Assembly (NCBI GenBank): GCA_040285855.1
Contig: JAUFOQ010000004.1
Coordinates: 620,001-684,000 of the forward strand
Direction of reading: 5' to 3'
DNA length: 64,000 nucleotides
Source: Eukaryota sp. GEM-RC1
Lineage: Eukaryota
Part shown: piece by piece, positions 1 to 64,000 of the stretch
Layout: each line of letters begins with the position of its first letter
How positions within the stretch are numbered: the first letter of the stretch is position 1
The notes under the pieces: generated by a model
Told to the model about the DNA's origin: nothing
Database searches by the model: none
The model's input: the letters and a program-made list of their open reading frames with translations, nothing else
Program-made: the position numbers and the translations under genes

Positions 1-1718
1 AAGAAGTTATCAGCAAAGGCTTCAAGCCCAAGTTCAATTACTGAATCTGGAATAACAACAGAAACCAACTCAAAATTTTGAAAAGCCTTGTTGTGAATTG
101 AGACTATTTGAACACCGTTAATACTGGACGGAATCTCAACATGTACTCCAAAGGTTTTATCATATCCCGTTAGATCTCCCAAGGTAAAGTCTACAGTGAA
201 TCCATGGGGATTCAACACCACGGTAATCAGGTTAGAAGAATCTACGTCAATTACCATTGTCTTTTCCAAGTAACTGGGATTCATAACAACTACTTCATAG
301 ACACCAGGGATCAACTCTGGTACAGAAACGGTTCCTTCGACGTCACCATCAATTATAAAAACGTCATCATGGTCCAAAACAAACTTAACTCGAGGATAAT
401 CGATTGCCACTAAGGTCTCAGCATTAAGAACATTGAATTCAAGAGAGAAGACCACCAAGTCGAGAGAAAATTGAAGGGAATCATCATCTTTGACCACGTT
501 GTAGGGAAATGATTTAGGAATATATCCATCGAGCTGTAAGTGGAAAACGTAAGAACCGTACGCCAAATTTTCAAGTACGAATCTTCCTTCTTCATCAGTA
601 AAGGTTTGAAACACCCCAAAATCAATGGAAGATAGGGAAACATTAACATTTGTAAGTGCAATTGAGTTATGTGCAATGATACCAGAAACATTGAAAACCT
701 TTGTTCTGAAGACAAACATAAACGACAGAACAAGGAGCAGAACAAGAAAGCAAATACCAGCAGCAATCGCAAGTAATTTAAAAATCTCTTGTTTCTTTAT
801 CTCTTTCTTCTTTGGTGGTCTGTCTAACAAGAGATTTGCAGAGAGTGGCTTAGGGTCTGTGGACATTTCAATAAGAGTTATACCATCGAGTAAAGAGGAA
901 TCGCACTCCAAGGAAGAGTCTGGAGAAGAATTGAAGCGATCAAGTAGTGTTTGGAAGTCAGAGTCAGAGGACTCAGCCAAAGGAGTTGATTTGAGACTTT
1001 TTTGCGCAAACTCAGATACTGTTACAGCAATGTAGTTCTGAGTGACAGGGTCAAAAGTAACAGCCTGGCCATCTTGGTTTGTAAGAAGAAGAGAAACAGA
1101 AAGATCAGAGTAAGCACATTCTGCACTTTGTTCAGAGAGCTTTCGCAGAACCATTTTAAGCTGGTCACAAGGATCTTGGGGAATATCATGACCTAAGGAG
1201 CGGATTAAAGAGAGATAGTTTTGAGTAATAGCAAAGAGCAGAGGAGGTTCATCATCATCATGTGATTGATCATATTCGACCTTACAGTTGTTGCACACTA
1301 GGAGAAGCTGTTCCCTGGGGATTTCCAGCACAACCGTAGCATACGACTCTAGAAAACAGCGGTAGCAATCATAAATGAAATCTGAATTACCAGTTGTTTC
1401 AACCAGCTTTTGAACAACGGAATCAGACAAGCCAATATTGAAAACTGTAATCAGAAAAATTGTTGGGTTGTCACCTACCTGTATTTTGAGTAGCATCGGA
1501 AACAGGTTTAACTGTTAGAAACAAGGGAACCACAACAGACGCAAACCTGTTGCCTACAATCTCCTGAAGACCGTAAATTTGATCTGATAGCCATGAATGT
1601 GGAAGTGTTCCTTCAGCATCACAAAGTAACGAAATATCCTGGAGTAAGAAAAAAAAAGATGATGTCAAACCTTAGTAGAACACGTGAATCCTAGACCTGC
1701 TTTATGTTCCTCATCCAT
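1..1718 (-). CDS. BspA-like LRR membrane protein, copy A (5' part only; runs off the window start); PPDK-like N-terminus, TM helix, carboxypeptidase-regulatory-like domains
   Basis: Reverse complement closely matches 52632-54335. ATG at 1718 (MDEEHKAGLGFTCSTK) and the same two short introns as copy B. Confidence 0.85.
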
Positions 1719-1744
1719 CGTCAATCAGATACGAAGAGGGGCTA

Positions 1745-2340
1745 GAATCTAGCCGCTAGATGCTACAAAAATGATTTTACTGAAGTTTGATTTTCCTTCT
1801 AGTTCCGGAACTTGAGGAATGGACGAATTCCCTCCCATTTGTTAAGAATCTGTCTGCTCTGATAGTGGATCAATGTCAATGCTGCCTACTGGTTAAGGTA
1901 GACTAAAACGTTTGAAAAACTAAGTTCCAGACTGATCGATCAAAACTGATCTTCTTCACTCCCATCTTCAATCAAAGGTCCTCTTCCTCACTCTCCTCAG
2001 TCTCAAGACATTGTACACAACTAATCTCAGAAGTCATTTGTTCAGATTGGCTTCTGCTGAGAACAGTTTGCTGGGTAGCCCAGCTAACTTTGCCTTCATG
2101 ATTTTATTTATATTAATTGTCCAATTGAAGTTCTTGTCACACATAGTGTTGCAGTGGTGACACTTGAGTACCACCTCACGGTTTCAATTCTGCATTTTTC
2201 TCAAATAAAAGCTTCTTTTATTCTACATGTACGTTCTTCTTCGAAATCCAAACGCTGCCTTTTTAAGTAGCAATATTACCACTTTTTCGTTCATTTCCTC
2301 TTTCTAGCCTATTGGATCTGGACATTTGGTTCCATGATCG
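1745..2340 (-). pseudogene. Relic of a Fanzor/TnpB C-terminus plus 3' non-coding region
   Basis: Minus strand reads VLKCHHCNTMCDKNFNWTINIIKIMK (CxxC plus degenerate RuvC-III). Homologous to 52105-52605, which keeps WDRD. Confidence 0.6.
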
Positions 2341-3854
2341 TCAGCTGTTTTTGAAAGAAACTCCGTTGTAGAGCTCCCTCCATATCCATCTTAGATCAGC
2401 ATTTTATCAACAAGAAATGTCTTGATATAATGATTGATGAATATTTGCCAGAAAAACTTACCTGAAGAAGTACCTATTTTGGATGTACATAATTCTTGTA
2501 TATACAATCTTTTCTTTGTGGAATTTAATGAACTAAAACAAAAAATGATATTGAATCAAGATAGAGAACGAGGTAATATCAGTTGTTGATCAGCAACCAG
2601 AATGAAGACAGAGAAGGTGAATTAAGTCTGAGGAAATAGTGTGCAAGTGACACCAGTCTTTATTTGCTGAATGTATTATAGTTTGACTTAAGTATTAATG
2701 AAAACAGATCATGAATACATGTATTTGATCACTGTACAGTACATCTCTTTTGTCTTTGTACACTACTAACAACACAGATAATACACAATCATTACCTTCA
2801 CAGTGTAGATTTGTGTTCTTCTGTATGCGGGAAAATGTAGTTCTAGAAGGTGCCACACAATATGCAAGCAGAACAAGTCTGGGCATTTTGCAGCTCTTGT
2901 TATGTAGTGGATGAGGGGAATCCTGTAATACGAATTAACTTTCAGAATCGAATATATATTGTATTATACAGTATCCTCACTACACCAATTGATTACATTC
3001 GTCTCACAAAAAATAGTCTCCATGAAACTAATTCCGATATGATAGTTTCAATTTTGTCCTCCCAAAATAATACTGTTGATGTTTTTAACAAGAAAGTTGT
3101 AACAGTAATACAAATGATTGAATTGTGCTTTTACAGTTAGCAGATCTTGATTACTGATAGGATCAACTTAAAACCCTACTTAACCATATGATTCACTAAA
3201 TCATTTTTAATGACTTCATTGGTAGCTTTAAAACTCAAAGCATCTTCCAAGATCCATTTGGAGATGATACTTGAGTGTGGCATGTATATCAGTTGACCAT
3301 TGATCTTCCAGAAATCGGGACGACACACAAATACTAGTATATCAAGGGCAGAGTTTATGCATTCAAGAGATTGGTAACTTGAATTAGGGGAAGGTGTTTC
3401 AAAGAAAAATGATGTCATGGATACCGTCAAAAATCTAATACAAGGCTACACTCAAACCCAAAAATTGGGGGATGGCACTCTATCAAATTTATAATAAACT
3501 TAGACCTATTAGGAGTAAATCTCAAACAAGAATTTAAATTAAATCCAATCTAGAGACTTAAACTAAACACCTTTGTAGAGACAAGTTTTATGCTTCATGT
3601 ACTGCCAAACATTGGACTTCATACTTCAAACCTCAATTTTGATTGTGCTTATTGTGGTAAAAATCAAAATTGCTTCTAAATATAATTTGATGCATTGAGC
3701 TTTCGACACACTATTAATCAATGTTAACCCAAAGAATATTAAGTACATTGATCAAACCGTTTAAATAAAGAGTAAAGAGAACCTAATAATCAACATATCG
3801 ATGTCATAAATCTTAATTTATTCTAAATGTATTAGATTAAATAACTTGAATTTA

Positions 3855-3915
3855 ATATGATTAAAACAACACCCGTCGCAATCAAATCTTAGAACAGCTT
3901 TCCCCTCATAAGGAC
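3855..3915 (-). mobile_element. Short 3'-end fragment of the RLE non-LTR retrotransposon family
   Basis: attaaaacaacacccgtcgcaatcaaa..cttagaacagcttt is nearly identical to 51383-51440. Confidence 0.5.
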
Positions 3916-5818
3916 CGTGTTTTAAGAAAAGAACCAGATGGGCTCTGATACAGGATATAATATATTGTAGTGTAATAGATTGGAATACATATTGTGTCTG
4001 TGCAACTAGTACAATATATTTATTGCAAGACTGAATTTATTGCAATATATTACAATATTTGGATTCGTTTAATTCACAGAACAATCTGGTTCTTGTGTTC
4101 TTAGACTTGGAGATGTGATAGAGTACGTGAATGTACCAATTTATGAAGATCCAAATAGAAGTGATGATCTCAAATTTTTGTGGTTTCATGGCACAACACC
4201 AGTACAAAAATATTGTATGAACCTTTGTTTATATGGGAATCACCCCTTCGGCTTACAGGTAACATTGAAGGTAACGTCACTTATCCCCGGAATCTTTGGA
4301 AGTTGAGTTCTTACTGCTATACAACTACAACCAACAACATTGATGATACTTGTTCGTGCCAGAAAATAAGGAATTCGATGTTTATAAACCTAAATAAATA
4401 TGTATAAAGAACTATTCTAAAACCTTTGGCTAACACTGAGACGAGAACACAATCAAATCCGTAATTTGATATCGTTCTTTATATCCAAATTGTTTCAAAA
4501 ACTGATAATGATTCGGAGTTGAACCACGTGATCTGTTTCTGGGTTGTTGTAACTTGTTTGGAGATTATTCTTGCTTCATAAGAAGATCTGCTTCGTCCTA
4601 ATATCTGCTTCCACCAACAAAAATTCTTGCTGTTTAGAAAATAATTTCTAATCGCCCTCAATTTACTTACAGGAACAAGTAACGTTACGTACATTACCTT
4701 GTAGCACAATTCTTAATCTCTGTAGAGTTATATGGGGGTATTGCAATATAGTGCAATACATAAATTCTAATGTGCTACAATATCAATATAAGTTTTGCAA
4801 TATTCACAAAGCACAATGTATTTATTCCATTATTGAAAACGAACAATATATATACAACATAATTTTCGGCGTCCCTGCTTTGATAGAAGGTGTTGTTAGA
4901 TGATATACGACGAGCACAATATCGATATACTGTCAAGATGTGTGCTGTAGGGGCATTTTCTTCAAATCCTGTTCCAATCTTAACACCCATTAGATAACGT
5001 TGACATACACAACTTTCTAATTGTCTTCTGCTCCGCCCCTTACATTTTTATCACGTCATCGTCTACTACACTAAGCTGTCTCATCAGCACATTAGTCTCA
5101 ATACCAAAACCTAAGAATCAGGGCTTGTTAGAATTTTAAAATACAATGTGTTACAACAGTAGTACTTTAATACGGTGTTGCAATAACTTTCTGTTTTTTA
5201 ACTCTAGAATAAAACGATATTTATTGTAAAAGATGTACAGTACATCTGTTGATGATTATGAAAAGGTGCTCTAGTCTAGAGCACCCCTTAAACTAAAGAA
5301 AAAAGGTGCTCTAGAATAGAGCACATTAAAAAAGGGTATAGTATTCTAAATAGAGTTGGAGACTAATTTAAGTGATTGAAATCTCTGGTTGGACATTGTT
5401 GTTTTCGATGCTTTTGAAACAAATCACCTTACCTCAACACCCTACATTCAATCATTCTTTTGACCCCGATGACGTCATCCGATGACGTGATGAAACAGAA
5501 CAACATAATCTTGAAATATAAACACAGACTCCCCAAAACAGCAGTTCAAAGCTGAACAAAGAGAAACTGGGAGAGCAGGAGCCACCATTAATCAAATGCT
5601 AATTAAGTAAGTTAATTATACCAATACAAAACTGATGCGTTTTGTGTAAAAGTGTGTAAGGACTTGTTTTCATTGAATTTAAATGAATGTGGTATTATGA
5701 GATTAATTAGAAAAGCTTCAGAATTAGCAAAGAGGAGATACACCTAGCTCAATACTGAACCATCAGCTCAAAAGTGGATGTACTAGTAGTAACACAAAGT
5801 CAACACCAAATCACGTCA

Positions 5819-6964
5819 TCAAATATCAGTTCTATCAAACCCCAAACCTTTCAACAAACTAAGAGCAGCCTTTTCACCAAACTTTCTCCCAGTTCTAGAA
5901 TAACATAAATCAGATAGGTCTTGAACAGCATTATCCGATGATAGTATGAAATTAACTAGAGCACTTGGATTAGGGAATCTTTCCGAGAGCACCATTCTAC
6001 CTTCAATCCCTATACCAGGAATGCAACCCAACATCTTCTGCCATAGAACTTTTGGACTAAATCTTTCACTATCAAACTCTTGCTGTAAGTGGGACGATTT
6101 ACCTCTCAAAACTTGATCAACAGTCATGAGTTCGAATCCATCCCACAACACTTTTTCAAGATCCTCGTCAACAACCAAACTTGATGAAACTTTCTGTTCT
6201 AATTTCTTTGTAAAAGAAACCAAAAGATGAGAAAACTCGTTTTCATTTCCAAATATTTGAAGTAGAAAACCACATTCAAAGTCCATTCGATGACAAGCTG
6301 TCCTTAAAGCTTTCCCATCCCGGTCATCACCTCCAACATCGCCAATAACAGCAAAAATACCAGTAGTGTAAACTTTGTTCTTGAAAAACATGAGCCTTTC
6401 CTTTTGAACTGCCAGTCGTCTATTATGGATTGATTGAAGGAGATCAGCTGTTGATTTTCGTTCAATTACATAGGGCAAAACAAACTCTCCGAATCTTGTA
6501 CTAATTTTCCAAAGGAAATCACCAATCACCAATCGACAAGAGATTGCAGTCACTCCATTGTTGTACAAGAGGTCCAAACCCTTTCTTCTAACTATTAGTT
6601 CTGAAGAATCACACAATAAAGATATTGATTTATCGGGAAGAGATTCTGATTTGACAAAGAAGTCTGTAATTCGTTGAGAAGAAGACTTGGGGGTTGAAGT
6701 TTGAGTAGGGATATCAGGTTCTTGGATGACTGATAAACCTTCAGAAGTCAAAGAGTATAGAGTAAGAGCACCTTTCTGTTTATTGGAAGTAACGAGACCT
6801 TTGGAAGAAAGGGTATACATTTGAGACCAGCCAGTTTTTGGGAAGTTTGGATTGAGTTGTTGAGCTGCTTCTAGTAGATCTGGTTTAGATATTGGTTGTG
6901 AGTGGTTAGACATTGCTTTTAGTAGAACCCAAGGACTACTATTAGGTTTGGGAGCATATGGCAT
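5819..6964 (-). CDS. MUS81: Crossover-junction endonuclease MUS81-like
   Basis: Winged-helix-like start (YAPKPNSSPW...W..M..L..KGLV), ERCC4 motifs IGDFLW and ERKSTADLLQSI..RRL..QKERL, C-terminal HhH (IPGIG). Likely ATG at 6964. Confidence 0.85.
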   Translation of the reverse strand: MPYAPKPNSSPWVLLKAMSNHSQPISKPDLLEAAQQLNPNFPKTGWSQMYTLSSKGLVTSNKQKGALTLYSLTSEGLSVIQEPDIPTQTSTPKSSSQRITDFFVKSESLPDKSISLLCDSSELIVRRKGLDLLYNNGVTAISCRLVIGDFLWKISTRFGEFVLPYVIERKSTADLLQSIHNRRLAVQKERLMFFKNKVYTTGIFAVIGDVGGDDRDGKALRTACHRMDFECGFLLQIFGNENEFSHLLVSFTKKLEQKVSSSLVVDEDLEKVLWDGFELMTVDQVLRGKSSHLQQEFDSERFSPKVLWQKMLGCIPGIGIEGRMVLSERFPNPSALVNFILSSDNAVQDLSDLCYSRTGRKFGEKAALSLLKGLGFDRTDI

Positions 6965-7464
6965 CAGAATGGGTTCGAGTTGGAGGAAGAGCACCTAGAC
7001 AGGAAGTTTCAACTTTTTCCCATCATTGAGGTCCCAACACAAGCAACCTTAATTACTAGCCCAGAAATTTGCCTCTTACTACACTTATTCTTTTCAGCAA
7101 AATGTTAGCCCAGAAATTTGACGGCAATTTAAGGACGACCATTAATTTTAAATGTGTTTTACAAAGATTAAAACTGGTTTTGTTCATAGCTGTCCATTAC
7201 GTCATGTCGTCATGACACTCTGTAATGACGTCATGACAAATTAACACTTTGTGTCATGACAAACGTAAAATCGATAAGTCGTTCAACGCCGTAGTTTTTT
7301 GACAGTTTTCATATACAATCAATAGTAAAGCATGCTAATCAACACAGAGAAGTAGATAGCCAATTGAGTTTGCATAAGACTGTCAGTACTGTACAGTATC
7401 AAAAGAAGATTTATTTGATGTTTTCTAAGTTACCGAGTGTGGCGATTTTTTACTCGGATTCTGT

Positions 7465-8698
7465 ATGTGCGCACCATACTTGTGGATCACAAACACATGT
7501 GATCACACTGGCCTTTTTTTTGTGATCACATCACTTGTGATTTCAAATGTGATCCATACTGAAGTGAAGTCATTAATATAATACATGTATGTGATAAACC
7601 TAGACCAGTTTTAATTGTTCAACAACACTCTTCAGTATGGAACACGAGATTAGAGTCCAATCTGGTGCTCGAAAACTACTTTTACCATTTCCCCACAATG
7701 TCATCACTTCCTTTTCTCCAATCCGATTGTAATAAGGACAATCCGCTTTACCACCTCGTGAAAGTTCGTGAAAACACATCAGGTAAGGAAGACTTTCAAT
7801 GTCAAGGGTGCTATAAGATATCAAACAATAATATATCATACATTAGATTTTACCACAAAATTTACTACTTCTGAAATCATTAATTTGGCTGTCCATCAAT
7901 GGTGGTACTCTGTTGGTAAACAGCTTTATCCACAGTTGAGTCAATTAGCTCAAAGAATTACAGGTCATACTGGTTCAGCATCTACAACAGAAAGGAATTG
8001 GTCTTCATTTGACTTCCAGGTGTCCAAAAGAAGGTTGAAATTGACCAACGATCATTTGGATGGGATAATGGGTAGAATTGTACTCGATATTTTATTGTGG
8101 GTAGATTTGTACCCCACAGCTGGGGAATGGGTATTATTGTACTTTTCCCGATGATTATTCATTTCACTACACTGTACTCCTCTTCTAAAACAAGAACCCA
8201 AAAATTTGAATCTCGGTATTCTCAACTAAATACTTGAGACCAAATCTAGAGGGGGGATGTTCTTTTGGATGTGGAAATGTGGGTCTTTAGTGTTGTTGGC
8301 AGAAGAAGAACAACCGGCAGATACAATGGATGTGGTAGCAAATGTTGATTTCAGAGGTGTTTTTGACGACATCACAGTTGACGATGAGGATGATAAAGAG
8401 GATATTGGAGAAGCTTTTGTGATCGAAGAAGCAGATATGGAGGAGCACATTGATGTAAATTGGTCTCAGGACAGTGAAATAGATCGTGTTCGCAAAAAAA
8501 AGCTGTATGGTTATGTTATTTCGATATGTATAAATATTATAATACATGATTATCAACTTTATTTTTCCCAATAAACAGTATTTGTGATCATAATTTGTGA
8601 TTGTGATCACATGTGATCGTGTGATGTGGTTGTGATTGTGGTTGTGATTGTGATCACACTGACAAAACGAGTGTGATCAACAAGTATGGTGCGCACTG
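7465..8698 (+). mobile_element. Internally deleted hAT transposon
   Basis: TIR gtgcgcaccatacttgt(g/t)gatcaca at both ends, many subterminal gtgatcac motifs, hAT dimerisation motif WWYSVGKQLYPQLSQLAQRI...SASTTERNWS at ~7900-8050. Confidence 0.8.
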
Positions 8699-8812
8699 TA
8701 ATTGAGTTCGATCTGGGTGCAATACAAAAGGATAAATATTAATTTACATTCTTCGCCATCCGTCAAGAAAATACTGGTGAAAAACCTCTTCATGAGAAAT
8801 GACGGTGCAAAA

Positions 8813-9310
8813 TAGGGTTGTTAATCAGTCCATCCCACTAGCTCTATGAACTGAACTGACACATGATGATTAATGTTAATCATATCAACAATTCGTATTT
8901 TTGAATAGACGTTGCTATTTCTTAGTTGACCAGATAGTCACATCAAAACAGATTGTCACCCACACTTTGACAATTACAGTAAATTTTCGCTAACATGATC
9001 AAAATGATTAGCAGAATTTCTTGTTTCTCTCTAAAAGTTTTCTAGATGAATTGATTTGTTTGTATGAAGTGACAAATCATGATGTGATGATTTGATTGAT
9101 GTCTCCGTTTTTGATGAAAATACTGTAAAGGTATTGTCAGATTTTCACAATTGTTAGTGTTTTACTGTGTATTAATGTCACATAAAACGGTCATGTCAAC
9201 GGATGATTATCTTTATTGATGGCTTTTTAACAGACAATATTGGTGAATCCACAAATCGTCAGTTCACTCAGTTCAGTGCATAAACTGGGCTGAACTGATT
9301 AACAACCCTA
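8813..9310. mobile_element. hAT-type MITE
   Basis: TIR tagggttgttaatcagt / actgattaacaacccta with a perfect 8-bp TSD gtgcaaaa. Confidence 0.9.
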
Positions 9311-9697
9311 GTGCAAAATACCAATGTAATTTCATATTTGAATGTTATAACATTACTGATACTACAGTAAAAATACATTACATAGACCAAATGTGTTGAG
9401 ATGAAAAATTCAAGTGTAGGTTTTTATTTAGATTAAATCAGGTTCCATTATCGCGAAATGAAACTGGAAAGTATATTAGAATACTGAATTCATTGGCAAT
9501 TCTCAGTTATTGTATTTACTTACACACTAACAAAAAGTTCTTAACACAAAGTTAAAGCGGTAGCATAGCTCGCACTTAGAAAGTTAGATTTTGTTTTATA
9601 GTTTAAACAAACTCGACACGCATTAAACACTCAAAGGTCTCTGCCAATTTCAGTAAAGCTGGAATAAAAAAAGTGTTTAGAATGAACAATGAAAACT

Positions 9698-11784
9698 TCA
9701 AGAAGGATCTCCCTCAATATAATCAAGAAGCAATTCCGAACGTCTTCGGAACACATTCCTGGAAAACAGAAATCTCCAGAAAGATCTCCTGGAAGTCCTA
9801 AAAGACATATTACTGGTATTCCGAGATCGTTGTCCAACGGAGGAAGGCTTTAATACAACGGAATCTGAACCTGAATAGAAATGACGTTGTCTCTTTGAGA
9901 AAAAGAAGAGTTCTTGCAAATTGCGATTATTACGGACACTCATAGCTAATTTAAGAAAGTCTGGATTGGAGACCGACTTTGATAAGCTGTTGAAACACTG
10001 AAGTAATTTTCTTGGTAATATTTTGGAACAATAAAATACAAACACAATGTTACATACAGTACCGTCAACAAAAGCAATTCCTGTTTTGGATCTGAAAATA
10101 ACTAACTCCAAAAAATCAGCTTCATTACTTACAGCAGCAGACAGCACAGCAATCTTTGGAGAAAAAACGTATCCACAACAATCTTCAGCTTCAACCAACA
10201 CGTTTACTATATCTTCAGTTGATATACCGTGTTGATCATGAATAGCATCTGCACACAAATTAAAAGCATCAATTGAGTGAGTAAAATTAAAATCAAGAAC
10301 AATTGATCGTTCAACAATTTCATCAAAATAATCTGGTTTGAAGTCCTTTGTGCGGATAGCCAAGAGTTCATCTTCGATATGAGAACGAGACGAAATAGCA
10401 AGGTTGGAGCATAAGAAGGATAGAATTGATTCGAAGTGACCAGTTTTGTTTCGAACATAGAATAAATACCACAGAAACAGAATTGCCAACATTATCGAAA
10501 TTGATAGATAACTGAGAGAACCCATTTGAACTAGTAAAAAGACATTAACTACCACTCCAAAGATATTTAAAAAGGGAAAACAAATACTTTCAAACTGGGT
10601 TGGTAAACAGCGAACTTAGAGGATCTAAACACAATACCAGCGATTAAAACTAACATATTACTGAGTAGAAACTGAACACTGGCTACTTTAGCCAAACCTT
10701 GGACATCGAGTCCTGACAGAGAGGCTACAATGATCATCCAAGTGGCAATTAAGCCGTTAACAGGGGTTTTAAATTTGGTAGATGTATACCCGAGGAAACG
10801 CGGTAGGATATTGTCTCGTGACATAGCTACGGGACTTCTGGCAGAGGAGAGAACGCCAGAATTAAGAGTTGTAGTGTAGGCAATGAAGGATGCAATGTTG
10901 ATCGCAGTGCCAGCCCATTTACCAAAAGAAACCCTGGCAGCATCAGCAACAGGAGTGTATGACGACGCAAGCTCATCTGGAGATAACGAAGTGATAACAA
11001 CTATGAGGATGAGCACATAAAGGAATAGGATGGAGAAGAAGCTGATGAATATCCCTCTGGGAATCGTTTTGTCAGGATCATTGATTTCTTCCTAAAGTAA
11101 AAAAAAGTGGTAATCAAACATACGAAACAGCTACGATCTTAGTGATACCTCCAAAAGCAACAGAGACACTAGCAGTACCGACTGCTGAAAAAAATACAGG
11201 CCATCCGTTGGTTAAAAATGGTGTGAAATTGCCGGCATTATTTGGAACTGCTTTCAAACCAACAACACTAAACACAGAGAGGATGATGAGTAGTCCAATA
11301 ACTAAGAAGTTCTGAATAGATTTCGTTCCCTTCATTGTCAGAATGTTGATTGTAACGAAAACAGTTGTACAAAAAATAGCAACACCCGAAACCATTGTAG
11401 GAGAAGCATCAGGATAAACAGTGGTACGAAGAGCTCCAAGTCCCAGGGCAGCATAAGCAGTCTAGAGTGAGTAAAACAGATGAAAAACCTTAAAGGTGAT
11501 TGAAAACCATGATGCAAAGCCACATACGCTTCCCAAATATGGTCCAAGAGCACGAAAAACTGAGTAGAACGTGAGTCCAGATATTGGCATACTAGTAGCC
11601 AACTCCGCTTTAACGAGTTATTACAGCTTTAACGAGTCATCGCAGCAACAATATAGGCGGCAATCATCGATGGTCCTGTCATTTGAAAAGCGACTGCGGG
11701 CAGTAAAAAAATTCCGGAACTAACCATCGCTCCAGAACAAATAGAGAACACATCAAACAAGCCTAGAGTTCTTGATAAGGTCAT
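9698..11784 (-). CDS. APC-family amino acid permease with a C-terminal PTS EIIA-like domain; frame-disrupted, possibly a pseudogene
   Basis: ATG at 11784: MTLSRTLGLFDVFSICSGAMVSSGIFLLP...AELATSMP; later EEINDPDKTIPRG and SARSPVAMSRDNILP. Introns at 11462-11488 and ~11092-11123. Tail LVIFRSKTGIAFVDGTVCNIVFVF resembles the EIIA (PtsN/fructose) fold. Confidence 0.8.
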
Positions 11785-12776
11785 TGTCAAGAGAAACTAT
11801 AACGCAAGCAAAGATCAAAAAAGATTAGTCAAAAAAACCGGTTAGAAACTGTTTTCCCTTATAGTATAGTTCCGTAGTCAATCTGTTTTTCAAACATTGC
11901 CTAGCTTAACCCCCGGAATTAACTACTGTGGTCGACTTACTACTATGCTTAGACTACAACTCTGGTCCAAATATTGATACATGTACTAGTATTTGGTGAG
12001 TTTTGGCCCACTTTTTCTAATACTGATGTGGACATATAGGACACACCATTCCTTTCAACACCGCTCGATGTATTACTTGAGGACGAGTGAATGACTTTCC
12101 ATCTTCCTGACTTCCTGACTCTCCTATCTTCGACTCGTATGCTTTGTACGTATAACCGAGCTCTCTTCTCCAATTGCTTGTTCAGTATGTCTAAAGATCT
12201 CGATTTCAACACAAAAACACCAGTAGAAAAGTGTCAAGCACCTCAGGATCAGCTATTCTATTATATTTACCCATCAGGTATCTATACCCAAGGAAGTATC
12301 CACCCATTGTAGTACAGGTTCCAATGATTTCGTTCACCTTCCAAACCATTGACATATCTATTATAATGGAACATATTACAGTTATCAGCTGCATCGTCTT
12401 TTGCATAGTTTGTTCCCTGTATAGCAGCTTTCCAGAGTAAATGTTAAACATCATTCGTTGTGTGAATTCCAATAGTTATTGTTTCATTTACTGGTCATTA
12501 GAAACAACACATGTTGTGACAAGCAATCAATGATGTTAATCAATTTACAGTATTTTTTTCACTGTATAACTATCGTCACGTACACAGTATGAATCAACTA
12601 GATTGTCAAAATCGACCATATTTTTGTAAGAAAAAACGATAATAATGTCGGAGGTTTATCAACAAAGATAGGATATATAGAATATGATACAGAAAAAACA
12701 AAAATAAATTAACAAAGGACAAAGTTGCAAATCGCTCCAAACAATTGCAATGCCACGATAACCGAAGAACCCAAAA

Positions 12777-14038
12777 TCACCTAGGCCTTATCGGTATATG
12801 TGGTCGCATCATTGTTGGCCTCCTCTCCCTAGATCGCTCTGGTGGAGTTTCTAAGAAGAATGGATGTTGTAGAGCTTGCGACGGCGGCGGCCGTAGCGAT
12901 GGATCAAACTGTAGTACTTGTTGAACAAAATCAAGGAATCTTGAATAGTCCGAAGCCAGCCCTTGGGGTTCATGGGCAGCTCTCCGAACATCTCGTAGAT
13001 TCCTCGACTTCCTTTCAAAGGGTGGTAGTCCTATAGCTTCTCTTAAGGATTTAGTGGCAGCTTTCTCAGATCCTTGTTTCAGTACCCATTTTCTAGATCC
13101 TTCTTCTGCTTCATTAAAGAACTTGTTCCTATGCGGGCTCTTCTCAATCATATAGTCTGGGGGATAACCTAGAGTTTCAACAATCTTAATCATCATGTCA
13201 ACTTCATCACTGCCATGGAATAACGGAATACCAGTGTTCAGCTCAACCAGTATACAAGCAAGAGACCACATGTCTATAGAAGGTCCGTAGGGCAGACCCA
13301 GCAGTACCTCAGGGGAACGGTAGAAGCGACTCTGTATGTAAGTGTAAAGGGTTTCGTCTATCCGACAAGAAGAACCAAAGTCAATTACCTTGACGTTAGC
13401 CTTGTCGTTAGCTGCTAGGAGGATGTTCTCTGGTTTAAGATCACAGTGGATGATTTGTAGTCTGGATAGATAGTCCAAAGAGACAAGTATTTGTTGAGCA
13501 AAGCGGCGGACTAGGCCTATGGAGAATCCATTGAACTCACCACGGCGGAGGAGGTCGTAAAGGTTGGCAGCAAGGAATTCAAAGACAATGCACAGGTGGT
13601 TCTTGTACTTGAAACAGCGCAGGTAACGAACGCAATTGAAGGAGTCATCGGGATCATTGTCCTTAAGCAGCTTTAGGATGTCCATTTCGATCTTAGCTTG
13701 AGCTAGAAAGGCAGAGCGGTTCTTAATAATCTTGATGGCACATACAGCATTGTTTTCCCTGGTGTCAATGGCTTTAACAACAACGCCAAAGGATCCTTGT
13801 CCTATTTTATCCTCAATTTCGTAGCGTTCATCAAAGACTTCGCCAATTGTGAAGATAAGATCTCCTTGTTCATTATCATGATCGGGCTTTTGTTTTCCTT
13901 TCTTAGCATAGTATGTGATATTAATTTGTTTGTAAGTTTTCAGCAGTTCTGTGGAAAGTGATAGGAGAGGACGGTTTCGGGTATTGGGTTGCTCGTTGGT
14001 AGAATAGGATTCTGGCCTGAAGTATCAGGCTCAGACAT
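12777..14038 (-). CDS. DYRK1-like dual-specificity protein kinase
   Basis: RPLLSLSTELLKTYKQINITYYAKK, IGQGSFGVV, VAIKIIKN, HCDLKPEN, DFGSSC, YTYIQSRFYRSPE. One indel near 13975 separates the ATG at 14038 from the main frame. Confidence 0.9.
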
Positions 14039-16190
14039 AATGGAACGATTGAAGTGAAGTATTTGGAAAGAGGGGTTGTCCAACTTAAGAGTTGAGGTCT
14101 GTAGGAAAATATGAAGATCCTGCTACGGAAGAGGCAGGAGCAGTGGCGGAAATTCGATTCCCCGCCAAAAAACCGTAAACGACGATCTGTCCGCTTTTTC
14201 ATGACGAAAATTCCAATTTGATTTCTGCGTGTCATCATAATTCATTTCGCACTTCAGAAACATGCCAAACCCTTGCGATCGCATTTCCAGTAACTACATA
14301 TACGTATATTCGTGAATAGGTTTGGTTGATCGGTATCACATTGCTACCGGTTGAATCGACCTATTTTCAGTGTTAGTCGTTGAAAGGTAGCCAGTGCAAT
14401 CATCAGATCATGACTCTTTTCGTCAATTGCTGTACAATAACATAGAATGTTATAGGTGCCCCTATAACATCCTACGTACGCCTCAACTCTTCGTCTTGAT
14501 TTCTAGCGTGTCTTCCTCTAATCTCTCCCAAAAGGAGTGTTAGCTATGTTATCTTCTGATCCCAATCGCTTGTATTTCAATTGTGCAATTGTCAGTTCAG
14601 ATGTTCAAACAATGGTTTCAAGTTCCCATTGTAGTTCAAAGACTAAACTACCCTGGTGATTTTCATTTCCACCCGGGTTACCACTGGGTGTCACCCTGGG
14701 TTACATTTGGTCTGAGACTGATCAATTTTTGGTCCCTGCTTCATTCTTTAATGATGATATTGGTTAAATATTAGACTAATATGAAGTTGTGATGAAGCAA
14801 TCACCTGCACCTTTTCTACATTCTTTGTTCCTTGCTTTTGCTCTTTTTGGCTCTCGTTTGGTCCCAAAGCCATGCAATTGCTACAAGATTGTGACAATGT
14901 GGTGCAACAGTGTTACAACAAGGTTTTCAACCAAAGTCATTAGATTGTGTTTTTCAAGTCCATTCACTCAGATGCTGAAAAGAAGTCTGATTTCTATTGG
15001 CGACTGTTTTGGAGAGAACATTTCAACCTTCCTGTTTTTTTTTCCGGAAAAGTGATTTTGACGATAGTACTTTTTGAAAGAGTAGTTTTGTGTTTGTTGT
15101 ATTTTCATTATGGTAAGATCGTTTAATTATATAGACAAATTTTATTGAGAAATTTGTATATCTCTTGTGGAAATTGAATCTTTATTTGTTATTGTGCACA
15201 GAAGTCGGTGCTCCTAATCAAGATTCTGCATGTTGGTTGTAAAGTCTCACCTAGACTTTTCAAGACTGTGATTCAGCAACATGGACGATCTCCAACATTT
15301 CTTTGTGTTTAACCTCGATTGTTTTAAAATCTTGTATGTTGTGAATATAGCCACAATATGCTTATCAAATTGATGCTCACAATGAACTTTACATATCACA
15401 TCTAACACAATTACTACGGTGTATTAAGGAGTAAACATAGAAAAACTGACAAATAATTAATATAGAAAATGAAAATTGTTAATGTAACCACGACACGTGA
15501 CCTTTCATAAAATAAATTGTCTCCAACTCACTTTTCAACTTATTTGGAAAACATTTTTGTTTTGAGAAATTCATATTCTGTTTGTTATATTTACTAAAGA
15601 CTTTTCAAACACTGACTTGTTGTTTAAAACGTTCTCAAACCATTGTATAGATGAAAAGAACAACATCAAATCAACACGTATTTATCTGCGTAAACGATTT
15701 CAATTCTTTTCATTTGAACAAATGTTTGTTGGGTGGTTACTTCAAACCATCAATCATCTATTAATCAATCATCATTTCGACTGGGTTGTTAGATGACTGC
15801 CTTGAATCAATTATTGAAACAAACAAATTGCGGTTTGGTTTACTTTATGTTGGTTTCTTTTTAATAAGGCTGATAGACAATGAGGACAAAAATAGATACC
15901 CAAAAATAGAATTGGTCTTATTGTTTTAACAAATATATCTGATTTAAATTCATTTTTGAAAAGTCAGGTTGAGACACAGATATAGTTGGCGCATTTATTG
16001 TATTGTTCTAAAAGAAGCAGAAGGTATTACAATTGATTGAACAAATCTGTACATTGTATTCTTTTAGAAATTACTTGTGTAAGTGCTGGTTCCAGCCCAA
16101 AATACTAAGACTAGACATCATATTTTTGTTGTAAAATACAGAGATCAATCTGTACGTTTGAATTGAAAGTTCGTCTATTAAACATATAAA

Positions 16191-16918
16191 CAGTGTTATA
16201 CCATAACCGAATTTTCAAATGCCATGCGCCGATGGCCTATGGGTCATGGCTTTCGGACGCATGGCGAGAAAATACGCATGGCGCATTGGCAATATTTTCG
16301 ATATCCAACCAAGTCAGTAGATATTACGTAAATGAACACACATCGATATATCCCGGTATGTATTATTGGTTTGTAATTGCAATTCTGTTCTCATACAATT
16401 CATTTCACAATCAATTTGAATCGAGTTCTGATTTTCATAGTTCTCTTACTCCCGTTACATAGAGGAAATCAAATGGTACAGCAGCTTGTGTAGTCAAGAA
16501 GCTGGCCATTAAGTAAGTCTCACAAGTATGTTCAGCAGGAGCATGTGAAAGGGTTCGGAGTTCCTATTCTTTAATTCACTCAAACAGAAGGCACCGGCTC
16601 ACAACCAAAAGAGCTAGGAATTTAGTGTATGTGCACTTTACTTCCAAATTCCAGAAACAAGCTGGTCTTAAGAAACAAAGATGGACAGAACACAGCATGG
16701 ACAGCGATTCTGACTATTAGAGCTCTTTATAAAGGTTTAATAAACAACATTCTTTAAGTATACGTATCATAGAACTACTGTACATGCTCATGTAGTACAG
16801 TGTCATTGTTGGAATAACAACACGTGTTAACACGCCATAACAACGCTAATCAGAAAATGCCATGCGCCTATGGACGAATGGCACGCATGGCAGTTATGGC
16901 CGTCATGGAACAACACTA
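16191..16918 (+). mobile_element. Non-autonomous hAT element with a transposase C-terminal relic
   Basis: Imperfect TIR cagtgttatacca / tggaacaacacta, degenerate 8-bp TSD catataaa/catacaat, internal KKLAIK*VSQVCSAGACER..SSYSLIHSNRRHRLT...NLVYVHF. Confidence 0.75.
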
Positions 16919-19028
16919 CATACAATGGACAATAAGACAAGGCGACACCTTCAAAATACGTATAAAACGGTTGTTATAAATTGACTATCCCCGTAAATTG
17001 TGTTCTGAATGTTTTGTAATTGGGGATGGGACATAATGGTACAGATAATAGCTCACCAATAAATGAATTGATAATGCAATATACTGTACATGGATTTTAA
17101 AGGTAATAAACATAAATTTAAGAAACCACTAGTACGTAAGATATATCAAATGCAAAATGTATCTAGATTTTATAAGAACCCAATGCAACAAAAAGTCTCC
17201 GTCAACGATTTCATTTTCTTCATACCAGTAGGATTGGCAAGCATTTCTAATAGTTTTCACATTCCATCGAGTTCTATTGTAGTAGAGCCATAACTATCGC
17301 TGAAACTTGCTGATGATAGACAAAGATAGATATTGGTCCATATATAGAGGAAATAGTGATTCCAAGGCTGTCGACGATGGACTACAGTGTAAAAAAAGAG
17401 ACATGTAAGGAAAGATAGTGTAAATTTGTTGTTTTATTAGACGTAGTATCTAAAACACTGAAAGTCGACATTTAGACACTGGCTAATTTTTTGAAGAGAT
17501 CTGCAAACATAAATAACGCTCACACCGATCAACAGTGTCACAACAACTAACCTTCTTAATACCTGTTTTCTAAAAAAAAATTCAGTCGTAAATCAAGAAA
17601 TAGAAGTTATAAATGACATTGCTTACTATGGTTCGTTGTTAGCCAGACTGCTTGCTTTATCAATATCCTCATTTTTCGAAACAACAACAGTTTTGGTGTC
17701 AGTGTTTTGAATTTACTACTAATCCGAATCCAACAGCAAGTCGTAACTTCAAAAGAGGTGAACCTTCATTCTATATTTTCTCCCGTTAAATGACTGAAAC
17801 AAAAGAAACAAAGAACCTTTAATTCTCCATGTGATCAGTAACCTGTACAAAACTTGAGTTTATTGCTCTTATTCCAAAATTGGTCAGTTTTTCACAACTC
17901 ATTTCAATTGTTAATGTGTTTGCCACTTTCTACTATGGTTATAGATCTGAAATTCTAGAGGAGAAGAGGCTTTGGCTGTTGGTGTCCTTTGGTGGCACTT
18001 ATGGTATGTATCATGTTTAAATGCATACGTCAGCATTTACTAATTGATATGCCGAAGTCCGGTCATCATTTCTAGTAGTGTAGATTATCATAGCATGAGA
18101 ATCATAGTTAATAAATCACTTTAATTTCACATCTTGTATGTCCACACCTAACTTTAAGCATCAATACGTATTGGCTACCGAAGCCCGCGTAGACTCTCTA
18201 ACTTCAGATTCGAACACTCTCCCCAGCTAAAACATGCTGAAGACCTCCTGGGAAGGACATCTGTTCTAAGAAGGAAGGTCACTCAATGAGGACAAACAGG
18301 ATGAGAATCCCTTGTCACTCCTAACGACAACAGTGTTCCTCTTGCCTCGTGGTCAGAAGGATCCACTGTCAATGAAACTTTAAGTAACACTATTTTAGTA
18401 TTAAAAATGAATAAGTGTAATTAATCTATGTAGTATAAACTATTTGAATTGATACTAATTAGTATAACAAAACGTTTGACAAACGTGGGAGATAAGTTAG
18501 ATTGTTACAGTTAGTTTTCAATCTTACATTGTTTGAGTTGTTTGTTGTATCTGTTTTAGTGTAATTTCGTTAAAACAGTACTTTAAAAGACATCTATTAT
18601 CTACTACAATAACTTGAATATGATCATTATTGATAACCTAACACGAACAGTTACAGTAAGTTGTGGTTGCTTCGATCAATCAAAGTGGATTAAAAATTAA
18701 GAAATTATTAAAAAGAAATCCATCTTTAAAAAAAACAAAGAACAATCCCTTTTTATATATACAATTCTAGTCAATGTAAATCCGGTCAGACATTTTCTGA
18801 ATTAGTAGTTGTGGATCATTTGTTGCAAATAAACCAGTAAATTGAATCAATATTTGTTATAGCTGACAGCAAAAGCCACAGCAGAAGAATTCAGTGGTTT
18901 CCACCAAAGAAAGTATATATAACATATTGTTCGAGTACAATGTTTAAAGAGAAACAGAAATTTCAATTATTAGGTCTATTGTTCGCAATTCAAACCACCT
19001 CAGTACACAGAATTTATAAACCAAAACT

Positions 19029-20774
19029 CTATGTAATAACAGTAGCCTTGTCTCTTCCAGTAAACTCCTTCATCTTACAAATATCTAGACCCCAAGAAAC
19101 AAACTCAGAAAGCAATTCCGATACATCTCCATCAAATAGACTGGAATCCTCAACGTTCCGTTCCAAATACATCCTAATTGTAGCTCCGGATGAACCAGTT
19201 CCAGATAAACGATAGACCACACGAGAACCATCAGCAAACAAGAAGAATAAACCTTGATTGTGAACAGTTGAACCATCAATAGGATCGGTATAGCTCCAAT
19301 CCCCCGCTTTTTGGAGGTGTAAGTTAAGAGGAGGGGCAATTGGAAGTCCTGAGCTAGGAAAAGAACTACAAACTTCCCTTAAGTGAGTAAAGACATTGTT
19401 GGCGTCAGAAGAAGAAACTTCTTCAAAGTCATAACGTTGAAAAACTCTTCGCTTACCAACTAAACCCCACATCTCCTTGCAAAGATCATATGGCAAAACC
19501 TTTCTTTTCTGCTCCATCGTCTTCTTACAACAAATGGTGACGATGGCGAGTACAGCCCAGATTCCGTCTTTTTCTCTAATATGGGATGAACTAGTACCAA
19601 AAGACTCTTCACCACAGATCTGAGCATAATCCTCGTCTAATAGGGGAACCAAAGTACTTCCACCCAGTGGGAGTACAGTAAGACTCTAATCCCCAGGTAC
19701 TCCGCCACGTCATCAAGTGCTGCACTAGTGGGCATAGACCTAGCTACACCAGTGAGTTTATGTTTCGAAAACTGAGGAAGACAGTCATGGAACAAGGCAA
19801 TTAGAGCAACTGAATCACAAGGAGAAATGAACTTTCCCTTGCTGAGAATCATGTTTCTATCAGCATCTCCATCAGCAGCAGCTCCAATGTCATAACTCTC
19901 ATCAACTAAAACCCTCTTAACTAAATCCTTTGCCCAGACTAGGTTAGGATCGGGATGTCCTCCTCCAAAGTCTGGGAGAGGAGTGGTGTTGAGGAGACTT
20001 TCTTTGGATATTCCCAGTTCAGAGAAGATTCTGTCAGCGTAAGGACCAGCTATTCCGTACATTGCGTCGAAACAAATAGAAATGTTGTAATCAGCAATGA
20101 CTGTTTTAAGGAAATCAAAATCATAGAGCTCTCTCATTAACTCCACATAGTCATCAACGCCATCAAAAACAGTGACTCTGAGGGGAGCGCCATCGATGGA
20201 ATAGTCCTGAGAGGAGAGAGTTGAAGGATCGATGATGAGGTCTTCAACAATCCTGTATTCCTCGACCTGTTTAGAGTAGTTGGAGATGGACTCAGTGACA
20301 GAAAGAGGAGCAGGACCACCATTCTCGGTATTCCACTTGATGCCAAGATCTTCAGTTGGACCCCCTGGATTGTGTGAAGCAGTTAAAAGGAGGCCTCCGA
20401 ACAGTTTGTGGGTTCGGATGAAGGCAGAGCAAGCGGGGGTGGAGAGGTAGCCGTTTTTAGCGACATAAATAGTAGGAGTTGAGATCTGATCAGAAGCTGT
20501 GAGATTAGCAGCAGCTATCTTGACAGCTAGTTGAAGAACATGGTCAGCGTAATAGCGACCGTCTCCTCTGGAATTAGAAATGTGGAAAACCAAACCCAAT
20601 GACGATACTCGATCCAGTAGTACGTGCTTGTAATGCAGAGCAGGAAAAGATGGCTTGGATAAAGTTCTCGCAGTAGTTTGGTTGTTTGAAAATAGAAACC
20701 TTCTTCCTCAGACCAGATGTTCCGGGTTTCTGGTCAGAGAAAGAAGTAGTAGGTTTAGTAACAATAGAGAGCAT
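19029..20774 (-). CDS. PGM: Phosphoglucomutase
   Basis: DQKPGTSGLRKKV; IGGDGRY across a 28-nt intron (20568-20595); TASHNPGG, DGDADRN, GEESFGT, RLSGTGS, terminal TVIT*. Two indels at ~19645-19690. Confidence 0.95.
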
Positions 20775-21091
20775 GAGGAGTAACGATAAGGCTTAAAGGG
20801 GTACCAAAAAGAAAGTCTAGGTCAACTTGTCAATCAATCAACACGACATTCTTGGACAAATAACCACACAACAACTCTACGTCAACAACACCACTGTGTC
20901 ACTCAACAGCGTTTTACACAGGTAAAAACTGAGAGCTGGGGCTTCTGGGATCTTCAACCCAAACTACTGATTTGATGCTTAAGGTTAAATGATGATGATG
21001 GTTTTGACTAGCACAATAGTAGACCCTACAATGTGTACAATAATAACTTTTAGATACAAATACTAAACACTACAATAAACAATTAAAACAG

Positions 21092-22402
21092 TCAACGCAA
21101 AGGACCATCCCAAATAGCATCTAGGAACAGATCAATTAAGCTACTGGTGGATGTTCCAATCGCAATGGACAGTGAAACGAGATTAATAGCGTACTCCCGA
21201 TCCTTTTGATGAACCTTCTTACTAGACATTAACAAGTGGAAAGTGTTGATGTAGGAGCAACCACCTAGGAGACCTGTCCAAAGAGCCAGACCAAGCAATC
21301 CATAAACATTGATAAATCGAAGATAATCTTGAGCCAAGTACAGGCAAAGTTGATGAATTGAAACATTGTTACTGTTCCAATATAAGGAATCTGTACAACG
21401 GAGAGAGAACTTCGTGAGATCAACACGGTTATCTGGTAACATAACTGCACAGCTTCATAAAAGTTAGCCACCAAATACTCACTTGCGTCCTTAGTAGTAA
21501 GAGCATTCTTAGCTAGAGTTGTAATGATGGTGTACTCCAGGACATAGACCATACTTAAGTTAAAAGCCTCGTATTTGATCAGCTTTAGCACCCTCCAAAG
21601 GCGAGCAAAGCCTCCATCTAATACCTCAGCCTTGTCTGCTTCTACTTTGTCTAACAGCGCAGTGGTATCATCAACTGAAACATTCAGAGGGAGATTATCC
21701 TTGAGACTATCTAAAAGTTTGGTCTGATTGACGACTTTTCTTTTGGGATTTGAATCACCCAAAAGATACGTCTGTTTACAATAAATAAACCCTTCCTTAA
21801 TGTAAGGTAATGGGGGAGAAATAAGAACAAAAAGGAGAACAAATAGACTAGGACAAATGGTAAAAGTCCAGCAAATACTGAAGAATTGGGAATCTTGTAG
21901 AAACTGCAAATAAGATAGAAAGAAGCTCCAAAGACTCCAGAAAGACCAGTACCACTTCCCCACGCAGAAACTAGCTTATAGTCCGAAGGAAATTGTTTAA
22001 GGAAACAGAGGATGACTGACTCGCCAAGTGCTGAACTAATACCAACGAGGATAACACAGCCAAGCATGAACCAAAAGTTGAAATGTTCAACATAAAACAT
22101 ACCGATCAAGCCGAGAGTCATGGAAGTAGCATTTGTTATGATTCTAGATGTGTAGGACAGTGAATCAAGACACCAAGTATTGATAATTCTGACAAGAATA
22201 CCGATAGAAACATTACACATGATAATGGCGCCCAGAAGATTATCTTTTCAAAGGACTCAGCAAGAGACTTGGCAGCAGAAATGACAACACAGTACTGAAG
22301 TTAACACGCAACATGGACGCATACAGGCAAATTGTTGATCATACCGACCAAAAGAAGCCCAATCCATGTTCGTTTATATGGAAAGGTGTTTGGATATCCC
22401 AT
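21092..22402 (-). CDS. CLN3: CLN3/Battenin (Btn1) family transporter, copy 1
   Basis: GMINNLP|YCVVISAA across a 30-nt intron, SSALGES, AWGSGTGLSG, LCYQITVLISRSS, GLLGGCSYINTF. Several indels. Confidence 0.85.
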
Positions 22403-22974
22403 TGGAGTAGATGAGAAGTTTGGGGTAAGGTTGAGTTGAAGAGAAGTCCTTGGAGCTCTGGCTCTTAAGTTCATAAATTCAAACTCGATTTGTTGATGAT
22501 CATCAAACTTTATTCAGTGAATAAGGTAACCATCCGCCTATACAATGAAATTGCAAAAACAAACAAACAATACTAAGACTAAATCAAATCGGCTTCATCA
22601 CCAGAATTTGTTGATGATGATCTTGTTTGGTATGATATTATAAACGGTGTTCTTCCTGTACACAACTACTGTAGTAATATTATCTGACAATAACTTCACA
22701 ACCCATCGACAGATTGTCTAATCGATGTTCATGTATCTATTTCTCTTAAGGTGCAATTAAGGATAATTTGTATTCAACGGCTCGTAATTAAGGTTGGACT
22801 GAGTTACTGACTGATATTATCGAAATAAATAAAGAAAGAACAACCAATAAAGATGAGCACAGAAGGTCTGCGTTGCTTAAGTACTCACTTCCAATAAGAA
22901 GCTGTGGATGAAAACCTCAAAAAGTAAGTATAAAATACATCTCAAAAGCAACATACAAGTAGGTAAATACATAC

Positions 22975-23937
22975 ACCTCTTGGACTGGACATAAACCGAA
23001 TTTGGACATAAACCGGGGGTTGCTTCGGTGCAGAGTGAACAGTTATATATGGGTCTTTATTGTTATGTGAAATAAAAGCTAAAATGAGGGCCATTCTACT
23101 GATGATACTGGTGGGTTCCCGTTCTCCGTGAGACGGGATAGAAAGGTGTTCAAAGATAAGGCAGTGACACATTGACAAATTTGATATCATTCTTGATGTT
23201 ATAGTAAACAAAGAAGGTAGCTATGAAGAACACAAGACAGCAAGTACATCTGAGATAACTGAAGGAGCATCACCACAAAAAACAGATGGCTTGGTGGAGA
23301 CAAAATCTCCTCACAAAGGAAGAACCTGAAAGCGGAAATCAGATGAGAACGTTGTGTAGAAAGCTGTTGAAGGAATGAAAACGGAGATAGACCAGCAAAA
23401 TCCATCAAAGGTGAGGGAGGATCATGTGGTTGCCTTCAAAACGAAGGATATTCTAACCCCTGAGAGGATATATGGGCTCATTTAATGTTCTTGGTGCCTT
23501 CCTCCTCCAGCAAAACGTCTCTACTAAAGACGTAGTTCGGTCACGACAGAAAATATTCCCTTTGAGACCAAATTGTGTCCGCATCCAACCCTACCCTTAT
23601 ATATATATATCAAAACAGAGGACGAGAACAGAAGAAGAAAGGAAGTGGGACAATTGTGGTGTGATCTGGTGTAAAGTGTGTCTAAATAACACAGAAGATT
23701 CTTTGTACATAATCTTCTGGAGGAAAGTGTGTGTAGAGCAGAAAGGTTGGAGTTGGGCTCCAAATGTGAAGTCAAAGACTATAGAATGTAAGCGTGTTTA
23801 TTGCATATGTCGATGGAAATGAGATCGGTCGATGAACGATCAACGGAGAGAAGAAGATCGATCGACAAAAGTCGGGCAGGAAAAATTTGGACATTAACCG
23901 AGTTTGGTCATAAACATAAACCGGGTGGAAGTCTGTA
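22975..23937. repeat. Probable degenerate non-autonomous element between the CLN3 copies
   Basis: The paired motif ggacat(a/t)aaccga.tttgg.cataaa..ccggg occurs at both ends (~22985-23020 and ~23888-23930). Confidence 0.35.
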
Positions 23938-23969
23938 AATACTAAACACTACAATAAATAATTAAACAG

Positions 23970-25282
23970 TCAACGCAGAGGACCAACCCAAATAGCATCT
24001 AGAAACAGATCAATTAAACTACTAGAAGAAATTCCAATAGGAATGGACAAGAGCACAAGATTAATAGCGTACTCCCGATCCTTTTGATGAACCTTCTTAC
24101 TAGACATTAACAAGTGGAAAGTGTTAACATAAGAACAGCCACCTAGGAGACCTGTCCAAAGAGCCAGTCCAAGCAATCCATAAACATTGATGAATCGAAG
24201 ATAATCTTGAGCCAAATACAAGCAAAGTTGATGAATTGAAACAGTGTTACTGTTCCAATGTAAGGAATCTGTACAACGGAGAGAGAACTACGTGAGATCA
24301 ACACAGTTATCTGGTAACACCATTGTACAGCTTCATAGAAGTTAGCCACTAAATACTCAGGTGCGTCTTTAGATGTCACAGCATTTTTAGCTAGAGTTGT
24401 AATGATGGTGTACTCTAAACAATACACCATTCCCAGATTAAACACTTCATATTTGATCAGCTTCAGCACCCTCCAAAGGCGAGCAAATCCTCCATCTAAT
24501 ACTTCAGCCTTGTCTGCTTCTACTTTGTCTAACAATGCAGTGGTATCATCAACTGAAACATTCAGAGGGAGATTATCCTTGAGATTATCTAAAAGTTTGG
24601 TCTGATTAATTACCTTCCTTTTGGGATTGGAATCACCCAAAAGAAAAGTCTGTTTACAATATAAGAACCCTTCCTTAATGTAAGGTAATGGGGGAGAAAT
24701 AAGAACAAAAAAGGAAAACAAATAAACTAGGACAAATGGTAAAAGTAGAACAAAAACTACCGGATCAGAAATCTTGTAGAACCTGCAAACAAGATAAAAA
24801 GAAGCTGCAAAGATTCCTGAAAGACCAGTACCAGTTCCCCACGCAGAAACTAGCTTGTACTCGGGAGGAAATTGTTTGAGAAAACAGAGAACAATCGGTT
24901 CCCCTAGTGCTGAACTAACACCAAGCAGAACAACACAGCCGAGCATGAACATAAAGTTGAAATGTTCAACATAGAACATTCCGAATGAGCCCAAAACCAT
25001 TGAAATAGCATTCACAATGGTTCTTGAGGTATATGATAGTGAATCAAGACACCATGTATTGATAGTTCTAACAAAGATTCCAACAGCCACGTTACACATA
25101 AGGATAGCACCAAGTAGATTATCTTTATCAAAGGATTCAGCAAGAGATTTGGCAGCAGAAACTAAAACACATGACTTTAGTTAACCTAGAACATGTACGC
25201 ATACAGGCAAATTGGTCATCATACCGACCAGAAGAAGCCCGATCCATGTGCGTTTATATGGAAAAGTGTTCGGGTAAGCCAT
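23970..25282 (-). CDS. CLN3: CLN3/Battenin family transporter, copy 2 (tandem paralog)
   Basis: Same motifs, intron position and 3' flank as copy 1. ATG at 25282. Confidence 0.85.
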
Positions 25283-25374
25283 TTGAGTAGATGAGAAGTG
25301 TGGGGTAGTACTAATGGTGATTTGGAACAAGAATGTATAATTTGTTAATGTAGAAAACAGAAATGTTTAATCTA

Positions 25375-26035
25375 GGGTTTGTTGTTGAATGATCATCAAT
25401 GGACTACAACATTCAGACTTCGATGTTTCTTGTGGCCCTTTAATTTACGTAATGATCTTCAATGTAAATGTGGTGAATTAGTTACTTTTTCTCACCTTGT
25501 GAGTTGCAATCGTTTCATTACTTATAGAACTTGCATTCATGATCTGTCACAGATCAAATTCATGACATGTGTAACTCCTACAAAATTGAATCTTTCGTTG
25601 AGCCATTGAAAAAAGTGCATTCAAGGATGTTAAAAGTGAAGTTTCTCCACTACATTTTTCAGAACAATACAAGTGAAACAAATATGATGTACCAGTGACC
25701 GCTCTGAAACACACTAGAAATGTTGAGTACAAATTATGTCCTTTTGCAATTTCAATTTATGGTCGCCTCGGTAAAGATGCTCTCTGTTTTCTCTCTGATT
25801 TTGAGAAAGTTGTCAAAAAAATGAACAACAAATTTGATTTAAAGTTTTGGTTGAATCGTACTATTTTTACAATATTTAAAACAATTCCTATCATGATTTC
25901 TAAAGCTCTAAAGCTCTATTAACTCTCAGTGTTTTTGATGAAGAAAATGATGTTGTGAGTTTTAATGGCAATGATTGTTGCTTTAATGATATTGAATTCT
26001 AGTATTTGTGTATATCTTTGTGTTTTTGTTCCATA
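25375..26035 (+). mobile_element. 5'-truncated, degenerate RLE-type non-LTR retrotransposon
   Basis: LQCKCGE...HLVSC...RTCIHD zinc knuckle and LCPFAISIYGRLGKDA. Homologous to 61520-62330. Confidence 0.7.
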
Positions 26036-27248
26036 AACAGAATTTGATCTCATAATACATGTACATGGTACTGCAAGTACAGACAACCCTCTGAATAGTG
26101 ATTGATGTAGGAATGTCACTATATTGAGGTTAGACTGTATTAGTATAACAATTTTTTATAGATGGGAGCCGGCTCAAAATTTGCTCACGGCTCAGCCACA
26201 GGCATTAGCCAACCGGCTGTGGCTTACAACACATTTTAGCCAGCTCTAGCCAGCTCATAATCATCGAGTTTTGTTTCGAGTATTTAGGCTAACTGCTTAA
26301 AAGTGTTATTGACTTGTTGGTTGATATATCAGTAAAATGATACAGAACCATTGTTAATGACAACTACACCGAGTATCAGAACGACACAACACTGATACTG
26401 TTGATCAGTACATTCCAGTTTTCACAGATTTTACATGTGACTCATTTTTGTGATTATCACATATAAACTTGACGGTTAGTTAATGCTTGAATCTGTGACA
26501 CAATCGTAACACCACTATGGAATTGGCTGTCTGCCTAGTATAAGAAAACAGTAGTACTATTGAGAAGGAACTTAATTAGTTCTAAAGAAACCAAGCCATT
26601 GGCAAAGACGTATTTTAAAAACAAGCACAGCATGTTTTTTATAATTTCTAATCCTTTTGGTATTCTGGATTGTCACCAAAAGCACGAATGCATACTCTAC
26701 TTTTGTCTTAATTTTACAGGTGTTATATCATGTAGGTGTTTTCTAACCAATTAAGACTGAAACAAGAGTAATTGTTGGTAACAAAAAGAAAATTTTATGT
26801 TATTTAGTGATGTATCTGAGGGAAATGTAATTCCCGTATATATCTAATCATTGTCTTTGTTATATACACTATTTTGTCTTCCCACCCTGTATCTGTGATT
26901 GCCGCTAGATGAGCAGTCTTTTTCATCTACATTTTGGTCTCCTTCCAATCTCGAGAGAAAATGGCTGTAATGATCGAACTTTGAAAGATCTGGTTGTTGA
27001 AAACGACTTGAGACTAAAGTTAAACGTTAAAAAAAGTCGAACTGATCTTAATGAATGTTGTTTATTTAATTCGATATAATCTTACAAAACGATAATGATC
27101 GACCTCGTCTATTGTTGGAAACGAATTATACAAGCCTACTAGTAGAAGAATGTGATATCCAACATGTGTTGAGCTTCAGAAAAACACCACCCAACACGTG
27201 TTGAGGTGACTTCAAAGACAGAAAAAGAAGATCAATCCATTTGCTTTA

Positions 27249-27600
27249 ATGTCTCTCCCTGAAAATCTGTTTGGTTGTTTCCAAAGATTTCAATATCGCT
27301 GTTACTGGATGTTTCTGTCCTTGCTATCTTGTTGCCAAGAACCAAGCTGAAAGTGATAATCGTATTTGTACTGTGTTCGATTGTCTCTGTGGTCTTCCAG
27401 CAGTTGAATATTCCTTACGTCAACGTCTCCGCTCTGAATTTGGTGCAGGCTATAGTCAATGTGGAGATTGCCTCTCTCTAGCTGTTTGTCCTACATGTTA
27501 TATCTGCCAAAACGCCCGTCTAATCAAGCATAAGAAGCTCCTCTATGGAAGAAACTATAGTTCTTATGTTCCGACCATGGATGTAAAAAAGAATATTTAA
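27249..27600 (+). CDS. PLAC8-family cysteine-rich protein, copy 1
   Basis: MSLPENLFGCF..DFN..VTGCFCPCYL...RQRLRSEFG...GDCL...CPTCYICQNAR. One extra base near 27282. Confidence 0.85.
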
Positions 27601-28623
27601 GGTAATCAAATATTGTTTAGGTCCACAATGAACACAACATGACCTAACACGTTTCAGTAATTATCGAGGTCAATTGATCAACCAGTTAACGTTCAATGAT
27701 AATTAATAAATGTACATAATAAACAAAACACTAACCTGATTGTATGACATTAATTTACAGAGCAATAGATATATTTGTGCATATACTTTGATTAAATCCG
27801 TTGTGCAATGAACCACAATCAAATGAACACACCAATAGTTCTCTTGATTTCAATCACAAAATCGATTCTCCTAATACAACCTCTATGTATTTCAACATCG
27901 TCTTGTTCCTAGTGTTAGTCAGTTCTATTTTGTATCAGTGTCAAGTACATGTACATACAGCGGTACACTTCTAAAATAAACAACTCTGAATTCTAGTGGA
28001 TGTTTTCAAATAACCATTTTTGTATAGTTTATTGATGTAAATTGTTTCTGTTACAAGCAAACCAAAGAGATGATAACATCATGATGCGATTATCTACAGG
28101 TTATCTTTCCCTCCTTTTGATTAAGAAGTATCTATAATTTACAAAATTTATGTGTATCCATCGTCATCGACTTCTAACATCGTACTTCATGATTGTCACT
28201 TTGAAATGGCGTCTACTAGAGATCAGAAAACTGAATCTGATCTAATGAGACGATGTTTCTGGAATTTCGGATGCCTTTTTCAATCGTTTTACCAATCTCA
28301 AGTCAAGAGAAAGGGGATGGTTTCTATTTTACTTCAGGATTTGTTTGACAGAGTTTTTCTCATCCGGTAATGTTCAGCAACAAGTTTCGGTTTGATCATC
28401 AAAAGAATCACTAATACCGTTGACCATTCTTTTCACAGTAAGATCACAACTTTTTGTGTCGTTTTTGTTGCAATATTAATACAATATTGTCGGACTCTTT
28501 GAAGAAAATACGATAAATCAACACGAAATAATATTGTCACAAAATGAAAATATATTGAAACTTATTATAGTACATTGTCAATTGAGGTAGTATATATATT
28601 GGTGACACACTATCAGTTACAAA

Positions 28624-29111
28624 CAGGGATTGGCAACAATTTATTGGTATCGCAATAAATTGGTATTGGCATTAGTTTTTATTGATTGCAACCCACTTTG
28701 CAATATTGTTTCAATAACAATATTTTGACAATAATTCGTTGTTGTAAAATGTGCATACTATTTGAAAATTGACTTGATCAAAGTAAAGTATCAGAAGCAG
28801 CATCATCATGTGAAGCAGTCTGAACTTCATATCTTTCTGAAATGGGTTGACAGAAATATGCTAGATGTTATTGCTGAACTTTTTTCCGTGATTGAAGATG
28901 GTTTTGTTGTAGTTTGTATTCGAACTTTACCATGTGATCAGTCTGAGTCAATAACGGTATATACTTAGGAAAAACTGAACTCAACTTATGTCACTTTCAT
29001 AGGTGTTTTTTGATGATTTTATTGGTTCAATATATTGGTCCAACACCAATTATTGTTTGGGGCCCAAAATGTTGTAGCAATACTATTGCAAAAAATTGGT
29101 GCCAGTCCCTG
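28624..29111. mobile_element. hAT-type MITE (degenerate)
   Basis: Imperfect TIR cagggattggcaacaattt / aaattggtgccagtccctg; subterminal caata/tattg motifs. Confidence 0.6.
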
Positions 29112-29160
29112 AGTTTTAAATAAGCATTATATTTTTAAAAATCCCTATACTAGTAGAGTG

Positions 29161-30504
29161 CATGGGTGAGAAAAAGTATATTGATATTGTATTTATTGCA
29201 ATAAATATCTATTTATTTATTTATTGTTCTGTGAGTTATCGACAATATTTTTGTTGTTGGTCGAAACAATAAACAATATTATTGCAATATCTTTAAATAT
29301 ATTTGGGTCCTATTTTGTCTGTTTTTACAGTAATACATTGTGCCATTTTTGAAGAAATATAATGTAAAGTGATCCATTGGAGGTTGCTGAGCACGATACA
29401 ATTCTATCTGAGTCTTCTTTATGTCTGAACATAAGGAAATTGTTTCCCACTACTTTTCAAATCTGTACTTGACACTATTTGTCCTGCTTAATACGACGGA
29501 AGCCCAAACTGTTCTGTTGTTGTGCGATTGAAGTTACTCCAAAACAGTATCTTCAATCAGAGTCTTATTCACTACACAATCTGCTGAGCTCTTTTAGGAC
29601 GATGAATAGTCTGAGGAACATCTGATATATCATAAAAAATGTTAGAGCTGTTCTTGTATAATTATTGACACATAGAAACTAAATACAATTAACCAATATT
29701 TATTGACAATAAATACATATATTTATTGTTTTCGACAACAAGAACAATATACACGAATATACGTGTATTTACTTCTGTACAAAACAAAAACAATATATTT
29801 ATTTCGTCATGTTGTTAGTTTCAAGAAATTTTTGCAATTTCCATCTGTTCTACATAACGCTGTTCGTGACGTTACTTATGAAATGTTCAAATCCTACAAT
29901 TATAGTTGTAAAATTGAACCTCTTCTGAAACATTATAGTGACAATAACGTGTTTGATTCTCGGCGTGGTGACTTAATTGCTCCTTTCCTGGATTCATCTC
30001 AAGTTGTGGTTGATTTTACTACAGTTGACCCGTTTGCAAAAGTCTACCAAGACTCCATATTGAATGATTCGAATGGTCATCTAAAAAAGGCTGAACAACG
30101 AAAGTGTTCAAATTATGCGGATGCTTTGCAGAAGCTTAATGAAAATCTATATTCTAAGTTTTCATTTGTTCCATTTGCCATTTCAATTTTTGGTAATATT
30201 GGTCCAGCCGGTTTAAAGTTTTTCAGTGATTTTAGTCTTTTATGTCGTTCTAATGGCAAGGTGTTTAATAGCGCTGTATGGACTAATCGAATTATGTTCG
30301 CTCTTTATAGAAGCATTCCCAAGTATTTATGTTCCATATATTCGAAGTTGTATAGGGACAATTCTCGTGTTGATGTGGAGAATTTAACTTCTTTCATTTT
30401 CTGAATTAGTATGTATTAATTAATTGTTGCAAATAAACTCTTATATATCTATTTTTATCGAAAACAATAAACAATATATTTAAATACATATTTTCACACT
30501 CCTA
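29161..30504. mobile_element. Degenerate hAT-type MITE carrying a nested retrotransposon fragment
   Basis: Ends catgggtgagaaaaagtat / atacatattttcacactccta; flanking 8-mers gtagagtg / gtagggtg match at 7 of 8. Confidence 0.5.
29815..30435 (+). mobile_element. 3' end of an RLE-type (CRE/R2-like) non-LTR retrotransposon
   Basis: HNAVRD...KIEP...RRGDL...VVVDFTTVDP...AEQRK...FVPFAISIFG matches the restriction-like endonuclease motif order. Confidence 0.75.
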
Positions 30505-30577
30505 GTAGGGTGCTTTAGTAGTTGAATCTACTCATGTTTTTAGTTCAAATTAAGCTGCACCTTTAACACGGAGTCTA

Positions 30578-30710
30578 TGATGTTTATTTAAGATCAACTG
30601 GGATAGCGACAAATACACAAAACTACCAATGTAGGTACACTATAAGAATTATGACAAGTGTATGTACAAGCTGGTGGTCGATCCAATGGGAATGACATTT
30701 TCCGAAGGAT
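30578..30710 (-). repeat. Diverged duplicate of the PP2A B55 3' end and 3' flank
   Basis: tgatgtttatttaagatcaactggg...aagaattatgacaagtg...tggtggtcg.tccaatgg.aatg aligns with 38012-38148. Confidence 0.75.
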
Positions 30711-30754
30711 ATTAGGGGCAAAAACGATTGTTTGAGAATAATTTTTTTGTTGTG

Positions 30755-31087
30755 ATGTCTCTCCCCGAAGGCCTTTTTGGTTGTTTCAACGATTTCAATA
30801 CCGCTGTTGTTGGATGTTTCTGTCCTTGCTATCTCGTAGCCAAGAATCAAGCTGAAGTTGATAACCGTGCGTGTACTGTGTGCGATTGTCTCTGCGGTCT
30901 TCCAGAAGTTGAATACTTCTTACGTCAACGTCTCCGCTCTGAATTTGGTGCAAGCTATAGTGCATGTGGAGATTGCCTCTCTCTAGCTGTTTGTCCTACA
31001 TGTTTTATCTGCCAAAACGCTCGTTTAATCAAGCATAAGCAGCAACACACCGTAAACAACGTGAACTCTTATGTGTCAACTATGTAA
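30755..31087 (+). CDS. PLAC8-family cysteine-rich protein, copy 2
   Basis: Intact ORF MSLPEGLFGCFNDFNTAVVGCFCPCYL...CPTCFICQNAR; paralog of 27249-27600. Confidence 0.9.
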   Translation: MSLPEGLFGCFNDFNTAVVGCFCPCYLVAKNQAEVDNRACTVCDCLCGLPEVEYFLRQRLRSEFGASYSACGDCLSLAVCPTCFICQNARLIKHKQQHTVNNVNSYVSTM

Positions 31088-31299
31088 TCCTGTGTGTGTT
31101 TCTTGGTGTTGTATAAATTCTCTTTGTGTTCGTCGATGTTCTGATCTCTGGATATGACGAATTGACAAGAAATTGTCACAATAGATCTATGCTTGATATG
31201 AATGAATACACAATAGTATCCAAACAGATCGTTTAACAGATCGTACTGGAAGAGTAAATTTGCTTTTTCGATTTTTAGGTCTATGTATAGATATGTTGA

Positions 31300-31560
31300 T
31301 TCTATTTTGTCTAAGTTGTTTGGAGGCAACTACTTTTCGGAATTAGGTAGTTCGTTTGATAATTTGTTTTAATAGTGTTTATTTATTTGTACTTATCTTA
31401 TTATGTGTTTTTCTCCGCACATAAATCCGTTTTTTTAATAGATACTTGTGTCACTTTCATTACTTGTTATGGACTTAACCAAATATGGCCGGGTTTCACC
31501 AGCCAGCTAACAAAAATAAAGCTAATTTCTACACAGATACTCCACTCTCTCATCATTACC
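31300..31560 (-). ncRNA. Candidate Fanzor omegaRNA and element right end
   Basis: Directly 3' of the Fanzor stop. Hairpins tggctgg-tgaaac-ccggcca (31486-31505) and ttatgtg-N10-cacataa (31401-31424). Boundaries not determinable from one copy. Confidence 0.4.
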
Positions 31561-34500
31561 ACTCATCCAGTGTTCGAACATGTTCATCATGTTCAAACAA
31601 GCCATCTTGTTTCGATTCCAATACACTTGACTGGGCACTGTGTGCCCTTTCTTTTCTCCCTTCAATCGTTTCGTGACTTCTCCCAGACAATGTTCACTCT
31701 TACACTCTAGTAAGCCATGAGGGTGGATCCATTCTCTTTTCTCTCTTGATTTGGGCTTTGGGTTGACAACCTCAATAGAAGTTTCAAAAACATCTTCATG
31801 ACATTCTGGACACTTGGACGAAGTGTATCTCTCATCATTCATAACTGTTAAAAAACCGTTTCTCTGAAAGAATGAAGTCCAAGTCTTAGTTCTGGATGGT
31901 GGACTGTGTTTTAAGTTGGTGATTGGCTTCTGACCTAAATCACCAATACTTAGTACAATTTTGTCACGACTACCGAAAGTTTTTACAATGCTGTTAACCA
32001 ATTTAGACTCTGTCTTTTGCTTATGGACATGATTTTGGATTTTGTGAATCCTCCATATATGCAAAGCATAGAAGTCTTTAGTTGCATTGTAGTGAATGCA
32101 TTTAGCCAGAATAAACTTTCTAAATTTATTGTAATTAACAGTTTTAGAATTCTGTTCTTCACTTAACCAAGTGTTCCATTTCTCAATTTTCATTGTCACA
32201 GTTATTGGAATATCATCACCTGCTCTCACGGTAGTAGTACCTGATCTCCTTCTAACAAGGTACTGGTGGATTCTTTTATGGATTCTTTTCTTCTTCAATC
32301 GTAAGAAGTTGTATTTCTTCAGAGGATTTTGAGTTTCCCTATTTGATTTAGATGCGAGTTGTAGCATATCTCTCTTTCCAATGTCCACATAAACCATTTG
32401 TTTAGAAATAAAATCAGTCCTATCACATTCATTGAAATATTGTACTTTTACTGAAGCTTTACTTGAATCAGGTTTACATTTCATTCCTTTCAAATCCTTT
32501 CTCACAAATTGAAAACAAATCGAAATTCCATCAGTTACAGCATAGTTGTTGAATTCAAAATTGGCTTTGTGAAAACTTCTGTCATCATAGTTAAACCATC
32601 TTTTCCAGTAATCCTGTTGTTGAGAATGGGTCAAGTTTTTAATCTGATCAGCAGACAAGTAATTAGTCACTTTTGAATGTAAAGGACCAATCTTCTTATC
32701 ATTATTCTTATATCCAAAACAGTGCTTAGCCAGTCCCCAAAGAGTTCTGGTATCTATTGGGAAAAAACAGGGAGTATTCTCTAAACTTAGAGGAATTACA
32801 TTAAACAACTTAGCACCCTTTGATTCCAAGTAATCTGAGATCTGAAGAGAATTTCTAAGAAAATGAAGTGGTTACTCCTGAACTGTGTAAAGTAAATTAT
32901 GGACGTCTACAGTTTCATTGTCGTTTGTAGTGATTGAAGTAGGAAATATGATGTTAAATCTTTGAAGTAATTCTGGAATTTTATCAGCCATGAGAGAATT
33001 GATCTGTTCAAATATTAACATACTGAAATCATCATTAAAAACTTTAGAAACTTCATCAATAAACTTAACATTTTCAGGGTGAGTGGCAGAGTTAAAAGAA
33101 TTAATATACTGTAAGGCTTCATCTCTAGGTCGATACAAAATCTGGTCTTTCAACATCTTTAATCGAAATCTGAAGTAACTAGTGAACTTTTGAGCTTCAC
33201 GACCTGTTAGTCCTGCAAGTTCTGGACCTAAAACCAAATTACGTTTCTGCTTCATTCCCTTTTCAAACTCTTTCTTACCCATTACCATTACTGTATTGAT
33301 AAATCTTTTAATGTACAACTCATAATTGCGGCGAATATTTAGTTCAAACGCAGGCCACATTTCATACTGAGTAGTGTATTCAAAAGCTCTACTGATGTGA
33401 TCAAAATCCAGTTCTGGTATATGACATTGGCCAAATGTATCAGTAACACAGTGCTTATATCCGAGGTAGTTTGAATTGACAGTATAGATTCCTTCACCAG
33501 CAACAAAATCACGAAGATCTGCATCAATTGTTGATATAGGATAATTGTTGTAAATTTTGAATCCATGAACTTCAGATGAAAGATTTCTAATTGAAAGCAC
33601 TGTATGATAAAACAACTTGTAATCAAACTTAGACAAATCTTGTCCAAGACGATAGCGAGCCAACAGATATTCTTTAACACACATTGTAGTCTGTTGTCTT
33701 AAAGCATTGTAGAACTGAGATCCTAAAAGCATGGCATCTTGAACTTCTTGATGTTTTACCACACTAAGAACTGAAGTTTTAATGGAAGCCAATGATTGAA
33801 AAACAATTTTGTCTTTTTGAAATAAAATAAACAATTTAAACGCCAGAATTGAATCATGAAGACAGTAGTTGATTAGAGTTTTCATTCTTTTATCATTTCT
33901 TAAACAATCAACTGGGAGGAAGTGGTCCAAGTCTTTATCCAATTTCAATTTGGGTTCAGAAAGTAAATTCCAAGATAAATTGGCTAGACTACAACCATAC
34001 TTGAGACCAATATGCTTTTTTGCAAACAAGAAGGTATCCAAAACTGTAAAACAATTGTGATCTTTTATGATATCCAGCCATCTACTTTGTAAAGGTAACT
34101 CAACTGGATTTGGATTTGTTAAAAGAGGTCAAGAGCCCACATTCTATTGTCAATAATGGGCAAATCAAAATTGAAAATATTATGGCCAATAAAAGCATTT
34201 GGTTTATATTGACTAACAATGTTAGCGTACGTAACCAATAATTCGTTTTCATTTGGGAAGTCCAAAAGATCTAATTGAAAAGCTGGTGTTTCTGATTCAC
34301 TGAATTTGATTTTATAATTGTAGTCAGTGTAAAGGACGATTGAGTTGTCAAATTGTAATTCACCATTGGATTGCAATTTTGCAATAATGACAGAGATCAT
34401 GATGATTTGTTGATCTGCGAGAAAATCAAGGTCGTGAGCTTCCTTCTCAAAATCATTCATTAACAATCTTCTCTGTTTCAAAGACTCTTTTTCCGTTCTA

Positions 34501-34598
34501 CGATGTTCATTCAATTCTTTGTTCACTCGTGTAGGAATTCTCTCATTGATATTTCTTGTTTCAATATCAATTATAAAAACTGTAGGAAGGGGAGTCAT
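31522..34598 (-). CDS. DEDDy 3'-5' exonuclease-Fanzor (TnpB-like) fusion, ~1025 aa after repairing one indel (~34120) and one in-frame TAA (32872-32874)
   Basis: ExoI IIDIET, ExoII GHNIFNFDLP, ExoIII YCLHD. Then, in the same ORF, a Fanzor-like N-terminus (SIKTSVLSVVK...KEYLL), KLFNVIPL, TDGISICF, RuvC-I VDIGKRD, IGDLG, DERYTSSKCPEC, HGLLECKSEHC and RuvC-III WNRNKMACLNM. Confidence 0.85.
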
Positions 34599-35912
34599 CG
34601 ACAACAGTATCAGTTGCAATGTCAATAAATGGAATTCTTGATTCTTTTTCCTTTTTTCCTTTAACAACTGGAATTTCCTCAAATTCATGCAAAGAGTCAG
34701 TTGAACCTTCAACTACATGCGAACTTTGACATTCTTCGTCAGTTTTTGGAAATTTTGTACAACCACTAGATTGATCATACAGTCTCTGTTGACGTTTAGA
34801 ACCTTGTTCTTGAGGACGATGAATTACTGACGAATGACACTTTTTTGGTTTCCGTTCTAGCCGTCGTGCTTTAGAGTTTTTGACGGATGTGTCAGATGAA
34901 GAAGAATAACTTGACGAAATTTTATTAGTTACTTCTAGAGTTTTACGACGAGATGACTTACGTGTAGTACTTTCAGAAGGGTCAGAAGATTTATTTCTTT
35001 TCCAGCAGGTTGATTAGTTTTGGGACATTGTGTCTTTCTTCTACCAGTGAGCAACAGATCGATGTTGACCAGTGTGAGTGTCAATGATGAGATTCAAAAT
35101 CCTTTTCCTCATTTCTAGAGCATCATATTCATTGAAAAGTCGAACTTGAAGTAGAATTACGTTGATATCTAGTGACGCTTGTTCAAATTCAACAAATTTA
35201 CTCATGTACTCTAAAATAAAAGGTCCACAGTCACCTTGTGTTTGGTGTTGAGTAACGAAAAGCCTTCCTAAATAATGATAATTGAAAGGAAAAAACACAC
35301 GCTCATGAAATTGTCTAATAACATCTTCGCAATGACCTAAAGTATCTAAAACTTTTGATGTTGATTTTGAGTAAACATTGGATCAAGGGAATAGTATCTT
35401 TTTCTCTTAATATCACAAATCAGCAGAGTCCAGTGAGTAGCTTCATTATTAAAGATACCATCGTTTATTGGAATAAACAAATATTGTTTGGTTGGTGGTC
35501 TGGAAGAATTCATCAAATCTAAGGTTTCTTGAAATAGTTTGTGAAGATGCCAACGATCTCTTTCTTCTTCAGCCAAATTGTCCTCTGTAATTGCAAGTGA
35601 CAATGCTTCACACGAGAGATATGGCCATTTAACACTATGTTCAGTAATGTACTGTCCATAAAAGTCTACAATAGTGGTCCATAACCAACTATGAGGTAGC
35701 AAAGAATCAATATTGGAATGATTTTCAATTAGATCGGGTCCAGGATTAGACTCAATGTCCCCGTCCATAGTCAAATCACGGAGAAATTGTGATGACTGGA
35801 GATTTATTTTGGATTTTGAAATAGCACAACAAGAACCACTACAGTATGGAGTACTATAACAAAAAAGAAATAGAAGAGATTTGAGGATCGAGGGACCCAT
35901 GAAAATCTTCAT
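34567..35912 (-). CDS. Leader ending in a 2A motif + Ulp1/SENP8-like (C48) cysteine protease + Ser/Lys/Arg-rich region; frame-disrupted
   Basis: LRDLTMDGDIESNPGP; protease motifs SWLWTTIVDFY, FIPIND...THWTLL (His), YSLDP (Asp), QHQTQGDCGPFI (Gln/Cys). Indels near 35350 and 35000-35070. Confidence 0.8.
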
Positions 35913-36078
35913 AAAGACCTGACGGTCTTGATTGAAAAGACAAAAACAAAAAAAGAAATAGAAGAGATTTGAGGATCGAGGGACCCATGAAAATCTTCAT
36001 AAAGACCTGACGGTCTTGAGTGAAAAGACAACAAACCCAGCAAAGGAGTGATCTGAGGATCAAAAGACCCATTGAAGG
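35858..36078. repeat. 88-bp tandem repeat: two near-identical units plus a diverged third
   Basis: gatttgaggatcgagggacccatgaaa at 35878 and 35966, variant at 36050. The two full units contain the inverted repeat aagacc-tgac-ggtctt. Confidence 0.85.
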
Positions 36079-36333
36079 CTCCCTGACAGTGGGGGAGACG
36101 AAGCACAGTGAGATATCTAACCAACACGAAGTCGATAGACATCTCACTAAGCGAATGATCTTAAATTTCTGTTTGAACTATTTGTGGTTAATGTCTACAT
36201 TGACATGTTGACATCTTGACAAGTTTGAGAATATGTCACTGATACAATAACAGTTGATGTCGTACTAATTGTAACTAACAGTATATGGTATATGATGTGA
36301 AATTGGAAAAAAGAAAACAATATTTATTCTATA

Positions 36334-36956
36334 TCGTAGGTGTCCCAATACAAGCAAGGTTCCAATACAAGCAAGGTTCCAATACAAGCAAGTAAAAGTG
36401 TTTGCTTGTATTATTCTGCTGCATTCAGGATGTTGAGCGAGTTATACTTCAATACAAAGTGTATTCAAATGAATTACAACGTATAGAGCTGTGAACGAAC
36501 TTCATAGTGTCCACTTGGATGCTTACGTGTTGTTGTTGCTAATTTTTACCCGAAGAACTCGATGGAGTTATTGTATTGTTTGACATTTGTAAAATCAGAA
36601 GCACAAAATGGCCTATCAAAAATCCAATTTATGAAACAATAGGCAATAGAATCCCTGTCAATAGTACTTTGCTCCTATGCAGACAAATATTGTATACTTG
36701 TAGAACAAATTAACATACTGTTGTTAAAGCATGTGTCATATTTATGTATTGTTATATATTTTTGTTCTACAGTATTTATAATACAGTGTACAAGTAGCAT
36801 TACGAAATAGAGTATGTGATCCAGTAATATATCGAAATCAAAGGTGTCGTCGCTTCACCGTATAATAGGGTCCCAATACAAGCAGGTCCCAATACAAGCA
36901 ACAAAATGTGTTTGCTTGTATAAGATATAAAGTTGCTTGTATTGGGACACCTACGA
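36334..36956. mobile_element. Tc1/mariner/pogo-type MITE
   Basis: 24-bp perfect TIR tcgtaggtgtcccaatacaagcaa flanked by TA on both sides; subterminal repeats of ccaatacaagca. Confidence 0.85.
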
Positions 36957-37560
36957 TAATTACAAAACTATGTGTATAAATGATTCCTCATCACTGTGGA
37001 AAACTTACCTAAATCCATGAAGCAATCTAAATGACATCATCCTTGGTGTCGTCGTCATGACAGCTCCAATTGGCGTTTTAAGAGCTCCTCGTCGTTAAAA
37101 GCACATAACCTTGCAGCTTGTGCTGTCAACATTGCAAGTTTTGATTTATTAAAATCAGTGTCGCAGTTGTCTGAAGTATTAGAGTAATACCCGACCAAGA
37201 CCTCCCACATTTCATTGGTTTTGCGAAGGTTTAGATCTCCATAAATAATATTTGCATACCTGGATCTTGTCAACATAACATTCAGTCGACGATAGTCTAC
37301 TAATCCCTCCGAAACACCACTCCCAACTTTGGTCCTTATATTTATCTGACCCTACTCTCCATGTTCTCACTTCACAGTCTTGTTATGCGGCGTTCATAAA
37401 AACACACCTTTATCTAAAAGGAATACTGCGTGATTGTTATGGGAAATGGACAGTACTAACTCAACGTGAACTAGTACTACACGTAACTGCATCACTATTT
37501 AATGAGTATATATCAATGATGATGTGTGAAATCACCAAATCGGTCTGTAACGGTAACATC

Positions 37561-37893
37561 ATGACACGACTTCTGCTTGTTTTCTTCTTTCTTGCTCTAG
37601 TCAACTGTACTCTGTATCAGATTCAAGTACACAACAGAGGTACTGCAAAATTGGATCGCGTGTGGTCTTTTACCGACGGACGTTTCGAGTCTCATCCAAA
37701 TACATTTCTGCTTCCTTTGATGTGGACTACCATGGCTGTGAGTGGTACAACATCTCCTTCTAAACTAAACTATTTTGCTGGTAGGCAGAAGACGTCTGTT
37801 AGTTTTGGAAAAAATGGATGTAGTTGTTTGGGTTGTGACTGTCGTGTTGATACCGTTTCCTCTACATCCTGGAAGGTGTATTTCTACTGTTAA
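37561..37893 (+). CDS. Small secreted Cys-containing protein of unknown function (110 aa)
   Basis: Signal-peptide-like start MTRLLLVFFFLALVNC; intact ORF with CSCLGCDC and a terminal Cys. Confidence 0.6.
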   Translation: MTRLLLVFFFLALVNCTLYQIQVHNRGTAKLDRVWSFTDGRFESHPNTFLLPLMWTTMAVSGTTSPSKLNYFAGRQKTSVSFGKNGCSCLGCDCRVDTVSSTSWKVYFYC

Positions 37894-38084
37894 ACGTCTA
37901 TCATTGCGTGTCCTATTTTTGGTCATTTGTAAACTTCAGTGTTAGTCAACCCAATCTACCCATCAACAAACTGATACGTAGTACTCACATGTACAGATTG
38001 TTTACATTACATGATGTTTATTTAAGATCAACTGGGGCAGCGATAAATACAGAAAACTAACTATTTAGGTACACACTAAAAGAA

Positions 38085-39451
38085 TTATGACAAGTGGTAT
38101 AGGTATAAGTTGGTGGTCGCTCCAATGGCAATGGTATTTTCAGTAGGATGCCAAGATGAAGTCAAAATCTTACGTGCAAAATCGTCATTTCCAAACTTAA
38201 CATCCTGCATAAGGTTCTTTGACTTGGAAGATCGAGATCCATACTTTGGACGTTTGTTGATAGATCTTGAGGCCTCCAATGTCGTAACATTTTTAGACTG
38301 AGAATCATAGACATTGAACAAATGTCCATAAGACCCTGTCAAAAACTTAGAGTCGTCACCTGACCATTGTACTTCAAACTTATCAAAGATACACTCATTC
38401 TTATAAACATCACAGAGATTAGATCGTAGTTGTTCGTGTACAGACACCGTTTTAACAGGGCGACTGTCCATGTTGACATCCCACAGTTTAACAGTAAGAT
38501 AATCACGTGACAAAATGTAACGTCCATTATTGGAAAACTTGACGTCACTTATACTGTTTAAGATCTCATTGAAATAAGAGTTATTAGGATTTGAAGGACG
38601 CGGAGGAAGCGCAAACCTTTTCCCATGTTGGTTACAGATAGCGGATTGCCGCATATCCGCAAGATTGATGATCCCCTTGGAAGTTCCGTAGATGAAGTGA
38701 TTACAATGAGCGGGAGAGAATGACGCGGTTGTAATGACTTCAGACAGTTCTTCCATGTTGTCGGGCTTGATGTCTACTATAGAGAAGGCTTCGCTGTTAT
38801 CCCCTAGATGCCACAAATGTATCCGTAGATCATCCGCGCTTAGAAAAGTTTCCCCGTCATTGTTGAGGGACATCGAGTTGACAGAGTACGCGTGTGCATT
38901 GGCGAAGACACGTTTACACGACGCGCTAGGCGCTGAGGATTCGGGTACAAGTTTAGGGACACGCACAGAAGATTTAGGCGTGATAAAACTATCACGCTGA
39001 TAGACTATACGTTTGGATGCTTTATCTTGAACTTTCCACAGTTTCATTGTTTTGTCATTGGTTGTTAAGAGCAGTGTTGAGTCGTTATGAGGCGGCAGCC
39101 AGCAGATCTTGTTGATACGTTCATCGATTTCTAGAGATCTAAGATAATCAAATTCAGCAAGGTGAGACTGGAACTCGGAGTAATAACGGTATTCCACACT
39201 GCGCAGAGCACGGCGAGCCTGAAATGAATGAAGAGATGTACCTCAAACCTTAGAGTCGTGGACTCGTTTAAAAAGAACAACTCTACCACCTCTATCTCCA
39301 ACAGCAAGCATGTTTCCGTCTTGATTGAACTGAACAGTAGAGATTATATCGGCTGGGGAAAGAGCCACAAGATGTAAAACAAACCCTCAACAATATCCTC
39401 AAGTTTGGCACGATCCCCGAAGACTTGACAGAATTTCCATTCTTCAGACAT
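38085..39451 (-). CDS. PPP2R2: PP2A regulatory subunit B55 (WD40)
   Basis: [59 protein letters not shown]. Introns at 39353-39384 (32 nt) and 39219-39248 (30 nt). Confidence 0.95.
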
Positions 39452-39894
39452 CAGTTTAAGCAAAAGAAAGGTGTGAAAGAAGTAGAGTAGACAGGAGGGG
39501 GTTGAGATTGGATCCTCTTTGACAAATTTGCTAGTGGAATCGTGGGAATTCCCTTTACCACTCTTGATTGTTCTTTTCAGCAGTGTTTGGTGTCATTAAA
39601 CTACATACGGAGAGCTATTGACATGTTTGGGTATTTGTAATGTAGTTCTGCCTTATAACTACAATGTGTTGTACCAGTTCTGGGACCACTGGCTTTACGT
39701 TGTTGATCTGTTGTCACTTAGAACAATTTGTCAGTTCATTTTAGTGGTTTCACACATCAAAATACAAACAGTTCTGAGAAATTTTTGTATTAGCGTGTTG
39801 TAAAGTAAATCCAGCAAATTGCATTAATACACTTAACCATCGGTAGTTCCTTCAATCAACCTCAGAAGCGGAACTTGAATCTTCGTCGTTCTAC

Positions 39895-42475
39895 ATGTTC
39901 ACCTTCTATCAAGTGAACCATTATAAAAAGCTATTCGACCAATTTTTAGTTGAACATCCGTCACGACTTACAGTTAACGATCTTTACAATCTCCTACCTC
40001 TCTTTGGTCCAGCCAGAACAATCCCCCAATGTGACCAATACATCTCCAAATACAGCGCTACCACTCACTCCCCTCCATCCCTAGACTTTGATGACTTCAT
40101 CCACTTTCTCACAGATTACGAAGAAACAATCGAAAACGAACTTGAAAAAATCAGAATCCTTTTCCAAGACTTCTCTCGTAGATACGGCCGAGGTGTTGGA
40201 AAAGAAGCCTTTCTTAAAATGATCAAAGCTGGTAATCTCCCCATCACGTCATCAGCTGTTTCCAAGGACATCCTCTCTCGCTACTTCAAGTCTGGTAACG
40301 ATACCATCTCTGCCTATCAGTTTGTTGACATTGTCAAGAGCAATACTGCCTGGATTGTTGATCAAGTTTATCCAATTGCTGTAGAAGGTAGTTTGAAGCG
40401 GAGGATTGACTTTAAAGTGTTCACTGTTTGTAATTTGGATTCACTTTCCTTCACTTGGCCTTTTCCCTATTTTATTAATTTAAAATCATTGTCGTTACAT
40501 TTAAAATTTTACCTTGCCGGCAGTTCCGTCTCCTCCCCCGTTGTTCTCTCACCTAGTTTACCTAACAATTGGGAGTTTAATGGAACTTTGTCCTTTGAGT
40601 TACCTGCCAAAATGAGAATGGCTCAGAATTGGATTGACTCTCAAAGATTGATTGTTCGATTGTACGCTTTTTGTCCATTGACCATTCCAGGACAATCAAA
40701 CTCAGGTCAAACTTCCCTATCACATTCTGAGCTACTTGCTGAAGGTGAGCTCTTTTTGAACTTTATTATGCTTGATTGCAGTCACATGTCGAAAGTCGTG
40801 GAAGTCAAGTTACATCCTTGTTTCGATAACTTTGGTCATAAGCTTAAAATTCCACTCATCCGAATGTCAATCAAATGTGATTGCGATGACGTTGTTGAAA
40901 GACGGCAAGTATTTGATGCCTTCATGATGAAAAGATACAAGAATAAAATCTCTCAAGATCTCAATATTACTACTACTGTTTGTAGTGATTCTGAGCTGCT
41001 GACGTCATTAGATTCGTTGATTACATTAGGTACCAAGCCTGCAAAGGGGTCTCGTGATCGTGACAAAATGATTGTTACTGACAATATTCGAAATGTTTCT
41101 CTGCTTTTAAATAATTGTGTCTCTAGAAGTGCATTGGTCTACAACTTTGAAAGTGAGTTCTCCAAGTATTTCCCCCTCAATCACCCACGTCATCCTGAAA
41201 ATCTCTTCAGTAACACTGATTCATATCCTTCTACTTTCTTTTCTTTTTACTCAACTTTTATTAAGGAGATTCGACAGTTAATTAGACGAAATTTTCAAAT
41301 ATTGGGACTTACTGAGCTCAATCAATTTCTTCCGATATTCTGCTTCATTTCCCCTATTGACTCTGTAGGTTCTCAATTTAGAACAAATGAGCCGTATAAT
41401 GTATTCGCGGCATCAGAAATGATTGCTAGATTAACCACCGACACAGATCGCAATCATCAATCAATTCCAAATGAGTTTCTCATGGAACGTCACCCTCATT
41501 TGGAACAAATCCGTTCTCCAGCTACTGTTTTTGCAACAAAAGAAGGTTCAATGCTTGATAAGTCCATCTTTTTGTGTAGTCTCTTTCTAGGTCTTAAGAT
41601 TGATGCTTACGTGGCATCTGGAATAGACTTTTACGATAACTTCGTCTATTGGGTTATCACGCTTGATAGTCAAGTTTTAGCTGATGATGGGTCAAAAGGA
41701 GTAATCAATCAATTACTAGTGATGGTTTGATTGTCCATCATTGGTCGGTTGACTTTGCTGGACCGATTGTTGATTATTCAAAAGTTCCGTATCAACGTAT
41801 AGGAGCGTTATTTAATATTTTTAATATTTGGATCAATATTCAAAAATCAAATCGCATAGATATAGGTCGAGCACGATATGATTTAAGCAATCAAAATGAT
41901 TGGTTGCCCTTTTTAACTCAAACTGCCAAACATCGTTTTGGAAACTTCTCTTCAGCTTATGAATGTCCTCTTAGTATGACTAAAAACCAATACCTTCAAC
42001 TGGATGTACGAGTTATGCAAAACAATTGTTTATTCAAATATTTGACAAAATTCAAAATTATAGGACAAAGACATTGAATTTGAAAAAGCCATTATTCTAC
42101 AAACCTTTATGTAAACATTTCAACAATCAGGCCCCTGTATTTTTCAATTTACACAGAAAAATGATTATCAACAGGAATATAACGTCTGAACTTGATGTAA
42201 CTCGATTAGATCCGAATCATTCAAGTCATTTACCACACTTACCCCCGAATTGTGTTTTAAAATTTAAATATTTTGTAGTTAATGCAAAGGACCCTAATTT
42301 AATTTTTAATTCAATAATTGATTCTGGCATTCTTGATTGTGTTGGTGACGTGTATTTTGGCCTTGGTACGTCAATTGAGTGTCTTATGGGTGGATTTGTC
42401 GTTTCAACCATTGTAATTGGATATTGTTTGGATGTTTTCAAATATTCAGTTCCAACAGTGCCAAGTGATAGTTAA
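39895..42475 (+). CDS. EF-hand + C2 + CEP76/CC2D2A-like (transglutaminase-like) protein
   Basis: N-terminal LDFDDFIHFL (EF-hand-like); RSPATVFATKEGSMLDKSIFLCSLFLGLKIDAYVASG..YWVITL; PYQRIGALFNIFNIWINIQ. Three ORFs join if one A is added at ~41695 and one at ~42020. Confidence 0.7.
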
Positions 42476-42506
42476 ATTTGTAAATAATTGAATTTTTTTG
42501 TAAATT

Positions 42507-43520
42507 TTAAATTTCTGGATTTCTGTTGAAATAATGGAATAACGCTTCTAGTTGTTCGTCACCTATCAAATTCTTTGCGTAACTCCCATAAAGGTCAAAG
42601 TTGACGTAAGCAAGGATTAATGAAGTGAAAGCCGTCCAGACTTTGAGTCCAACATCTGGAATAGCTTGGAAATAATTTAAAGTATTTAAAATTTTGGTCA
42701 GATTGTCCTTCATTTCATTACTCAAATCAATACCAATTTCGTGTGATATTTCCAATGCAGCACTATAGACCAATCTAGAAACAGAATCTTTCCTTATATT
42801 TAAATCAATTGCAGTTAATGGAAAACTTCTCTTGAAGTCAACCGATTTTTGACCTTCTATTTCTCTTACGGAAACTGTTGGAGCAAATTTAACTGATTTT
42901 GAATCAGTTTTGATTGAAGGTTGATCAAGTTGATTGCTTGAAGCTTCAATTGTTCTATAGTTTTTAACTTCGACAGTAATTAATTGTTGAGTCACCATTA
43001 ACAATAAAACGAAATCATCAAGATTATTATAGTACTCATCTAAAGTCAAAACATCTGAGTCACTAGAGTAAACTGGAATATCATAACCCTCGGTATTCGC
43101 ATCAGACAGTTCAACTGAAGGAGTCTCTAAGTGAGGGTCAATAGAGAGAGTGGAGAGATCATGGTGGACAACTGTGTCTTTGAGAACATTGGTGTTGTAG
43201 TCCAAAGCGGGAGGAACTCTTGTAGATGAAGAGGTAGAAGGGATTGGGTGGTGGTGGGAGGTTTTGTAGTTGTAGAGAAGTTGTAGTTTGGAAGAACATG
43301 ATGGGCTGCAGAAGTTGGTATAAGTGTTGTTCTTCCGCGATAGTCGTGAAGGAGAAGGTGGTGATGGTGGAGAGGAACAACAGAAGTAGCCACATAGACC
43401 ATTGACAACTCGTTCTTCAACTATTTCAGTTATTGTGGAAGGTTTGAAGAGGTGAGAGTATAGAGGGAGATCACTTTCTGGAACAGCTTGTTCATATAAA
43501 GTACACACCGAAACAGACAT
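42507..43520 (-). CDS. RPAP2: RNA polymerase II-associated protein 2 / Rtr1 CTD phosphatase
   Basis: EIVEERVVNGLCGYFCC...NFCSPSC zinc-binding signature. Confidence 0.8.
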   Translation of the reverse strand: MSVSVCTLYEQAVPESDLPLYSHLFKPSTITEIVEERVVNGLCGYFCCSSPPSPPSPSRLSRKNNTYTNFCSPSCSSKLQLLYNYKTSHHHPIPSTSSSTRVPPALDYNTNVLKDTVVHHDLSTLSIDPHLETPSVELSDANTEGYDIPVYSSDSDVLTLDEYYNNLDDFVLLLMVTQQLITVEVKNYRTIEASSNQLDQPSIKTDSKSVKFAPTVSVREIEGQKSVDFKRSFPLTAIDLNIRKDSVSRLVYSAALEISHEIGIDLSNEMKDNLTKILNTLNYFQAIPDVGLKVWTAFTSLILAYVNFDLYGSYAKNLIGDEQLEALFHYFNRNPEI

Positions 43521-43799
43521 CAGCTAATAGCTTATAAATGTCAAATAATAGTGACCTGGTTAAGGAGAGAAAATTATGTTGAAGTTCTTTTCAAAACTTC
43601 AGCGGTTTACCATAATGGTAGACCACGAGAGAAATTTGACAACCACTGATACAGCTCATGGTTGTCTAGGGATTGCTTATACTGATTCACAGTAAACTTT
43701 TTGAGAAATTGTCAACCATGGTCATGTAACTTAATGACGAATAATTTCTGAAACTTCGCCAAAATGTAATAATTTACGTAAATTTAACTTCATTGTTTT

Positions 43800-44375
43800 T
43801 CAGAAAGGCAAAGAAGGATATGGCCTTTGAAAAACTGAAAAAAGTTTTAAGTTCATAAGTGCATCTTTTATACAGTAATTGGTCAATTCAGCTCTTTCTT
43901 CAGTTGTTTGCATTAGAATAGAATTGCATTTGCTGAGTTTAGATTTTCCTTCAGCTAAAATACTTGAGGAAACACTGTTGAGACTGTTGAAGTTAAATTC
44001 TTCTTGGCAAAAGAACAACAGTCATATCGTCATGAATGATGGTAGAATGGATTTTTAAAATTGTCTCTCTTTGAAGAATGTATGGTAGATCAAAGAAATC
44101 AGAATAAAAGCTTGAAAGAAAATCTGGTGAAAATGAATTAAACAAAAATAAGGAAACTCGAAATCAAAAGGGATTCAGATCTAAATAAAAACTATTACTT
44201 TCAGAATCTAATGTTGTAACCTTTCCAAAACTAAGCAAATGGTTTTCAACATTAAAATTCTTTTCATTTATAAAATAACAAAATGAATAACCAATCATGA
44301 CGATCGAAACCACAAAACTTCCTTCATCAAATTCATTGGGAGTTTCAATATCAACTACTGAAAGGGTGGACATTT
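43800..44375 (-). pseudogene. Relic of a PolB-type DEDDy exonuclease domain related to the one at 33840-34598
   Basis: MSTLSVVDIET (ExoI), DFFDLPYILQR (ExoII), SLNSVSSSIL, LTNYCIKDALMNLKLFSVFQ (ExoIII; compare LINYCLHDSILAFKLFILFQ). Confidence 0.7.
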
Positions 44376-45183
44376 TGGCAGTTGATTTGACTCTTATATA
44401 TGGATCCACTGAAGGTGAAGCTTTTAATTTTCGCGTATGTTGATACCACGAGAACGTAATTTGACAATAGTGTTTCCATTTCTATATTCATTTTGAAAAT
44501 AGACACAGACATGTTAGAGGGAACCTCAATTCTATAGCTTTAAACATATACGTAATTCTTTGTGATTCCTACCACTTCTAACTTGGAACAAGCATCATAT
44601 TGACGATTTGATACACCTCAGTATTGGAAATACATGTGGTATTAATATAATGGGTTTGGATTTTTGTGAATTTGTCGCTATACATACCATTTAATGACGT
44701 CCGTACTGATAACAAGAAACTATTTTTAAATAAAACGGTATATTATGTTACAAACATCTTGGTACAGTACTAGACATTGTTTAAATATTCATTTAACAAT
44801 TGCACATTGAGTATTTTCGTGGAGTATTTTGAAGGTCTGGTCCATGGTTCACAGATTTTTATTGGGTCTGGTCTGTAAGTATAAAGACTGTTTCCGACCT
44901 TTGCCCATCACCAAATTGTATCATGGTAGATCAAGAGTAGATGTAGAGCATTTAATATCATTTAACTACTAGTTGGTATTTCGTTAATTTTTGACATAAC
45001 AAAGTTAATTAAAAACAAAAATAAGTATGTTAATGACTCTTGAAAAGTGAAGTCTACAAGTGACTTGAGTTGGAGTTTCCCCATCCTACTTCTAACCAAA
45101 AATACCATGGTCCCTCTTTTTTAAAATCTTAATTTATCATGAATGAAACCTTTGCACCTGTCATCACTGCAGTATTCCGAGTA

Positions 45184-46308
45184 CAGTCAACTATGTCTAT
45201 AGCGTCACTAAATGGTAGAACGCTATAACCGTTTTACGCTATATAGGTAAACCTCAGTGTGCCCATCTGTACAATAACAAATATGTATCAATCAAACCTA
45301 AGCAGAACAAACTACATGTGGGTCATCCAAACAATCTAACAGTGGATGGGAATCGAGCCCTGAACTATGAGAACTGCAACATAAAAGTGGGGATGGTAAA
45401 TTCGACACAGTTGAATTCAAGAAGGAGCATAAACGTTGCAATTCTTGAGTTGTGGCCTCACCCTATCTATATCTAGTAGCAAAAGAGTGGAGAATGTCAA
45501 GAACTTCTCCTTCTCCCAACAAACGATTATCTTCCTTTACTACACTGGAACTCCCCATTTCTGTGTGAACTACACTTTCATTCATAACACTTTGTCCAAT
45601 AAGTGTGATCAATGACTCCTCCGTATTTTCTTCTCTCGCTATAGCGGCATCAACCCTGTCTTCCTCTGTTTCTTCTCAAAAAACCACGGAACGTTTTGTT
45701 CCCAAGTCAATATCGCCAATCAAACCTGTTTTCCTCCACACCTTCTAGATGACGCTAACTTCTGCTTCCTGCAAAGCATCGACAAGTGTGTGAATTACAT
45801 GATGAAGATCGAAGTTTTTTAGAACAACCTCGAGATCTCGTACTATTTTTCTTGCACACCACTTTCTCAATAAACGTCTGTATCCACATTTGCAACTTCT
45901 TATGATTCCCTAATATAATGGCTGTGACGATGTATTTGGTGGTAGATACAACAGTCTCACATGATTCAATGTTGAAACACAGTCGTCGTTGACAACAAAG
46001 TTATCAAGATGATACATTATCACTGTAGTGATGAAGTCGGAGGCTGAAAAGGAGAAGTTGGAGGTTATTCTGCGGAACTGCGTTCCAATTTGCATAAGGA
46101 AAGAAACACATCGAGTGCAACATCAAATTCTGCTTGAAAGAACGACAAAAGTGTGACCGGATACCATGATTTATTCAGAAACGGTCTATTGGGACAACAC
46201 TACGAGAAAACAGATTGTGGCACGGGAAAAAATGTCGGACAGTGAAAATTGTACGCTATAAACAGTTTTACGCTATAAAGATTGTGACGCTATAGACATA
46301 GTCGACTG
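45184..46308 (-). mobile_element. Internally deleted pogo/Tigger-like DNA transposon
   Basis: TIR cagtc(a/g)actatgtctatagcgtcac flanked by TA; DDE relic LDNF...HVRLLYLPPNTSSQPLY. Confidence 0.85.
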
Positions 46309-46759
46309 TATTTAGTCTGGATAAACAATTAGTCTGGACTTTAATTAGTCTGGTTCAGACTAATTCATACGTGTATGTATTGGATCTCTTTCAAAAGGTC
46401 ATTTTTTTACAACAATTAGTCTGGTTTTCACAATAAATTGTAAACACAATACACTACAAAGATACATATGGATTACAAAAGAAAGACATGATAGAGAGTG
46501 GACTGTGTACATCAAGTGGAAAGCTATAGAACACAGGACAATTGAACTTTTGCAATTGGCAGAAGACACTTTGAGAGAAGTAAACGATCAAAGAAACGAA
46601 AATGATTAACATAAGCTCGTAAAGCAATGATTCTTTGTGGGTTGTCGTTAAACACAAACAGACTGTGGAGACCGTTGAAACTAGAGCTACGGGCGTTCAT
46701 ATCCAAGTATTTAGAATAATTTGAAGTAATGATACCAGACACTGTTTCTGACAGTGATT

Positions 46760-47278
46760 GGCTTTGCGGTAGAATCTGTTGAATCTTTAGTTTTGAGTTT
46801 TTCGTCTAGTCTTAAACATGAATATTTAAATATTTCAAATGGAGGAAAAACTGTTACTCACCATGGCTCAGTTTTTACTTGGAAAAATGTTCTTTCAGAA
46901 ACTCCTCTTCTTACAGGAAATGTCTATAAAGTTAGGGCTGATAATGGCATTCCTTCGTCTGTTAGTAATGCTCGAATGATTGGAATTATTCCCAGAAAAG
47001 AGTTTGATTGTAGTGGTAGTGTTTGGAATGGGTCAAATGCTCATTGTTTCATCAGTTCTTGGAATACTTTCTTCAATCCGTAAGGATCATCTAACGGTGC
47101 TTGGAACCGAAATGAAATCATTGAAATCACAATTACTCTTGTGAATAATTCAATACCTGTTACAAAAGAGTCAGACCTTGGATTTAATTGTGCAAAAGAA
47201 ACTAGTTCTTTAAATAATGATAACTACCATCTTGTTGGGTGTTTGCTTGAACTAAATTCTGTTCTTGAATTGTTGTAG
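46760..47278 (+). pseudogene. SPRY/B30.2-like domain fragment
   Basis: FSSSLKHEYLNISNGGKTVT...WKNVLSETPL...MIGII; the frame stays open past an internal TAA at 47081-47083. Confidence 0.5.
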
Positions 47279-47505
47279 CTTTATTTTCTTATAAACTTTT
47301 ACTCAGTCTGTATGGATATCTCTTTGAATACATTTCAGTGGTTTTAAAGTCGACCTGTATACAGAAAAACTACACTAGTAAATAGGAAGATCTAAATTGT
47401 CAAAGAAGTTTAGTTCAAATTTGCTTTTGGAATCATTTTGAAGTCGTACCTGACCTGAACATTCCTCTACTATAGAAGTAGTTGTTTGTTCGCTTGTTCT
47501 CACTC

Positions 47506-47555
47506 CTTGTTTCTGTTCTACTTGTTTCTGTTCTACTTGTTTCTGTTCTACTTGT
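47506..47555 (+). repeat. 15-bp tandem repeat (cttgtttctgttcta) x3
   Basis: Read directly, just upstream of the XPG-like ATG. Confidence 0.85.
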
Positions 47556-47565
47556 CTTTCTTCTC

Positions 47566-49584
47566 ATGGGAGTTAAAGCTTTCTGGTCCTTGATAGATTC
47601 CACGGCTGAAGGTCTTTCCCTTTCTCATTTCGCACACTCTGTCTTCATTATAGATGCTTCATTCTGGCTTGTTCAACTAGACTCCATCAATACTTCAAAG
47701 GAGAAAACCTTGTACATTCTCATTTCTCGTTTGTTAAAACTAATGCATTATGACATCCACCCAGTCTTTGTCTTTGACGGACCCTCTTCAAGACTCAAGA
47801 GTGACACTTTAAAACTCCGTCGTAAACGTCGTCACCTATCTCTTCATAAACTAGAGGTTGCTGCACAAAACTACTTACTTTCATCTATTGAAGATCATGC
47901 TGCGTCATCAGCTCAAATTTCCACGTCATCAGATATACTTTCATGTACTAATTCTACAGACAAATCTCAACAGTTTTCAGCTAAACAATTTTTCTAATAA
48001 GTTGTCTTCTGTTACTGACTTTGGTGTTTCTTCACCACCAGTTAAGCAAAAGAAGACAAGTTTCGAGATTCCTATTAGTACAGATCCAATCACTGAGGAT
48101 GACGTTCTTGATTTCTTGAAATCGCCTCTTTCCGAAAGAGAAGAGTTCAGTTTTAATCAAGACGTACCTTCTTCTTCTGTTGATGACGTCATGAGTTCTG
48201 CAGTTGATCAACATCCTCCTTTTCACTCATCTCCTACTACTTCATCCACTCCTGTTGCTTCCCCTTCTCAGTCTGATGACGTGGAAGTTGAGGTTGACGA
48301 CTCATCTCCATCTGATTCTTGTTTTGAAAAGAAGTTTCCTTCCGATCTTCTCCAATTAATAGTATTGAAGTTACCTCAAAACCCCACTTCAATATTGAAG
48401 TAGAATCAGACAATGTGGAAAAACAAGACAGTCTTTTTCAAAGTGACTGTCAAGTTGTTGATGTTGATAAAGTTGATCAAGTTACAGATGAAAGAGTTGT
48501 AAAGTCAGTAGAAAATGAATCTGACCAAGAGTTAGAAGTCGAATATAAAGACGGACTCTCAGAAGTGGATTTCATTGAGTTTATTGAAGAAGAAGAAGAA
48601 TTTCTTGAAGAAAACAAAGAGGAGGAAAAGAAAGAGCTACCTAAAGTTCTTCATCAATCACTTATTTCAAGTTATTTCAAGAGAACGCCAGAGACTTCTA
48701 AAGACTTCTCTGGACTTCGGGAGGTTGATTTTGACCTTGCTTCCACTTCTGAAATTTTGAGTCACTTGTGTAAAAAATTTGGTTTTCTCAAGGTGAATGC
48801 TGTTGCTGATGCAGAGGCTGAATGTGTTAATATCGAAAATATTTTAAATTCTATGGAAAATTTCAATAGAAGAGTTTATGTAATTTCTGACGATTCAGAT
48901 TCCTTCTTTTCGGCGGCAAGAATGTCATTCGAATGGACTTTGCCAATGAAAGTTGTGTTGCTTATAATATTGATCGAATTTTAAATTATTTAAATTTAAA
49001 ATTTGATGAATTATTGTTGTTTCCTATACTTGTTTCTTCTGATTTTTCGATTGGCATTGGCAACTGTTCCAAGTTTGTGGCTCTTCTATGTCTTGCAGTG
49101 CTCAAAATATTTAAACAATTTCAAAATTTGAACACTGATTTAGTTTTTGATGATCTCTATTCTTTAAAAAAGTTGATTTCTGATTCATCTAAAATATTTG
49201 AAATTATTGAACATTCTAAAGGCATGTCGATTTCGTCTAAGAAAGTTCTTAAGGAGTTCCTAAATAGAAGTACAAGACTTATTGTTCCAGAAGATTTTCC
49301 TTCAATCCAAGCTTTTCAATATTTTAAAAATCCGCAAGGAGCTGTTTCTATTGTTGAAACGGATAATTTTAATTTTTCCCATATGATAAGTTTGAATTGT
49401 TTATCGAAAAAACTTAACTTTATTCAAATCTAAGGCTTTGGAGATGTTATCTAATTGCATAAACTCTTCATATGTCTCTGACAGATCACCATTGAGCTCT
49501 ACTGAATCATCTACTGTTTCGAAAAAGGAAAGTGGAGTCTTTCAACATATACTTAAAGTCCTACAGAAGTACAATCAAAAATGA
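47566..49584 (+). CDS. XPG/Rad2-family structure-specific nuclease; several indels
   Basis: N-domain MGVKAFW...IIDASFWL...PVFVFDG...LKSDTL..RR; acidic spacer; I-domain DAEAEC...ISDDSDS and SDFSIGIGNC (H3TH-like). Confidence 0.8.
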
Positions 49585-50134
49585 TTGAAGATTAACGTTG
49601 ACTATGTGATAGCTGATATCAGTGATGACTTCAGTTTCTTTTCGAAGGGTTTTCTTTTACAATTGAATGTGTTTTTTTTCATTCTTTAGATGAATATTGT
49701 CGTGATTCTTAATCTTTGAATATTGAAGGAGGATTCGACGCACTTTTGTTTTTAAAAGAAAATCACTGGCAAACTCGTGAACCACGACGTACTAGAATTC
49801 TTCTTTGAATGTAATATGAAAGATCTCTTATTTATCATTTCAATTTTAGTATTGATGTTGTTTGATTTAAAGTTCATTTGTATCTCACTTTCAGGGTATT
49901 GGAGAATTTTTCCAGATAGATAGGCTACTGTTTGAGTTTGAGATTTAAGAATGTGTTCGTTGTACATCTTTTTTGTTTTCCGTTTGTTTTGTTTGTAAGT
50001 TTTTCATAAACAGTACTTATACTCATTTAAATATAAGCACATTTTTCAAAGAGTGGTGATCAGGGCTCCTCATAAATATAAATTATATATATTTCTATTT
50101 ATTTCTGTTTATATTTATTTTTGAGCCTTTTTTA

Positions 50135-51027
50135 TAGAGATGGGCAACGACTCAACTGAACTCAGCCGAGTCGAGTCGCACTCTGCTCCACGCTAAGTTC
50201 ACTGGCCCTTAGACTCGACTCGACTTCCAAAAGTGGAGTCGACTGAACTAAGCGACTTAGTCGAGTCGAGTGGGCATTAGTCCGAACTAACATTGAGCTA
50301 ATTTGTTCGATGAAATCAATCATTAATTTCATACCTTTACTCAAACTGTGTCTGTGTGTATGATTATATGCTCGCCTAGGAATTGCCAACTTACATAAAG
50401 TGTTGTAATCAGTAAAAATGATCTTTCTTCTTGATAATAGAAGACGCATGACCAATGAAAGGATTTGAATGACAAGGGTAAGATGTGTTTGTCTTCTCTT
50501 CATGTACTGAAGTAGTAACTGCAACACGATGATGTCATGTTTTCTTGTTCTGAAACAATGATACAAAAACTTGAAAATACTATACTAGTGGGAAGAAGTG
50601 ATAAATTACTGTCAGCAACCACAGTAAAGCATTGGACACAATCAACCACATGTACTATCGTTCACTTTTTTGAGGGGATGTGCGGTCATGAGGCAATGAA
50701 GAAGTAAGAAGTCTTGTGATTTCGTATACACCTTGCTTGTATAAAAAGTACCGGACTAGTAGCTGTGTATTTATTTGAATTGGATTTGTTTAAACATGAG
50801 TAGAAATGAGTATGTAGAACTGACCTTGACAACAACTTCAACAATATAAATTAGTGCACACTCGAACGGACTCGACTGGACTAGGGTAAGTTGGAGCTGA
50901 CTCGACTCCACACTCGAGTTCACTGACCATGAGACTCGACTCGACTACTAAAAGTGGAGTCGGCTACACTAACTAGTCGAGTCGAGTCGGAGTCTAGTCG
51001 ACTAGTCGAGTCGATTGCCCATCTCTA
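50135..51027. mobile_element. hAT-type MITE
   Basis: TIR tagagatgggcaa / ttgcccatctcta; arrays of gactc/gagtc; flanks c(t)6a and c(t)7a differ by one T. Confidence 0.85.
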
Positions 51028-51364
51028 CTTTTTTTATCTGTATATTTTTATTATGGGTCAAATTCATTTACACTCATTTCACAAATCAATAATTCACACA
51101 TACTCAAATTGAAATCAAAAATTCAAAACATACTCAAACTATACTCAGTCAATCTGCACACGGAACTCTGCTTTTTTTATATTATTTTATTTTTGTTATT
51201 AAATATAACCACCTATATCATCTACTACTTGTTTGGGCATGACTTCATAGTATGACCTTTCTTCTTACAAACACTACATCCATATCTTCCTCGACCCTTC
51301 TTGATCTCCGGCTCTCCGTAACTCGTGATCCTTCTTGTTTTTGGTCTTCCTCTTCCTCGCTTTT

Positions 51365-51780
51365 CCATTAAAATTTGACATCATTAAAACAACACCCGTC
51401 GCAATCAAACCTTACAACAGCTTTGTCCTCATAAAAGGATCTGACAGCTTGTAAAGTTTTGGAGATGATTAGAGGAATTGTTATAAATACAGTAAAATCG
51501 AAACGATTTAATTATAGCTTATGATCAAAGCGTTTGTCCCATTTTTAACGATTTTCCGAAATCATTTAAAGAAATTCAATGCACTTTTTCCTAAACGTCC
51601 ATAAATTGGAAACATCAAAAGGGCAAAATTCGTATTCAACATGTTTTACATGTTTTAGAACCATCAATGGTTTCTTGTACTTATCCTGCTTGGCTTGTTC
51701 AGAGATGTCTAAAGGGGAAGTTTCAGAGTAAGCATTCGTTAAAGATGTCTTTTACAAACATCCATTTTGAATGAACTCAT
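51365..51780 (-). mobile_element. RLE non-LTR retrotransposon 3' fragment
   Basis: Minus strand reads ETSPLDISEQAKQDKYKKP..VLKHVKHVEYEFCPFDVSNLWTFRK and ends EDKAVVRFDCDGCCFND; same family as 25375 and 61520. Confidence 0.7.
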
Positions 51781-52104
51781 GAACTGTCGGTCGGTGATTT
51801 TCAAACCGTAAAATTAAAATAGCGTATTTATAAAATTGTCATAAATACGACAGGGCTGGTCAAAAAATTGAACCGTAAATTGAACTTAAAAGAAAGATGA
51901 AAATTTAGTATAATTTAAAATTTTCCAGAATAGTTGGATCGTGTATATGGCGATTGAAAAGGTTCTGCTTTTTGCTCTAAAAGCTTTATTCCAATAACTA
52001 AAGGAAATACAATGAGGAAAATATTTGCATTTCATAAAGCTGGTCTCAAGACATATCTTGTTAATAAAACACTGCTCTAAGTGGACCAAGGAGAGAGTTC
52101 ATGG

Positions 52105-52605
52105 GGAAACATGGAGCCAAATGTCCAAATCTGGATAGGCCTAGAAAGAAGATAAGAAGAAGAAGAACTTGAGAAAGGAGCTGAAGGGAAACCGTGGGGT
52201 TTGCTCAAGTGTCAGCACTACAACACTATGTGGGACAGGGATTTCAATTGGACAACCAATATAAAGGAAATCATGAAGGTAAAAATAACTGGGAAGCCCA
52301 GGCCAACTATTCTCAGCAGAAGCTTATCTGAACAAATGATTTCTGAGATTAGTTGTGGACAAGGTCTTGAGACTGTGGAGAATGAGGAAGAGGTCCTTTG
52401 ATTGAAGATGAAAGTGAAGAAGATCAGTTTTGATCGATCAGTCTGAAACTTAGTTCTGCAAACTGTTTAGTCTACCTTAACCAGTAGGCAGCATCTAGCA
52501 TTGATTCACTATCAGAACAGACATATTCCCAAAAAAGGGAGGAAATACGTGCATTGAGGAATGTAGATCAAACTCCAGAATGATTTTACTGAGATCTTAG
52601 CATCT
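52105..52605 (+). pseudogene. Relic of a Fanzor C-terminus (second family) plus 3' non-coding region
   Basis: KPWGLLKCQHYNTMWDRDFNWTTNIKEIM...GKPRPTILSRS: zinc-finger half, RuvC-III WxRD, and a G..RP..L.R tail as seen in Fanzor C-termini. Confidence 0.7.
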
Positions 52606-52631
52606 GTCCCCCTCTTCGTATCTGATTGACC

Positions 52632-55600
52632 ATGTATGAGGAACATAAAGCGGGTCTAGGATTCACGTGTTCCACTAAGGTTCAACATCATCTTGTTTCT
52701 TACTCCAGGATATTTCGTTACTTTGTGATGCTGAAGAAACACTTCCACATCCTCAACTGTCCGATCAAGTTTACGAGCTTCAGGAGATTGTAGGCAACAG
52801 GTTTGCGTCTATTATAGTTCCCTTGTTTCTAACAGTTAAACCTGTTTCCGATTCTACTCAAAATACAGGTAGGTGACAACCCAACAATTTTTCTGACTGC
52901 AGTTTTCAATATTGGCTTGTCTGATTCCGTTGTTCAAAAGCTGGTTGAAACAACTGGTAATTCAGATTTCATTTATGATTGCTACCGCTATTTTCTAGAG
53001 TCGTATGCTACGGTTGTGCTGGAAATCCCCAGGGAACAGCTTCTCCTAGTGTGCAACAACTGTAAGGCCGAATATGATCAATCACACGATGGTGATGAAC
53101 CTCCTCTGCTCTTTTCTATTACTCAAAACTATCTCTCTTTAATCCGCTCCTTAGGTCATGATATTCCCCAAGATCCTTGTGACCAGCTTAAAATGGTTGT
53201 TCAAAAGCTCTCTGAACAAAGTGCAGAATGTGCTTACTCTGATCTTTCTGTTTCTCTTCTTCTTACAAACCAAGATGGGCAGGCTGTTACTTTTGACCCT
53301 GTCACTCAGAACTACATTGCTGTAACAGTATCTGAGTTTGCGAGTCTCAAATCTACTCCTTTGGCTGAGTCCTCTGACTCTGACTTCCAAACACTACTTG
53401 ATCGCTTCAATTCTTCTCCAGACTCTTCCTTGGAGTGCGATTCCTCTTTACTCGATGGTATAACTCTTATTGAAATGTCCACAGACCCTAAGCCACTCTC
53501 TGCAAATCTCTTGTTAGACAGACCACCAAAGAAGAAAGAGATAAAGAAACAAGAGATTTTTAAATTACTTGCGATTGCTGCTGGTATTTGCTTACTTGTT
53601 CTGCTCCTTGTTCTGTCGTTTATGTTTGTCTTCAGAACAAAGGTTTTCAATGTTTCTGGTATCATAACACATAACTCAATTGCACTTACAAATGTTAATG
53701 TTTCCCTATCTTCCATTGATTTTGGGATGTTTCAAACCTTTACTGATGAAGAAGGAAGATTCGTACTTGAAAATTTGGCGTACGGTTCTTACGTTTTCCA
53801 CTTACAGCTCGATGGATATATTCCTAAATCATTTCCTTACAACGTGGTCAAAGATGATGATGCCCTTCAATTTTCTCTGGACTTGGTGGTCTTCTCTCTT
53901 GAATTCAATGTTCTAGATGCTGAGACCTTATTGGCAATCGATTATCCTCGAGTTAAGTTTGTTTTGGACCATGATGACGTTTTTATAATTGATGGTGACA
54001 TCAATGGAACCGTTTCTGTACCAGAGTTGATCCCTGGTGTCTATGAAGTAGTTGTTATGCATCCCAGTTACTTGGAAAAGACAATGGTAATTGACGTAGA
54101 TTCTTCCAACCTGATTACTGTGGTGTTGAATCCCCATGGATTCACTGTAGACTTTACCTTGGGAGATCTAACGGGATATGATAAAACCTTTGGAGTACAT
54201 GTTGAGATTCCGTCCAGTATTAACGGTGTTCAAATAGTCTCAATTCACAACAAGGCTTTTCAAAATTTTGAGTTGGTTTCTGTTGTTATTCCAGATTCAG
54301 TAATTGAACTTGGGCTTGAAGCCTTTGCTGATAACATCTTGGAGAACGTTACTATTGGAACCAGTGTTAATGTCATTGGCATTGAATGCTTTCGAAACAA
54401 CTCTTTGAAATCCATTGTGATCCCCGATAGTGTTGAATCTATTAATGCATCAGCATTTTCCAATAACAAACTGGAAACTGTTGTTCTTGGAAGTAGTTTG
54501 GAAATCATTCAGAGCAGTGTTTTTAAAGACAATCACATCACGTCATTGACTATTCCTGATGTTGTTTCACGAATCGAGCGGTCAGCGTTTGAGTCTAATA
54601 GCATAGTAAACCTTACTCTGGGAGGTGGATTGGAATTCATTGGTGAATCAGCTTTTGCTCTCAACTTTTTATCTTCCCTCTCGATCAATGCCTCAAGAGT
54701 AGGTGAGAACGCTTTTTATGGCAATATTATCACAGAGCTAGATTTTGGTTGTGGGGTTCGAGTTATTGGTGATAGTGCCTTTGCAAACAATCAAATAACG
54801 TCACTCACTTTTGATGATGGAGTTACTGTTATTGGAAAACATGCCTTTGAACAAAATTTCATAAGTCATGTTATTTTTCCAAACACCCTTTTGACTATTG
54901 ACGAGTCTGCTTTTGGAGTATAACGGCATGTCCACCGTTGAGTTTAACCCCACTTTAAATGAAATCAGATCAGCAGCTTTCCGAAACAACCAGCTTCTAG
55001 AAGTAATTATTCCCGACTCTGTCACCGTTCTTGGAACATCCGTCTTCGAATCCAACAATTTGACTTCTGTTACGCTGGGTGCTAATTTGACTGTCATCAG
55101 TCACTCTTTGTTCCGGTCTAATTATCTTGTTGATGTTTCAATTCCTGATAATGTTCAAGTAGTTCAATCCTTTGCATTCCAGAATAATCTTCTTGTGTCT
55201 GTTAATTTATCTATTAATCTAAAGGAAATTGGGAAATATGCCTTTGAGTCTAATAGCATAGTAAACCTTACTCTGGGAGGTGGATTGGAATTCATTGGTG
55301 AATCAGCTTTTGCTCTCAATTGTTTATCTTCCCTCTCGATCAATGCCTCAAGTGTAGGTGAGAACGCTTTTTATGGCAATATGATCACAGACCTGGATTT
55401 TGGTTGTGGGGTTCGAATTATTGGTGATAGTGCCTTTGCAAACAATCAAATAACGTCACTCACTTTTGATGATGGAGTTACTGTTATCGGAAAACATGCC
55501 TTTGAGCAAAATTTCATAAGTCATGTTATTTTTCCAAACACCCTTTTGACTATTGACGAGTCTGCTTTTGAGTATAACGGTATGTCCACCGTTGAGTTTA

Positions 55601-58600
55601 ACCCTACTTTAAATGAAATCAGATCAGCAGCTTTCCGAAACAACCAGCTTCTAGAAGTAATTATTCCCGACTCTGTCACCGTTCTTGGAACATCCGTCTT
55701 CGAATCCAACAATTTGACTTCTGTTACGCTAGGTGATAATTTGACTGTCATCAGTCACTCTTTGTTCCGGTCTAATTATCTTGTTGATGTTTCAATTCCT
55801 GATACTGTTCAAGTAGTTCAATCATTTGCATTCCAGGATAATCTTCTTGTGTCTGTTGATTTATCTGTTAATCTGAAGGAAATTGGGGAATATGCATTTG
55901 AGTCTAATAGCATAGTAAACCTTACTCTGGGAGATGGATTGGAATTCATTGGTGAATCAGCTTTTGCTCTCAATTGTTTATCTTCCCTCTTGATCAATGC
56001 CTCAAGTGTGGGTGAGAACGCTTTTTATGGCAATATGATCACAGACCTGGATTTTGGTTGTGGGGTTCGAGTTATTGGTGATGGTGCCTTTGCAAACAAT
56101 CAAATAACGTCACTCACTTTTGATGATGGAGTTACTGTTATCGGAAAACATGCCTTTGAGCAAAATTTCATAAGTCATGCTAATTTTCCAAACACCCTTT
56201 TGACTATCGACGAGTCTGCTTTTGAGTATAACGGTATGTCCACCGTTGAGTTTAACCCTACTTTAAATGAAATCAGATCAGCAGCTTTCCGAAACAACCA
56301 GCTTCTAGAAGTAATTATTCCCGACTCTGTCACCGTTCTTGGAACATCCGTCTTCGAATCCAACAATTTGACTTCTGTTACGTTAGGTGATAATTTGACT
56401 GTCATCAGTCACTCTTTGTTCCGGTCTAATTATCTTGTTGATGTTTCAATTCCTGATACTGTTCAAGTAGTTCAATCCTTTGCATTCCAGGATAATCTTC
56501 TTGTGTCTGTTGGTTTATCTGTTAATCTGAAGGAAATTGGGAAATATGCATTTGAGTCTAATAGCATAGTAAACCTTACTCTGGGAGGTGGATTGGAATT
56601 CATTGGTGAATCAGCTTTTGCTCTCAACTGTTTATCTTCCCTCTTGATCAATGCCTCAAGTGTAGGTGAGAACGCTTTTTATGGCAATATGCTAACAGAC
56701 CTGGATTTTGGTTGTGGGGTTCGAGTTATCGGTGATAGTGCCTTTGCAAACAATCAAATAACTTCACTCACTTTTGATGATGGAGTTACTGTTATTGGAA
56801 AACATGCCTTTGAGCAAAATTTCAATAAGTCATGTTATTTTTCCAAACACCCTTTTGACTATTGACGAGTCTGCTTTTGAGTATAACGGCATGTCCACCG
56901 TTGAGTTTAACCCCACTTTAAATGAAATCAGATCAGCAGCTTTCCGAAACAACCAGCTTCTAGAAGTAATTATTCCCGACTCTGTCACAGTACTTGGAAC
57001 ATCCGTCTTCGAATCCAACAATTTGACTTCTGTTACGCTAGGTGTTAATTTGACTGTCATCAGTCACTCTTTGTTCCGGTCTAATTATCTTGTTGATGTT
57101 TCAATTCCTGATACTGTTCAAGTAGTTCAATCCTTTGCATTCCAGGATAATCTTCTTTTGTCTGTTGATTTATCTATTAATCTGAAGGAAATTGGGAAAT
57201 ATGCGTTTGAGTCTAATAGCATAGTAAACCTTACTCTGGGAGGTGGATTGGAATTCATTGGTGAATCAGCTTTTGCTCTCAACTTTTTGTCTTCCCTCTT
57301 GATCAATGCCTCAAGTGTAGGTGAGAACGCTTTTTATGGCAATATGATCACAGACCTGGATTTTGGTTGTGGGGTTCGAGTTATTGGTGATAGTGCCTTT
57401 GCAAACAATCAAATAACGTCACTCACTTTTGATGATGGAGTTACTTTTATTGGAAAGCATGCCTTTGAGCAAAATTTCATAAGTCATGTCATATTTCCAA
57501 ACACCCTTTTGACTATTGACGAGTCTGCTTTTGAGTATAACGGCATGTCCACCGTTCAGTTTAACCCCACTTTAAATGAAATCAGATCAGCAGCTTTCCG
57601 AAACAACCAGCTTCTAGAAGTAATTATTCCCGACTCTGTCACAGTACTTGGAACATCCGTCTTCGAATCCAACAATTTGACTTCTGTTACGTTAGGTGAT
57701 AATTTGACTGTCATCAGTCACTCTTTGTTCCGGTCTAATTATCTTGTTGATGTTTCAATTCCTGATACTGTTCAAGTAGTTCAATCATTTGCATTCCAGG
57801 ATAATCTTCTTGTGTCTGTTAATTTATCTATTAATCTGAAGGAAATTGGGGAATATGCCTTTGAGTCTAATAGCATAGTAAACCTTACTCTGGGAGGTGG
57901 ATTGGAATTCATTGGTGAATCAGCTTTTGCTCTCAATTGTTTATCTTCCCTCTTAATCAATGCCTCAAGTGTGGGTGAGAACGCTTTTTATGGCAATATG
58001 ATCACAGACCTGGATTTTCGTTGTGGGGTTCGAGTTATTGGTGATAGTGCCTTTGCAAACAATCAAATAACGTCACTCACTTTTGATGATGGAGTTACTT
58101 TTATTGGAAAGCATGCCTTTGAGCAAAATTTCATAAGTCATGTCATATTTCCAAACACCCTTTTGACTATTGACGAGTCTGCTTTTGAGTATAACGGCAT
58201 GTCCACCGTTCAGTTTAACCCCACTTTAAATGAAATCAGATCAGCAGCTTTCCGAAACAACCAGCTTCTAGAAGTAATTATTCCCGACTCTGTCACAGTA
58301 CTTGGAACATCCGTCTTCGAATCCAACAATTTGACTTCTGTTACGTTAGGTGATAATTTGACTGTCATCAGTCACTCTTTGTTCCGGTCTAATTATCTTG
58401 TTGATGTTTCAATTCCTGATACTGTTCAAGTAGTTCAATCATTTGCATTCCAGGATAATCTTCTTGTGTCTGTTAATTTATCTATTAATCTGAAGGAAAT
58501 TGGGGAATATGCCTTTGAGTCTAATAGCATAGTAAACCTTACTCTGGGAGGTGGATTGGAATTCATTGGTGAATCAGCTTTTGCTCTCAATTGTTTATCT

Positions 58601-59568
58601 TCCCTCTTAATCAATGCCTCAAGTGTGGGTGAGAACGCTTTTTATGGCAATATGATCACAGACCTGGATTTTGGTTGTGGGGTTCGAGTTATTGGTCATA
58701 GTGCCTTTGCAAACAATCAAATAACGTCACTGACTTTTGATGATGGAGTTACTGTTATCGGAAAACATGCCTTTGAGCAAAATTTCATAAGTCACGTCAT
58801 ATTTCCAAACACCCTTTTGACTATTGACGAGTCTGCCTTTGAGTATAACGGCATGTCCACCGTTGAGTTTAACCCCACTTTAAATGAAATCAGATCAGCA
58901 GCTTTCCGAAACAACCAGCTTCTAGAAGTAATTATTCCCGACTCTGTCACAGTACTTGGAACATCCGTCTTCGAATCCAACAATTTGACTTCTGTTACGT
59001 TAGGTGATAATTTGACTGTCATCAGTCACTCTTTGTTCCGGTCTAATTATCTTGTTGATGTTTCAATTCCTGATACTGTTCAAGTAGTTCAATCATTTGC
59101 ATTCCAGAATAATCTTCTTGTGTCTGTTGATTTATCTATTAATCTGAAGGAAATTGGGGAATATGCATTTGCAAACAATGAATTATCATCAATTGACTTC
59201 CCTGACAATATTACTGTTATTGGTGAAAGTGCTTTCAAAAACAACGTGTTGACTACAGTTACGATTCCACCTAATCTTCAAGTTATTGAAACGTCAGTTT
59301 TTGAAAACAATAAGATATCAACAATTGATTTTGGTTCCGTCTCCATTATTGGAGAGCGAGCTTTTTTCAAAACCATATGATGACCCTGTATTTTCCCAGT
59401 ACGTTAACAGAATTTAAGAATGAGGCGTTTGGAGAATCAGTTGCGAACATAGATATTGGTGATAATGTCATTTGTGCAGTTGGTGCCTTGAGGGGAAACT
59501 TTTGTGAAGCTTACAGTATCCATGGTAAAGGTTGGTATTACAGAATGTTGAATACTTGGAACTACTAG
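52632..59568 (+). CDS. BspA-like LRR (LRR_5) type II membrane protein, copy B, ~2300 aa; PPDK-like N-terminus
   Basis: ATG at 52632; introns 52680-52708 and 52869-52902 restore the frame. TM LLAIAAGICLLVLLLVLSFMFVF follows the basic KKKEIKK; TDEEGRFVLENLAYGSY beta-sandwich repeats; IPDSVxxIGxxAF repeats. Indels at ~54915, ~56824 and ~59365. Confidence 0.9.
54591..59170 (+). repeat. Intragenic tandem array of 7 x 654 bp (218 aa, ~10 LRRs each)
   Basis: Unit starts (gagtctaatagcatagtaaacc) at 54591, 55246, 55900, 56554, 57209, 57863 and 58517. Confidence 0.95.
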
Positions 59569-60329
59569 TATTAGTTCAAATTTAGTATTATACATTGGGT
59601 TTTTTCAAGTTTGTGAAATTTCATCTAAATGTACATTTAGGGTTTCTCCTAAATCAATATAAATTCTATTCAGAAAATAAGTGTATGGTTCACTGTTAAA
59701 TGGTCCTAGACGACCACAATGAGGCTTGGTTGCGATTTATCACCGTACAGTTTCCCAAATGATCTTCAATTTAAAACCATTGATTTTTACTTTTTCTTTT
59801 AATTTGATGTAAAAAAAACGGGGTTTATGATCAGTCAGTGAAATAAATGCATTTGCAGAAGTTAATAACTAACAGACACTAACTAAATGATATCCATTCT
59901 TTGCTGCTGAAAGAATTCAGTTCCTAATTTAGTTCAAAATGAATAGATTAGGTTGTTCTAGTTTATGGTTCAATAACTGTCCTCATATTGACCTCCAATC
60001 GATTATTTTACACTGTATTTCTTCAATCACAACACAATAAATTACTGTGAAAACAGACAAAATAGCAGTCCAATTTATTTAGAGCTGTCAACGGCTTGAG
60101 CCGAATGGTTTGGCTTGTAAAATTCCAAACTGGTTCGGATTAGGCTTGAACCATTTGAGTAAGCCGAACCAAAGTGACAAGTCGACTTGAAGCCGAGCCA
60201 AACCGATTATTTATTGTAATAATCTTGTTTATTGTTAATGATTCACCGAATAAGAAATTTATTTACATGTAAACGGATTTATTGCAATAAATACATTCAA
60301 AATATATTTTTACAACCCCTGTCACACAC

Positions 60330-60865
60330 TACAGTACTTAAATAGTGTGGACCACACTAATTTTGATTACTTTTTTCAGTCGTAGATATTAGAATTAGTG
60401 TGGACCACACTAACTATATTCCACACTAATTTTCTGAAAAAGAATTAGTGTGGATTGAAATATTTTTTAAAGATGTTATGATATTTGTAGTTGGTGTTGT
60501 GTATATTCTTGGAACAATACAAAACTATAGAAGTTCTTTCAATAATGTTTTCAATTTACTACCAATGTGAAAATTTAATTTCACTATTACAACAAGTCCT
60601 TAACTGCTGATCAAAAGCAGCCAAGATTTCAGAGCCTAATATCATGTTAAGGAATGTTGAAAAGGAAAAGCATTTATTGGTTTACGACTAGTGCTTTCAT
60701 ATAGATTTGTTCTGGTATTCAGATATTATTGATGGATTATTAAAACCCACACTAATTAAGTCCAAAATTAACACTATAAAAAAGCAAGAAAATTAGAATT
60801 GGTGTAGACCACACTAATTCTTTATCCACACTAAATACACAAATTGTTGTACTTAAATAGTGTTA
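60330..60865. repeat. Probable non-autonomous element with repeated gtgtggaccacactaa motifs
   Basis: Motif clusters at 60345-60455 and 60745-60835; gtacttaaatagtgt occurs at both ends. Confidence 0.45.
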
Positions 60866-61519
60866 GTACCATCATAAGTGGTGTATAAAGTTGTTCTTGC
60901 CCCCAAACTTCTGACTCATTCTTCAATGCCACCCGGTTCCCACCTGGGTGGAAATGAAAACCACCGACACGCCATCCATTTCCACCCATTCCTGGTGGTA
61001 TCTGGGTAGAAGTTCTCCGACACTATAGTACAACAGTACACCCTCCCATAAAGGTCGCTCTCATTTTAAAGATCATAAAATTTTCCCTGCCCACTTTTTG
61101 TCGTGTCCTTTTCGATTCCCCTGGTCATGGCATTGTGCTACATTTCTTAACATAAACTTTGTTGTTGTTCTATTTTTCATATCACATCATTATAAACCTA
61201 CTTTTCATGACACTTTCAACCAGTTGAACAGTTACAAGCGTCTACATACGTTACTTCGGTGATTTGTTCTGAAGAACAGATCTATAGGACTTCATCCCAT
61301 CAGTGCTGATTATTGAACGTTCGGCAATATTTTTCCTCAATCCCACCACTTAAATTTTGGATTATGATTGCTAGTTGTGGTAAATCCGTATCACCTTCAT
61401 TTATCAGCAAATAGTGCATAGTAGTCTTAGTATGTTTGTTTAATTATCATAAAAAGCCTGTCGTATGTTGTTCTTGTCTATACAAAGGAAAAAATCCAAC
61501 ATTGGCAAACTGTTTAATC

Positions 61520-62330
61520 GAGTTTCTTCTGATTTGATCAATCAAATTCCACAGATTTATAAATTGTTGCAGAAGGATCATCATCATCAATGGACTAAAA
61601 CATATGGACTTCGTTGTTTCTTGTGGCCCTCTAATTGACCTAATGATCTTGATTGTAGATGTGTTAAAATTAGTTACTTTTTCTGACCTTCTGAGTTGCA
61701 ACCATTTCATTACATATAGAACTTGTATTCATGATACTGTGGGAGATCAACTTCATGCAATGTGTAACTCCTACAAAATCGAATCTTTCGTTGAGCCACT
61801 GTTAAGATCACTTGAAATCAATAATATAAATAATAGCGATTCTGATAAAAATTTTGGTAAAAAACAGCGGTTGTCATAGTTCCATCAGTCAATGATGAAC
61901 TAATGGTTGTTGGTGTGATTACTGTGGATGTTTGCAAAAACAGTACATTTAAGGATGCTAAAAATGAAGTGTCCCCACTTGATGAACCAGTGACTGCTCC
62001 CAAACATACTGGGCATGTTGAGTACAAATTGTGTCCTTTTGCGATTTCAATTTATGGTCGACTTGGAAAAGATGATCTTTGTTTTCTCTCCGATTTTGAG
62101 GAAGTTGTCAAAAAAAAGAAGGAGCAATGAATTGATTTTAAGTGTTGGACGAATCGTATTGACTTTACAAAATTTACAACAATTCCGATTCTGATTTCAA
62201 AAGCTCTGACAGCTGTCGGTGGTTTTATACAGAAAAAGCTGTTGTCAACTTTAATGGCAATGAATTTTGCTTTAATGATATTGAGTTCTAGTTTTTGTAT
62301 TTATCTTACTGTTTTTGTTCCATAAACAAT
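61520..62330 (+). mobile_element. Degenerate RLE non-LTR retrotransposon 3' part
   Basis: RTCIHDTVGDQLHAMC..ESFVEPLL, VITVDVC, LCPFAISIYGRLGK; 3' tail tgtttttgttccataaaca shared with ~26020-26039. Confidence 0.75.
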
Positions 62331-62475
62331 ACCAGTAATTTGGTAAAAAAATACAAACACAACATCCCATTAAGGTAAAACTCCCATTAAGGTCTCCCAA
62401 AAGATTGCACTAATGGGAGGGTAGACTGTAGTGAATTACAAAAAGAAAGCAGAAATAACAACACAAAATAAAATG

Positions 62476-63111
62476 CAGTGTTGCGCCATTGTTTGCCATA
62501 CACGTATGGACTGCCATACGTCCATACGCCCATACGCGTATGGCATTTTCTGTTTTTGCCATACGCATTTTGACTACATGTATCTGTATTTGAACTTCTT
62601 CGACACAGAGACTCTATGAGGTGTTTATAATTATGTAGATAAATATACTTTAGTGAAAATCAAACCTCCACATCATCCATCTCATTGGAAAAATTATCAC
62701 CATCAGGATACCATCTCTGCATCCATTGCTGGATGTCTTTGATCTGAGTTCAATTGATTTGTATAGAAACCAGTTTTTGTGCGTTCCTTTTTAAGTCTGT
62801 TTTTGTTATTATCTCACTCTTTTTAAAAAATAGTTCTACAAAGTGAAAAAAGTCTGTTTCATCGTTTGTTGTGAATTAAAGAATACGTACTCAAACTCTT
62901 TCACTCGATTCTACAGAGCATACTTGTTCTACTAATTTGATGACAAATTGCAGTGTAAGAGATGGAATTTAAACAATTTGAAGTTAAGTGATGTTGGAAA
63001 GATTCTGCTAGATATGGCTTGTCGGCCATTGTCAGCCATTCTGCCATTCTACCATACGTCCATACGCCCATACGCGTATGGCAAATTTATTTTGGTTATG
63101 GCGCAACACTG
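62476..63111. mobile_element. hAT-type MITE (young)
   Basis: 14-bp perfect TIR cagtgttgcgccat with a perfect 8-bp TSD ataaaatg; subterminal ccatacg repeats. Confidence 0.92.
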
Positions 63112-63171
63112 ATAAAATGTTGAAACATCCACCTAGACCAGACACCTCACCACTTTGCCTCAACTCATCCA

Positions 63172-63381
63172 ATGTCTTCCAATCCTCCCCAAACCCCTGA
63201 AGAACTATCAAATTTTGTACAATCTCTCTTACAACAAATGCAAAGTCGCTTCGAAACTATGTCAGACACTATTCTCAAACGCATTGATGAAATGGGATCT
63301 AGAATAGACGAACTCGAGACCGGCGTTACTCAGCTTTTAGACGAGACTGGTGTAGATGTTCACCAGAAACCTCCTCAATAA
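63172..63381 (+). CDS. HSBP1: Heat shock factor binding protein 1
   Basis: ELSNFVQSLLQQMQSRFETMSDTILKRIDEMGSRIDELE. Confidence 0.92.
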   Translation: MSSNPPQTPEELSNFVQSLLQQMQSRFETMSDTILKRIDEMGSRIDELETGVTQLLDETGVDVHQKPPQ

Positions 63382-63639
63382 GTCAAAAGGTTCATCCGTT
63401 CTTCTTGTATCTGTTGTTGTTCTGTATTTTTTGTATACACCGTTTTGCATCTCTTTTACTGATCTCATCGTCATTTGTAATAAAGTGATGTTGTTTGTAC
63501 TCTTTCCATTTTCTGTTCAAGGATGAAATCACATCTTACCAATTCCAACATCGTACTGTATATACCTATCTCGAGTTATGGAAGTTCAACAGAACTGCTT
63601 TCAGAAGATCAAAAAAACATGGCATAAAAGGTTTTTCAA

Positions 63640-63712
63640 TGCTCCAACAGAGATTCGAACTCTGGACCTTTCCCTTACTAAAGGAATGCTCTACCAACTG
63701 AGCCATTGGAGC
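63640..63712 (-). tRNA. tRNA-Thr(AGT)
   Basis: Full cloverleaf GCTCCAA-TG-GCTC AGTTGGTA GAGC-A-TTCCT TTAGTAA GGGAA-AGGTC-CAGAG TTCGAAT CTCTG-TTGGAGC-A, with T-runs downstream. Confidence 0.95.
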
Positions 63713-64000
63713 ACATAAATACGGTACCGGTATAGTGTTGGCGAAAAAGATGGTAGCAGAAAAAGATGGGGAAATTGAACTACATGTATACTAACTAGTA
63801 AAAATCCACCATTATTTTTCCCACCATCCATTTCTTTGGGTCCTTTTTATGTCTATTAACTTTAATTAGTTTTAGATAAAGTTGTTTATAAATGTAACAT
63901 TAAAAAAGAAATGAAGAAAACACCTGACTGCATTATGGTGAAATTTTCATTTTGACCGAAAATATATGGTGGCGAAAAAAGATGGGGAAATTGTTCTTAA

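Follow-up and report, generated by a model that had tools for sequence, protein, structure and literature searches.

Does this locus encode a genuine natural fusion between the RNA-guided nuclease Fanzor1 and a proofreading-type exonuclease, and what would such an exonuclease do at a guided cut? The biological role of Fanzors was described as an open question in the available text of PMC10432273. The window, namely the whole 64,000-nucleotide stretch of Eukaryota sp. GEM-RC1 analysed here (contig JAUFOQ010000004.1, positions 620,001 to 684,000), carries a gene for which an earlier note had proposed this architecture. The analysis revealed that the gene copy in the window is broken while its family is intact, so the window holds only a broken representative, and that the fusion itself is very probably real and under selection.

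Domain organization of the window copy

All parts of the exonuclease-Fanzor1 gene in the window were located on the minus strand. The N-terminal part of the exonuclease (34119..34598) contained ExoI, a family-specific basic helical insert of approximately 45 amino acids and ExoII, and the Pfam scan assigned the ORF at 34119-34712 to PF03104 with an E-value of 2.4e-14, well over the curated cut-off. The C-terminal part of the exonuclease (32872..34128) included ExoIII and was fused in frame to the Fanzor1 N-terminus with its WED strand and REC. The earlier note had placed ExoIII and a Fanzor-like N-terminus in one ORF, with the RuvC half continuing in that frame beyond one TAA; both statements were borne out, by the ORF at 32872-34128 and the half at 31522..32871, respectively. 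SpuFz1 alignments of this C-terminal half revealed WED strands, RuvC-I, the bridge-helix region, the RuvC-II Glu, the zinc finger and RuvC-III. The proposed start at 34598 is an ATG just before ExoI, and homology continues upstream of it.

The three DEDDy motifs could be identified with their acidic residues and Tyr where the first reading had located them, as DIET (ExoI, 34557-34568), HNIFNFD (ExoII, 34164-34184) and YCLHD (ExoIII, 33853-33867), in agreement with the DxE, NxxxFD and YxxxD patterns and the DnaQ-like fold of PolB-type DEDDy exonucleases. The Fanzor WED begins approximately 25 residues past ExoIII, and its first strand reads IKTSV (33769-33783). Pfam scans of the window and of its relatives detected no polymerase domain 3' of the exonuclease, as had been claimed; the gene does not qualify as a family B DNA polymerase, and a decayed polymerase gene was rejected for this reason.

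Type and conservation of the exonuclease domain

Comparison with sequences of solved structures revealed Pol delta as the best match of the exonuclease (E 1e-10), although narrowly, with the RB69/T4 and herpes polymerases scoring just behind. Among seven family representatives the domain shared 20-40% identity, and 21 of the 209 gap-free columns were invariant across all seven; the five catalytic residues of the domain (D, E, D, Y, D) were all among them, two acids in ExoI, one Asp in ExoII, and a Tyr and an Asp in ExoIII. Counted from the ExoIII Tyr, the first KT(S/T) of the WED lay 32 residues away in 23 of the 24 proteins matched, the exception having 31, and this fixed spacing implies that the exonuclease is coupled to the Fanzor body.

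Furthermore, an aromatic residue (W/Y/F) stands four positions before the WED Lys in 16/16 family rows covering the site, the window copy having Leu, and it aligns with the His found four positions before the KTS of SpuFz1. This His was equated by its matching number with H21, which was reported to stack on the first heteroduplex base (PMC10432273). From this alignment, the exonuclease would be tethered approximately 10 residues from the TAM-proximal R-loop junction.

The position of the tether also bears on an improbable alternative, in which the omegaRNA is shortened to guide length by the exonuclease acting at its 3' end. Ribonucleases are known among the DEDD enzymes. The Fanzor1 guide is reported to form the 3'-terminal part of a longer transcript, which needs maturation (PMC11423790). 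However, the domain is of the PolB-type DEDDy kind and nearest to Pol delta, a DNA exonuclease; its predicted TAM-proximal tether would be distant from the guide 3' end, and Fanzor1 proteins lacking an exonuclease mature their guides anyway. Trimming of DNA is favoured here over trimming of the guide.

Fanzor1 identity and the RuvC centre

In the local Pfam search the Fanzor half of the window gave only a weak TNB match (E 0.03), so the Fanzor call rests on the relatives. P0033 matched SpuFz1 with an E-value of 1.6e-14, and a profile of 110 relatives matched SpuFz1, PpFz1 and GtFz1 with E-values from 1e-135 to 1e-88. The AF2 model of P0205 (mean pLDDT 79.5, pTM 0.71) comprised a disordered N-terminus followed by the exonuclease and a complete Fanzor1 fold, in which REC and WED are expanded; the linker between the two domains was of moderate confidence (pLDDT below 50 at 379-381). 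Foldseek ranked seven Fanzor1 chains first for this model, followed by PolB exonucleases (Pol delta/epsilon exonuclease), and SpuFz1 was matched with an E-value of 4e-31 and a TM score of 0.82 by target length. In the AF2 model of P0019 (mean pLDDT 60), only the exonuclease was well confirmed, and PpFz1 was matched at E 7e-5. The earlier note would have abandoned the fusion had profile searches failed to call either domain; both were called, the exonuclease by PF03104 and the Fanzor by the match of the relatives' profile to SpuFz1 and by Foldseek.

The Fanzor1 motif given in the available text of PMC3627910 consists of the RuvC-I Asp, 125-275 residues, [TS][TS]xx and a C4 zinc finger. This 2013 spacing could be seen in P0001, in which 186 residues lie between D582 and T769, followed by CPEC and CKSEHC. 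The window itself showed RuvC-I as VDIGKRD (32368-32388), IGDLG at the canonical, here inert, RuvC-II position (31933-31947), the relocated RuvC-II Glu of Fanzor1 just before the zinc finger (NDERYTSSKC, 31801-31839, with the second part of the finger at 31687-31704) and RuvC-III as WNRNK (31606-31620). The last of these corrects the first reading, which had cited NRD for Fanzors, since Asn stands here in place of Asp. The terminal RD of the strict 2013 definition is accordingly RN in the window, but WNRNK aligns with the SpuFz1 RuvC-III motif and conforms to the definition as amended to Asp or Asn in the available text of PMC11423790. The family was filed under this amended definition because GtFz1, an accepted Fanzor1, also has Asn.

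Asn was the third RuvC residue in 24/25 family sequences showing the motif, the exception being one TZLM1-RC fragment with Asp, compared to Asp in 75/80 Fanzor rows outside the family. Such a distribution could suggest that the RuvC is dead and that the protein is an RNA-guided binder delivering the exonuclease, or else that the fusion is a functionless passenger. Both versions are very improbable: GtFz1 was reported to cut with a D-E-N triad, and D606N to raise the activity of SpuFz1 while the reverse change lowers that of GtFz1 (PMC11423790). The RuvC-I Asp, the relocated Glu and the four zinc cysteines are kept in the family, and the invariant catalytic residues of the exonuclease argue against a passenger. 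A certainly dead RuvC was rejected on the D-E-N activity reported for GtFz1, and, judged from the residues kept, the D-E-N RuvC of the family is likely an active nuclease.

Lesions of the window copy and its siblings

The first reading had noted one indel and one stop. Both were present, as a frameshift at approximately 34125 in the exonuclease and a TAA at 32872 that splits the Fanzor part, and further lesions were found beyond these two: an in-frame lesion affecting the bridge-helix region (32263-32304), a duplicated 6-bp stretch near 33285, the change of Trp to Leu before KTS, a frame break at approximately 34590 and, in the upstream Ulp1 region, a frameshift at approximately 35350 and a deletion at approximately 35049.

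The closest match, at 94% identity, represents an 18-member cluster labelled Eukaryota sp. GEM-RC1, and the second, at 46% identity, an 11-member cluster labelled TZLM1-RC. Among the 15 listed of the 18 GEM-RC1 siblings, six read through the 34125 frameshift, ten have Tyr at the 32872 stop and ten keep intact the bridge-helix segment absent from the window; in each case the others do not span the site. A sense meaning of TAA in the host was rejected, as no residue other than Tyr occurred at that position. None of these 15 listed members had all six motifs in one annotated chain, and five of them break at the same purine run. A host gene near 19640-19690, which we take from a motif to be phosphoglucomutase, changes frame twice. 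Considering these frame changes and the siblings breaking at the same purine run, errors of the assembly could account for the single-base breaks. Decay seems the better reading for the stop, the bridge-helix lesion, the duplicated 6-bp stretch and the deletion at approximately 35049.

A second exonuclease remnant of a different family (VDIET, DLPY, YCIKD), more decayed, was located on the minus strand at 43750..44481 (PF03104 E 3e-4; E 6e-6). It has the same spacing to a Fanzor-like Lys as the main copy, and no further Fanzor sequence was detected after it.

Distribution and phylogenetic position of the family

A profile search against 1.84 billion representatives yielded 1103 matches with E-values not exceeding 0.001, and the analysis covered the best 150 of them. 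An HMM of the exonuclease built from three family members detected 17 of 164 scanned proteins at E-values below 1e-12, the next best value being 0.09; the 15 with a looked-up source were all from GEM-RC1, TZLM1-RC or TZLM3-RCL, and the other two were P0064 and P0068. Among the best 150 of the 1103 matches, exonuclease-bearing proteins formed about seven families in three species-level records. All six motifs (three Exo and three RuvC) were present in one chain in four of 217 proteins, namely P0033, P0055, P0204 and P0205, from records labelled TZLM1-RC and TZLM3-RCL. A one-off chimera, which the earlier note had named as a way for the proposal to fail, was rejected, because further copies with the fusion occur across about seven divergent families and three species-level records. 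Among the proteins with a looked-up source, the fusion was confined to three related free-living protists. PMC11316075 reports free-living metamonads assembled from Nanopore reads, namely Skoliomonas sp. GEMRC, S. sp. RCL and S. litria.

The tree of the C-terminal Fanzor region was constructed with FastTree from 149 sequences and 402 columns, leaving out 21 near-duplicates and low-coverage fragments. Seventeen sequences formed one clade on a long branch with a support of 0.998, consisting of the 16 marked family members and P0054, a near-identical copy; all members but P0062, P0063, P0069 and P0073 have a looked-up source. The clade nests among Fanzor1 matches, and its sister group received a support of 0.24.

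Beyond these records, a metagenome scan gave 92 pattern matches and none was confirmed, and a viral scan gave 34 loci, all standalone Fanzor1, in none of which the family HMM detected the exonuclease domain. A word-index search with the exonuclease region of P0033 returned P0002 alone among 2648 candidates, and the ESM Atlas gave low-score leads (0.77) to viral DUF8286/TNB clusters.

Upstream region

The region upstream of the exonuclease, also on the minus strand, begins with a basic low-complexity linker (34567..35013) that contains the frame break at approximately 34590. By tblastn it was homologous to the region of P0019 (94%) and P0033 (40%, E 3e-8) between the 2A-like peptide and the exonuclease. 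A broken Ulp1/C48 cysteine protease domain followed at 35041..35732 (PF02902 E 1.2e-5; siblings P0049-P0053), with its His at 35421-35435, Asp at 35379-35390 and Gln/Cys at 35224-35238. Further upstream, a putative 2A-like ribosome-skipping motif, DGDIESNPGP, was located at 35736..35765 and fits the consensus D[VI]ExNPGP reported in PMC12338488. Matching motifs were found in P0019, P0033, P0036 and P0213, and variants with His for Glu in P0066, P0074, P0209 and P0210. The hydrophobic leader region beyond it (35766..36142) is common to sibling P0050 and includes an 88-bp tandem duplication at 35861-36034. Both the protease and the 2A-like motif had escaped the first reading, as had the spread through the family.

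The order of these parts varied among the relatives. P0036 has the Ulp1 tail, 2A, linker, exonuclease and Fanzor in one frame; P0074 and P0213 have 2A, Ulp1, exonuclease and Fanzor; P0066 and P0210 have 2A, exonuclease and Fanzor. These orders derive from automatic gene models in which wrong splices are possible, as P0213 is without ExoI and P0204 begins with a DEAH helicase. In the GEM-RC1 Ulp1 proteins, 5/5 protease ORFs end out of frame with the linker, which would be compatible with an intron, with a frameshift or with two separate genes.

Element boundaries and carrier

Duplicated host segments at 27229-30710 and 30735-38149 bracketed the insertion to about 31090-37560. In the empty-site comparison of these segments, the intergenic DNA no longer aligned above shuffles. 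Neither element ends nor a target-site duplication was found at the window insertion, and no repeat pair longer than 10 nt was detected between 31050-31540 and 36050-37060. The region after the stop codon in which the omegaRNA and the right end are expected (31400..31545, minus strand; candidate only) contained one small GC hairpin at 31487-31504 with no CTRR after it. Its folding z was -1.1 to -1.4, and -2.8 for 31470-31600, being no better than shuffles in three of four stretches; the Rfam scan of this region gave one chance match (E 2.4).

Also located within the bracketed interval were a 627-bp inverted-repeat element and, upstream of the fusion gene and on the same strand, a fragment of a superfamily 1 helicase, which is AAA_12 and not the Pif1/Rep expected of a Helitron RepHel protein. 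This fragment bears on a rather improbable reading in which the exonuclease processes the element's own transposition intermediate, for instance a single-stranded or rolling-circle form produced by an enzyme in trans, and is merely carried on the Fanzor. Helitrons and other DNA transposons were reported to often carry Fanzor1 (PMC3627910), and the upstream DEAH helicase in the P0204 gene model points the same way. However, the two helicases belong to different superfamilies and are maybe bystanders; domain scans detected no transposase in the inserted interval and no Rep/HUH or transposase domain in any relative scanned, and the fixed spacing implies coupling to the Fanzor body.

Proposed role of the exonuclease

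The reading that we prefer, with a probability of roughly 0.45, is that the exonuclease trims the displaced non-target strand toward the TAM and that the host copies the element into the guided break. In a Fanzor locus the TAM comes first, followed by the element and then by the guide. The Fanzor part is predicted to cut its targets under RNA guidance, and the reported cut in the non-target strand lies after base 16-17 for SpuFz1 and after base 14-17 for GtFz1. Such a cut would leave a single-stranded 3' tail of 14-17 nt at the TAM-side end of the empty allele. Being flank sequence, this tail would mismatch an element-containing donor at the junction, and its removal would be needed before repair synthesis could enter the element. 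The exonuclease would sit at the WED strand contacting the first guide-target base pair, where the 3' tail is expected to emerge; tethered there, it could trim the tail in cis and make the 3' end ready for homing, after which host repair would copy the element into the break. The 2A-like peptide may free the exonuclease-Fanzor from the upstream protease.

Precedents have been reported. In yeast break repair, invading 3' ends are chewed back by the proofreading activity of Pol delta, which also removes non-homologous tails (PMC9477423); T4 intron homing uses DexA and the gp43 3'-5' exonuclease (PMC2988022), and OMEGA nucleases act in restorative homing (available text of PMC13565253). Against this reading, homing would account for retention at a locus but not for how many loci came to be occupied, and a mobilising enzyme was not detected. 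The trimming can already be done by host Pol delta, and the benefit of a private copy is assumed; in addition, the polyprotein of the GEM-RC1 family is putative, the Ulp1 frame being different from that of the linker.

The same anatomy would fit another, unlikely role, in which the exonuclease chews the ends and blocks re-ligation. Guided cuts would then mutate or kill their target, for example a virus, a rival element or an empty allele. Engineered exonuclease-Cas fusions (TREX2-SpCas9, exoCasMINI) were reported to raise editing efficiency, in line with such a role. However, the many near-identical dispersed copies, seen as the clusters of 18 and 11 members, better fit a selfish element than a defence gene, and no guide arrays were seen in the window.

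Extended to the whole element, trimming followed by homing would describe a transposase-less eukaryotic element that spreads by RNA-guided cutting and trimming. Its polyprotein, split at the 2A-like peptide, would give a protease of the SUMO type together with a Fanzor carrying two nucleases, which would cut the target and trim the product as far as the insertion junction for copying by host repair. This extended proposal is doubtful. If true, it would represent the first natural effector of the TnpB/Fanzor/Cas12 type with its own end-processing exonuclease. The homing model lends itself to direct testing, since some relatives are intact and either active site can be inactivated on its own. 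An exonuclease with intact catalytic residues, retained at constant spacing in families that share only 20-40% identity, points to a step after the cut.

Comparison with known systems

The author of the earlier note knew of no report of this architecture, and no description of a natural Fanzor-exonuclease fusion was found among the listed matches of searches in the open full-text literature, judged by titles and abstract openings. The full-text literature returned no paper combining Fanzor and metamonad. The word exonuclease was absent from the available main text of PMC3627910, PMC10432273, PMC10530073, PMC10711439, PMC10691335 and PMC13565253, as was the word Fanzor from that of PMC11316075. 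The Fanzor1 body is known; new here is its fusion to an exonuclease of the proofreading type, which extends across the clade, is under selection and often follows 2A-like and Ulp1 parts.

SpuFz1, PpFz1 and GtFz1 (8gkh/9ceu, 9cf0 and 9cer; PMC10432273, PMC11423790) share with the family the whole WED-REC-RuvC-zinc-finger body (Foldseek E 4e-31 to 4e-17) and the relocated RuvC-II Glu, and GtFz1 also shares D-E-N. Those proteins are single nucleases of 630-870 aa, whereas the family adds a complete DEDDy exonuclease at the first WED strand and, additionally, the 2A-like and Ulp1 parts upstream. The nearest outside relatives are the standalone Fanzor1 proteins (PF26935/DUF8286) of giant viruses and metagenomes, with 22-28% identity in the C-terminal half; those of giant viruses have NRD and, in the 34 viral loci, no exonuclease, while the family has NRN and the exonuclease. 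The proofreading exonuclease of Pol delta (PF03104) shares ExoI, ExoII and ExoIII with the residues D, E, D, Y, D, but the family domain has no polymerase domain and carries the basic helical insert of approximately 45 aa after ExoI. In T4 td intron homing, as reported in PMC2988022, a site-specific cut is likewise joined to exonucleolytic end processing, but by separate host and phage exonucleases, whereas in the family both activities would reside in one natural chain. Cutting and end processing are also combined in the reported engineered exonuclease-Cas fusions; those are artificial, while the present family is their natural counterpart, from which an editor that processes its own cut ends could be derived.

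Duplicated segments and a second exonuclease remnant

An apparent tandem duplication could be recognized at 27229-30710 and 30735-38149 of the window, around the exo-Fanzor insertion. It included two PLAC8 genes that were 84-89% alike and two starts of a secreted-protein-like gene; the 3' end of the PP2A B-subunit-like gene was copied at 30577-30710.

A second exonuclease remnant, more decayed than the main exo-Fanzor copy and approximately 35% identical to it, was located at 43750-44481 on the minus strand. ExoI and ExoIII were retained in this remnant, ExoII only in part, and the distance to the Fanzor-like Lys was the same as in the main copy. The Fanzor part broke off past its first residues.

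Other mobile elements and host genes

Short elements with terminal inverted repeats of 25-27 bp were present at 36332-36958, 45182-46310, 7467-8696, and 8813-9310, and the element at 7467-8696 contained a hAT dimerisation fragment. Judging by motif, the ORF at 29676-30404 on the plus strand presumably resembles the end of a non-LTR retrotransposon that carries the restriction-like endonuclease; the Pfam scan of this ORF gave no support for such a likeness.

Among the host genes, a phosphoglucomutase-like gene (19029-20707, minus strand) changed frame twice, at most approximately 40 bases apart, and these two close changes suggest that the assembly retains residual indel errors. A membrane-transporter-like gene occurred as two tandem copies (21086-22427 and 23964-25307) that were 82-90% alike. 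The large leucine-rich-repeat membrane protein gene at 52833-59380 on the plus strand, which we take to be BspA-like, carried seven tandem units of 654 bp each, and its 5' part had an inverted copy at the window start (1-2168, minus strand, 95-98%).

Helicase sequences and variant 2A-like motifs

A C-terminal fragment of an AAA_12 (Upf1-like) helicase (37055-37351, minus strand, E 0.0014) was found within the inserted interval, upstream of the element and on the exo-Fanzor strand. In P0204, a TZLM3-RCL gene model, a DEAH helicase was annotated in frame, 5' of an intact exo-Fanzor; this annotation occurred in one of the four members of the P0204 cluster, and it may represent either a captured gene or a gene-model chimera.

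The relative proteins P0066, P0074, P0209, and P0210 carried a 2A-like motif of the form DGD[VI]HxNPGP with an upstream Trp, a variant with possible skipping activity in which His replaces the Glu of the 2A consensus.

Follow-up and report, generated by a model that had tools for sequence, protein, structure and literature searches.

A decayed Fanzor1 element with a 2A motif, an Ulp1-type protease and an exonuclease fused to its nuclease in Eukaryota sp. GEM-RC1

The block at 31300–36149 of the window, the stretch of 64,000 nucleotides of Eukaryota sp. GEM-RC1 DNA analysed here, is a broken and decayed member of a multi-copy, likely mobile element in which leader repeats, a 2A/StopGo-type motif, an Ulp1/C48 protease, an exonuclease and a Fanzor1 nuclease follow one another on the minus strand. 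We hold this architecture with high confidence. No precedent for a layout of 2A, SUMO-type protease and exonuclease–Fanzor was found in the searchable literature. The fuller reading is the best explanation we have and stands at about even chances: the block is what has decayed of a Fanzor1 element, probably a non-autonomous one, the intact members of which are predicted to make a polyprotein processed at the 2A and would depend for their copying on a DNA transposase acting in trans.

The block opens with a long hairpin of ~19 bp, including G-U pairs (36108–36149), a candidate 5' terminal structure with a z score of −5.9 as RNA (0 of 200 shuffles) and −3.3 as DNA. There follow a degenerate third leader repeat (36036–36100), with an AUG at 36072 and a nested stem as in the other two, and two 88-nt tandem repeats (35861–36036), 97% alike and each containing two stems and an AUG. 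These two fold with z scores of −2.9 and −2.8 against shuffles, and the third, folded alone, with −1.4. Next come the 2A/StopGo-type motif (35736–35795, ending DIESNPGP), the protease (35050–35735, by Pfam), the protease tail with a Ser/Lys-rich linker (34591–35049), a DEDDy 3'–5' exonuclease domain of PolB type (33790–34590, the lower boundary being the probable one) and Fanzor1 (31522–33789, with a probable start at ~33789 and the stop at 31524–31522). The structured repeats, the module order and the shared orientation are as the first-pass annotation had described them, as are the neighbours, PLAC8 and, at the opposite end, a MITE-like element. Searched against Rfam, the MITE gave miRNA-like matches only. 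The omegaRNA placed 3' of Fanzor in the same annotation fared less well. Its candidate scaffold (31440–31521, minus strand) is assigned from position; the 85 nt after the Fanzor stop do fold into three stems, with a GC-rich hairpin at 31505–31486, but the z score is −1.66, 9 of 200 shuffled sequences reach an equally good fold, and an Rfam search of the region 3' of the stop gave no match.

The element is not confined to this block. One metamonad proteome contains 23 GEM-RC1-labelled exonuclease/Fanzor gene models in four clusters, and the 20 of these that were retrieved lie on at least six contigs, with a median pairwise identity of 91.4% over 138 pairs. The host is an anaerobic protist. A second species, TZLM1-RC, has 11 models on five contigs at ~50% identity, and a third species has one; scans of metagenomes found no relative. 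All of these siblings are gene predictions made on long-read assemblies, which are prone to error. The dispersed copies in the two species have the same module order and conserved catalytic residues. Since the two species share this order at ~50% identity, it does not reflect chance adjacency. The proposal of a multi-copy, cargo-bearing Fanzor element is supported. In the second species one ORF of 1233 aa comprises protease tail, 2A, linker, exonuclease and Fanzor1; P0013 runs as a single ORF from the protease tail through the end of Fanzor, and P0016 reaches the protease Cys motif. These long continuous TZLM1-RC ORFs bear out the idea of a polyprotein. All five GEM-type protease ORFs stop at one identical site, so TZLM1-RC is the one species in which a single ORF is demonstrated.

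The assignment of the nuclease to Fanzor1 draws on sequence matches and on motif order. The window Fanzor matches PpFz1 (E 7e-16) and SpuFz1 (E 1.4e-15), and its nuclease lobe matches the solved Fanzor1 proteins SpuFz1 (E 3e-18) and PpFz1 (E 5e-17); hhalign gives a 99% match to P0005, and homology with outside Fanzors can be traced from ~33075 (P0005) and from ~33500 (P0004). RuvC-I D lies at 32385, RuvC-II E at 31833, followed by the C4 zinc finger and RuvC-III N at 31611. These conform to the Fanzor1 pattern D-X(125–275)-[TS][TS]-XX-C4 zinc finger-X(5–50)-RD, with ~187 aa between D 32385 and TS, and E 31833 has the position of the rearranged RuvC-II Glu, six residues ahead of CxxC (ExxxxxxCxxC). 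RuvC-I D is present in 18 of 18 GEM and TZLM1 matches, and RuvC-III N in eight of nine models, P0009 having D. The RuvC-I tripeptide is DIG in GEM-type and DLG in TZLM1-type proteins, and DPG, found "near exclusively" in Fanzor1, occurs only in P0004 and is missing from the window copy; since SpuFz1 itself reads DPN, DPG is typical rather than strict. The last residue of the window pattern is N, as in active GtFz1. A RuvC killed by this D-to-N change was considered and rejected, as the available text of PMC11423790 reports the D-E-N triad to be active in GtFz1 and D606N to increase the activity of SpuFz1. Nuclease activity in intact copies is likely. Two AlphaFold models had mean pLDDT values of 35 and 38, too low for use.

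Upstream of Fanzor, the PolB-type exonuclease (PF03104, E 2.4e-14) has its ExoI D and E at 34568 and 34562, ExoII D at 34166 and ExoIII Y and D at 33867 and 33855. The DEDDy motifs (ExoI DxE, ExoII NxxxFD, ExoIII YxxxD) are present in the window and in every spanning sibling of both species, that is, in 4/4, 6/6 and 12/12 models, respectively, and no polymerase domain follows by Pfam. In both species the exonuclease is fused directly and in frame to Fanzor; in P0004, the homologue in the third species, Pfam scans saw none. In sister families that share the 5' plan, exonuclease acidic residues have been lost, so the activity is dispensable there. The segment following their exonuclease aligns at the expected place to a four-sequence profile of the Fanzor N terminus with a score equalled by 17 of 1000 shuffles, the region having been chosen by eye before scoring; a profile–profile comparison of this segment found nothing.

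The Ulp1/C48 domain (Pfam E 1.2e-5) has the His-Asp-Cys triad, with His at ~35435, Asp at ~35417 and Cys at ~35229, and Gln before the Cys. It is unbroken in P0034 and P0061–P0063; in the window, a frameshift at ~35352 interrupts it. The linker reading frame (34591–35049) contains no Met.

By the ORF list the window block is in six pieces, not two, and comparison with the sister proteins finds, on the minus strand, six points at which the frame is broken or stopped, plus an in-frame indel: the protease frameshift at ~35352, a ~77-nt deletion with a frameshift at 35049, a frame change in the linker region (35013–34938) that is common to 4/4 siblings, a frameshift at the linker/exonuclease junction (~34590), another within the exonuclease where ~4 nt are missing (~34126), an in-frame TAA replacing Tyr in Fanzor (32872–32874), and the indel in Fanzor near 32290. 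The predicted joining of frames at ~34590 was correct, as P0025, P0011, P0013 and P0016 read straight through it. The removal of a single base, suggested as enough to restore an intact polyprotein of ~1460 aa, mends just one of the six breaks, and the stop at 34567, taken for the end of the protease, actually terminates the linker ORF. The ORF called exonuclease does encode one, but it carries the N-terminal half of Fanzor as well. Two other explanations of individual lesions were discarded: a 21-nt GT-AG intron spanning the TAA at 32872, as all 16 spanning siblings (13/13 GEM and 3/3 TZLM1 models) have an in-frame Tyr at the site, and a decayed second 2A at ~35045, where the siblings reveal a plain deletion.

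Could this copy be intact in the cell, with all of its breaks due to sequencing error? Frameshifts do occur in host genes of the window, four of the breaks fall within simple runs or close to them, recurrent premature ends are common among the siblings, and the assemblies named in the available text of PMC11316075 were made from R9.4/R9.5 Nanopore reads with Illumina correction. The ~77-nt deletion, the Tyr-to-TAA change and the indel, which is accompanied by a 12-nt local duplication at 32267–32289 and at which 11/11 siblings differ, are private to the window copy and are not homopolymer errors. We consider an intact copy extremely doubtful.

The leader and the 2A show how members of the wider group are put together. 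The motif at 35759 conforms to the consensus D[V/I]ExNPGP, is the sole 2A motif in all six frames of the window and is closest to sequences in RNA-virus polyproteins. On sequence grounds we predict it to be a StopGo site; the motif by itself is insufficient for peptide-bond skipping (PMC3708506, in the text available). P0037 matches window 36072–35968 at 86%, and its leader has a 29-aa (87-nt) period; across otherwise unrelated leader sequences the periods are 29–38 aa. Sister families have a common plan of tandem repeats, 2A and Ulp1, and at the protein level their leaders and proteases are reassorted exactly at the 2A. Among the 17 of 24 proteins with usable leader and protease, to which the window was added as an 18th, three leader types each precede two proteases and four protease types each follow two or three leaders; P0034 and P0063 (no leader), P0025, P0013 and P0016 (internal 2A) and P0048 were left out of this count. 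Independent occurrence of the modules elsewhere, with no shared boundaries, had been named as evidence against an element. This is seen in part, as the leader/2A and the protease do occur in other combinations, but it indicates a modular superfamily, not the absence of an element. We did not find this use of the 2A as a swap point described as a mode of element building in the literature searched.

Pfam scans of the window pieces and of the siblings gave no transposase (including DDE), RT or helicase domain, as the first-pass annotation had noted, and no autonomous partner came to light; an IS1 match to P0002 and P0008, within their RuvC region (E 0.02–0.03), was below the cutoff. A search for TIRs, TSDs and ATIRs between 31088–31525 and 35900–36335 stayed at chance level: an end-to-end match of 8 nt was the longest, a length also attained in 193 of 200 shuffles. 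Non-autonomous Helitron2 elements have a 5' hairpin, ATIRs of 8–15 bp and a 3' hairpin; the block has a hairpin at its 5' side and a small one near 31424–31401 at its 3' side, and no ATIR rises above chance. Named Fanzor carriers are mostly DNA transposons, and transposase-less Fanzor1 elements exist (Spu-1, SfAV and CMe-1A without TIRs), in the portions of the sources available; a DNA route in trans has, in our judgement, an even chance of being correct.

An alternative, possible but improbable, is a HAL1-like, RNA-mobilised parasite of a non-LTR retrotransposon that borrows RT in trans. The 5' repeats would then be an internal promoter or structured leader, Fanzor may make the target cut, and leaders would be swapped through template switching at the 2A. 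The failure to find a TIR and the unrelated leaders of similar period favour this, and several precedents were seen in excerpts of the sources: N-terminal 2A motifs in non-LTR ORFs (PMC3708506), N-terminal Ulp1 in NeSL and Utopia-1_TSP (PMC4640811), mouse L1 monomer promoters replaced 11 times (PMC3600994) and Fanzor1c near LINEs (PMC10530073). Against it, no poly(A) tail or TSD was seen in the window copy, and Pfam scans of 89 proteins contained no RT apart from RNA-virus polymerases. The ORF at 29676–30404 is presumably the C terminus of a retroelement, judging from its motif, and would suit this alternative, but the likeness of its tail to the A/T-rich 3' region of the element is marginal (12 of 300 shuffles as good).

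That the nuclease instead acts as an RNA-guided homing endonuclease, spreading by break-induced gene conversion among existing repeats with no transposase, is decidedly unlikely. The swaps fall at the one motif common to all families, and shared 2A/leader DNA serving as homology would account for them; the catalytic residues are retained, and a cut-and-copy role has been proposed for Fanzor (PMC10432273, available text). The window copy, however, lies between unique-looking host genes with no repeat in its 3' flank by window self-comparison, access to new, unrelated sites is not easily explained by homing alone, and a 3'–5' exonuclease would shorten the 3' ends needed for recombination. The proposal of a viral origin found still less favour. 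Were the block a piece of an integrated DNA virus or of a Polinton-like element, with a PolB remnant and viral Ulp1 and 2A, the exonuclease type, the nearest 2A sequences and the occurrence of Fanzor1s in large DNA viruses would fit. Yet no polymerase, capsid, ATPase or integrase domain is present in the neighbourhood, host genes lie on both sides, scans of viral contigs gave no relative, and two species have an in-frame fusion of the exonuclease with Fanzor; we regard this origin as very unlikely.

Under the preferred reading, a 2A-processed polyprotein spread by a DNA transposase in trans, translation would start at an AUG within the leader repeats and the 2A would shed the variable repeat peptide, so that any leader can drive any downstream module; recombination at the shared motif would reassort leaders and proteases. 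By analogy with Fanzor1 biology, an RNA from the 3' end would direct Fanzor to cut sites that are empty or in competition, and the element would be retained when the break is repaired with an occupied copy as template. The fused exonuclease would trim 3' ends at the cut, a role that we favour with some confidence over trimming the 3' end of the guide RNA. Ulp1, in the weakest step, would deSUMOylate host proteins that act in silencing or repair, or cleave the polyprotein.

Among known systems, the Fanzor1 proteins of Spu-1 (Spizellomyces punctatus, 8gkh) and Parasitella parasitica (9cf0) resemble ours in their RuvC with rearranged Glu and C4 zinc finger, and share with our element many copies and no internal transposase. 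Spu-1 is a single-domain ORF of ~2.1 kb with 30-nt inverted repeats, whereas the window element is ~4.7 kb, has no TIR that we could find and adds an N-terminal exonuclease fusion, a protease and a 2A. Guillardia theta GtFz1 (9cer) likewise has a D-E-N triad, is active in vitro and has loci apparently without IRs and transposase, but its match to the window Fanzor is weak (E 0.009) and no such cargo is described in the text available. Bao and Jurka (2013), whose main text contains "protease" and "exonuclease" 0 times, describe the unclassified or non-autonomous Fanzor1 elements CMe-1A, MCi-5 and CRe-1/2/3 (Helitron2). A Fanzor element there lacks TIRs, CMe-1A has its 5' part in common with another element, and Helitron2 has a 5' hairpin; the search found no ATIR in the block. 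Dada transposons of Laccaria and Ectocarpus carry a DEDDy exonuclease, a proposed processor of cleaved 3' ends (PMC3706591, in part), inside a DDE transposase, whereas ours has Fanzor as its fusion partner and no transposase. Non-LTR retrotransposons offer the 5' parallels, in the excerpts available: an N-terminal 2A in L1Tc/Ingi (PMC3708506), N-terminal Ulp1 in NeSL and Utopia-1_TSP (PMC4640811) and replaced tandem 5' repeats in mouse L1 (PMC3600994). The window element differs from them in having no RT, APE or RLE, and the literature examined, as far as its available text goes, contains no non-LTR element combining 2A, Ulp1 and 5' repeats with a Fanzor.

In this element nature has joined an exonuclease that would trim ends to a predicted RNA-guided DNA cutter. 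Editing fell when the T5 (5') exonuclease was artificially fused to SpuFz1 (PMC13434818, in part), so a natural fusion maintained in two species can inform the design of editors. Cultured protists harbour many scattered copies of the family, P0013 has an ORF that is unbroken by nature, and sister families with a decayed exonuclease serve as comparators. The exchange of leaders and proteases at the 2A stands whatever the mobility route, an ordinary one included. The role of Fanzor in its hosts is stated as unknown (PMC10432273, available text). We entertain as an unlikely but consequential possibility that these are members of a plug-and-play superfamily of selfish elements whose unrelated repeat leaders, SUMO proteases and exonuclease–Fanzor effector are swapped at the 2A and which has no transposase of its own, with Fanzor opening the target and the element being copied in from its RNA by a borrowed RT, or by homing. 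If this is true, a eukaryotic mobile element would have Fanzor as its targeting enzyme instead of carrying it as a passenger.

The element lies on the minus strand at 31522–36150, where a long hairpin is followed by three leader repeats, a 2A motif and an Ulp1 protease, and these by a Ser/Lys-rich linker, a PolB-type exonuclease and Fanzor1. Frameshifts are present in host genes of the window too, and some of the element's breaks may thus be sequencing errors; the accessible text on Skoliomonas genomes with the same strain names describes Illumina-corrected Nanopore R9.4/R9.5 assemblies (PMC11316075). We assessed the breaks by comparison with related proteins.

Protein searches with two long pieces of the element, restricted by length and shared words, matched six proteins: P0005, an ordinary Fanzor1, and five from three metamonad isolates, GEM-RC1, TZLM1-RC and TZLM3-RCL. 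The 1233-aa TZLM1-RC model P0013, used as query, brought one further cluster. Cluster look-ups gave 23 exonuclease/Fanzor models in GEM-RC1 (20 retrieved, six contigs), 11 on five contigs in TZLM1-RC and one in TZLM3-RCL. Pairwise identity among the GEM-RC1 models has a median of 91.4% (range 75.7–97.3, n = 138 pairs), and such near-identical, dispersed copies imply that the family is mobile. P0007 shares the private lesions of the window copy and was taken as the model of that copy itself, being left out of the motif counts and included in the 138 pairs.

The first-pass annotation took the copy to be near-intact, a view that does not survive the comparison: it consists of six ORF pieces, and three lesions are not of homopolymer type. 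On the minus strand, the frameshift at ~35352 is absent from all four sibling proteases, and at 35049 ~77 nt are missing, equivalent to 26 aa in three siblings and ~20 aa in P0062. At 35013–34938 one and the same stop closes the protease frame of the window copy and of 4/4 siblings; the linker frame, moreover, lacks a Met. Either a programmed frameshift is therefore needed to reach the linker or the error is systematic. The junction at ~34590, where read-through had been predicted, is indeed continuous in the sibling P0025, as is that at ~34126 in all eight GEM-RC1 models spanning it. The TAA at 32872–32874 is Tyr in 13/13 GEM-RC1 and 3/3 TZLM1-RC models, and an in-frame indel near 32290 sets the window apart from all 11 siblings. 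Since the lesions at 35049, 32872–32874 and ~32290 are not homopolymer errors, the window copy is, judged from its sequence, most likely dead.

The intact plan is seen in P0013, a single ORF running from the protease tail through 2A, linker and exonuclease to Fanzor, and P0016 carries this layout further, as far as the Cys motif of the protease. In P0025 a separate 2A stands directly ahead of the last linker part; the window has none at that place. Siblings spanning the motifs keep Exo I (4/4), Exo II (6/6) and Exo III (12/12), and no polymerase domain was found downstream of the exonuclease. The ORF originally called an exonuclease does contain one, but not that alone: homology to outside Fanzors begins within it (~33500–33075); the exact Fanzor start is inferred. 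The RuvC-III residue is Asn in 8/9 sequences; in GtFz1, according to the text available, Asn at this position is the active state (PMC11423790). In P0004, from the third isolate (TZLM3-RCL), no exonuclease was found. The fusion of exonuclease to Fanzor is a solid new point.

A full HMMER search with the 2A–protease piece gave 27 matches; of ten looked up, one was a picornavirus and nine were GEM-RC1 proteins, whose clusters total 38 models. The latter form several families of tandem repeats, 2A, one or two Ulp1 domains and a linker, and two of these families run on into an exonuclease in which acidic residues have been lost. Leader repeat periods are 29–38 aa and their sequences unrelated. Clustering of the sequence on either side of the 2A shows that leaders and proteases have been reassorted at this motif: P0037 has a window-type leader ahead of a different protease, one leader type is joined to two proteases in P0035 and P0038 and another in P0077 and P0083, and four protease types each stand behind two or three leaders. 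The evidence consists of predicted gene models, but if false introns had produced chimeras, their junctions would not fall at the 2A every time; we regard the swaps as a second solid new point. Spread by homing alone would account for them but leaves the new sites unexplained, and we consider it quite unlikely. P0048 (391 aa; 23-aa leader repeats, 2A and Ulp1) is unlike the GEM-RC1 types and may represent the same plan in another organism.

No TIR, TSD or ATIR above chance was found for the window copy. Its 5' hairpin is strong (z −5.9), and the leader repeats have a common nested stem; on our own reading, two of its pairs differ in both partners when the first unit is compared with the third (n = 2). 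Downstream of the Fanzor stop, 85 nt fold into three stems, an arrangement given for Fanzor1 RNAs in the part of PMC10711439 available; 9/200 shuffles equal this fold, which leaves the omegaRNA earlier listed as a module a candidate. Our preferred reading, at about even odds, is a non-autonomous Fanzor1 element mobilised in trans as DNA, in which Fanzor would cut empty sites and the exonuclease would trim the ends left by the cut. Precedents favour this: Fanzor1 elements without a transposase exist, as far as the sources available go, and a DEDDy domain has been proposed for end processing in Dada (PMC3706591, in part). A retro route, though rather unlikely, competes seriously with this reading, since precedents for all the 5' traits occur among non-LTR elements in the available parts of PMC3708506, PMC4640811 and PMC3600994. 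That the element is a viral fragment has little support and is very improbable.

Around the element, a direct repeat of ~135 nt (84%; 30577–30710 and 38011–38149) brackets the host gene PLAC8, the element and a MITE-like element, and contains the 3' end of a WD40 gene, presumably PP2A-B-like. PLAC8 has a paralogue at 27240–27538 (89%). MITE-like elements with terminal inverted repeats of 25–28 nt lie at 36332–36958 (with subterminal repeats of 16–17 nt), 45182–46310, 7467–8696, 8813–9310 and 60391–60821. Directly past the first of these, in the orientation of the element, is a ~100-aa remnant of an Upf1-like SF1 helicase C-terminus (37055–37351, minus strand; AAA_12 E 0.0014, Upf1 E 0.001). 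At 43600–44375 (minus strand) a free-standing DEDDy exonuclease (DIET ... YCIKD) has decayed and its frame is broken; it matches the ExoIII region of the element at 35% (E ~1e-3) and represents either a leftover of the element's exonuclease domain or a relative of that domain in the host. The 242-aa ORF at 29676–30471 (plus strand; Atlas score 0.96 against eukaryotic clusters) is flanked by 30-nt inverted arms, and its tail (30395–30438) is repeated at 18791–18834; from its motif we take it to resemble the nuclease region found at the C-terminus in RLE-type non-LTR retroelements. A frameshifted gene at 52833–59380, which we assume to be BspA-like, has about seven leucine-rich repeat units of 654 nt, and its 5' part an inverted copy (93%) at 1–2204.

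The word exonuclease is absent from the main text, as available, of PMC3627910, PMC10711439, PMC10530073 and PMC10432273, whose figures (e.g. the domain figure S1B of PMC10530073) may list fusions of this kind to Fanzor, and from the text supplements of the last three, one file apart, which may also list them. The sequence table of PMC10432273 has eight GHNI and four NPGP matches, of which none resembles ExoII or 2A in the parts displayed, and the 2A survey PMC12338488 has no match to transposon, Ulp1 or Fanzor. Row 1397 of supplement file 3 of PMC10432273, in the part available, is a chytrid Fanzor1 of 855 aa. The accessible literature outside subscription journals and Repbase yielded no Fanzor accompanied by a DEDDy exonuclease, an Ulp1 or a 2A. 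The N-terminal stretch of the chytrid protein is, we presume from its motif, XPG/PIN-like. The exonuclease–Fanzor family is real and unusual, and is represented here by what is most probably a dead copy.

Follow-up and report, generated by a model that had tools for sequence, protein, structure and literature searches.

What does a 2A (StopGo) ribosome-skipping sequence do at the head of a Fanzor element, and which protein does it set free? Natural use of 2A sequences outside viruses is known mostly from LINE retrotransposons, with a few host genes. The window analyzed here, a 64,000-nucleotide stretch of contig JAUFOQ010000004.1 from Eukaryota sp. GEM-RC1, carries a 16-residue 2A motif on the minus strand (35736-35783), inside an open reading frame at 35346-35912 with its ATG at 35912. 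An earlier note on this DNA had described an exact D(V/I)ExNPGP match that closes a 58-residue leader, lies shortly before the first protease motif, and belongs to a Fanzor element. That description agrees with the analysis throughout: the 16 quoted residues are encoded where the note placed them; the glycine of the G|P junction is residue 58 from the ATG; the tryptophan of the first Ulp1 motif (35682-35702) is residue 18 of the predicted downstream product, the Pfam C48 match beginning at residue 76 of the ORF (E 8e-6); and window positions 31525-32871 match the Fanzor1 proteins of Parasitella and Spizellomyces (E 7e-16 and 1.4e-15). The role that the note assigned to the motif has to be revised. 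It had tied the 2A to the protease, which would thereby receive a fixed N-terminus; however, the proteins P0105, P0104, and P0075 carry the same 2A without Ulp1 behind it, and in intact relatives such as P0040 what follows the 2A is the entire Ulp1-exonuclease-Fanzor1 chain, about 1,460 residues long.

The identity of the motif can be assessed from its residues and their context. A six-frame scan of the window returned it as the only match to [DG][VI]ExNPG or NPGP. The core octapeptide conforms to the (D/G/C/N)(V/I)ExNPGP form of StopGo/2A sequences and is in frame, with an open frame on both flanks and conservation confined to the motif; upstream stands the DLTxDG context (motif 4), with G at p11, D at p12, and S at p15. 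The 2A core alone is inactive, and the 2As of LINEs span active to inactive (PMC3708506). In the DLTxDG class, characterized by D at p12 and S at p15, skipping of almost 100% has been measured in reticulocyte lysate, and a rare E-to-H core variant is more than 95% active (PMC12846837). Given the six-frame composition of the window, the core octapeptide would be expected by chance 3.0e-5 times, and the core together with the upstream DLTxDG 5e-12 times; with the motif also conserved in 36 relatives, a chance match is so improbable as to be negligible.

The earlier note had made its case depend on the motif being kept among element copies, and kept it is: of 127 proteins retrieved, it is present in 36 members of the family beyond the one in the window, NPGP being unaltered in 35 and replaced by NLGP in one, a count in which 2A-positive matches are favored because two of the searches had 2A-bearing queries. 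The matches that brought in P0079, P0104, and P0105, three of the four distant members, lay in exonuclease or Fanzor stretches and not in the 2A. When nine subfamily representatives are anchored without gaps at G|P and compared in all 36 pairs, the 17-residue 2A (positions -16 to +1) has a mean pairwise identity of 0.68, against 0.08-0.13 in the upstream flank and 0.05-0.06 in the downstream flank (where the ungapped comparison understates Ulp1 similarity); whole proteins of the subfamilies are merely 19-27% identical to P0040. Eight positions of the 2A are invariant in all nine, position -16 is always F or W, and positions -16 to -10 follow a W/F-x-R/K-D-L-T pattern. Apart from the free position and V/I exchange, the sole core substitution is E to H, in two of the nine. 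Judged from these aligned residues, the motif is a genuine StopGo sequence of a known class, and it is under selection in the family. Exceptions occur: P0072 has about 318 residues ahead of its exonuclease and no 2A, and P0098 retains only the last five residues of the motif.

What the 2A precedes is most evident in the relatives, which are known as annotated proteins only, their start codons and introns being gene predictions. The closest, 89-98% identical, bear the NCBI label 'Eukaryota sp. GEM-RC1', and a second set is labeled 'TZLM3-RCL'; both organisms are free-living skoliomonad metamonads (PMC11316075). Under both labels, the order repeat leader - 2A - Ulp1 protease - linker - PolB-type exonuclease - Fanzor1 is found in a single reading frame of about 1,500-1,580 residues. 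In a 23-member cluster headed by P0040, at least seven proteins (of 15 listed) are 1547-1583 aa long and have this order in one frame with a degenerate exonuclease; P0040 itself contains Pfam C48 and a Fanzor-type TNB domain, and the exonuclease-Fanzor alignment covers its residues 552-1506. The exonuclease-Fanzor part forms an 18-member cluster dispersed over several contigs, and a phmmer search with P0007 against 1.84 billion representatives gave 58 matches, with P0105, P0104, P0075, and P0079 among them. The protease varies in number: P0038/P0052 and P0079 are 2A-Ulp1-exonuclease, P0042 is 2A-Ulp1-Ulp1-exonuclease, P0034 is 2A-Ulp1-Ulp1, P0104 and P0075 are 2A-exonuclease, and P0105 (1473 aa) runs from leader and 2A through a linker to exonuclease and Fanzor1 with no protease at all. 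Since protease-less members keep the 2A, it marks the start of the whole enzyme and not of the protease. As portrayed by these predicted proteins, this is a multicopy mobile element family with a 2A heading one long gene. A second, internal 2A before the exonuclease was considered and rejected: the motif of P0007 and its first 26 residues match an unrelated protein, P0095, so P0007 is probably a chimera or a gene-model join.

The window copy (Table 1) is a broken element copy. Its Fanzor1 is interrupted by a premature stop at 32872, a codon for Tyr in 11 relatives, and has lost a short internal piece near 32290; the His-Asp-Cys triad and oxyanion Gln of Ulp1/C48 proteases are all there, split over two frames. 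Some of the single-base breaks may be assembly errors, because other genes in the window also have frame breaks. The leader's ATGs lie in each full 5' repeat unit, and the 88-nt unit of this copy leaves the upstream repeats and ATGs in a different frame from the 2A; the 5' repeats of the annotated sister copies P0016 and P0024 have a 29-residue, in-frame period. The 181-nt region 3' of Fanzor1 folds no better than its shuffles (z -0.55), and no Rfam family reaches its gathering score there. Host genes flank the element: PLAC8 at 30728-31087 on one side and, on the other, a gene for a WD40 protein (38085-39197), presumably a PP2A B subunit.

Table 1. Positions within the window of the parts of the 2A-headed element copy
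Feature	Position	Strand	Remark
5' tandem repeats	35861..36072	-	two full units (spacing 88 nt) and a partial one (spacing 84 nt)
Leader upstream of 2A	35787..35912	-	T-rich DNA
2A/StopGo, DLTxDG (motif 4) class, 17 residues	35736..35786	-	core and upstream motif
Predicted skip site	between Gly 35739-35741 and Pro 35736-35738	-	
Ulp1/C48 SUMO-type cysteine protease	35050..35702	-	frame break near 35350
Ulp1 catalytic motifs	His 35424-35438; Asp 35406-35420; Gln/Cys 35224-35238	-	
Shared frame end after Ulp1	34935-35013	-	also in P0016, P0018, P0025-P0027
Low-complexity S/K/R-rich linker	34591..35048	-	about 26 codons missing near 35048; break near 34590
PolB-type 3'-5' exonuclease (DEDDy)	33853..34589	-	PF03104 E 2e-14; frame break near 34125
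Exonuclease motifs	ExoI 34557-34571; ExoII 34164-34187; ExoIII 33853-33867	-	
Fanzor1, full-length	31522..33780	-	fused directly to exonuclease
RuvC triad	D 32374-32388; E 31825-31839; N 31606-31620	-	
Small G+C hairpin just past Fanzor stop	31487..31504	-	possible omega-RNA start, a lead only

Several other features of the window were recorded. A 627-bp MITE-like element (36332-36958), bounded by perfect terminal inverted repeats of 26 nt and also bearing subterminal repeats of 17 nt, sits just upstream of the 2A element, and a dispersed repeat of about 135 nt, 84% identical between its copies, occurs at 30577-30710 and 38011-38149, one on each side of the element region. A gene at 52833-59377 contains seven 654-nt tandem leucine-rich repeat units, with frame breaks, and has an inverted paralogue at 1-2168; we take the repeats to be of the BspA-like family. 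A decayed second PolB-type exonuclease remnant of the same family lies at 43730-44410 on the minus strand (76% identical to P0112 over 87 residues), with no 2A near it, and a decayed Fanzor1 C-terminal remnant, nearest to the P0040/P0105 type, lies at 51985-52353 on the plus strand.

The C-terminal part of the enzyme chain is Fanzor1 by sequence and by fold. In a profile built from 24 proteins, five of them stand-alone Fanzors, positions of about 90-268 match PolB exonuclease domains and positions 267-941 match solved Fanzor1 proteins (SpuFz E 2.7e-91); in a Foldseek search with the AlphaFold model of P0007 (mean pLDDT 76, pTM 0.55), the top six matches are SpuFz and PpFz, with polymerase exonuclease domains next. 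These matches to profile and model indicate an exonuclease joined straight onto a full-length Fanzor1, the whole of which corresponds in sequence and fold to the solved proteins. The RuvC triad is rearranged, its E standing immediately ahead of the zinc finger, and reads D-E-N in the window's subfamily and D-E-D in P0040 and P0105; GtFz1 is active with a D-E-N triad (PMC11423790). In the P0040 and P0052 subfamilies, the catalytic motifs of the exonuclease are degenerate. The possibility of a family B polymerase, or of a Polinton-like element, raised by a feature-based atlas search, was rejected, the exonuclease alone being present: no polymerase palm domain follows it, and the profile positions are all taken by exonuclease and Fanzor1. 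In a Fanzor tree of 27 rows made by a quick method, the exonuclease-fused rows fall into two supported clades whose union is without resolution, so that a single origin of the fusion is neither shown nor excluded.

The junction between protease and nuclease differs among subfamilies. In the window's subfamily, the frame after Ulp1 stops at the same place in the window and in all five annotated copies that reach there, and the exonuclease frame, with no Met ahead of its first catalytic motif, overlaps this end. In a second subfamily (P0029-P0036), seven proteins have a common frame end after Ulp1, which P0037 and P0042 read through. Because the frame end is common to sister copies, Ulp1 may be unfused to the nuclease in those subfamilies; the shared end itself could reflect an assembly error common to the copies, a mutation that they inherited, an intron missed in annotation, or programmed frameshifting.

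The leader, by comparison with the 2A that closes it, appears disposable. Annotated leaders longer than 40 aa vary in length between 52 and 336 residues, and a single subfamily spans 71-336; no two subfamilies have related leaders, and 13 of 34 rows have in-frame tandem repeats of 23-66 residues. The lengths and repeats justify the earlier note in calling the leader variable and repeat-derived. On the other side of the junction, the first Ulp1 tryptophan lies 12-18 residues into the product in six of the seven Ulp1-bearing subfamilies and 31 in the seventh, close enough behind the 2A that the skip would fall at a domain boundary. A leader could instead be a signal peptide, with partial skipping leading to dual targeting, as for the 2A-like signal sequences of sea-urchin NLR proteins. 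There are precedents for such an arrangement (PMC4981915; PMC12846837), and all ten leaders examined contain a mildly to strongly hydrophobic stretch (maximum 12-residue Kyte-Doolittle mean 1.3-2.8). Yet the hydrophobic maximum of the window leader is 1.75, compared with 1.80 +/- 0.56 for stop-free base shuffles, 51% of which reach 1.75; the leaders are rich in F, S, and L and poor in A, as T-rich DNA predicts (the shuffle test at the DNA level concerning the window leader only); and lengths of up to 336 aa with tandem repeats poorly suit a signal peptide. We therefore regard a signal-peptide function as quite unlikely.

The reading that we consider likely is that the 2A fronts a single long gene (leader, 2A, optional Ulp1, exonuclease, Fanzor1) and would release the variable, repeat-derived leader, giving a fixed proline start whichever ATG is used. 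Translation would begin at an ATG in the repeat region, and the ribosome would skip the Gly-Pro bond and continue, so that the leader would be left behind and proline would become the fixed N-terminus of the enzyme chain. The 5' repeats may expand and contract for a reason at the DNA or RNA level, for instance as promoter-like monomers, and the 2A would make the protein indifferent to such change. The released chain would then likely act at empty target sites, where Fanzor1 would make an RNA-guided cut, the exonuclease would trim or resect the cut ends, and the Ulp1 protease would take off SUMO-type marks; the role proposed for Ulp1 domains in transposons fits here (PMC2836005). Cutting and resection would favor repair from an element copy, which agrees with the restorative-homing view of Fanzors (PMC13565253), and first-time insertion would probably depend on a transposase or reverse transcriptase encoded elsewhere.

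The 2A could also act mainly as a dose limiter, with ribosome stalling and drop-off lowering the output of a DNA-cutting protein and the clean N-terminus a side effect. Dose limiting has been proposed for the 2As of LINEs (PMC3708506), a 'reduction' class makes up 50% or more of LINE-associated 2A-like peptides (bioRxiv 2026.06.17.732966), and a nuclease-exonuclease fusion would plausibly need restraint. However, the motif belongs to the near-complete skipping class of PMC12846837, and reduction is tied, in the title of bioRxiv 2026.06.17.732966, to leucine content, whereas positions -16 to -10 here read W/F-x-R/K-D-L-T. Dose limitation as the main function is in our view rather unlikely; it is in any case compatible with release of the leader and does not exclude it. 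We are similarly doubtful of a more ambitious proposal, that this is a new class of transposase-free element in which a self-processing polyprotein of 2A, SUMO protease, exonuclease, and Fanzor1 would cut and resect sites into which host repair copies the element, and in which the frame change that two subfamilies have behind the protease would set the ratio of protease to nuclease.

How the element moves, and where its 5' end came from, can be addressed in part by what its proteins and ends contain. No transposase domain was found in the family proteins scanned, no reverse transcriptase or APE family of the kind that marks non-LTR retrotransposons in window ORFs or family proteins, and no match to a Helitron Rep or helicase. 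Between the presumed end regions, neither inverted nor direct repeats indicative of TIRs or target duplications exceeded chance, and no inverted match of 9-mer or longer was present; the ends of the element were not found. Searches of viral contigs with the Ulp1 alignment or P0007, and of metagenome contigs with alignment A1, gave no related loci. This 2A class, by comparison, is common in RNA viruses and LINEs: seven viral loci and 97 metagenome stretches bear it, and among 16 locus ORFs scanned, six have APE and/or RT families. None of 103 such loci, many only a few hundred bases long, matches the Ulp1, exonuclease, or Fanzor queries (E 0.01). Two of the metagenome loci, L054:967-9042 (-) and L059:1813-9597 (+), encode LINE-like polyproteins, about 2,600-2,700 aa long, in which an OTU protease and a reverse transcriptase occur together with an internal motif-4 2A. 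E-to-H 2A variants recur in metagenome ORFs (L014, L015, L048, L055, L064, L075, and others), and the four of these that were scanned have no Pfam family.

Two further proteins bear on the origin of the 5' module. P0041, with a dsRNA-binding domain, bears a near-identical 2A. P0095, an unrelated protein, has the same layout as the element family, a leader of 52-residue tandem repeats followed by a 2A, along with a CCHC knuckle recognized by eye; it has no Pfam family, an atlas search gave no usable match, and it is possibly a retroelement ORF1/gag. Because P0095 shares this layout, and P0007 joins its first residues and 2A to an exonuclease-Fanzor, 5' modules may be swapped among elements, and capture of the module from a retroelement is plausible from these resemblances. 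The 2A could in that case be a passenger, part of a 5' module of repeats and 2A that came from a retroelement or RNA virus and has fallen out of use, a possibility to which the spread of the motif class through RNA viruses and LINEs, the near-identical 2A of P0041, and the swappable modules hinted at by P0095 and P0007 all lend some color. A passenger would decay like its flanks, yet the 2A retains 68% identity between subfamilies and varies only where variation is tolerated, and we consider a disused 2A very improbable.

The position of the 2A is known from LINEs, whereas for the element and its polyprotein no description was found in the literature. A 2A in a Fanzor element did not come up in our searches, which reached neither Repbase nor subscription journals, and among the matches listed neither did a natural exonuclease-Fanzor fusion or any relevant title on 2A-like sequences in DNA transposons. 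The words 'exonuclease' and 'protease' are absent from PMC3627910, PMC10711439, and PMC13565253; Fanzor is absent from the main text of three recent 2A surveys, and the accessible part of the supplements to two of them has no match to these organisms, Fanzor, or this 2A peptide. LINE is among the associations described for Fanzor1c (PMC10530073). With this conserved 2A, StopGo recoding reaches metamonad protists and a further kind of mobile element, one that encodes Fanzor and has no reverse transcriptase, and the short, repeat-built, non-conserved leader makes the purpose of an N-terminal 2A directly testable. An RNA-guided nuclease here occurs naturally joined to a proofreading-type exonuclease and a SUMO-type protease. 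Intact, near-identical copies of this fusion are numerous and show no transposase, which makes it relevant to the way Fanzors promote the spread of elements and to the design of genome-editing tools.

Compared with known systems, the element combines familiar parts in an unfamiliar order. Its 2A resembles motif 4 of RNA-virus StopGo sequences as described in PMC12846837, with the same core, G at p11, S at p15, W/F-x-R/K-D-L-T-x-D-G upstream, and the same rare E-to-H variant; unlike the viral motif, it is known here from sequence, in a chromosomal, reverse-transcriptase-free element, at one site near the N-terminus. That placement is shared with APE-type LINEs (L1Tc, Ingi, CR1, L2, Crack, and Rex1; PMC3708506), which likewise have a single long ORF with a short leader and a 2A before the first enzyme domain, and some LINE polyproteins with a 2A carry deubiquitinase-type domains (bioRxiv 2026.06.17.732966; also L054 and L059). 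Unlike those LINEs, the element has no APE endonuclease or reverse transcriptase, and its downstream product is Ulp1-exonuclease-Fanzor1. The full-length fold, rearranged RuvC, and zinc finger, the many dispersed copies, and the D-E-N triad of active GtFz1 are as in described Fanzor1 elements (Bao and Jurka, PMC3627910; PMC10530073; PMC10711439; PMC11423790; PMC13565253). The element differs from these in that Fanzor is the C-terminal part of a polyprotein of 1,300-1,580 aa headed by a 2A, with a fused PolB-type exonuclease and often Ulp1, and in that no transposase of the usual partner families was found in the element. Finally, as in the Ulp1-carrying transposons Ginger1 and Mutator treated in PMC2836005, the Ulp1/C48 domain is an optional passenger, present in 0, 1, or 2 copies; in those transposons it is fused to or beside a DDE transposase, whereas here it follows a 2A and precedes an exonuclease-Fanzor1.

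What the first reader, a model, noticed from the sequence alone, without database searches (positions are those of the whole stretch)
52632..53225. Predicted cytoplasmic domain of the BspA-like surface protein is a degenerate pyruvate phosphate dikinase N-terminal fragment
Seen after splicing: GFTCSTK...LP...LQEIVGNRFASIIVPLFLTVK...TVFNIGLSDSVVQKLVETTGNSDFIYDCYRYFLESYATVVLEI...IPQDPCDQLKMVV. Established PPDK pattern, from memory: PGFTITTE...LE...GK.FGD...PLLVSVRSGA.SMPGMMDTVLNLGLND..V..LA..TGN.RFAYDSYRRFI.M...VV.G...FPQDP..QL..AI. Order and spacing agree, but the nucleotide-binding RSG..SMPGMM segment is lost. A TM helix, two beta-sandwich domains and a long LRR array follow. Inference: a receptor-like chimera using a pseudo-enzyme piece of a glycolytic enzyme as its intracellular module. 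Both paralogs keep it open.
Basis: partly seen in the sequence, partly recalled or inferred. Interest (0 to 1): 0.78.

Follow-up and report, generated by a model that had tools for sequence, protein, structure and literature searches.

The report
Dead PPDK domain on BspA receptors
In what is likely an anaerobic, bacteria-eating skoliomonad protist, a family of membrane proteins with long leucine-rich-repeat arms begins with about 200 residues taken from the glycolytic enzyme PPDK and stripped of its catalytic parts; this piece is predicted to face the cytoplasm and likely works as a docking module rather than an enzyme.

Summary
Confirmed and extended. The gene starts at ATG 52632 and has two short introns (52680-52708, 52869-52902). 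Its first 207 residues are a degenerate pyruvate phosphate dikinase (PPDK) N-terminus: TIGR01828 E 2e-14, family profile against PDB E 2e-23, HHalign 99.8%. They cover most of subdomain NBD1 and all of NBD2. Lys22, the RSG/MPGMM loop, NBD3, the phospho-His domain and the pyruvate domain are gone, so it cannot be a dikinase. One transmembrane helix, beta-sandwich stalks and about 1,800 residues of BspA repeats follow; the junction lies inside one exon. A 93%-identical paralog sits at 1718-1 (-). Eight annotated Skoliomonas sp. GEM-RC1 genes carry the same piece, five of them with the whole architecture, and the second intron site appears shared. The helical core is as conserved as the folded ectodomains. 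Best reading: a predicted type II receptor family whose dead PPDK piece is likely a cytoplasmic docking module; its partner is unknown. Three frameshifts in the repeat array are probably assembly errors. No description was found in the literature searches.

The parts
52632..52679 (+). Exon 1; start Met lines up with the internal Met30 of PPDK, so the GGKG/Lys22 motif lies outside the gene
   Evidence: Met at this column in 9 of 9 family rows, 7-10 residues before the PPDK-like G-F position
52680..52708 (+). Intron 1 (29 nt, GT-AG, phase 0), predicted
   Evidence: the paralog has a 3-nt indel inside it and a TGA right after the donor; best of 104 open models with the GEM-RC1-only profile; similar 32-nt introns in the PP2A-B and permease genes
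52709..52868 (+). Exon 2: eroded NBD1 part; Lys60 (52838-52840) sits at the catalytic Arg92/Arg95 position
52869..52902 (+). Intron 2 (34 nt, GT-AG, phase 1), predicted
   Evidence: in the top model for both paralogs; two GEM-RC1 isoform pairs differ by an 11-residue insert at the same site
52903..53219 (+). Helical core (end of NBD1a plus NBD2 of PPDK), residues about 70-175; best conserved part
   Evidence: pLDDT 57-94 per 10-residue block over residues 71-180 of the GEM-RC1 orthologue folded without PPDK rows
53220..53315 (+). Degenerate NBD1b strands, residues 176-207, with about 15 PPDK residues deleted; end of the supported PPDK homology
53316..53564 (+). Fast-evolving linker ending in a basic cluster; no supported match to PPDK NBD3
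53565..53630 (+). Single transmembrane helix (residues about 291-312), predicted signal-anchor, N-terminus inside
   Evidence: hydropathy 3.02, 7 K/R in the 20 residues before and 2 after; nothing above 1.6 elsewhere in the whole protein
53634..54140 (+). Two CarboxypepD_reg-like beta-sandwich stalk domains
   Evidence: PF13620 E 1.4e-9, first domain; second domain, by identity to relatives
54141..59568 (+). BspA-type LRR_5 array built from a 654-nt (218-aa) unit with seven anchor copies (six units compared, 96-99% alike), plus a C-terminal cap; stop at 59566-59568; single-base frame breaks near 54915, 56824 and 59368
1..1718 (-). Paralog: same exons (introns 1670-1639 and 1478-1445), open over 550 codons, cut by the window start

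Best explanation
This is a member of a likely skoliomonad-specific family of predicted type II membrane proteins whose first 207 residues are a PPDK fragment lacking the catalytic residues and domains, and that fragment likely acts as a folded cytoplasmic docking module for a BspA-repeat receptor. Shown: the PPDK homology, the loss of Lys22, the Arg/MPGMM loop, NBD3 and both later domains, the in-exon fusion to TM, stalk and LRR, and the family. Inferred: a 5' part of a PPDK gene was joined once, in an ancestor of the family, to a short-tailed TM-stalk-LRR gene, used PPDK's internal Met30 as start, and then expanded with variable stalk number and LRR length. Predicted: the LRR arm faces outward (cell surface or food-vacuole lumen) and binds prey or other surfaces; the retained helical bundle binds a cytoplasmic partner or its own kind and so couples binding to uptake, sorting or signalling. 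The partner is unknown.
For: Homology: (prob 99.8, E 1.2e-27, 178 columns). A model built without PPDK rows finds only PPDK entries among the rows listed at Foldseek E<=0.001 (14 listed of 16 counted, best 1e-7, next unrelated row 0.17). Catalytic loss: GGKG/Lys absent in 9 of 9 rows, Arg kept in 1 of 9, MPGMM in 0 of 9, the T-G-V stretch gapped in 9 of 9; the window copy keeps 30 of 103 highly conserved PPDK columns. ATP-grasp enzymes bind ATP between two subdomains, with Lys22, Arg95 and Glu324 involved (PMC4844700, PMC5507339, passages); the second subdomain is missing here. Family: 8 GEM-RC1 genes carry the piece, 7 of 8 with the TM helix, 5 of 8 with LRR_5; one clade, 100/100. Constraint: against the six distant paralogs the core is 36-41% identical, like the stalk domains (29-37% where present) and the first LRR stretch (33-47% in the five that have it), whereas the linker is 6-23%. 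Topology: one strong helix with a basic cluster before it in 10 of 10 proteins tested and no N-terminal signal-like stretch; 1 N-glycosylation sequon before and 38 after the helix.
Against: No partner, ligand or localisation is known; 'docking' is inferred from retained structure without catalysis. One relative (GEMRC1_002727) has TM and stalks but no PPDK piece, and two GEM-RC1 isoform models start at residues 35 and 139, so the piece may be dispensable. dN/dS of the domain between the two window copies is 0.53 and not significantly below 1 (17 non-synonymous, 10 synonymous; p 0.09). The NBD1 parts fold with pLDDT under 50. This copy has three frame breaks downstream. Topology rests on hydropathy and charge, not on a dedicated predictor. 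Foldseek scores include sequence similarity, so the fold match is not fully independent.
Confidence: 0.55

Rival explanations
1. The chimera is real and expressed, but the PPDK piece is only a structural passenger: a stable soluble cap that supplied a start codon and promoter and helps set membrane orientation, with no specific partner.
For: Most conserved family columns repeat the PPDK residue, as expected if only folding is selected; a member without the piece exists; isoform models that skip it exist; domain dN/dS is not significantly below 1.
Against: It is kept in 8 of the 9 related GEM-RC1 genes found, over paths of more than 2 changes per site, while the neighbouring linker drifts. A few columns are fixed in the family but differ from the PPDK consensus (Glu102, Asp132, Leu153, His155, Ser173 in window numbering).
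Confidence: 0.25
2. The piece is a nucleotide or energy-state sensor, or it pairs in trans with the missing half of a full-length PPDK and so brings glycolytic ATP supply to the membrane.
For: It derives from the adenylate-binding domain; Lys or Arg is kept at the Arg92 position in the window pair and its closest relative (3 of 9 rows). PPDK is listed in the expression table of one Skoliomonas isolate at FPKM 1660 (PMC11316075 supplement row; the text describes these tables as the top 100 expressed genes). The N-terminal ATP-grasp subdomain fold is reused for ligand and peptide binding elsewhere (PMC2034487, passages).
Against: Lys22, the MPGMM loop, the T-G-V stretch and NBD3 are missing; 6 of 9 rows have Gln, Glu or Asn at the Arg position; NBD1 is the most eroded part.
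Confidence: 0.12
3. This particular copy is a pseudogene or yields only a truncated 742-residue product; the family is real but this locus is decaying.
For: Three frame breaks in the LRR array; the first gives a stop at 54921-54923. dN/dS between the copies is only about 0.5.
Against: Each of the first two breaks is one extra base in 1 of 7 near-identical repeat copies, and similar single-base frame changes split housekeeping genes in the same window, such as phosphoglucomutase and an XPG-like nuclease, which points to assembly error. Over 548 codons dN/dS is below 1 (p 0.026). This rival concerns the copy, not the family.
Confidence: 0.15
4. Artefact: a chance or misassembled join of a PPDK pseudogene to an LRR gene.
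For: The assembly has indel errors; splicing of this copy is predicted, not observed.
Against: The junction lies inside one 696-codon open frame, recurs in the paralog and in five GEM-RC1 models with the full architecture.
Confidence: 0.02

Closest known systems
Pyruvate phosphate dikinase (TIGR01828; PDB 1kbl, 5jvl, 1vbg)
   Same: Sequence and predicted fold of residues about 30-268: most of NBD1 (1-111, 197-243) and all of NBD2 (112-196), boundaries from PMC5371819 (passages)
   Different: No Lys22 motif, Arg replaced, MPGMM loop lost, no NBD3, phospho-His or pyruvate domain; joined to a membrane protein
BspA-like (TpLRR, Pfam LRR_5) proteins of Trichomonas, Entamoeba and Trepomonas
   Same: Long LRR_5 arrays, expanded paralog family, single-pass membrane members, proposed role in binding and uptake (PMC2843621, PMC11437800, PMC8136499, passages)
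   Different: The 193 membrane TvBspA described there have the LRR N-terminal and a C-terminal cytoplasmic tail; here the order is reversed, with an enzyme-derived N-terminal cytoplasmic part of about 290 residues and beta-sandwich stalks
PPDK-derived enzymes: rifampin phosphotransferase (PMC4844700, passages) and VadK (PMC13400623, abstract only)
   Same: Reuse of PPDK-type modules for a new role
   Different: They remain active kinases; this family keeps half of the ATP-grasp without its catalytic residues and is membrane-anchored
Enzyme-derived dead domains in membrane proteins, such as pseudokinase receptors and the esterase-like domain of neuroligin (recalled, no call)
   Same: A catalytically dead enzyme fold kept as an interaction module
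   Different: Different folds; none known to me derives from an ATP-grasp or PPDK fragment

Membership tests
Pyruvate phosphate dikinase | Homology to NBD1/NBD2 | tested here: met
Pyruvate phosphate dikinase | GGKG motif with Lys22 | tested here: not met
   the protein starts after it; absent in 9 of 9 family rows
Pyruvate phosphate dikinase | ATP-binding Arg92/Arg95 and the following RSG..MPGMM loop | tested here: not met
   Lys in the window copies, Arg in 1 of 9 rows, loop not kept in any
Pyruvate phosphate dikinase | NBD3 (residues 244-340) with the metal-binding acidic residues | tested here: not met
   profile match ends near residue 268; linker alone scores within shuffled controls
Pyruvate phosphate dikinase | Central phospho-His domain and PEP/pyruvate domain | tested here: not met
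   TM, stalk and LRR follow instead; TIGR01828 53.7 bits against a cut-off of 843
Pyruvate phosphate dikinase | Dikinase activity | not testable with these tools
   needs an enzyme assay
BspA-like LRR proteins | LRR_5 (TpLRR) repeats | tested here: met
   PF13306 above the curated cut-off in all three LRR-bearing frames, E 1e-41 to 2e-162
BspA-like LRR proteins | TvBspA membrane layout: LRR first, C-terminal cytoplasmic tail | tested here: not met
   TM precedes the LRR; no second hydrophobic segment (compare)
BspA-like LRR proteins | Surface exposure and binding of a ligand | not testable with these tools
   needs localisation and binding assays
Type II single-pass membrane protein | One TM helix, no N-terminal signal peptide, basic residues on the N-terminal side | tested here: met
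   hydropathy and charge count in 10 of 10 proteins; simple scan, no dedicated predictor

The most novel reading that the evidence does not exclude
Skoliomonads, among the most mitochondrion-reduced free-living eukaryotes, built a receptor family whose cytoplasmic half-ATP-grasp docks onto the cell's own PPDK or reads adenylate levels, tying prey capture at the membrane directly to glycolytic energy supply.
Probability: 0.12. Interest if true: 0.85.

Novelty: new variant of a known kind. Interest (0 to 1): 0.62.

Why it matters
It is a clear case of a core glycolytic enzyme being cut down and reused as a non-catalytic domain in an expanded membrane-protein family, and it defines a domain that Pfam misses (no PPDK_N hit in the window protein or in any of the 8 GEM-RC1 carriers). 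BspA-like proteins are mostly discussed as parasite adhesins; a reversed-topology family with a large cytoplasmic module in free-living bacterivores gives a testable handle on what BspA repeats do outside hosts. It also suggests that PPDK's helical NBD2, which has no assigned catalytic role in the passages read, can serve on its own as an interaction surface.

Tried and rejected
No whole genome is held for this window, so the host PPDK gene, its introns and the family size in this organism could not be examined. Sequencing-run search: none was listed, no RNA holder listed. Word-seeded homolog searches with the window protein found no family member (0 of 1,483 candidates; 2 hits, stalk-domain proteins). 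NBD3 remnant in the linker: suggested by eye and by a permissive alignment to PPDK residue 314, but the linker alone scored 12.7 against column-shuffled controls of mean 13.1 and maximum 18.8, and 1.2 against a shuffled maximum of 5.9; rejected as unsupported. Alternative 20-nt intron 52717-52736: scored slightly higher on the PPDK profile (79.0 against 76.4 bits) but needs read-through of intron 1, which a TGA closes in the paralog; rejected. Pattern scans for the family elsewhere: viral contigs 0 of 32 stretches; metagenomes 4 of 76 and GTDB genomes 13 of 90, all 17 ordinary PPDK genes or parts of them. ESM Atlas: unnamed clusters first, PPDK_N at 0.88, a lead only. The VIA-align match (1vbg, Z 10.9, rmsd 3.6 over 154 residues, next Z 5.5) came from a model whose alignment held 6 PPDK rows of 15; the same search on the PPDK-free model could not be run. 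Donor of the fragment: the tree held no metamonad PPDK, so it cannot be placed. Expression table look-up: its gene numbers do not match the GenBank locus numbers, uninformative. Earlier findings of the scan: nothing.

Full report
Setting. The window is eukaryotic (kinase, phosphoglucomutase, PP2A-B, XPG-like and other genes with short introns), with GC 0.31-0.41 per 2 kb. The closest relatives of the protein are all from Eukaryota sp. GEM-RC1, the Skoliomonas isolate of PMC11316075, whose gene models were built with RNA-seq mapping and PASA (passage). I infer that the window comes from a skoliomonad or a close relative. The best match is 44% identical, so it is probably another species. Skoliomonads are bacterivorous anaerobes with food vacuoles and a long cytopharynx (PMC11603281, passages).

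Gene model. ATG 52632, intron 52680-52708, intron 52869-52902, then one frame to 54923. Of 104 open models with up to two GT-AG introns, this one ranks first with a profile made only of GEM-RC1 proteins and third with a profile of 28 PPDKs; in the paralog the equivalent model ranks first of 32 with both profiles (the PPDKs were themselves picked by the family profile). The paralog at 1718-1 (-) is 93% identical in DNA, has a 3-nt indel inside intron 1 and a TGA directly after its donor, which excludes read-through. Two GEM-RC1 genes have isoform pairs that differ by an 11-residue insert just before the V-L-N-I-G motif, as a retained 33-nt intron at the site of intron 2 would give; this is an inference from proteins, as no GEM-RC1 DNA was seen. 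All seven GEM-RC1 proteins with a full N-terminus start at the same column as the window protein.

PPDK homology. The unspliced third exon matches TIGR01828 at E 1.9e-14 and 11 PDB sequences, all PPDK. The family profile reaches E 1.9e-23. Profile-profile comparison gives probability 99.8 over 178 columns, to about PPDK residue 268, and extends to the start Met when the spliced N-terminus is included. By the boundaries in PMC5371819 (passages) this is most of NBD1 and all of NBD2. The orthologue P0004 folded with family rows only has a confident helical core (residues 71-180) and low confidence elsewhere; Foldseek lists 14 rows at E<=0.001 (16 counted), all PPDK entries, best 1e-7. A model that had PPDK rows in its alignment matched maize PPDK at Z 10.9; that match is not independent.

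Catalytic loss. Of 103 columns conserved in at least 9 of 10 PPDKs up to residue 285, the window copy keeps 30, and 22 are kept in at least 7 of 9 family rows. Kept are the N-[IL]-G, Y-x-x-Y-R-x-F and P-x-D-P-x-x-Q-L motifs. Lost are GGKG (9 of 9 rows), the Arg (kept in 1 of 9; Lys in the two window copies), MPGMM (all), about 15 residues of the helix after NBD2, and the T-G-V stretch (9 of 9; that it holds the ATP-contacting Thr253 is recalled). Lys22, Arg95 and Glu324 take part in ATP binding, and ATP is held between two subdomains (PMC4844700 and PMC5507339, passages). NBD3 and both later domains are absent. A remnant of NBD3 in the linker was tested and not supported. The piece therefore cannot be a dikinase and is unlikely to bind ATP alone.

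Architecture and topology. One hydrophobic helix (residues about 291-312) with 7 K/R before and 2 after; the same pattern holds in 10 of 10 proteins tested, none with an N-terminal signal-like stretch. Read with X at the three breaks the protein has 2,291 residues, no second helix, 1 sequon before and 38 after the helix. Two stalk domains follow, then LRR_5 repeats built from a 654-nt unit (seven anchor copies; six units compared, 96-99% alike). The fusion point lies inside exon 3, so it does not depend on the splice model. The 193 membrane BspA proteins described for Trichomonas vaginalis have the opposite layout (PMC2843621, passages).

Family. Eight GEM-RC1 genes carry the PPDK-like piece (008257, 004725, 007946, 007271, 012776, 001369, 002866, 007490). 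Seven have the TM helix and five continue into LRR_5; two models end shortly after the helix and one is a 133-residue fragment. A ninth, 002727, has TM and stalks but begins in the linker. In a tree of 35 rows (9 family, 26 PPDK; the 133-residue fragment left out) the family is one clade (100/100) on a long stem, and the window pair groups with 008257 (97/91), so the family began to diversify before these organisms split, if they are indeed different species. No metamonad PPDK was in the tree. One Skoliomonas isolate lists a highly expressed PPDK (supplement row), so a host donor is plausible but untested. Scans of viral, metagenome and prokaryote collections returned only ordinary PPDK genes.

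Selection. Against the six distant paralogs the core is 36-41% identical, similar to the stalk and LRR parts, while the linker is 6-23% and the first 71 residues 8-21% by local alignment. Between the two window copies dN/dS is 0.53 for the domain (p 0.09) and 0.51 over 548 codons (p 0.026). The core looks maintained as a folded unit; the recent-copy test alone is weak.

Frame breaks. Extra single bases near 54915 and 56824 each occur in 1 of 7 repeat copies, and a third break lies in a T run near 59368. Similar single-base frame changes split phosphoglucomutase, an XPG-like gene and one CLN3-like copy in this window (judged by eye), so assembly error is the likelier cause. Pseudogene status of this copy is not excluded.

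Mechanism. Shown: a dead PPDK fragment fused in frame to TM, stalks and BspA repeats, in a family. Predicted: N-terminus in the cytoplasm. Inferred: the LRR arm binds prey or other surfaces and the helical bundle docks a partner (0.55). Rivals: structural passenger (0.25), nucleotide sensor or partner of full-length PPDK (0.12). Against the docking reading: one member lacks the piece, and two GEM-RC1 isoform models start at residues 35 and 139.

Literature. Searches: BspA with pyruvate phosphate dikinase (5 papers, listing only, none on a fusion by title or abstract start); Skoliomonas (11 papers, 9 listed); PPDK with pseudoenzyme (1, unrelated); PPDK, LRR, fusion, transmembrane, protist (0); a general inactive-enzyme receptor query (0). 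PMC11316075 has no mention of PPDK, BspA or leucine-rich in its main text and one PPDK row in the five supplements that could be searched; one picture file and the large supplementary PDF could not be read and may bear on this. Seen: PMC11316075 abstract, sections 6 and 11, passages and supplement searches; PMC5371819 passages and section 5; passages of PMC5507339, PMC2843621, PMC11437800, PMC8136499, PMC11603281, PMC2034487 and PMC4844700; abstract of PMC13400623. Subscription papers are not covered.

Verdict. A real, apparently undescribed chimeric family: a new variant of BspA-like membrane proteins with an enzyme-derived dead domain. It is not a PPDK. Interest 0.62.

Noticed in passing
window 31522-34712 (-): Fanzor1-like ORF (31522-32871; PDB Parasitella Fanzor1 E 7e-16, Spizellomyces E 1.4e-15) whose last RuvC-like motif reads WNRN where the PDB match has WNRD. 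It lies in frame behind a single stop with a 418-aa ORF, preceded by a DNA_pol_B_exo1 ORF (34119-34712, E 2e-14) and a Ulp1 protease ORF (35346-35996): possibly one large mobile element.
   Followed up: partly
window 52169-52530 (+) and about 1870-2204 (-): The stretch upstream of both paralogs is conserved and holds a short Cys/His-containing frame that by eye resembles the end of a TnpB/Fanzor protein; Pfam and PDB gave no hit.
   Followed up: partly
window 9698-11461 (-): Amino-acid permease (APC) followed by a weak PTS EIIA_2 match (E 0.003), a bacterial-type architecture and a possible lateral transfer.
   Followed up: no
window 19029-20900 (-), 47482-49433 (+), 21265-22247 (-): Phosphoglucomutase, an XPG-like gene and one of two CLN3-like copies are split by single-base frame changes, suggesting indel errors in this assembly.
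   Followed up: partly
GEM-RC1 protein P0009 (GEMRC1_002727): Same TM and stalk layout but a short N-terminal tail that resembles the linker; it may show the pre-fusion form or a later loss.
   Followed up: partly
proteins P0188, P0189, P0192, P0196: Proteins of about 1,400 aa with PPDK_N and the mobile His domain at the C-terminus and a long N-terminal region without Pfam match.
   Followed up: no
window 63639-63713 (-): tRNA-Thr(AGT).
   Followed up: no
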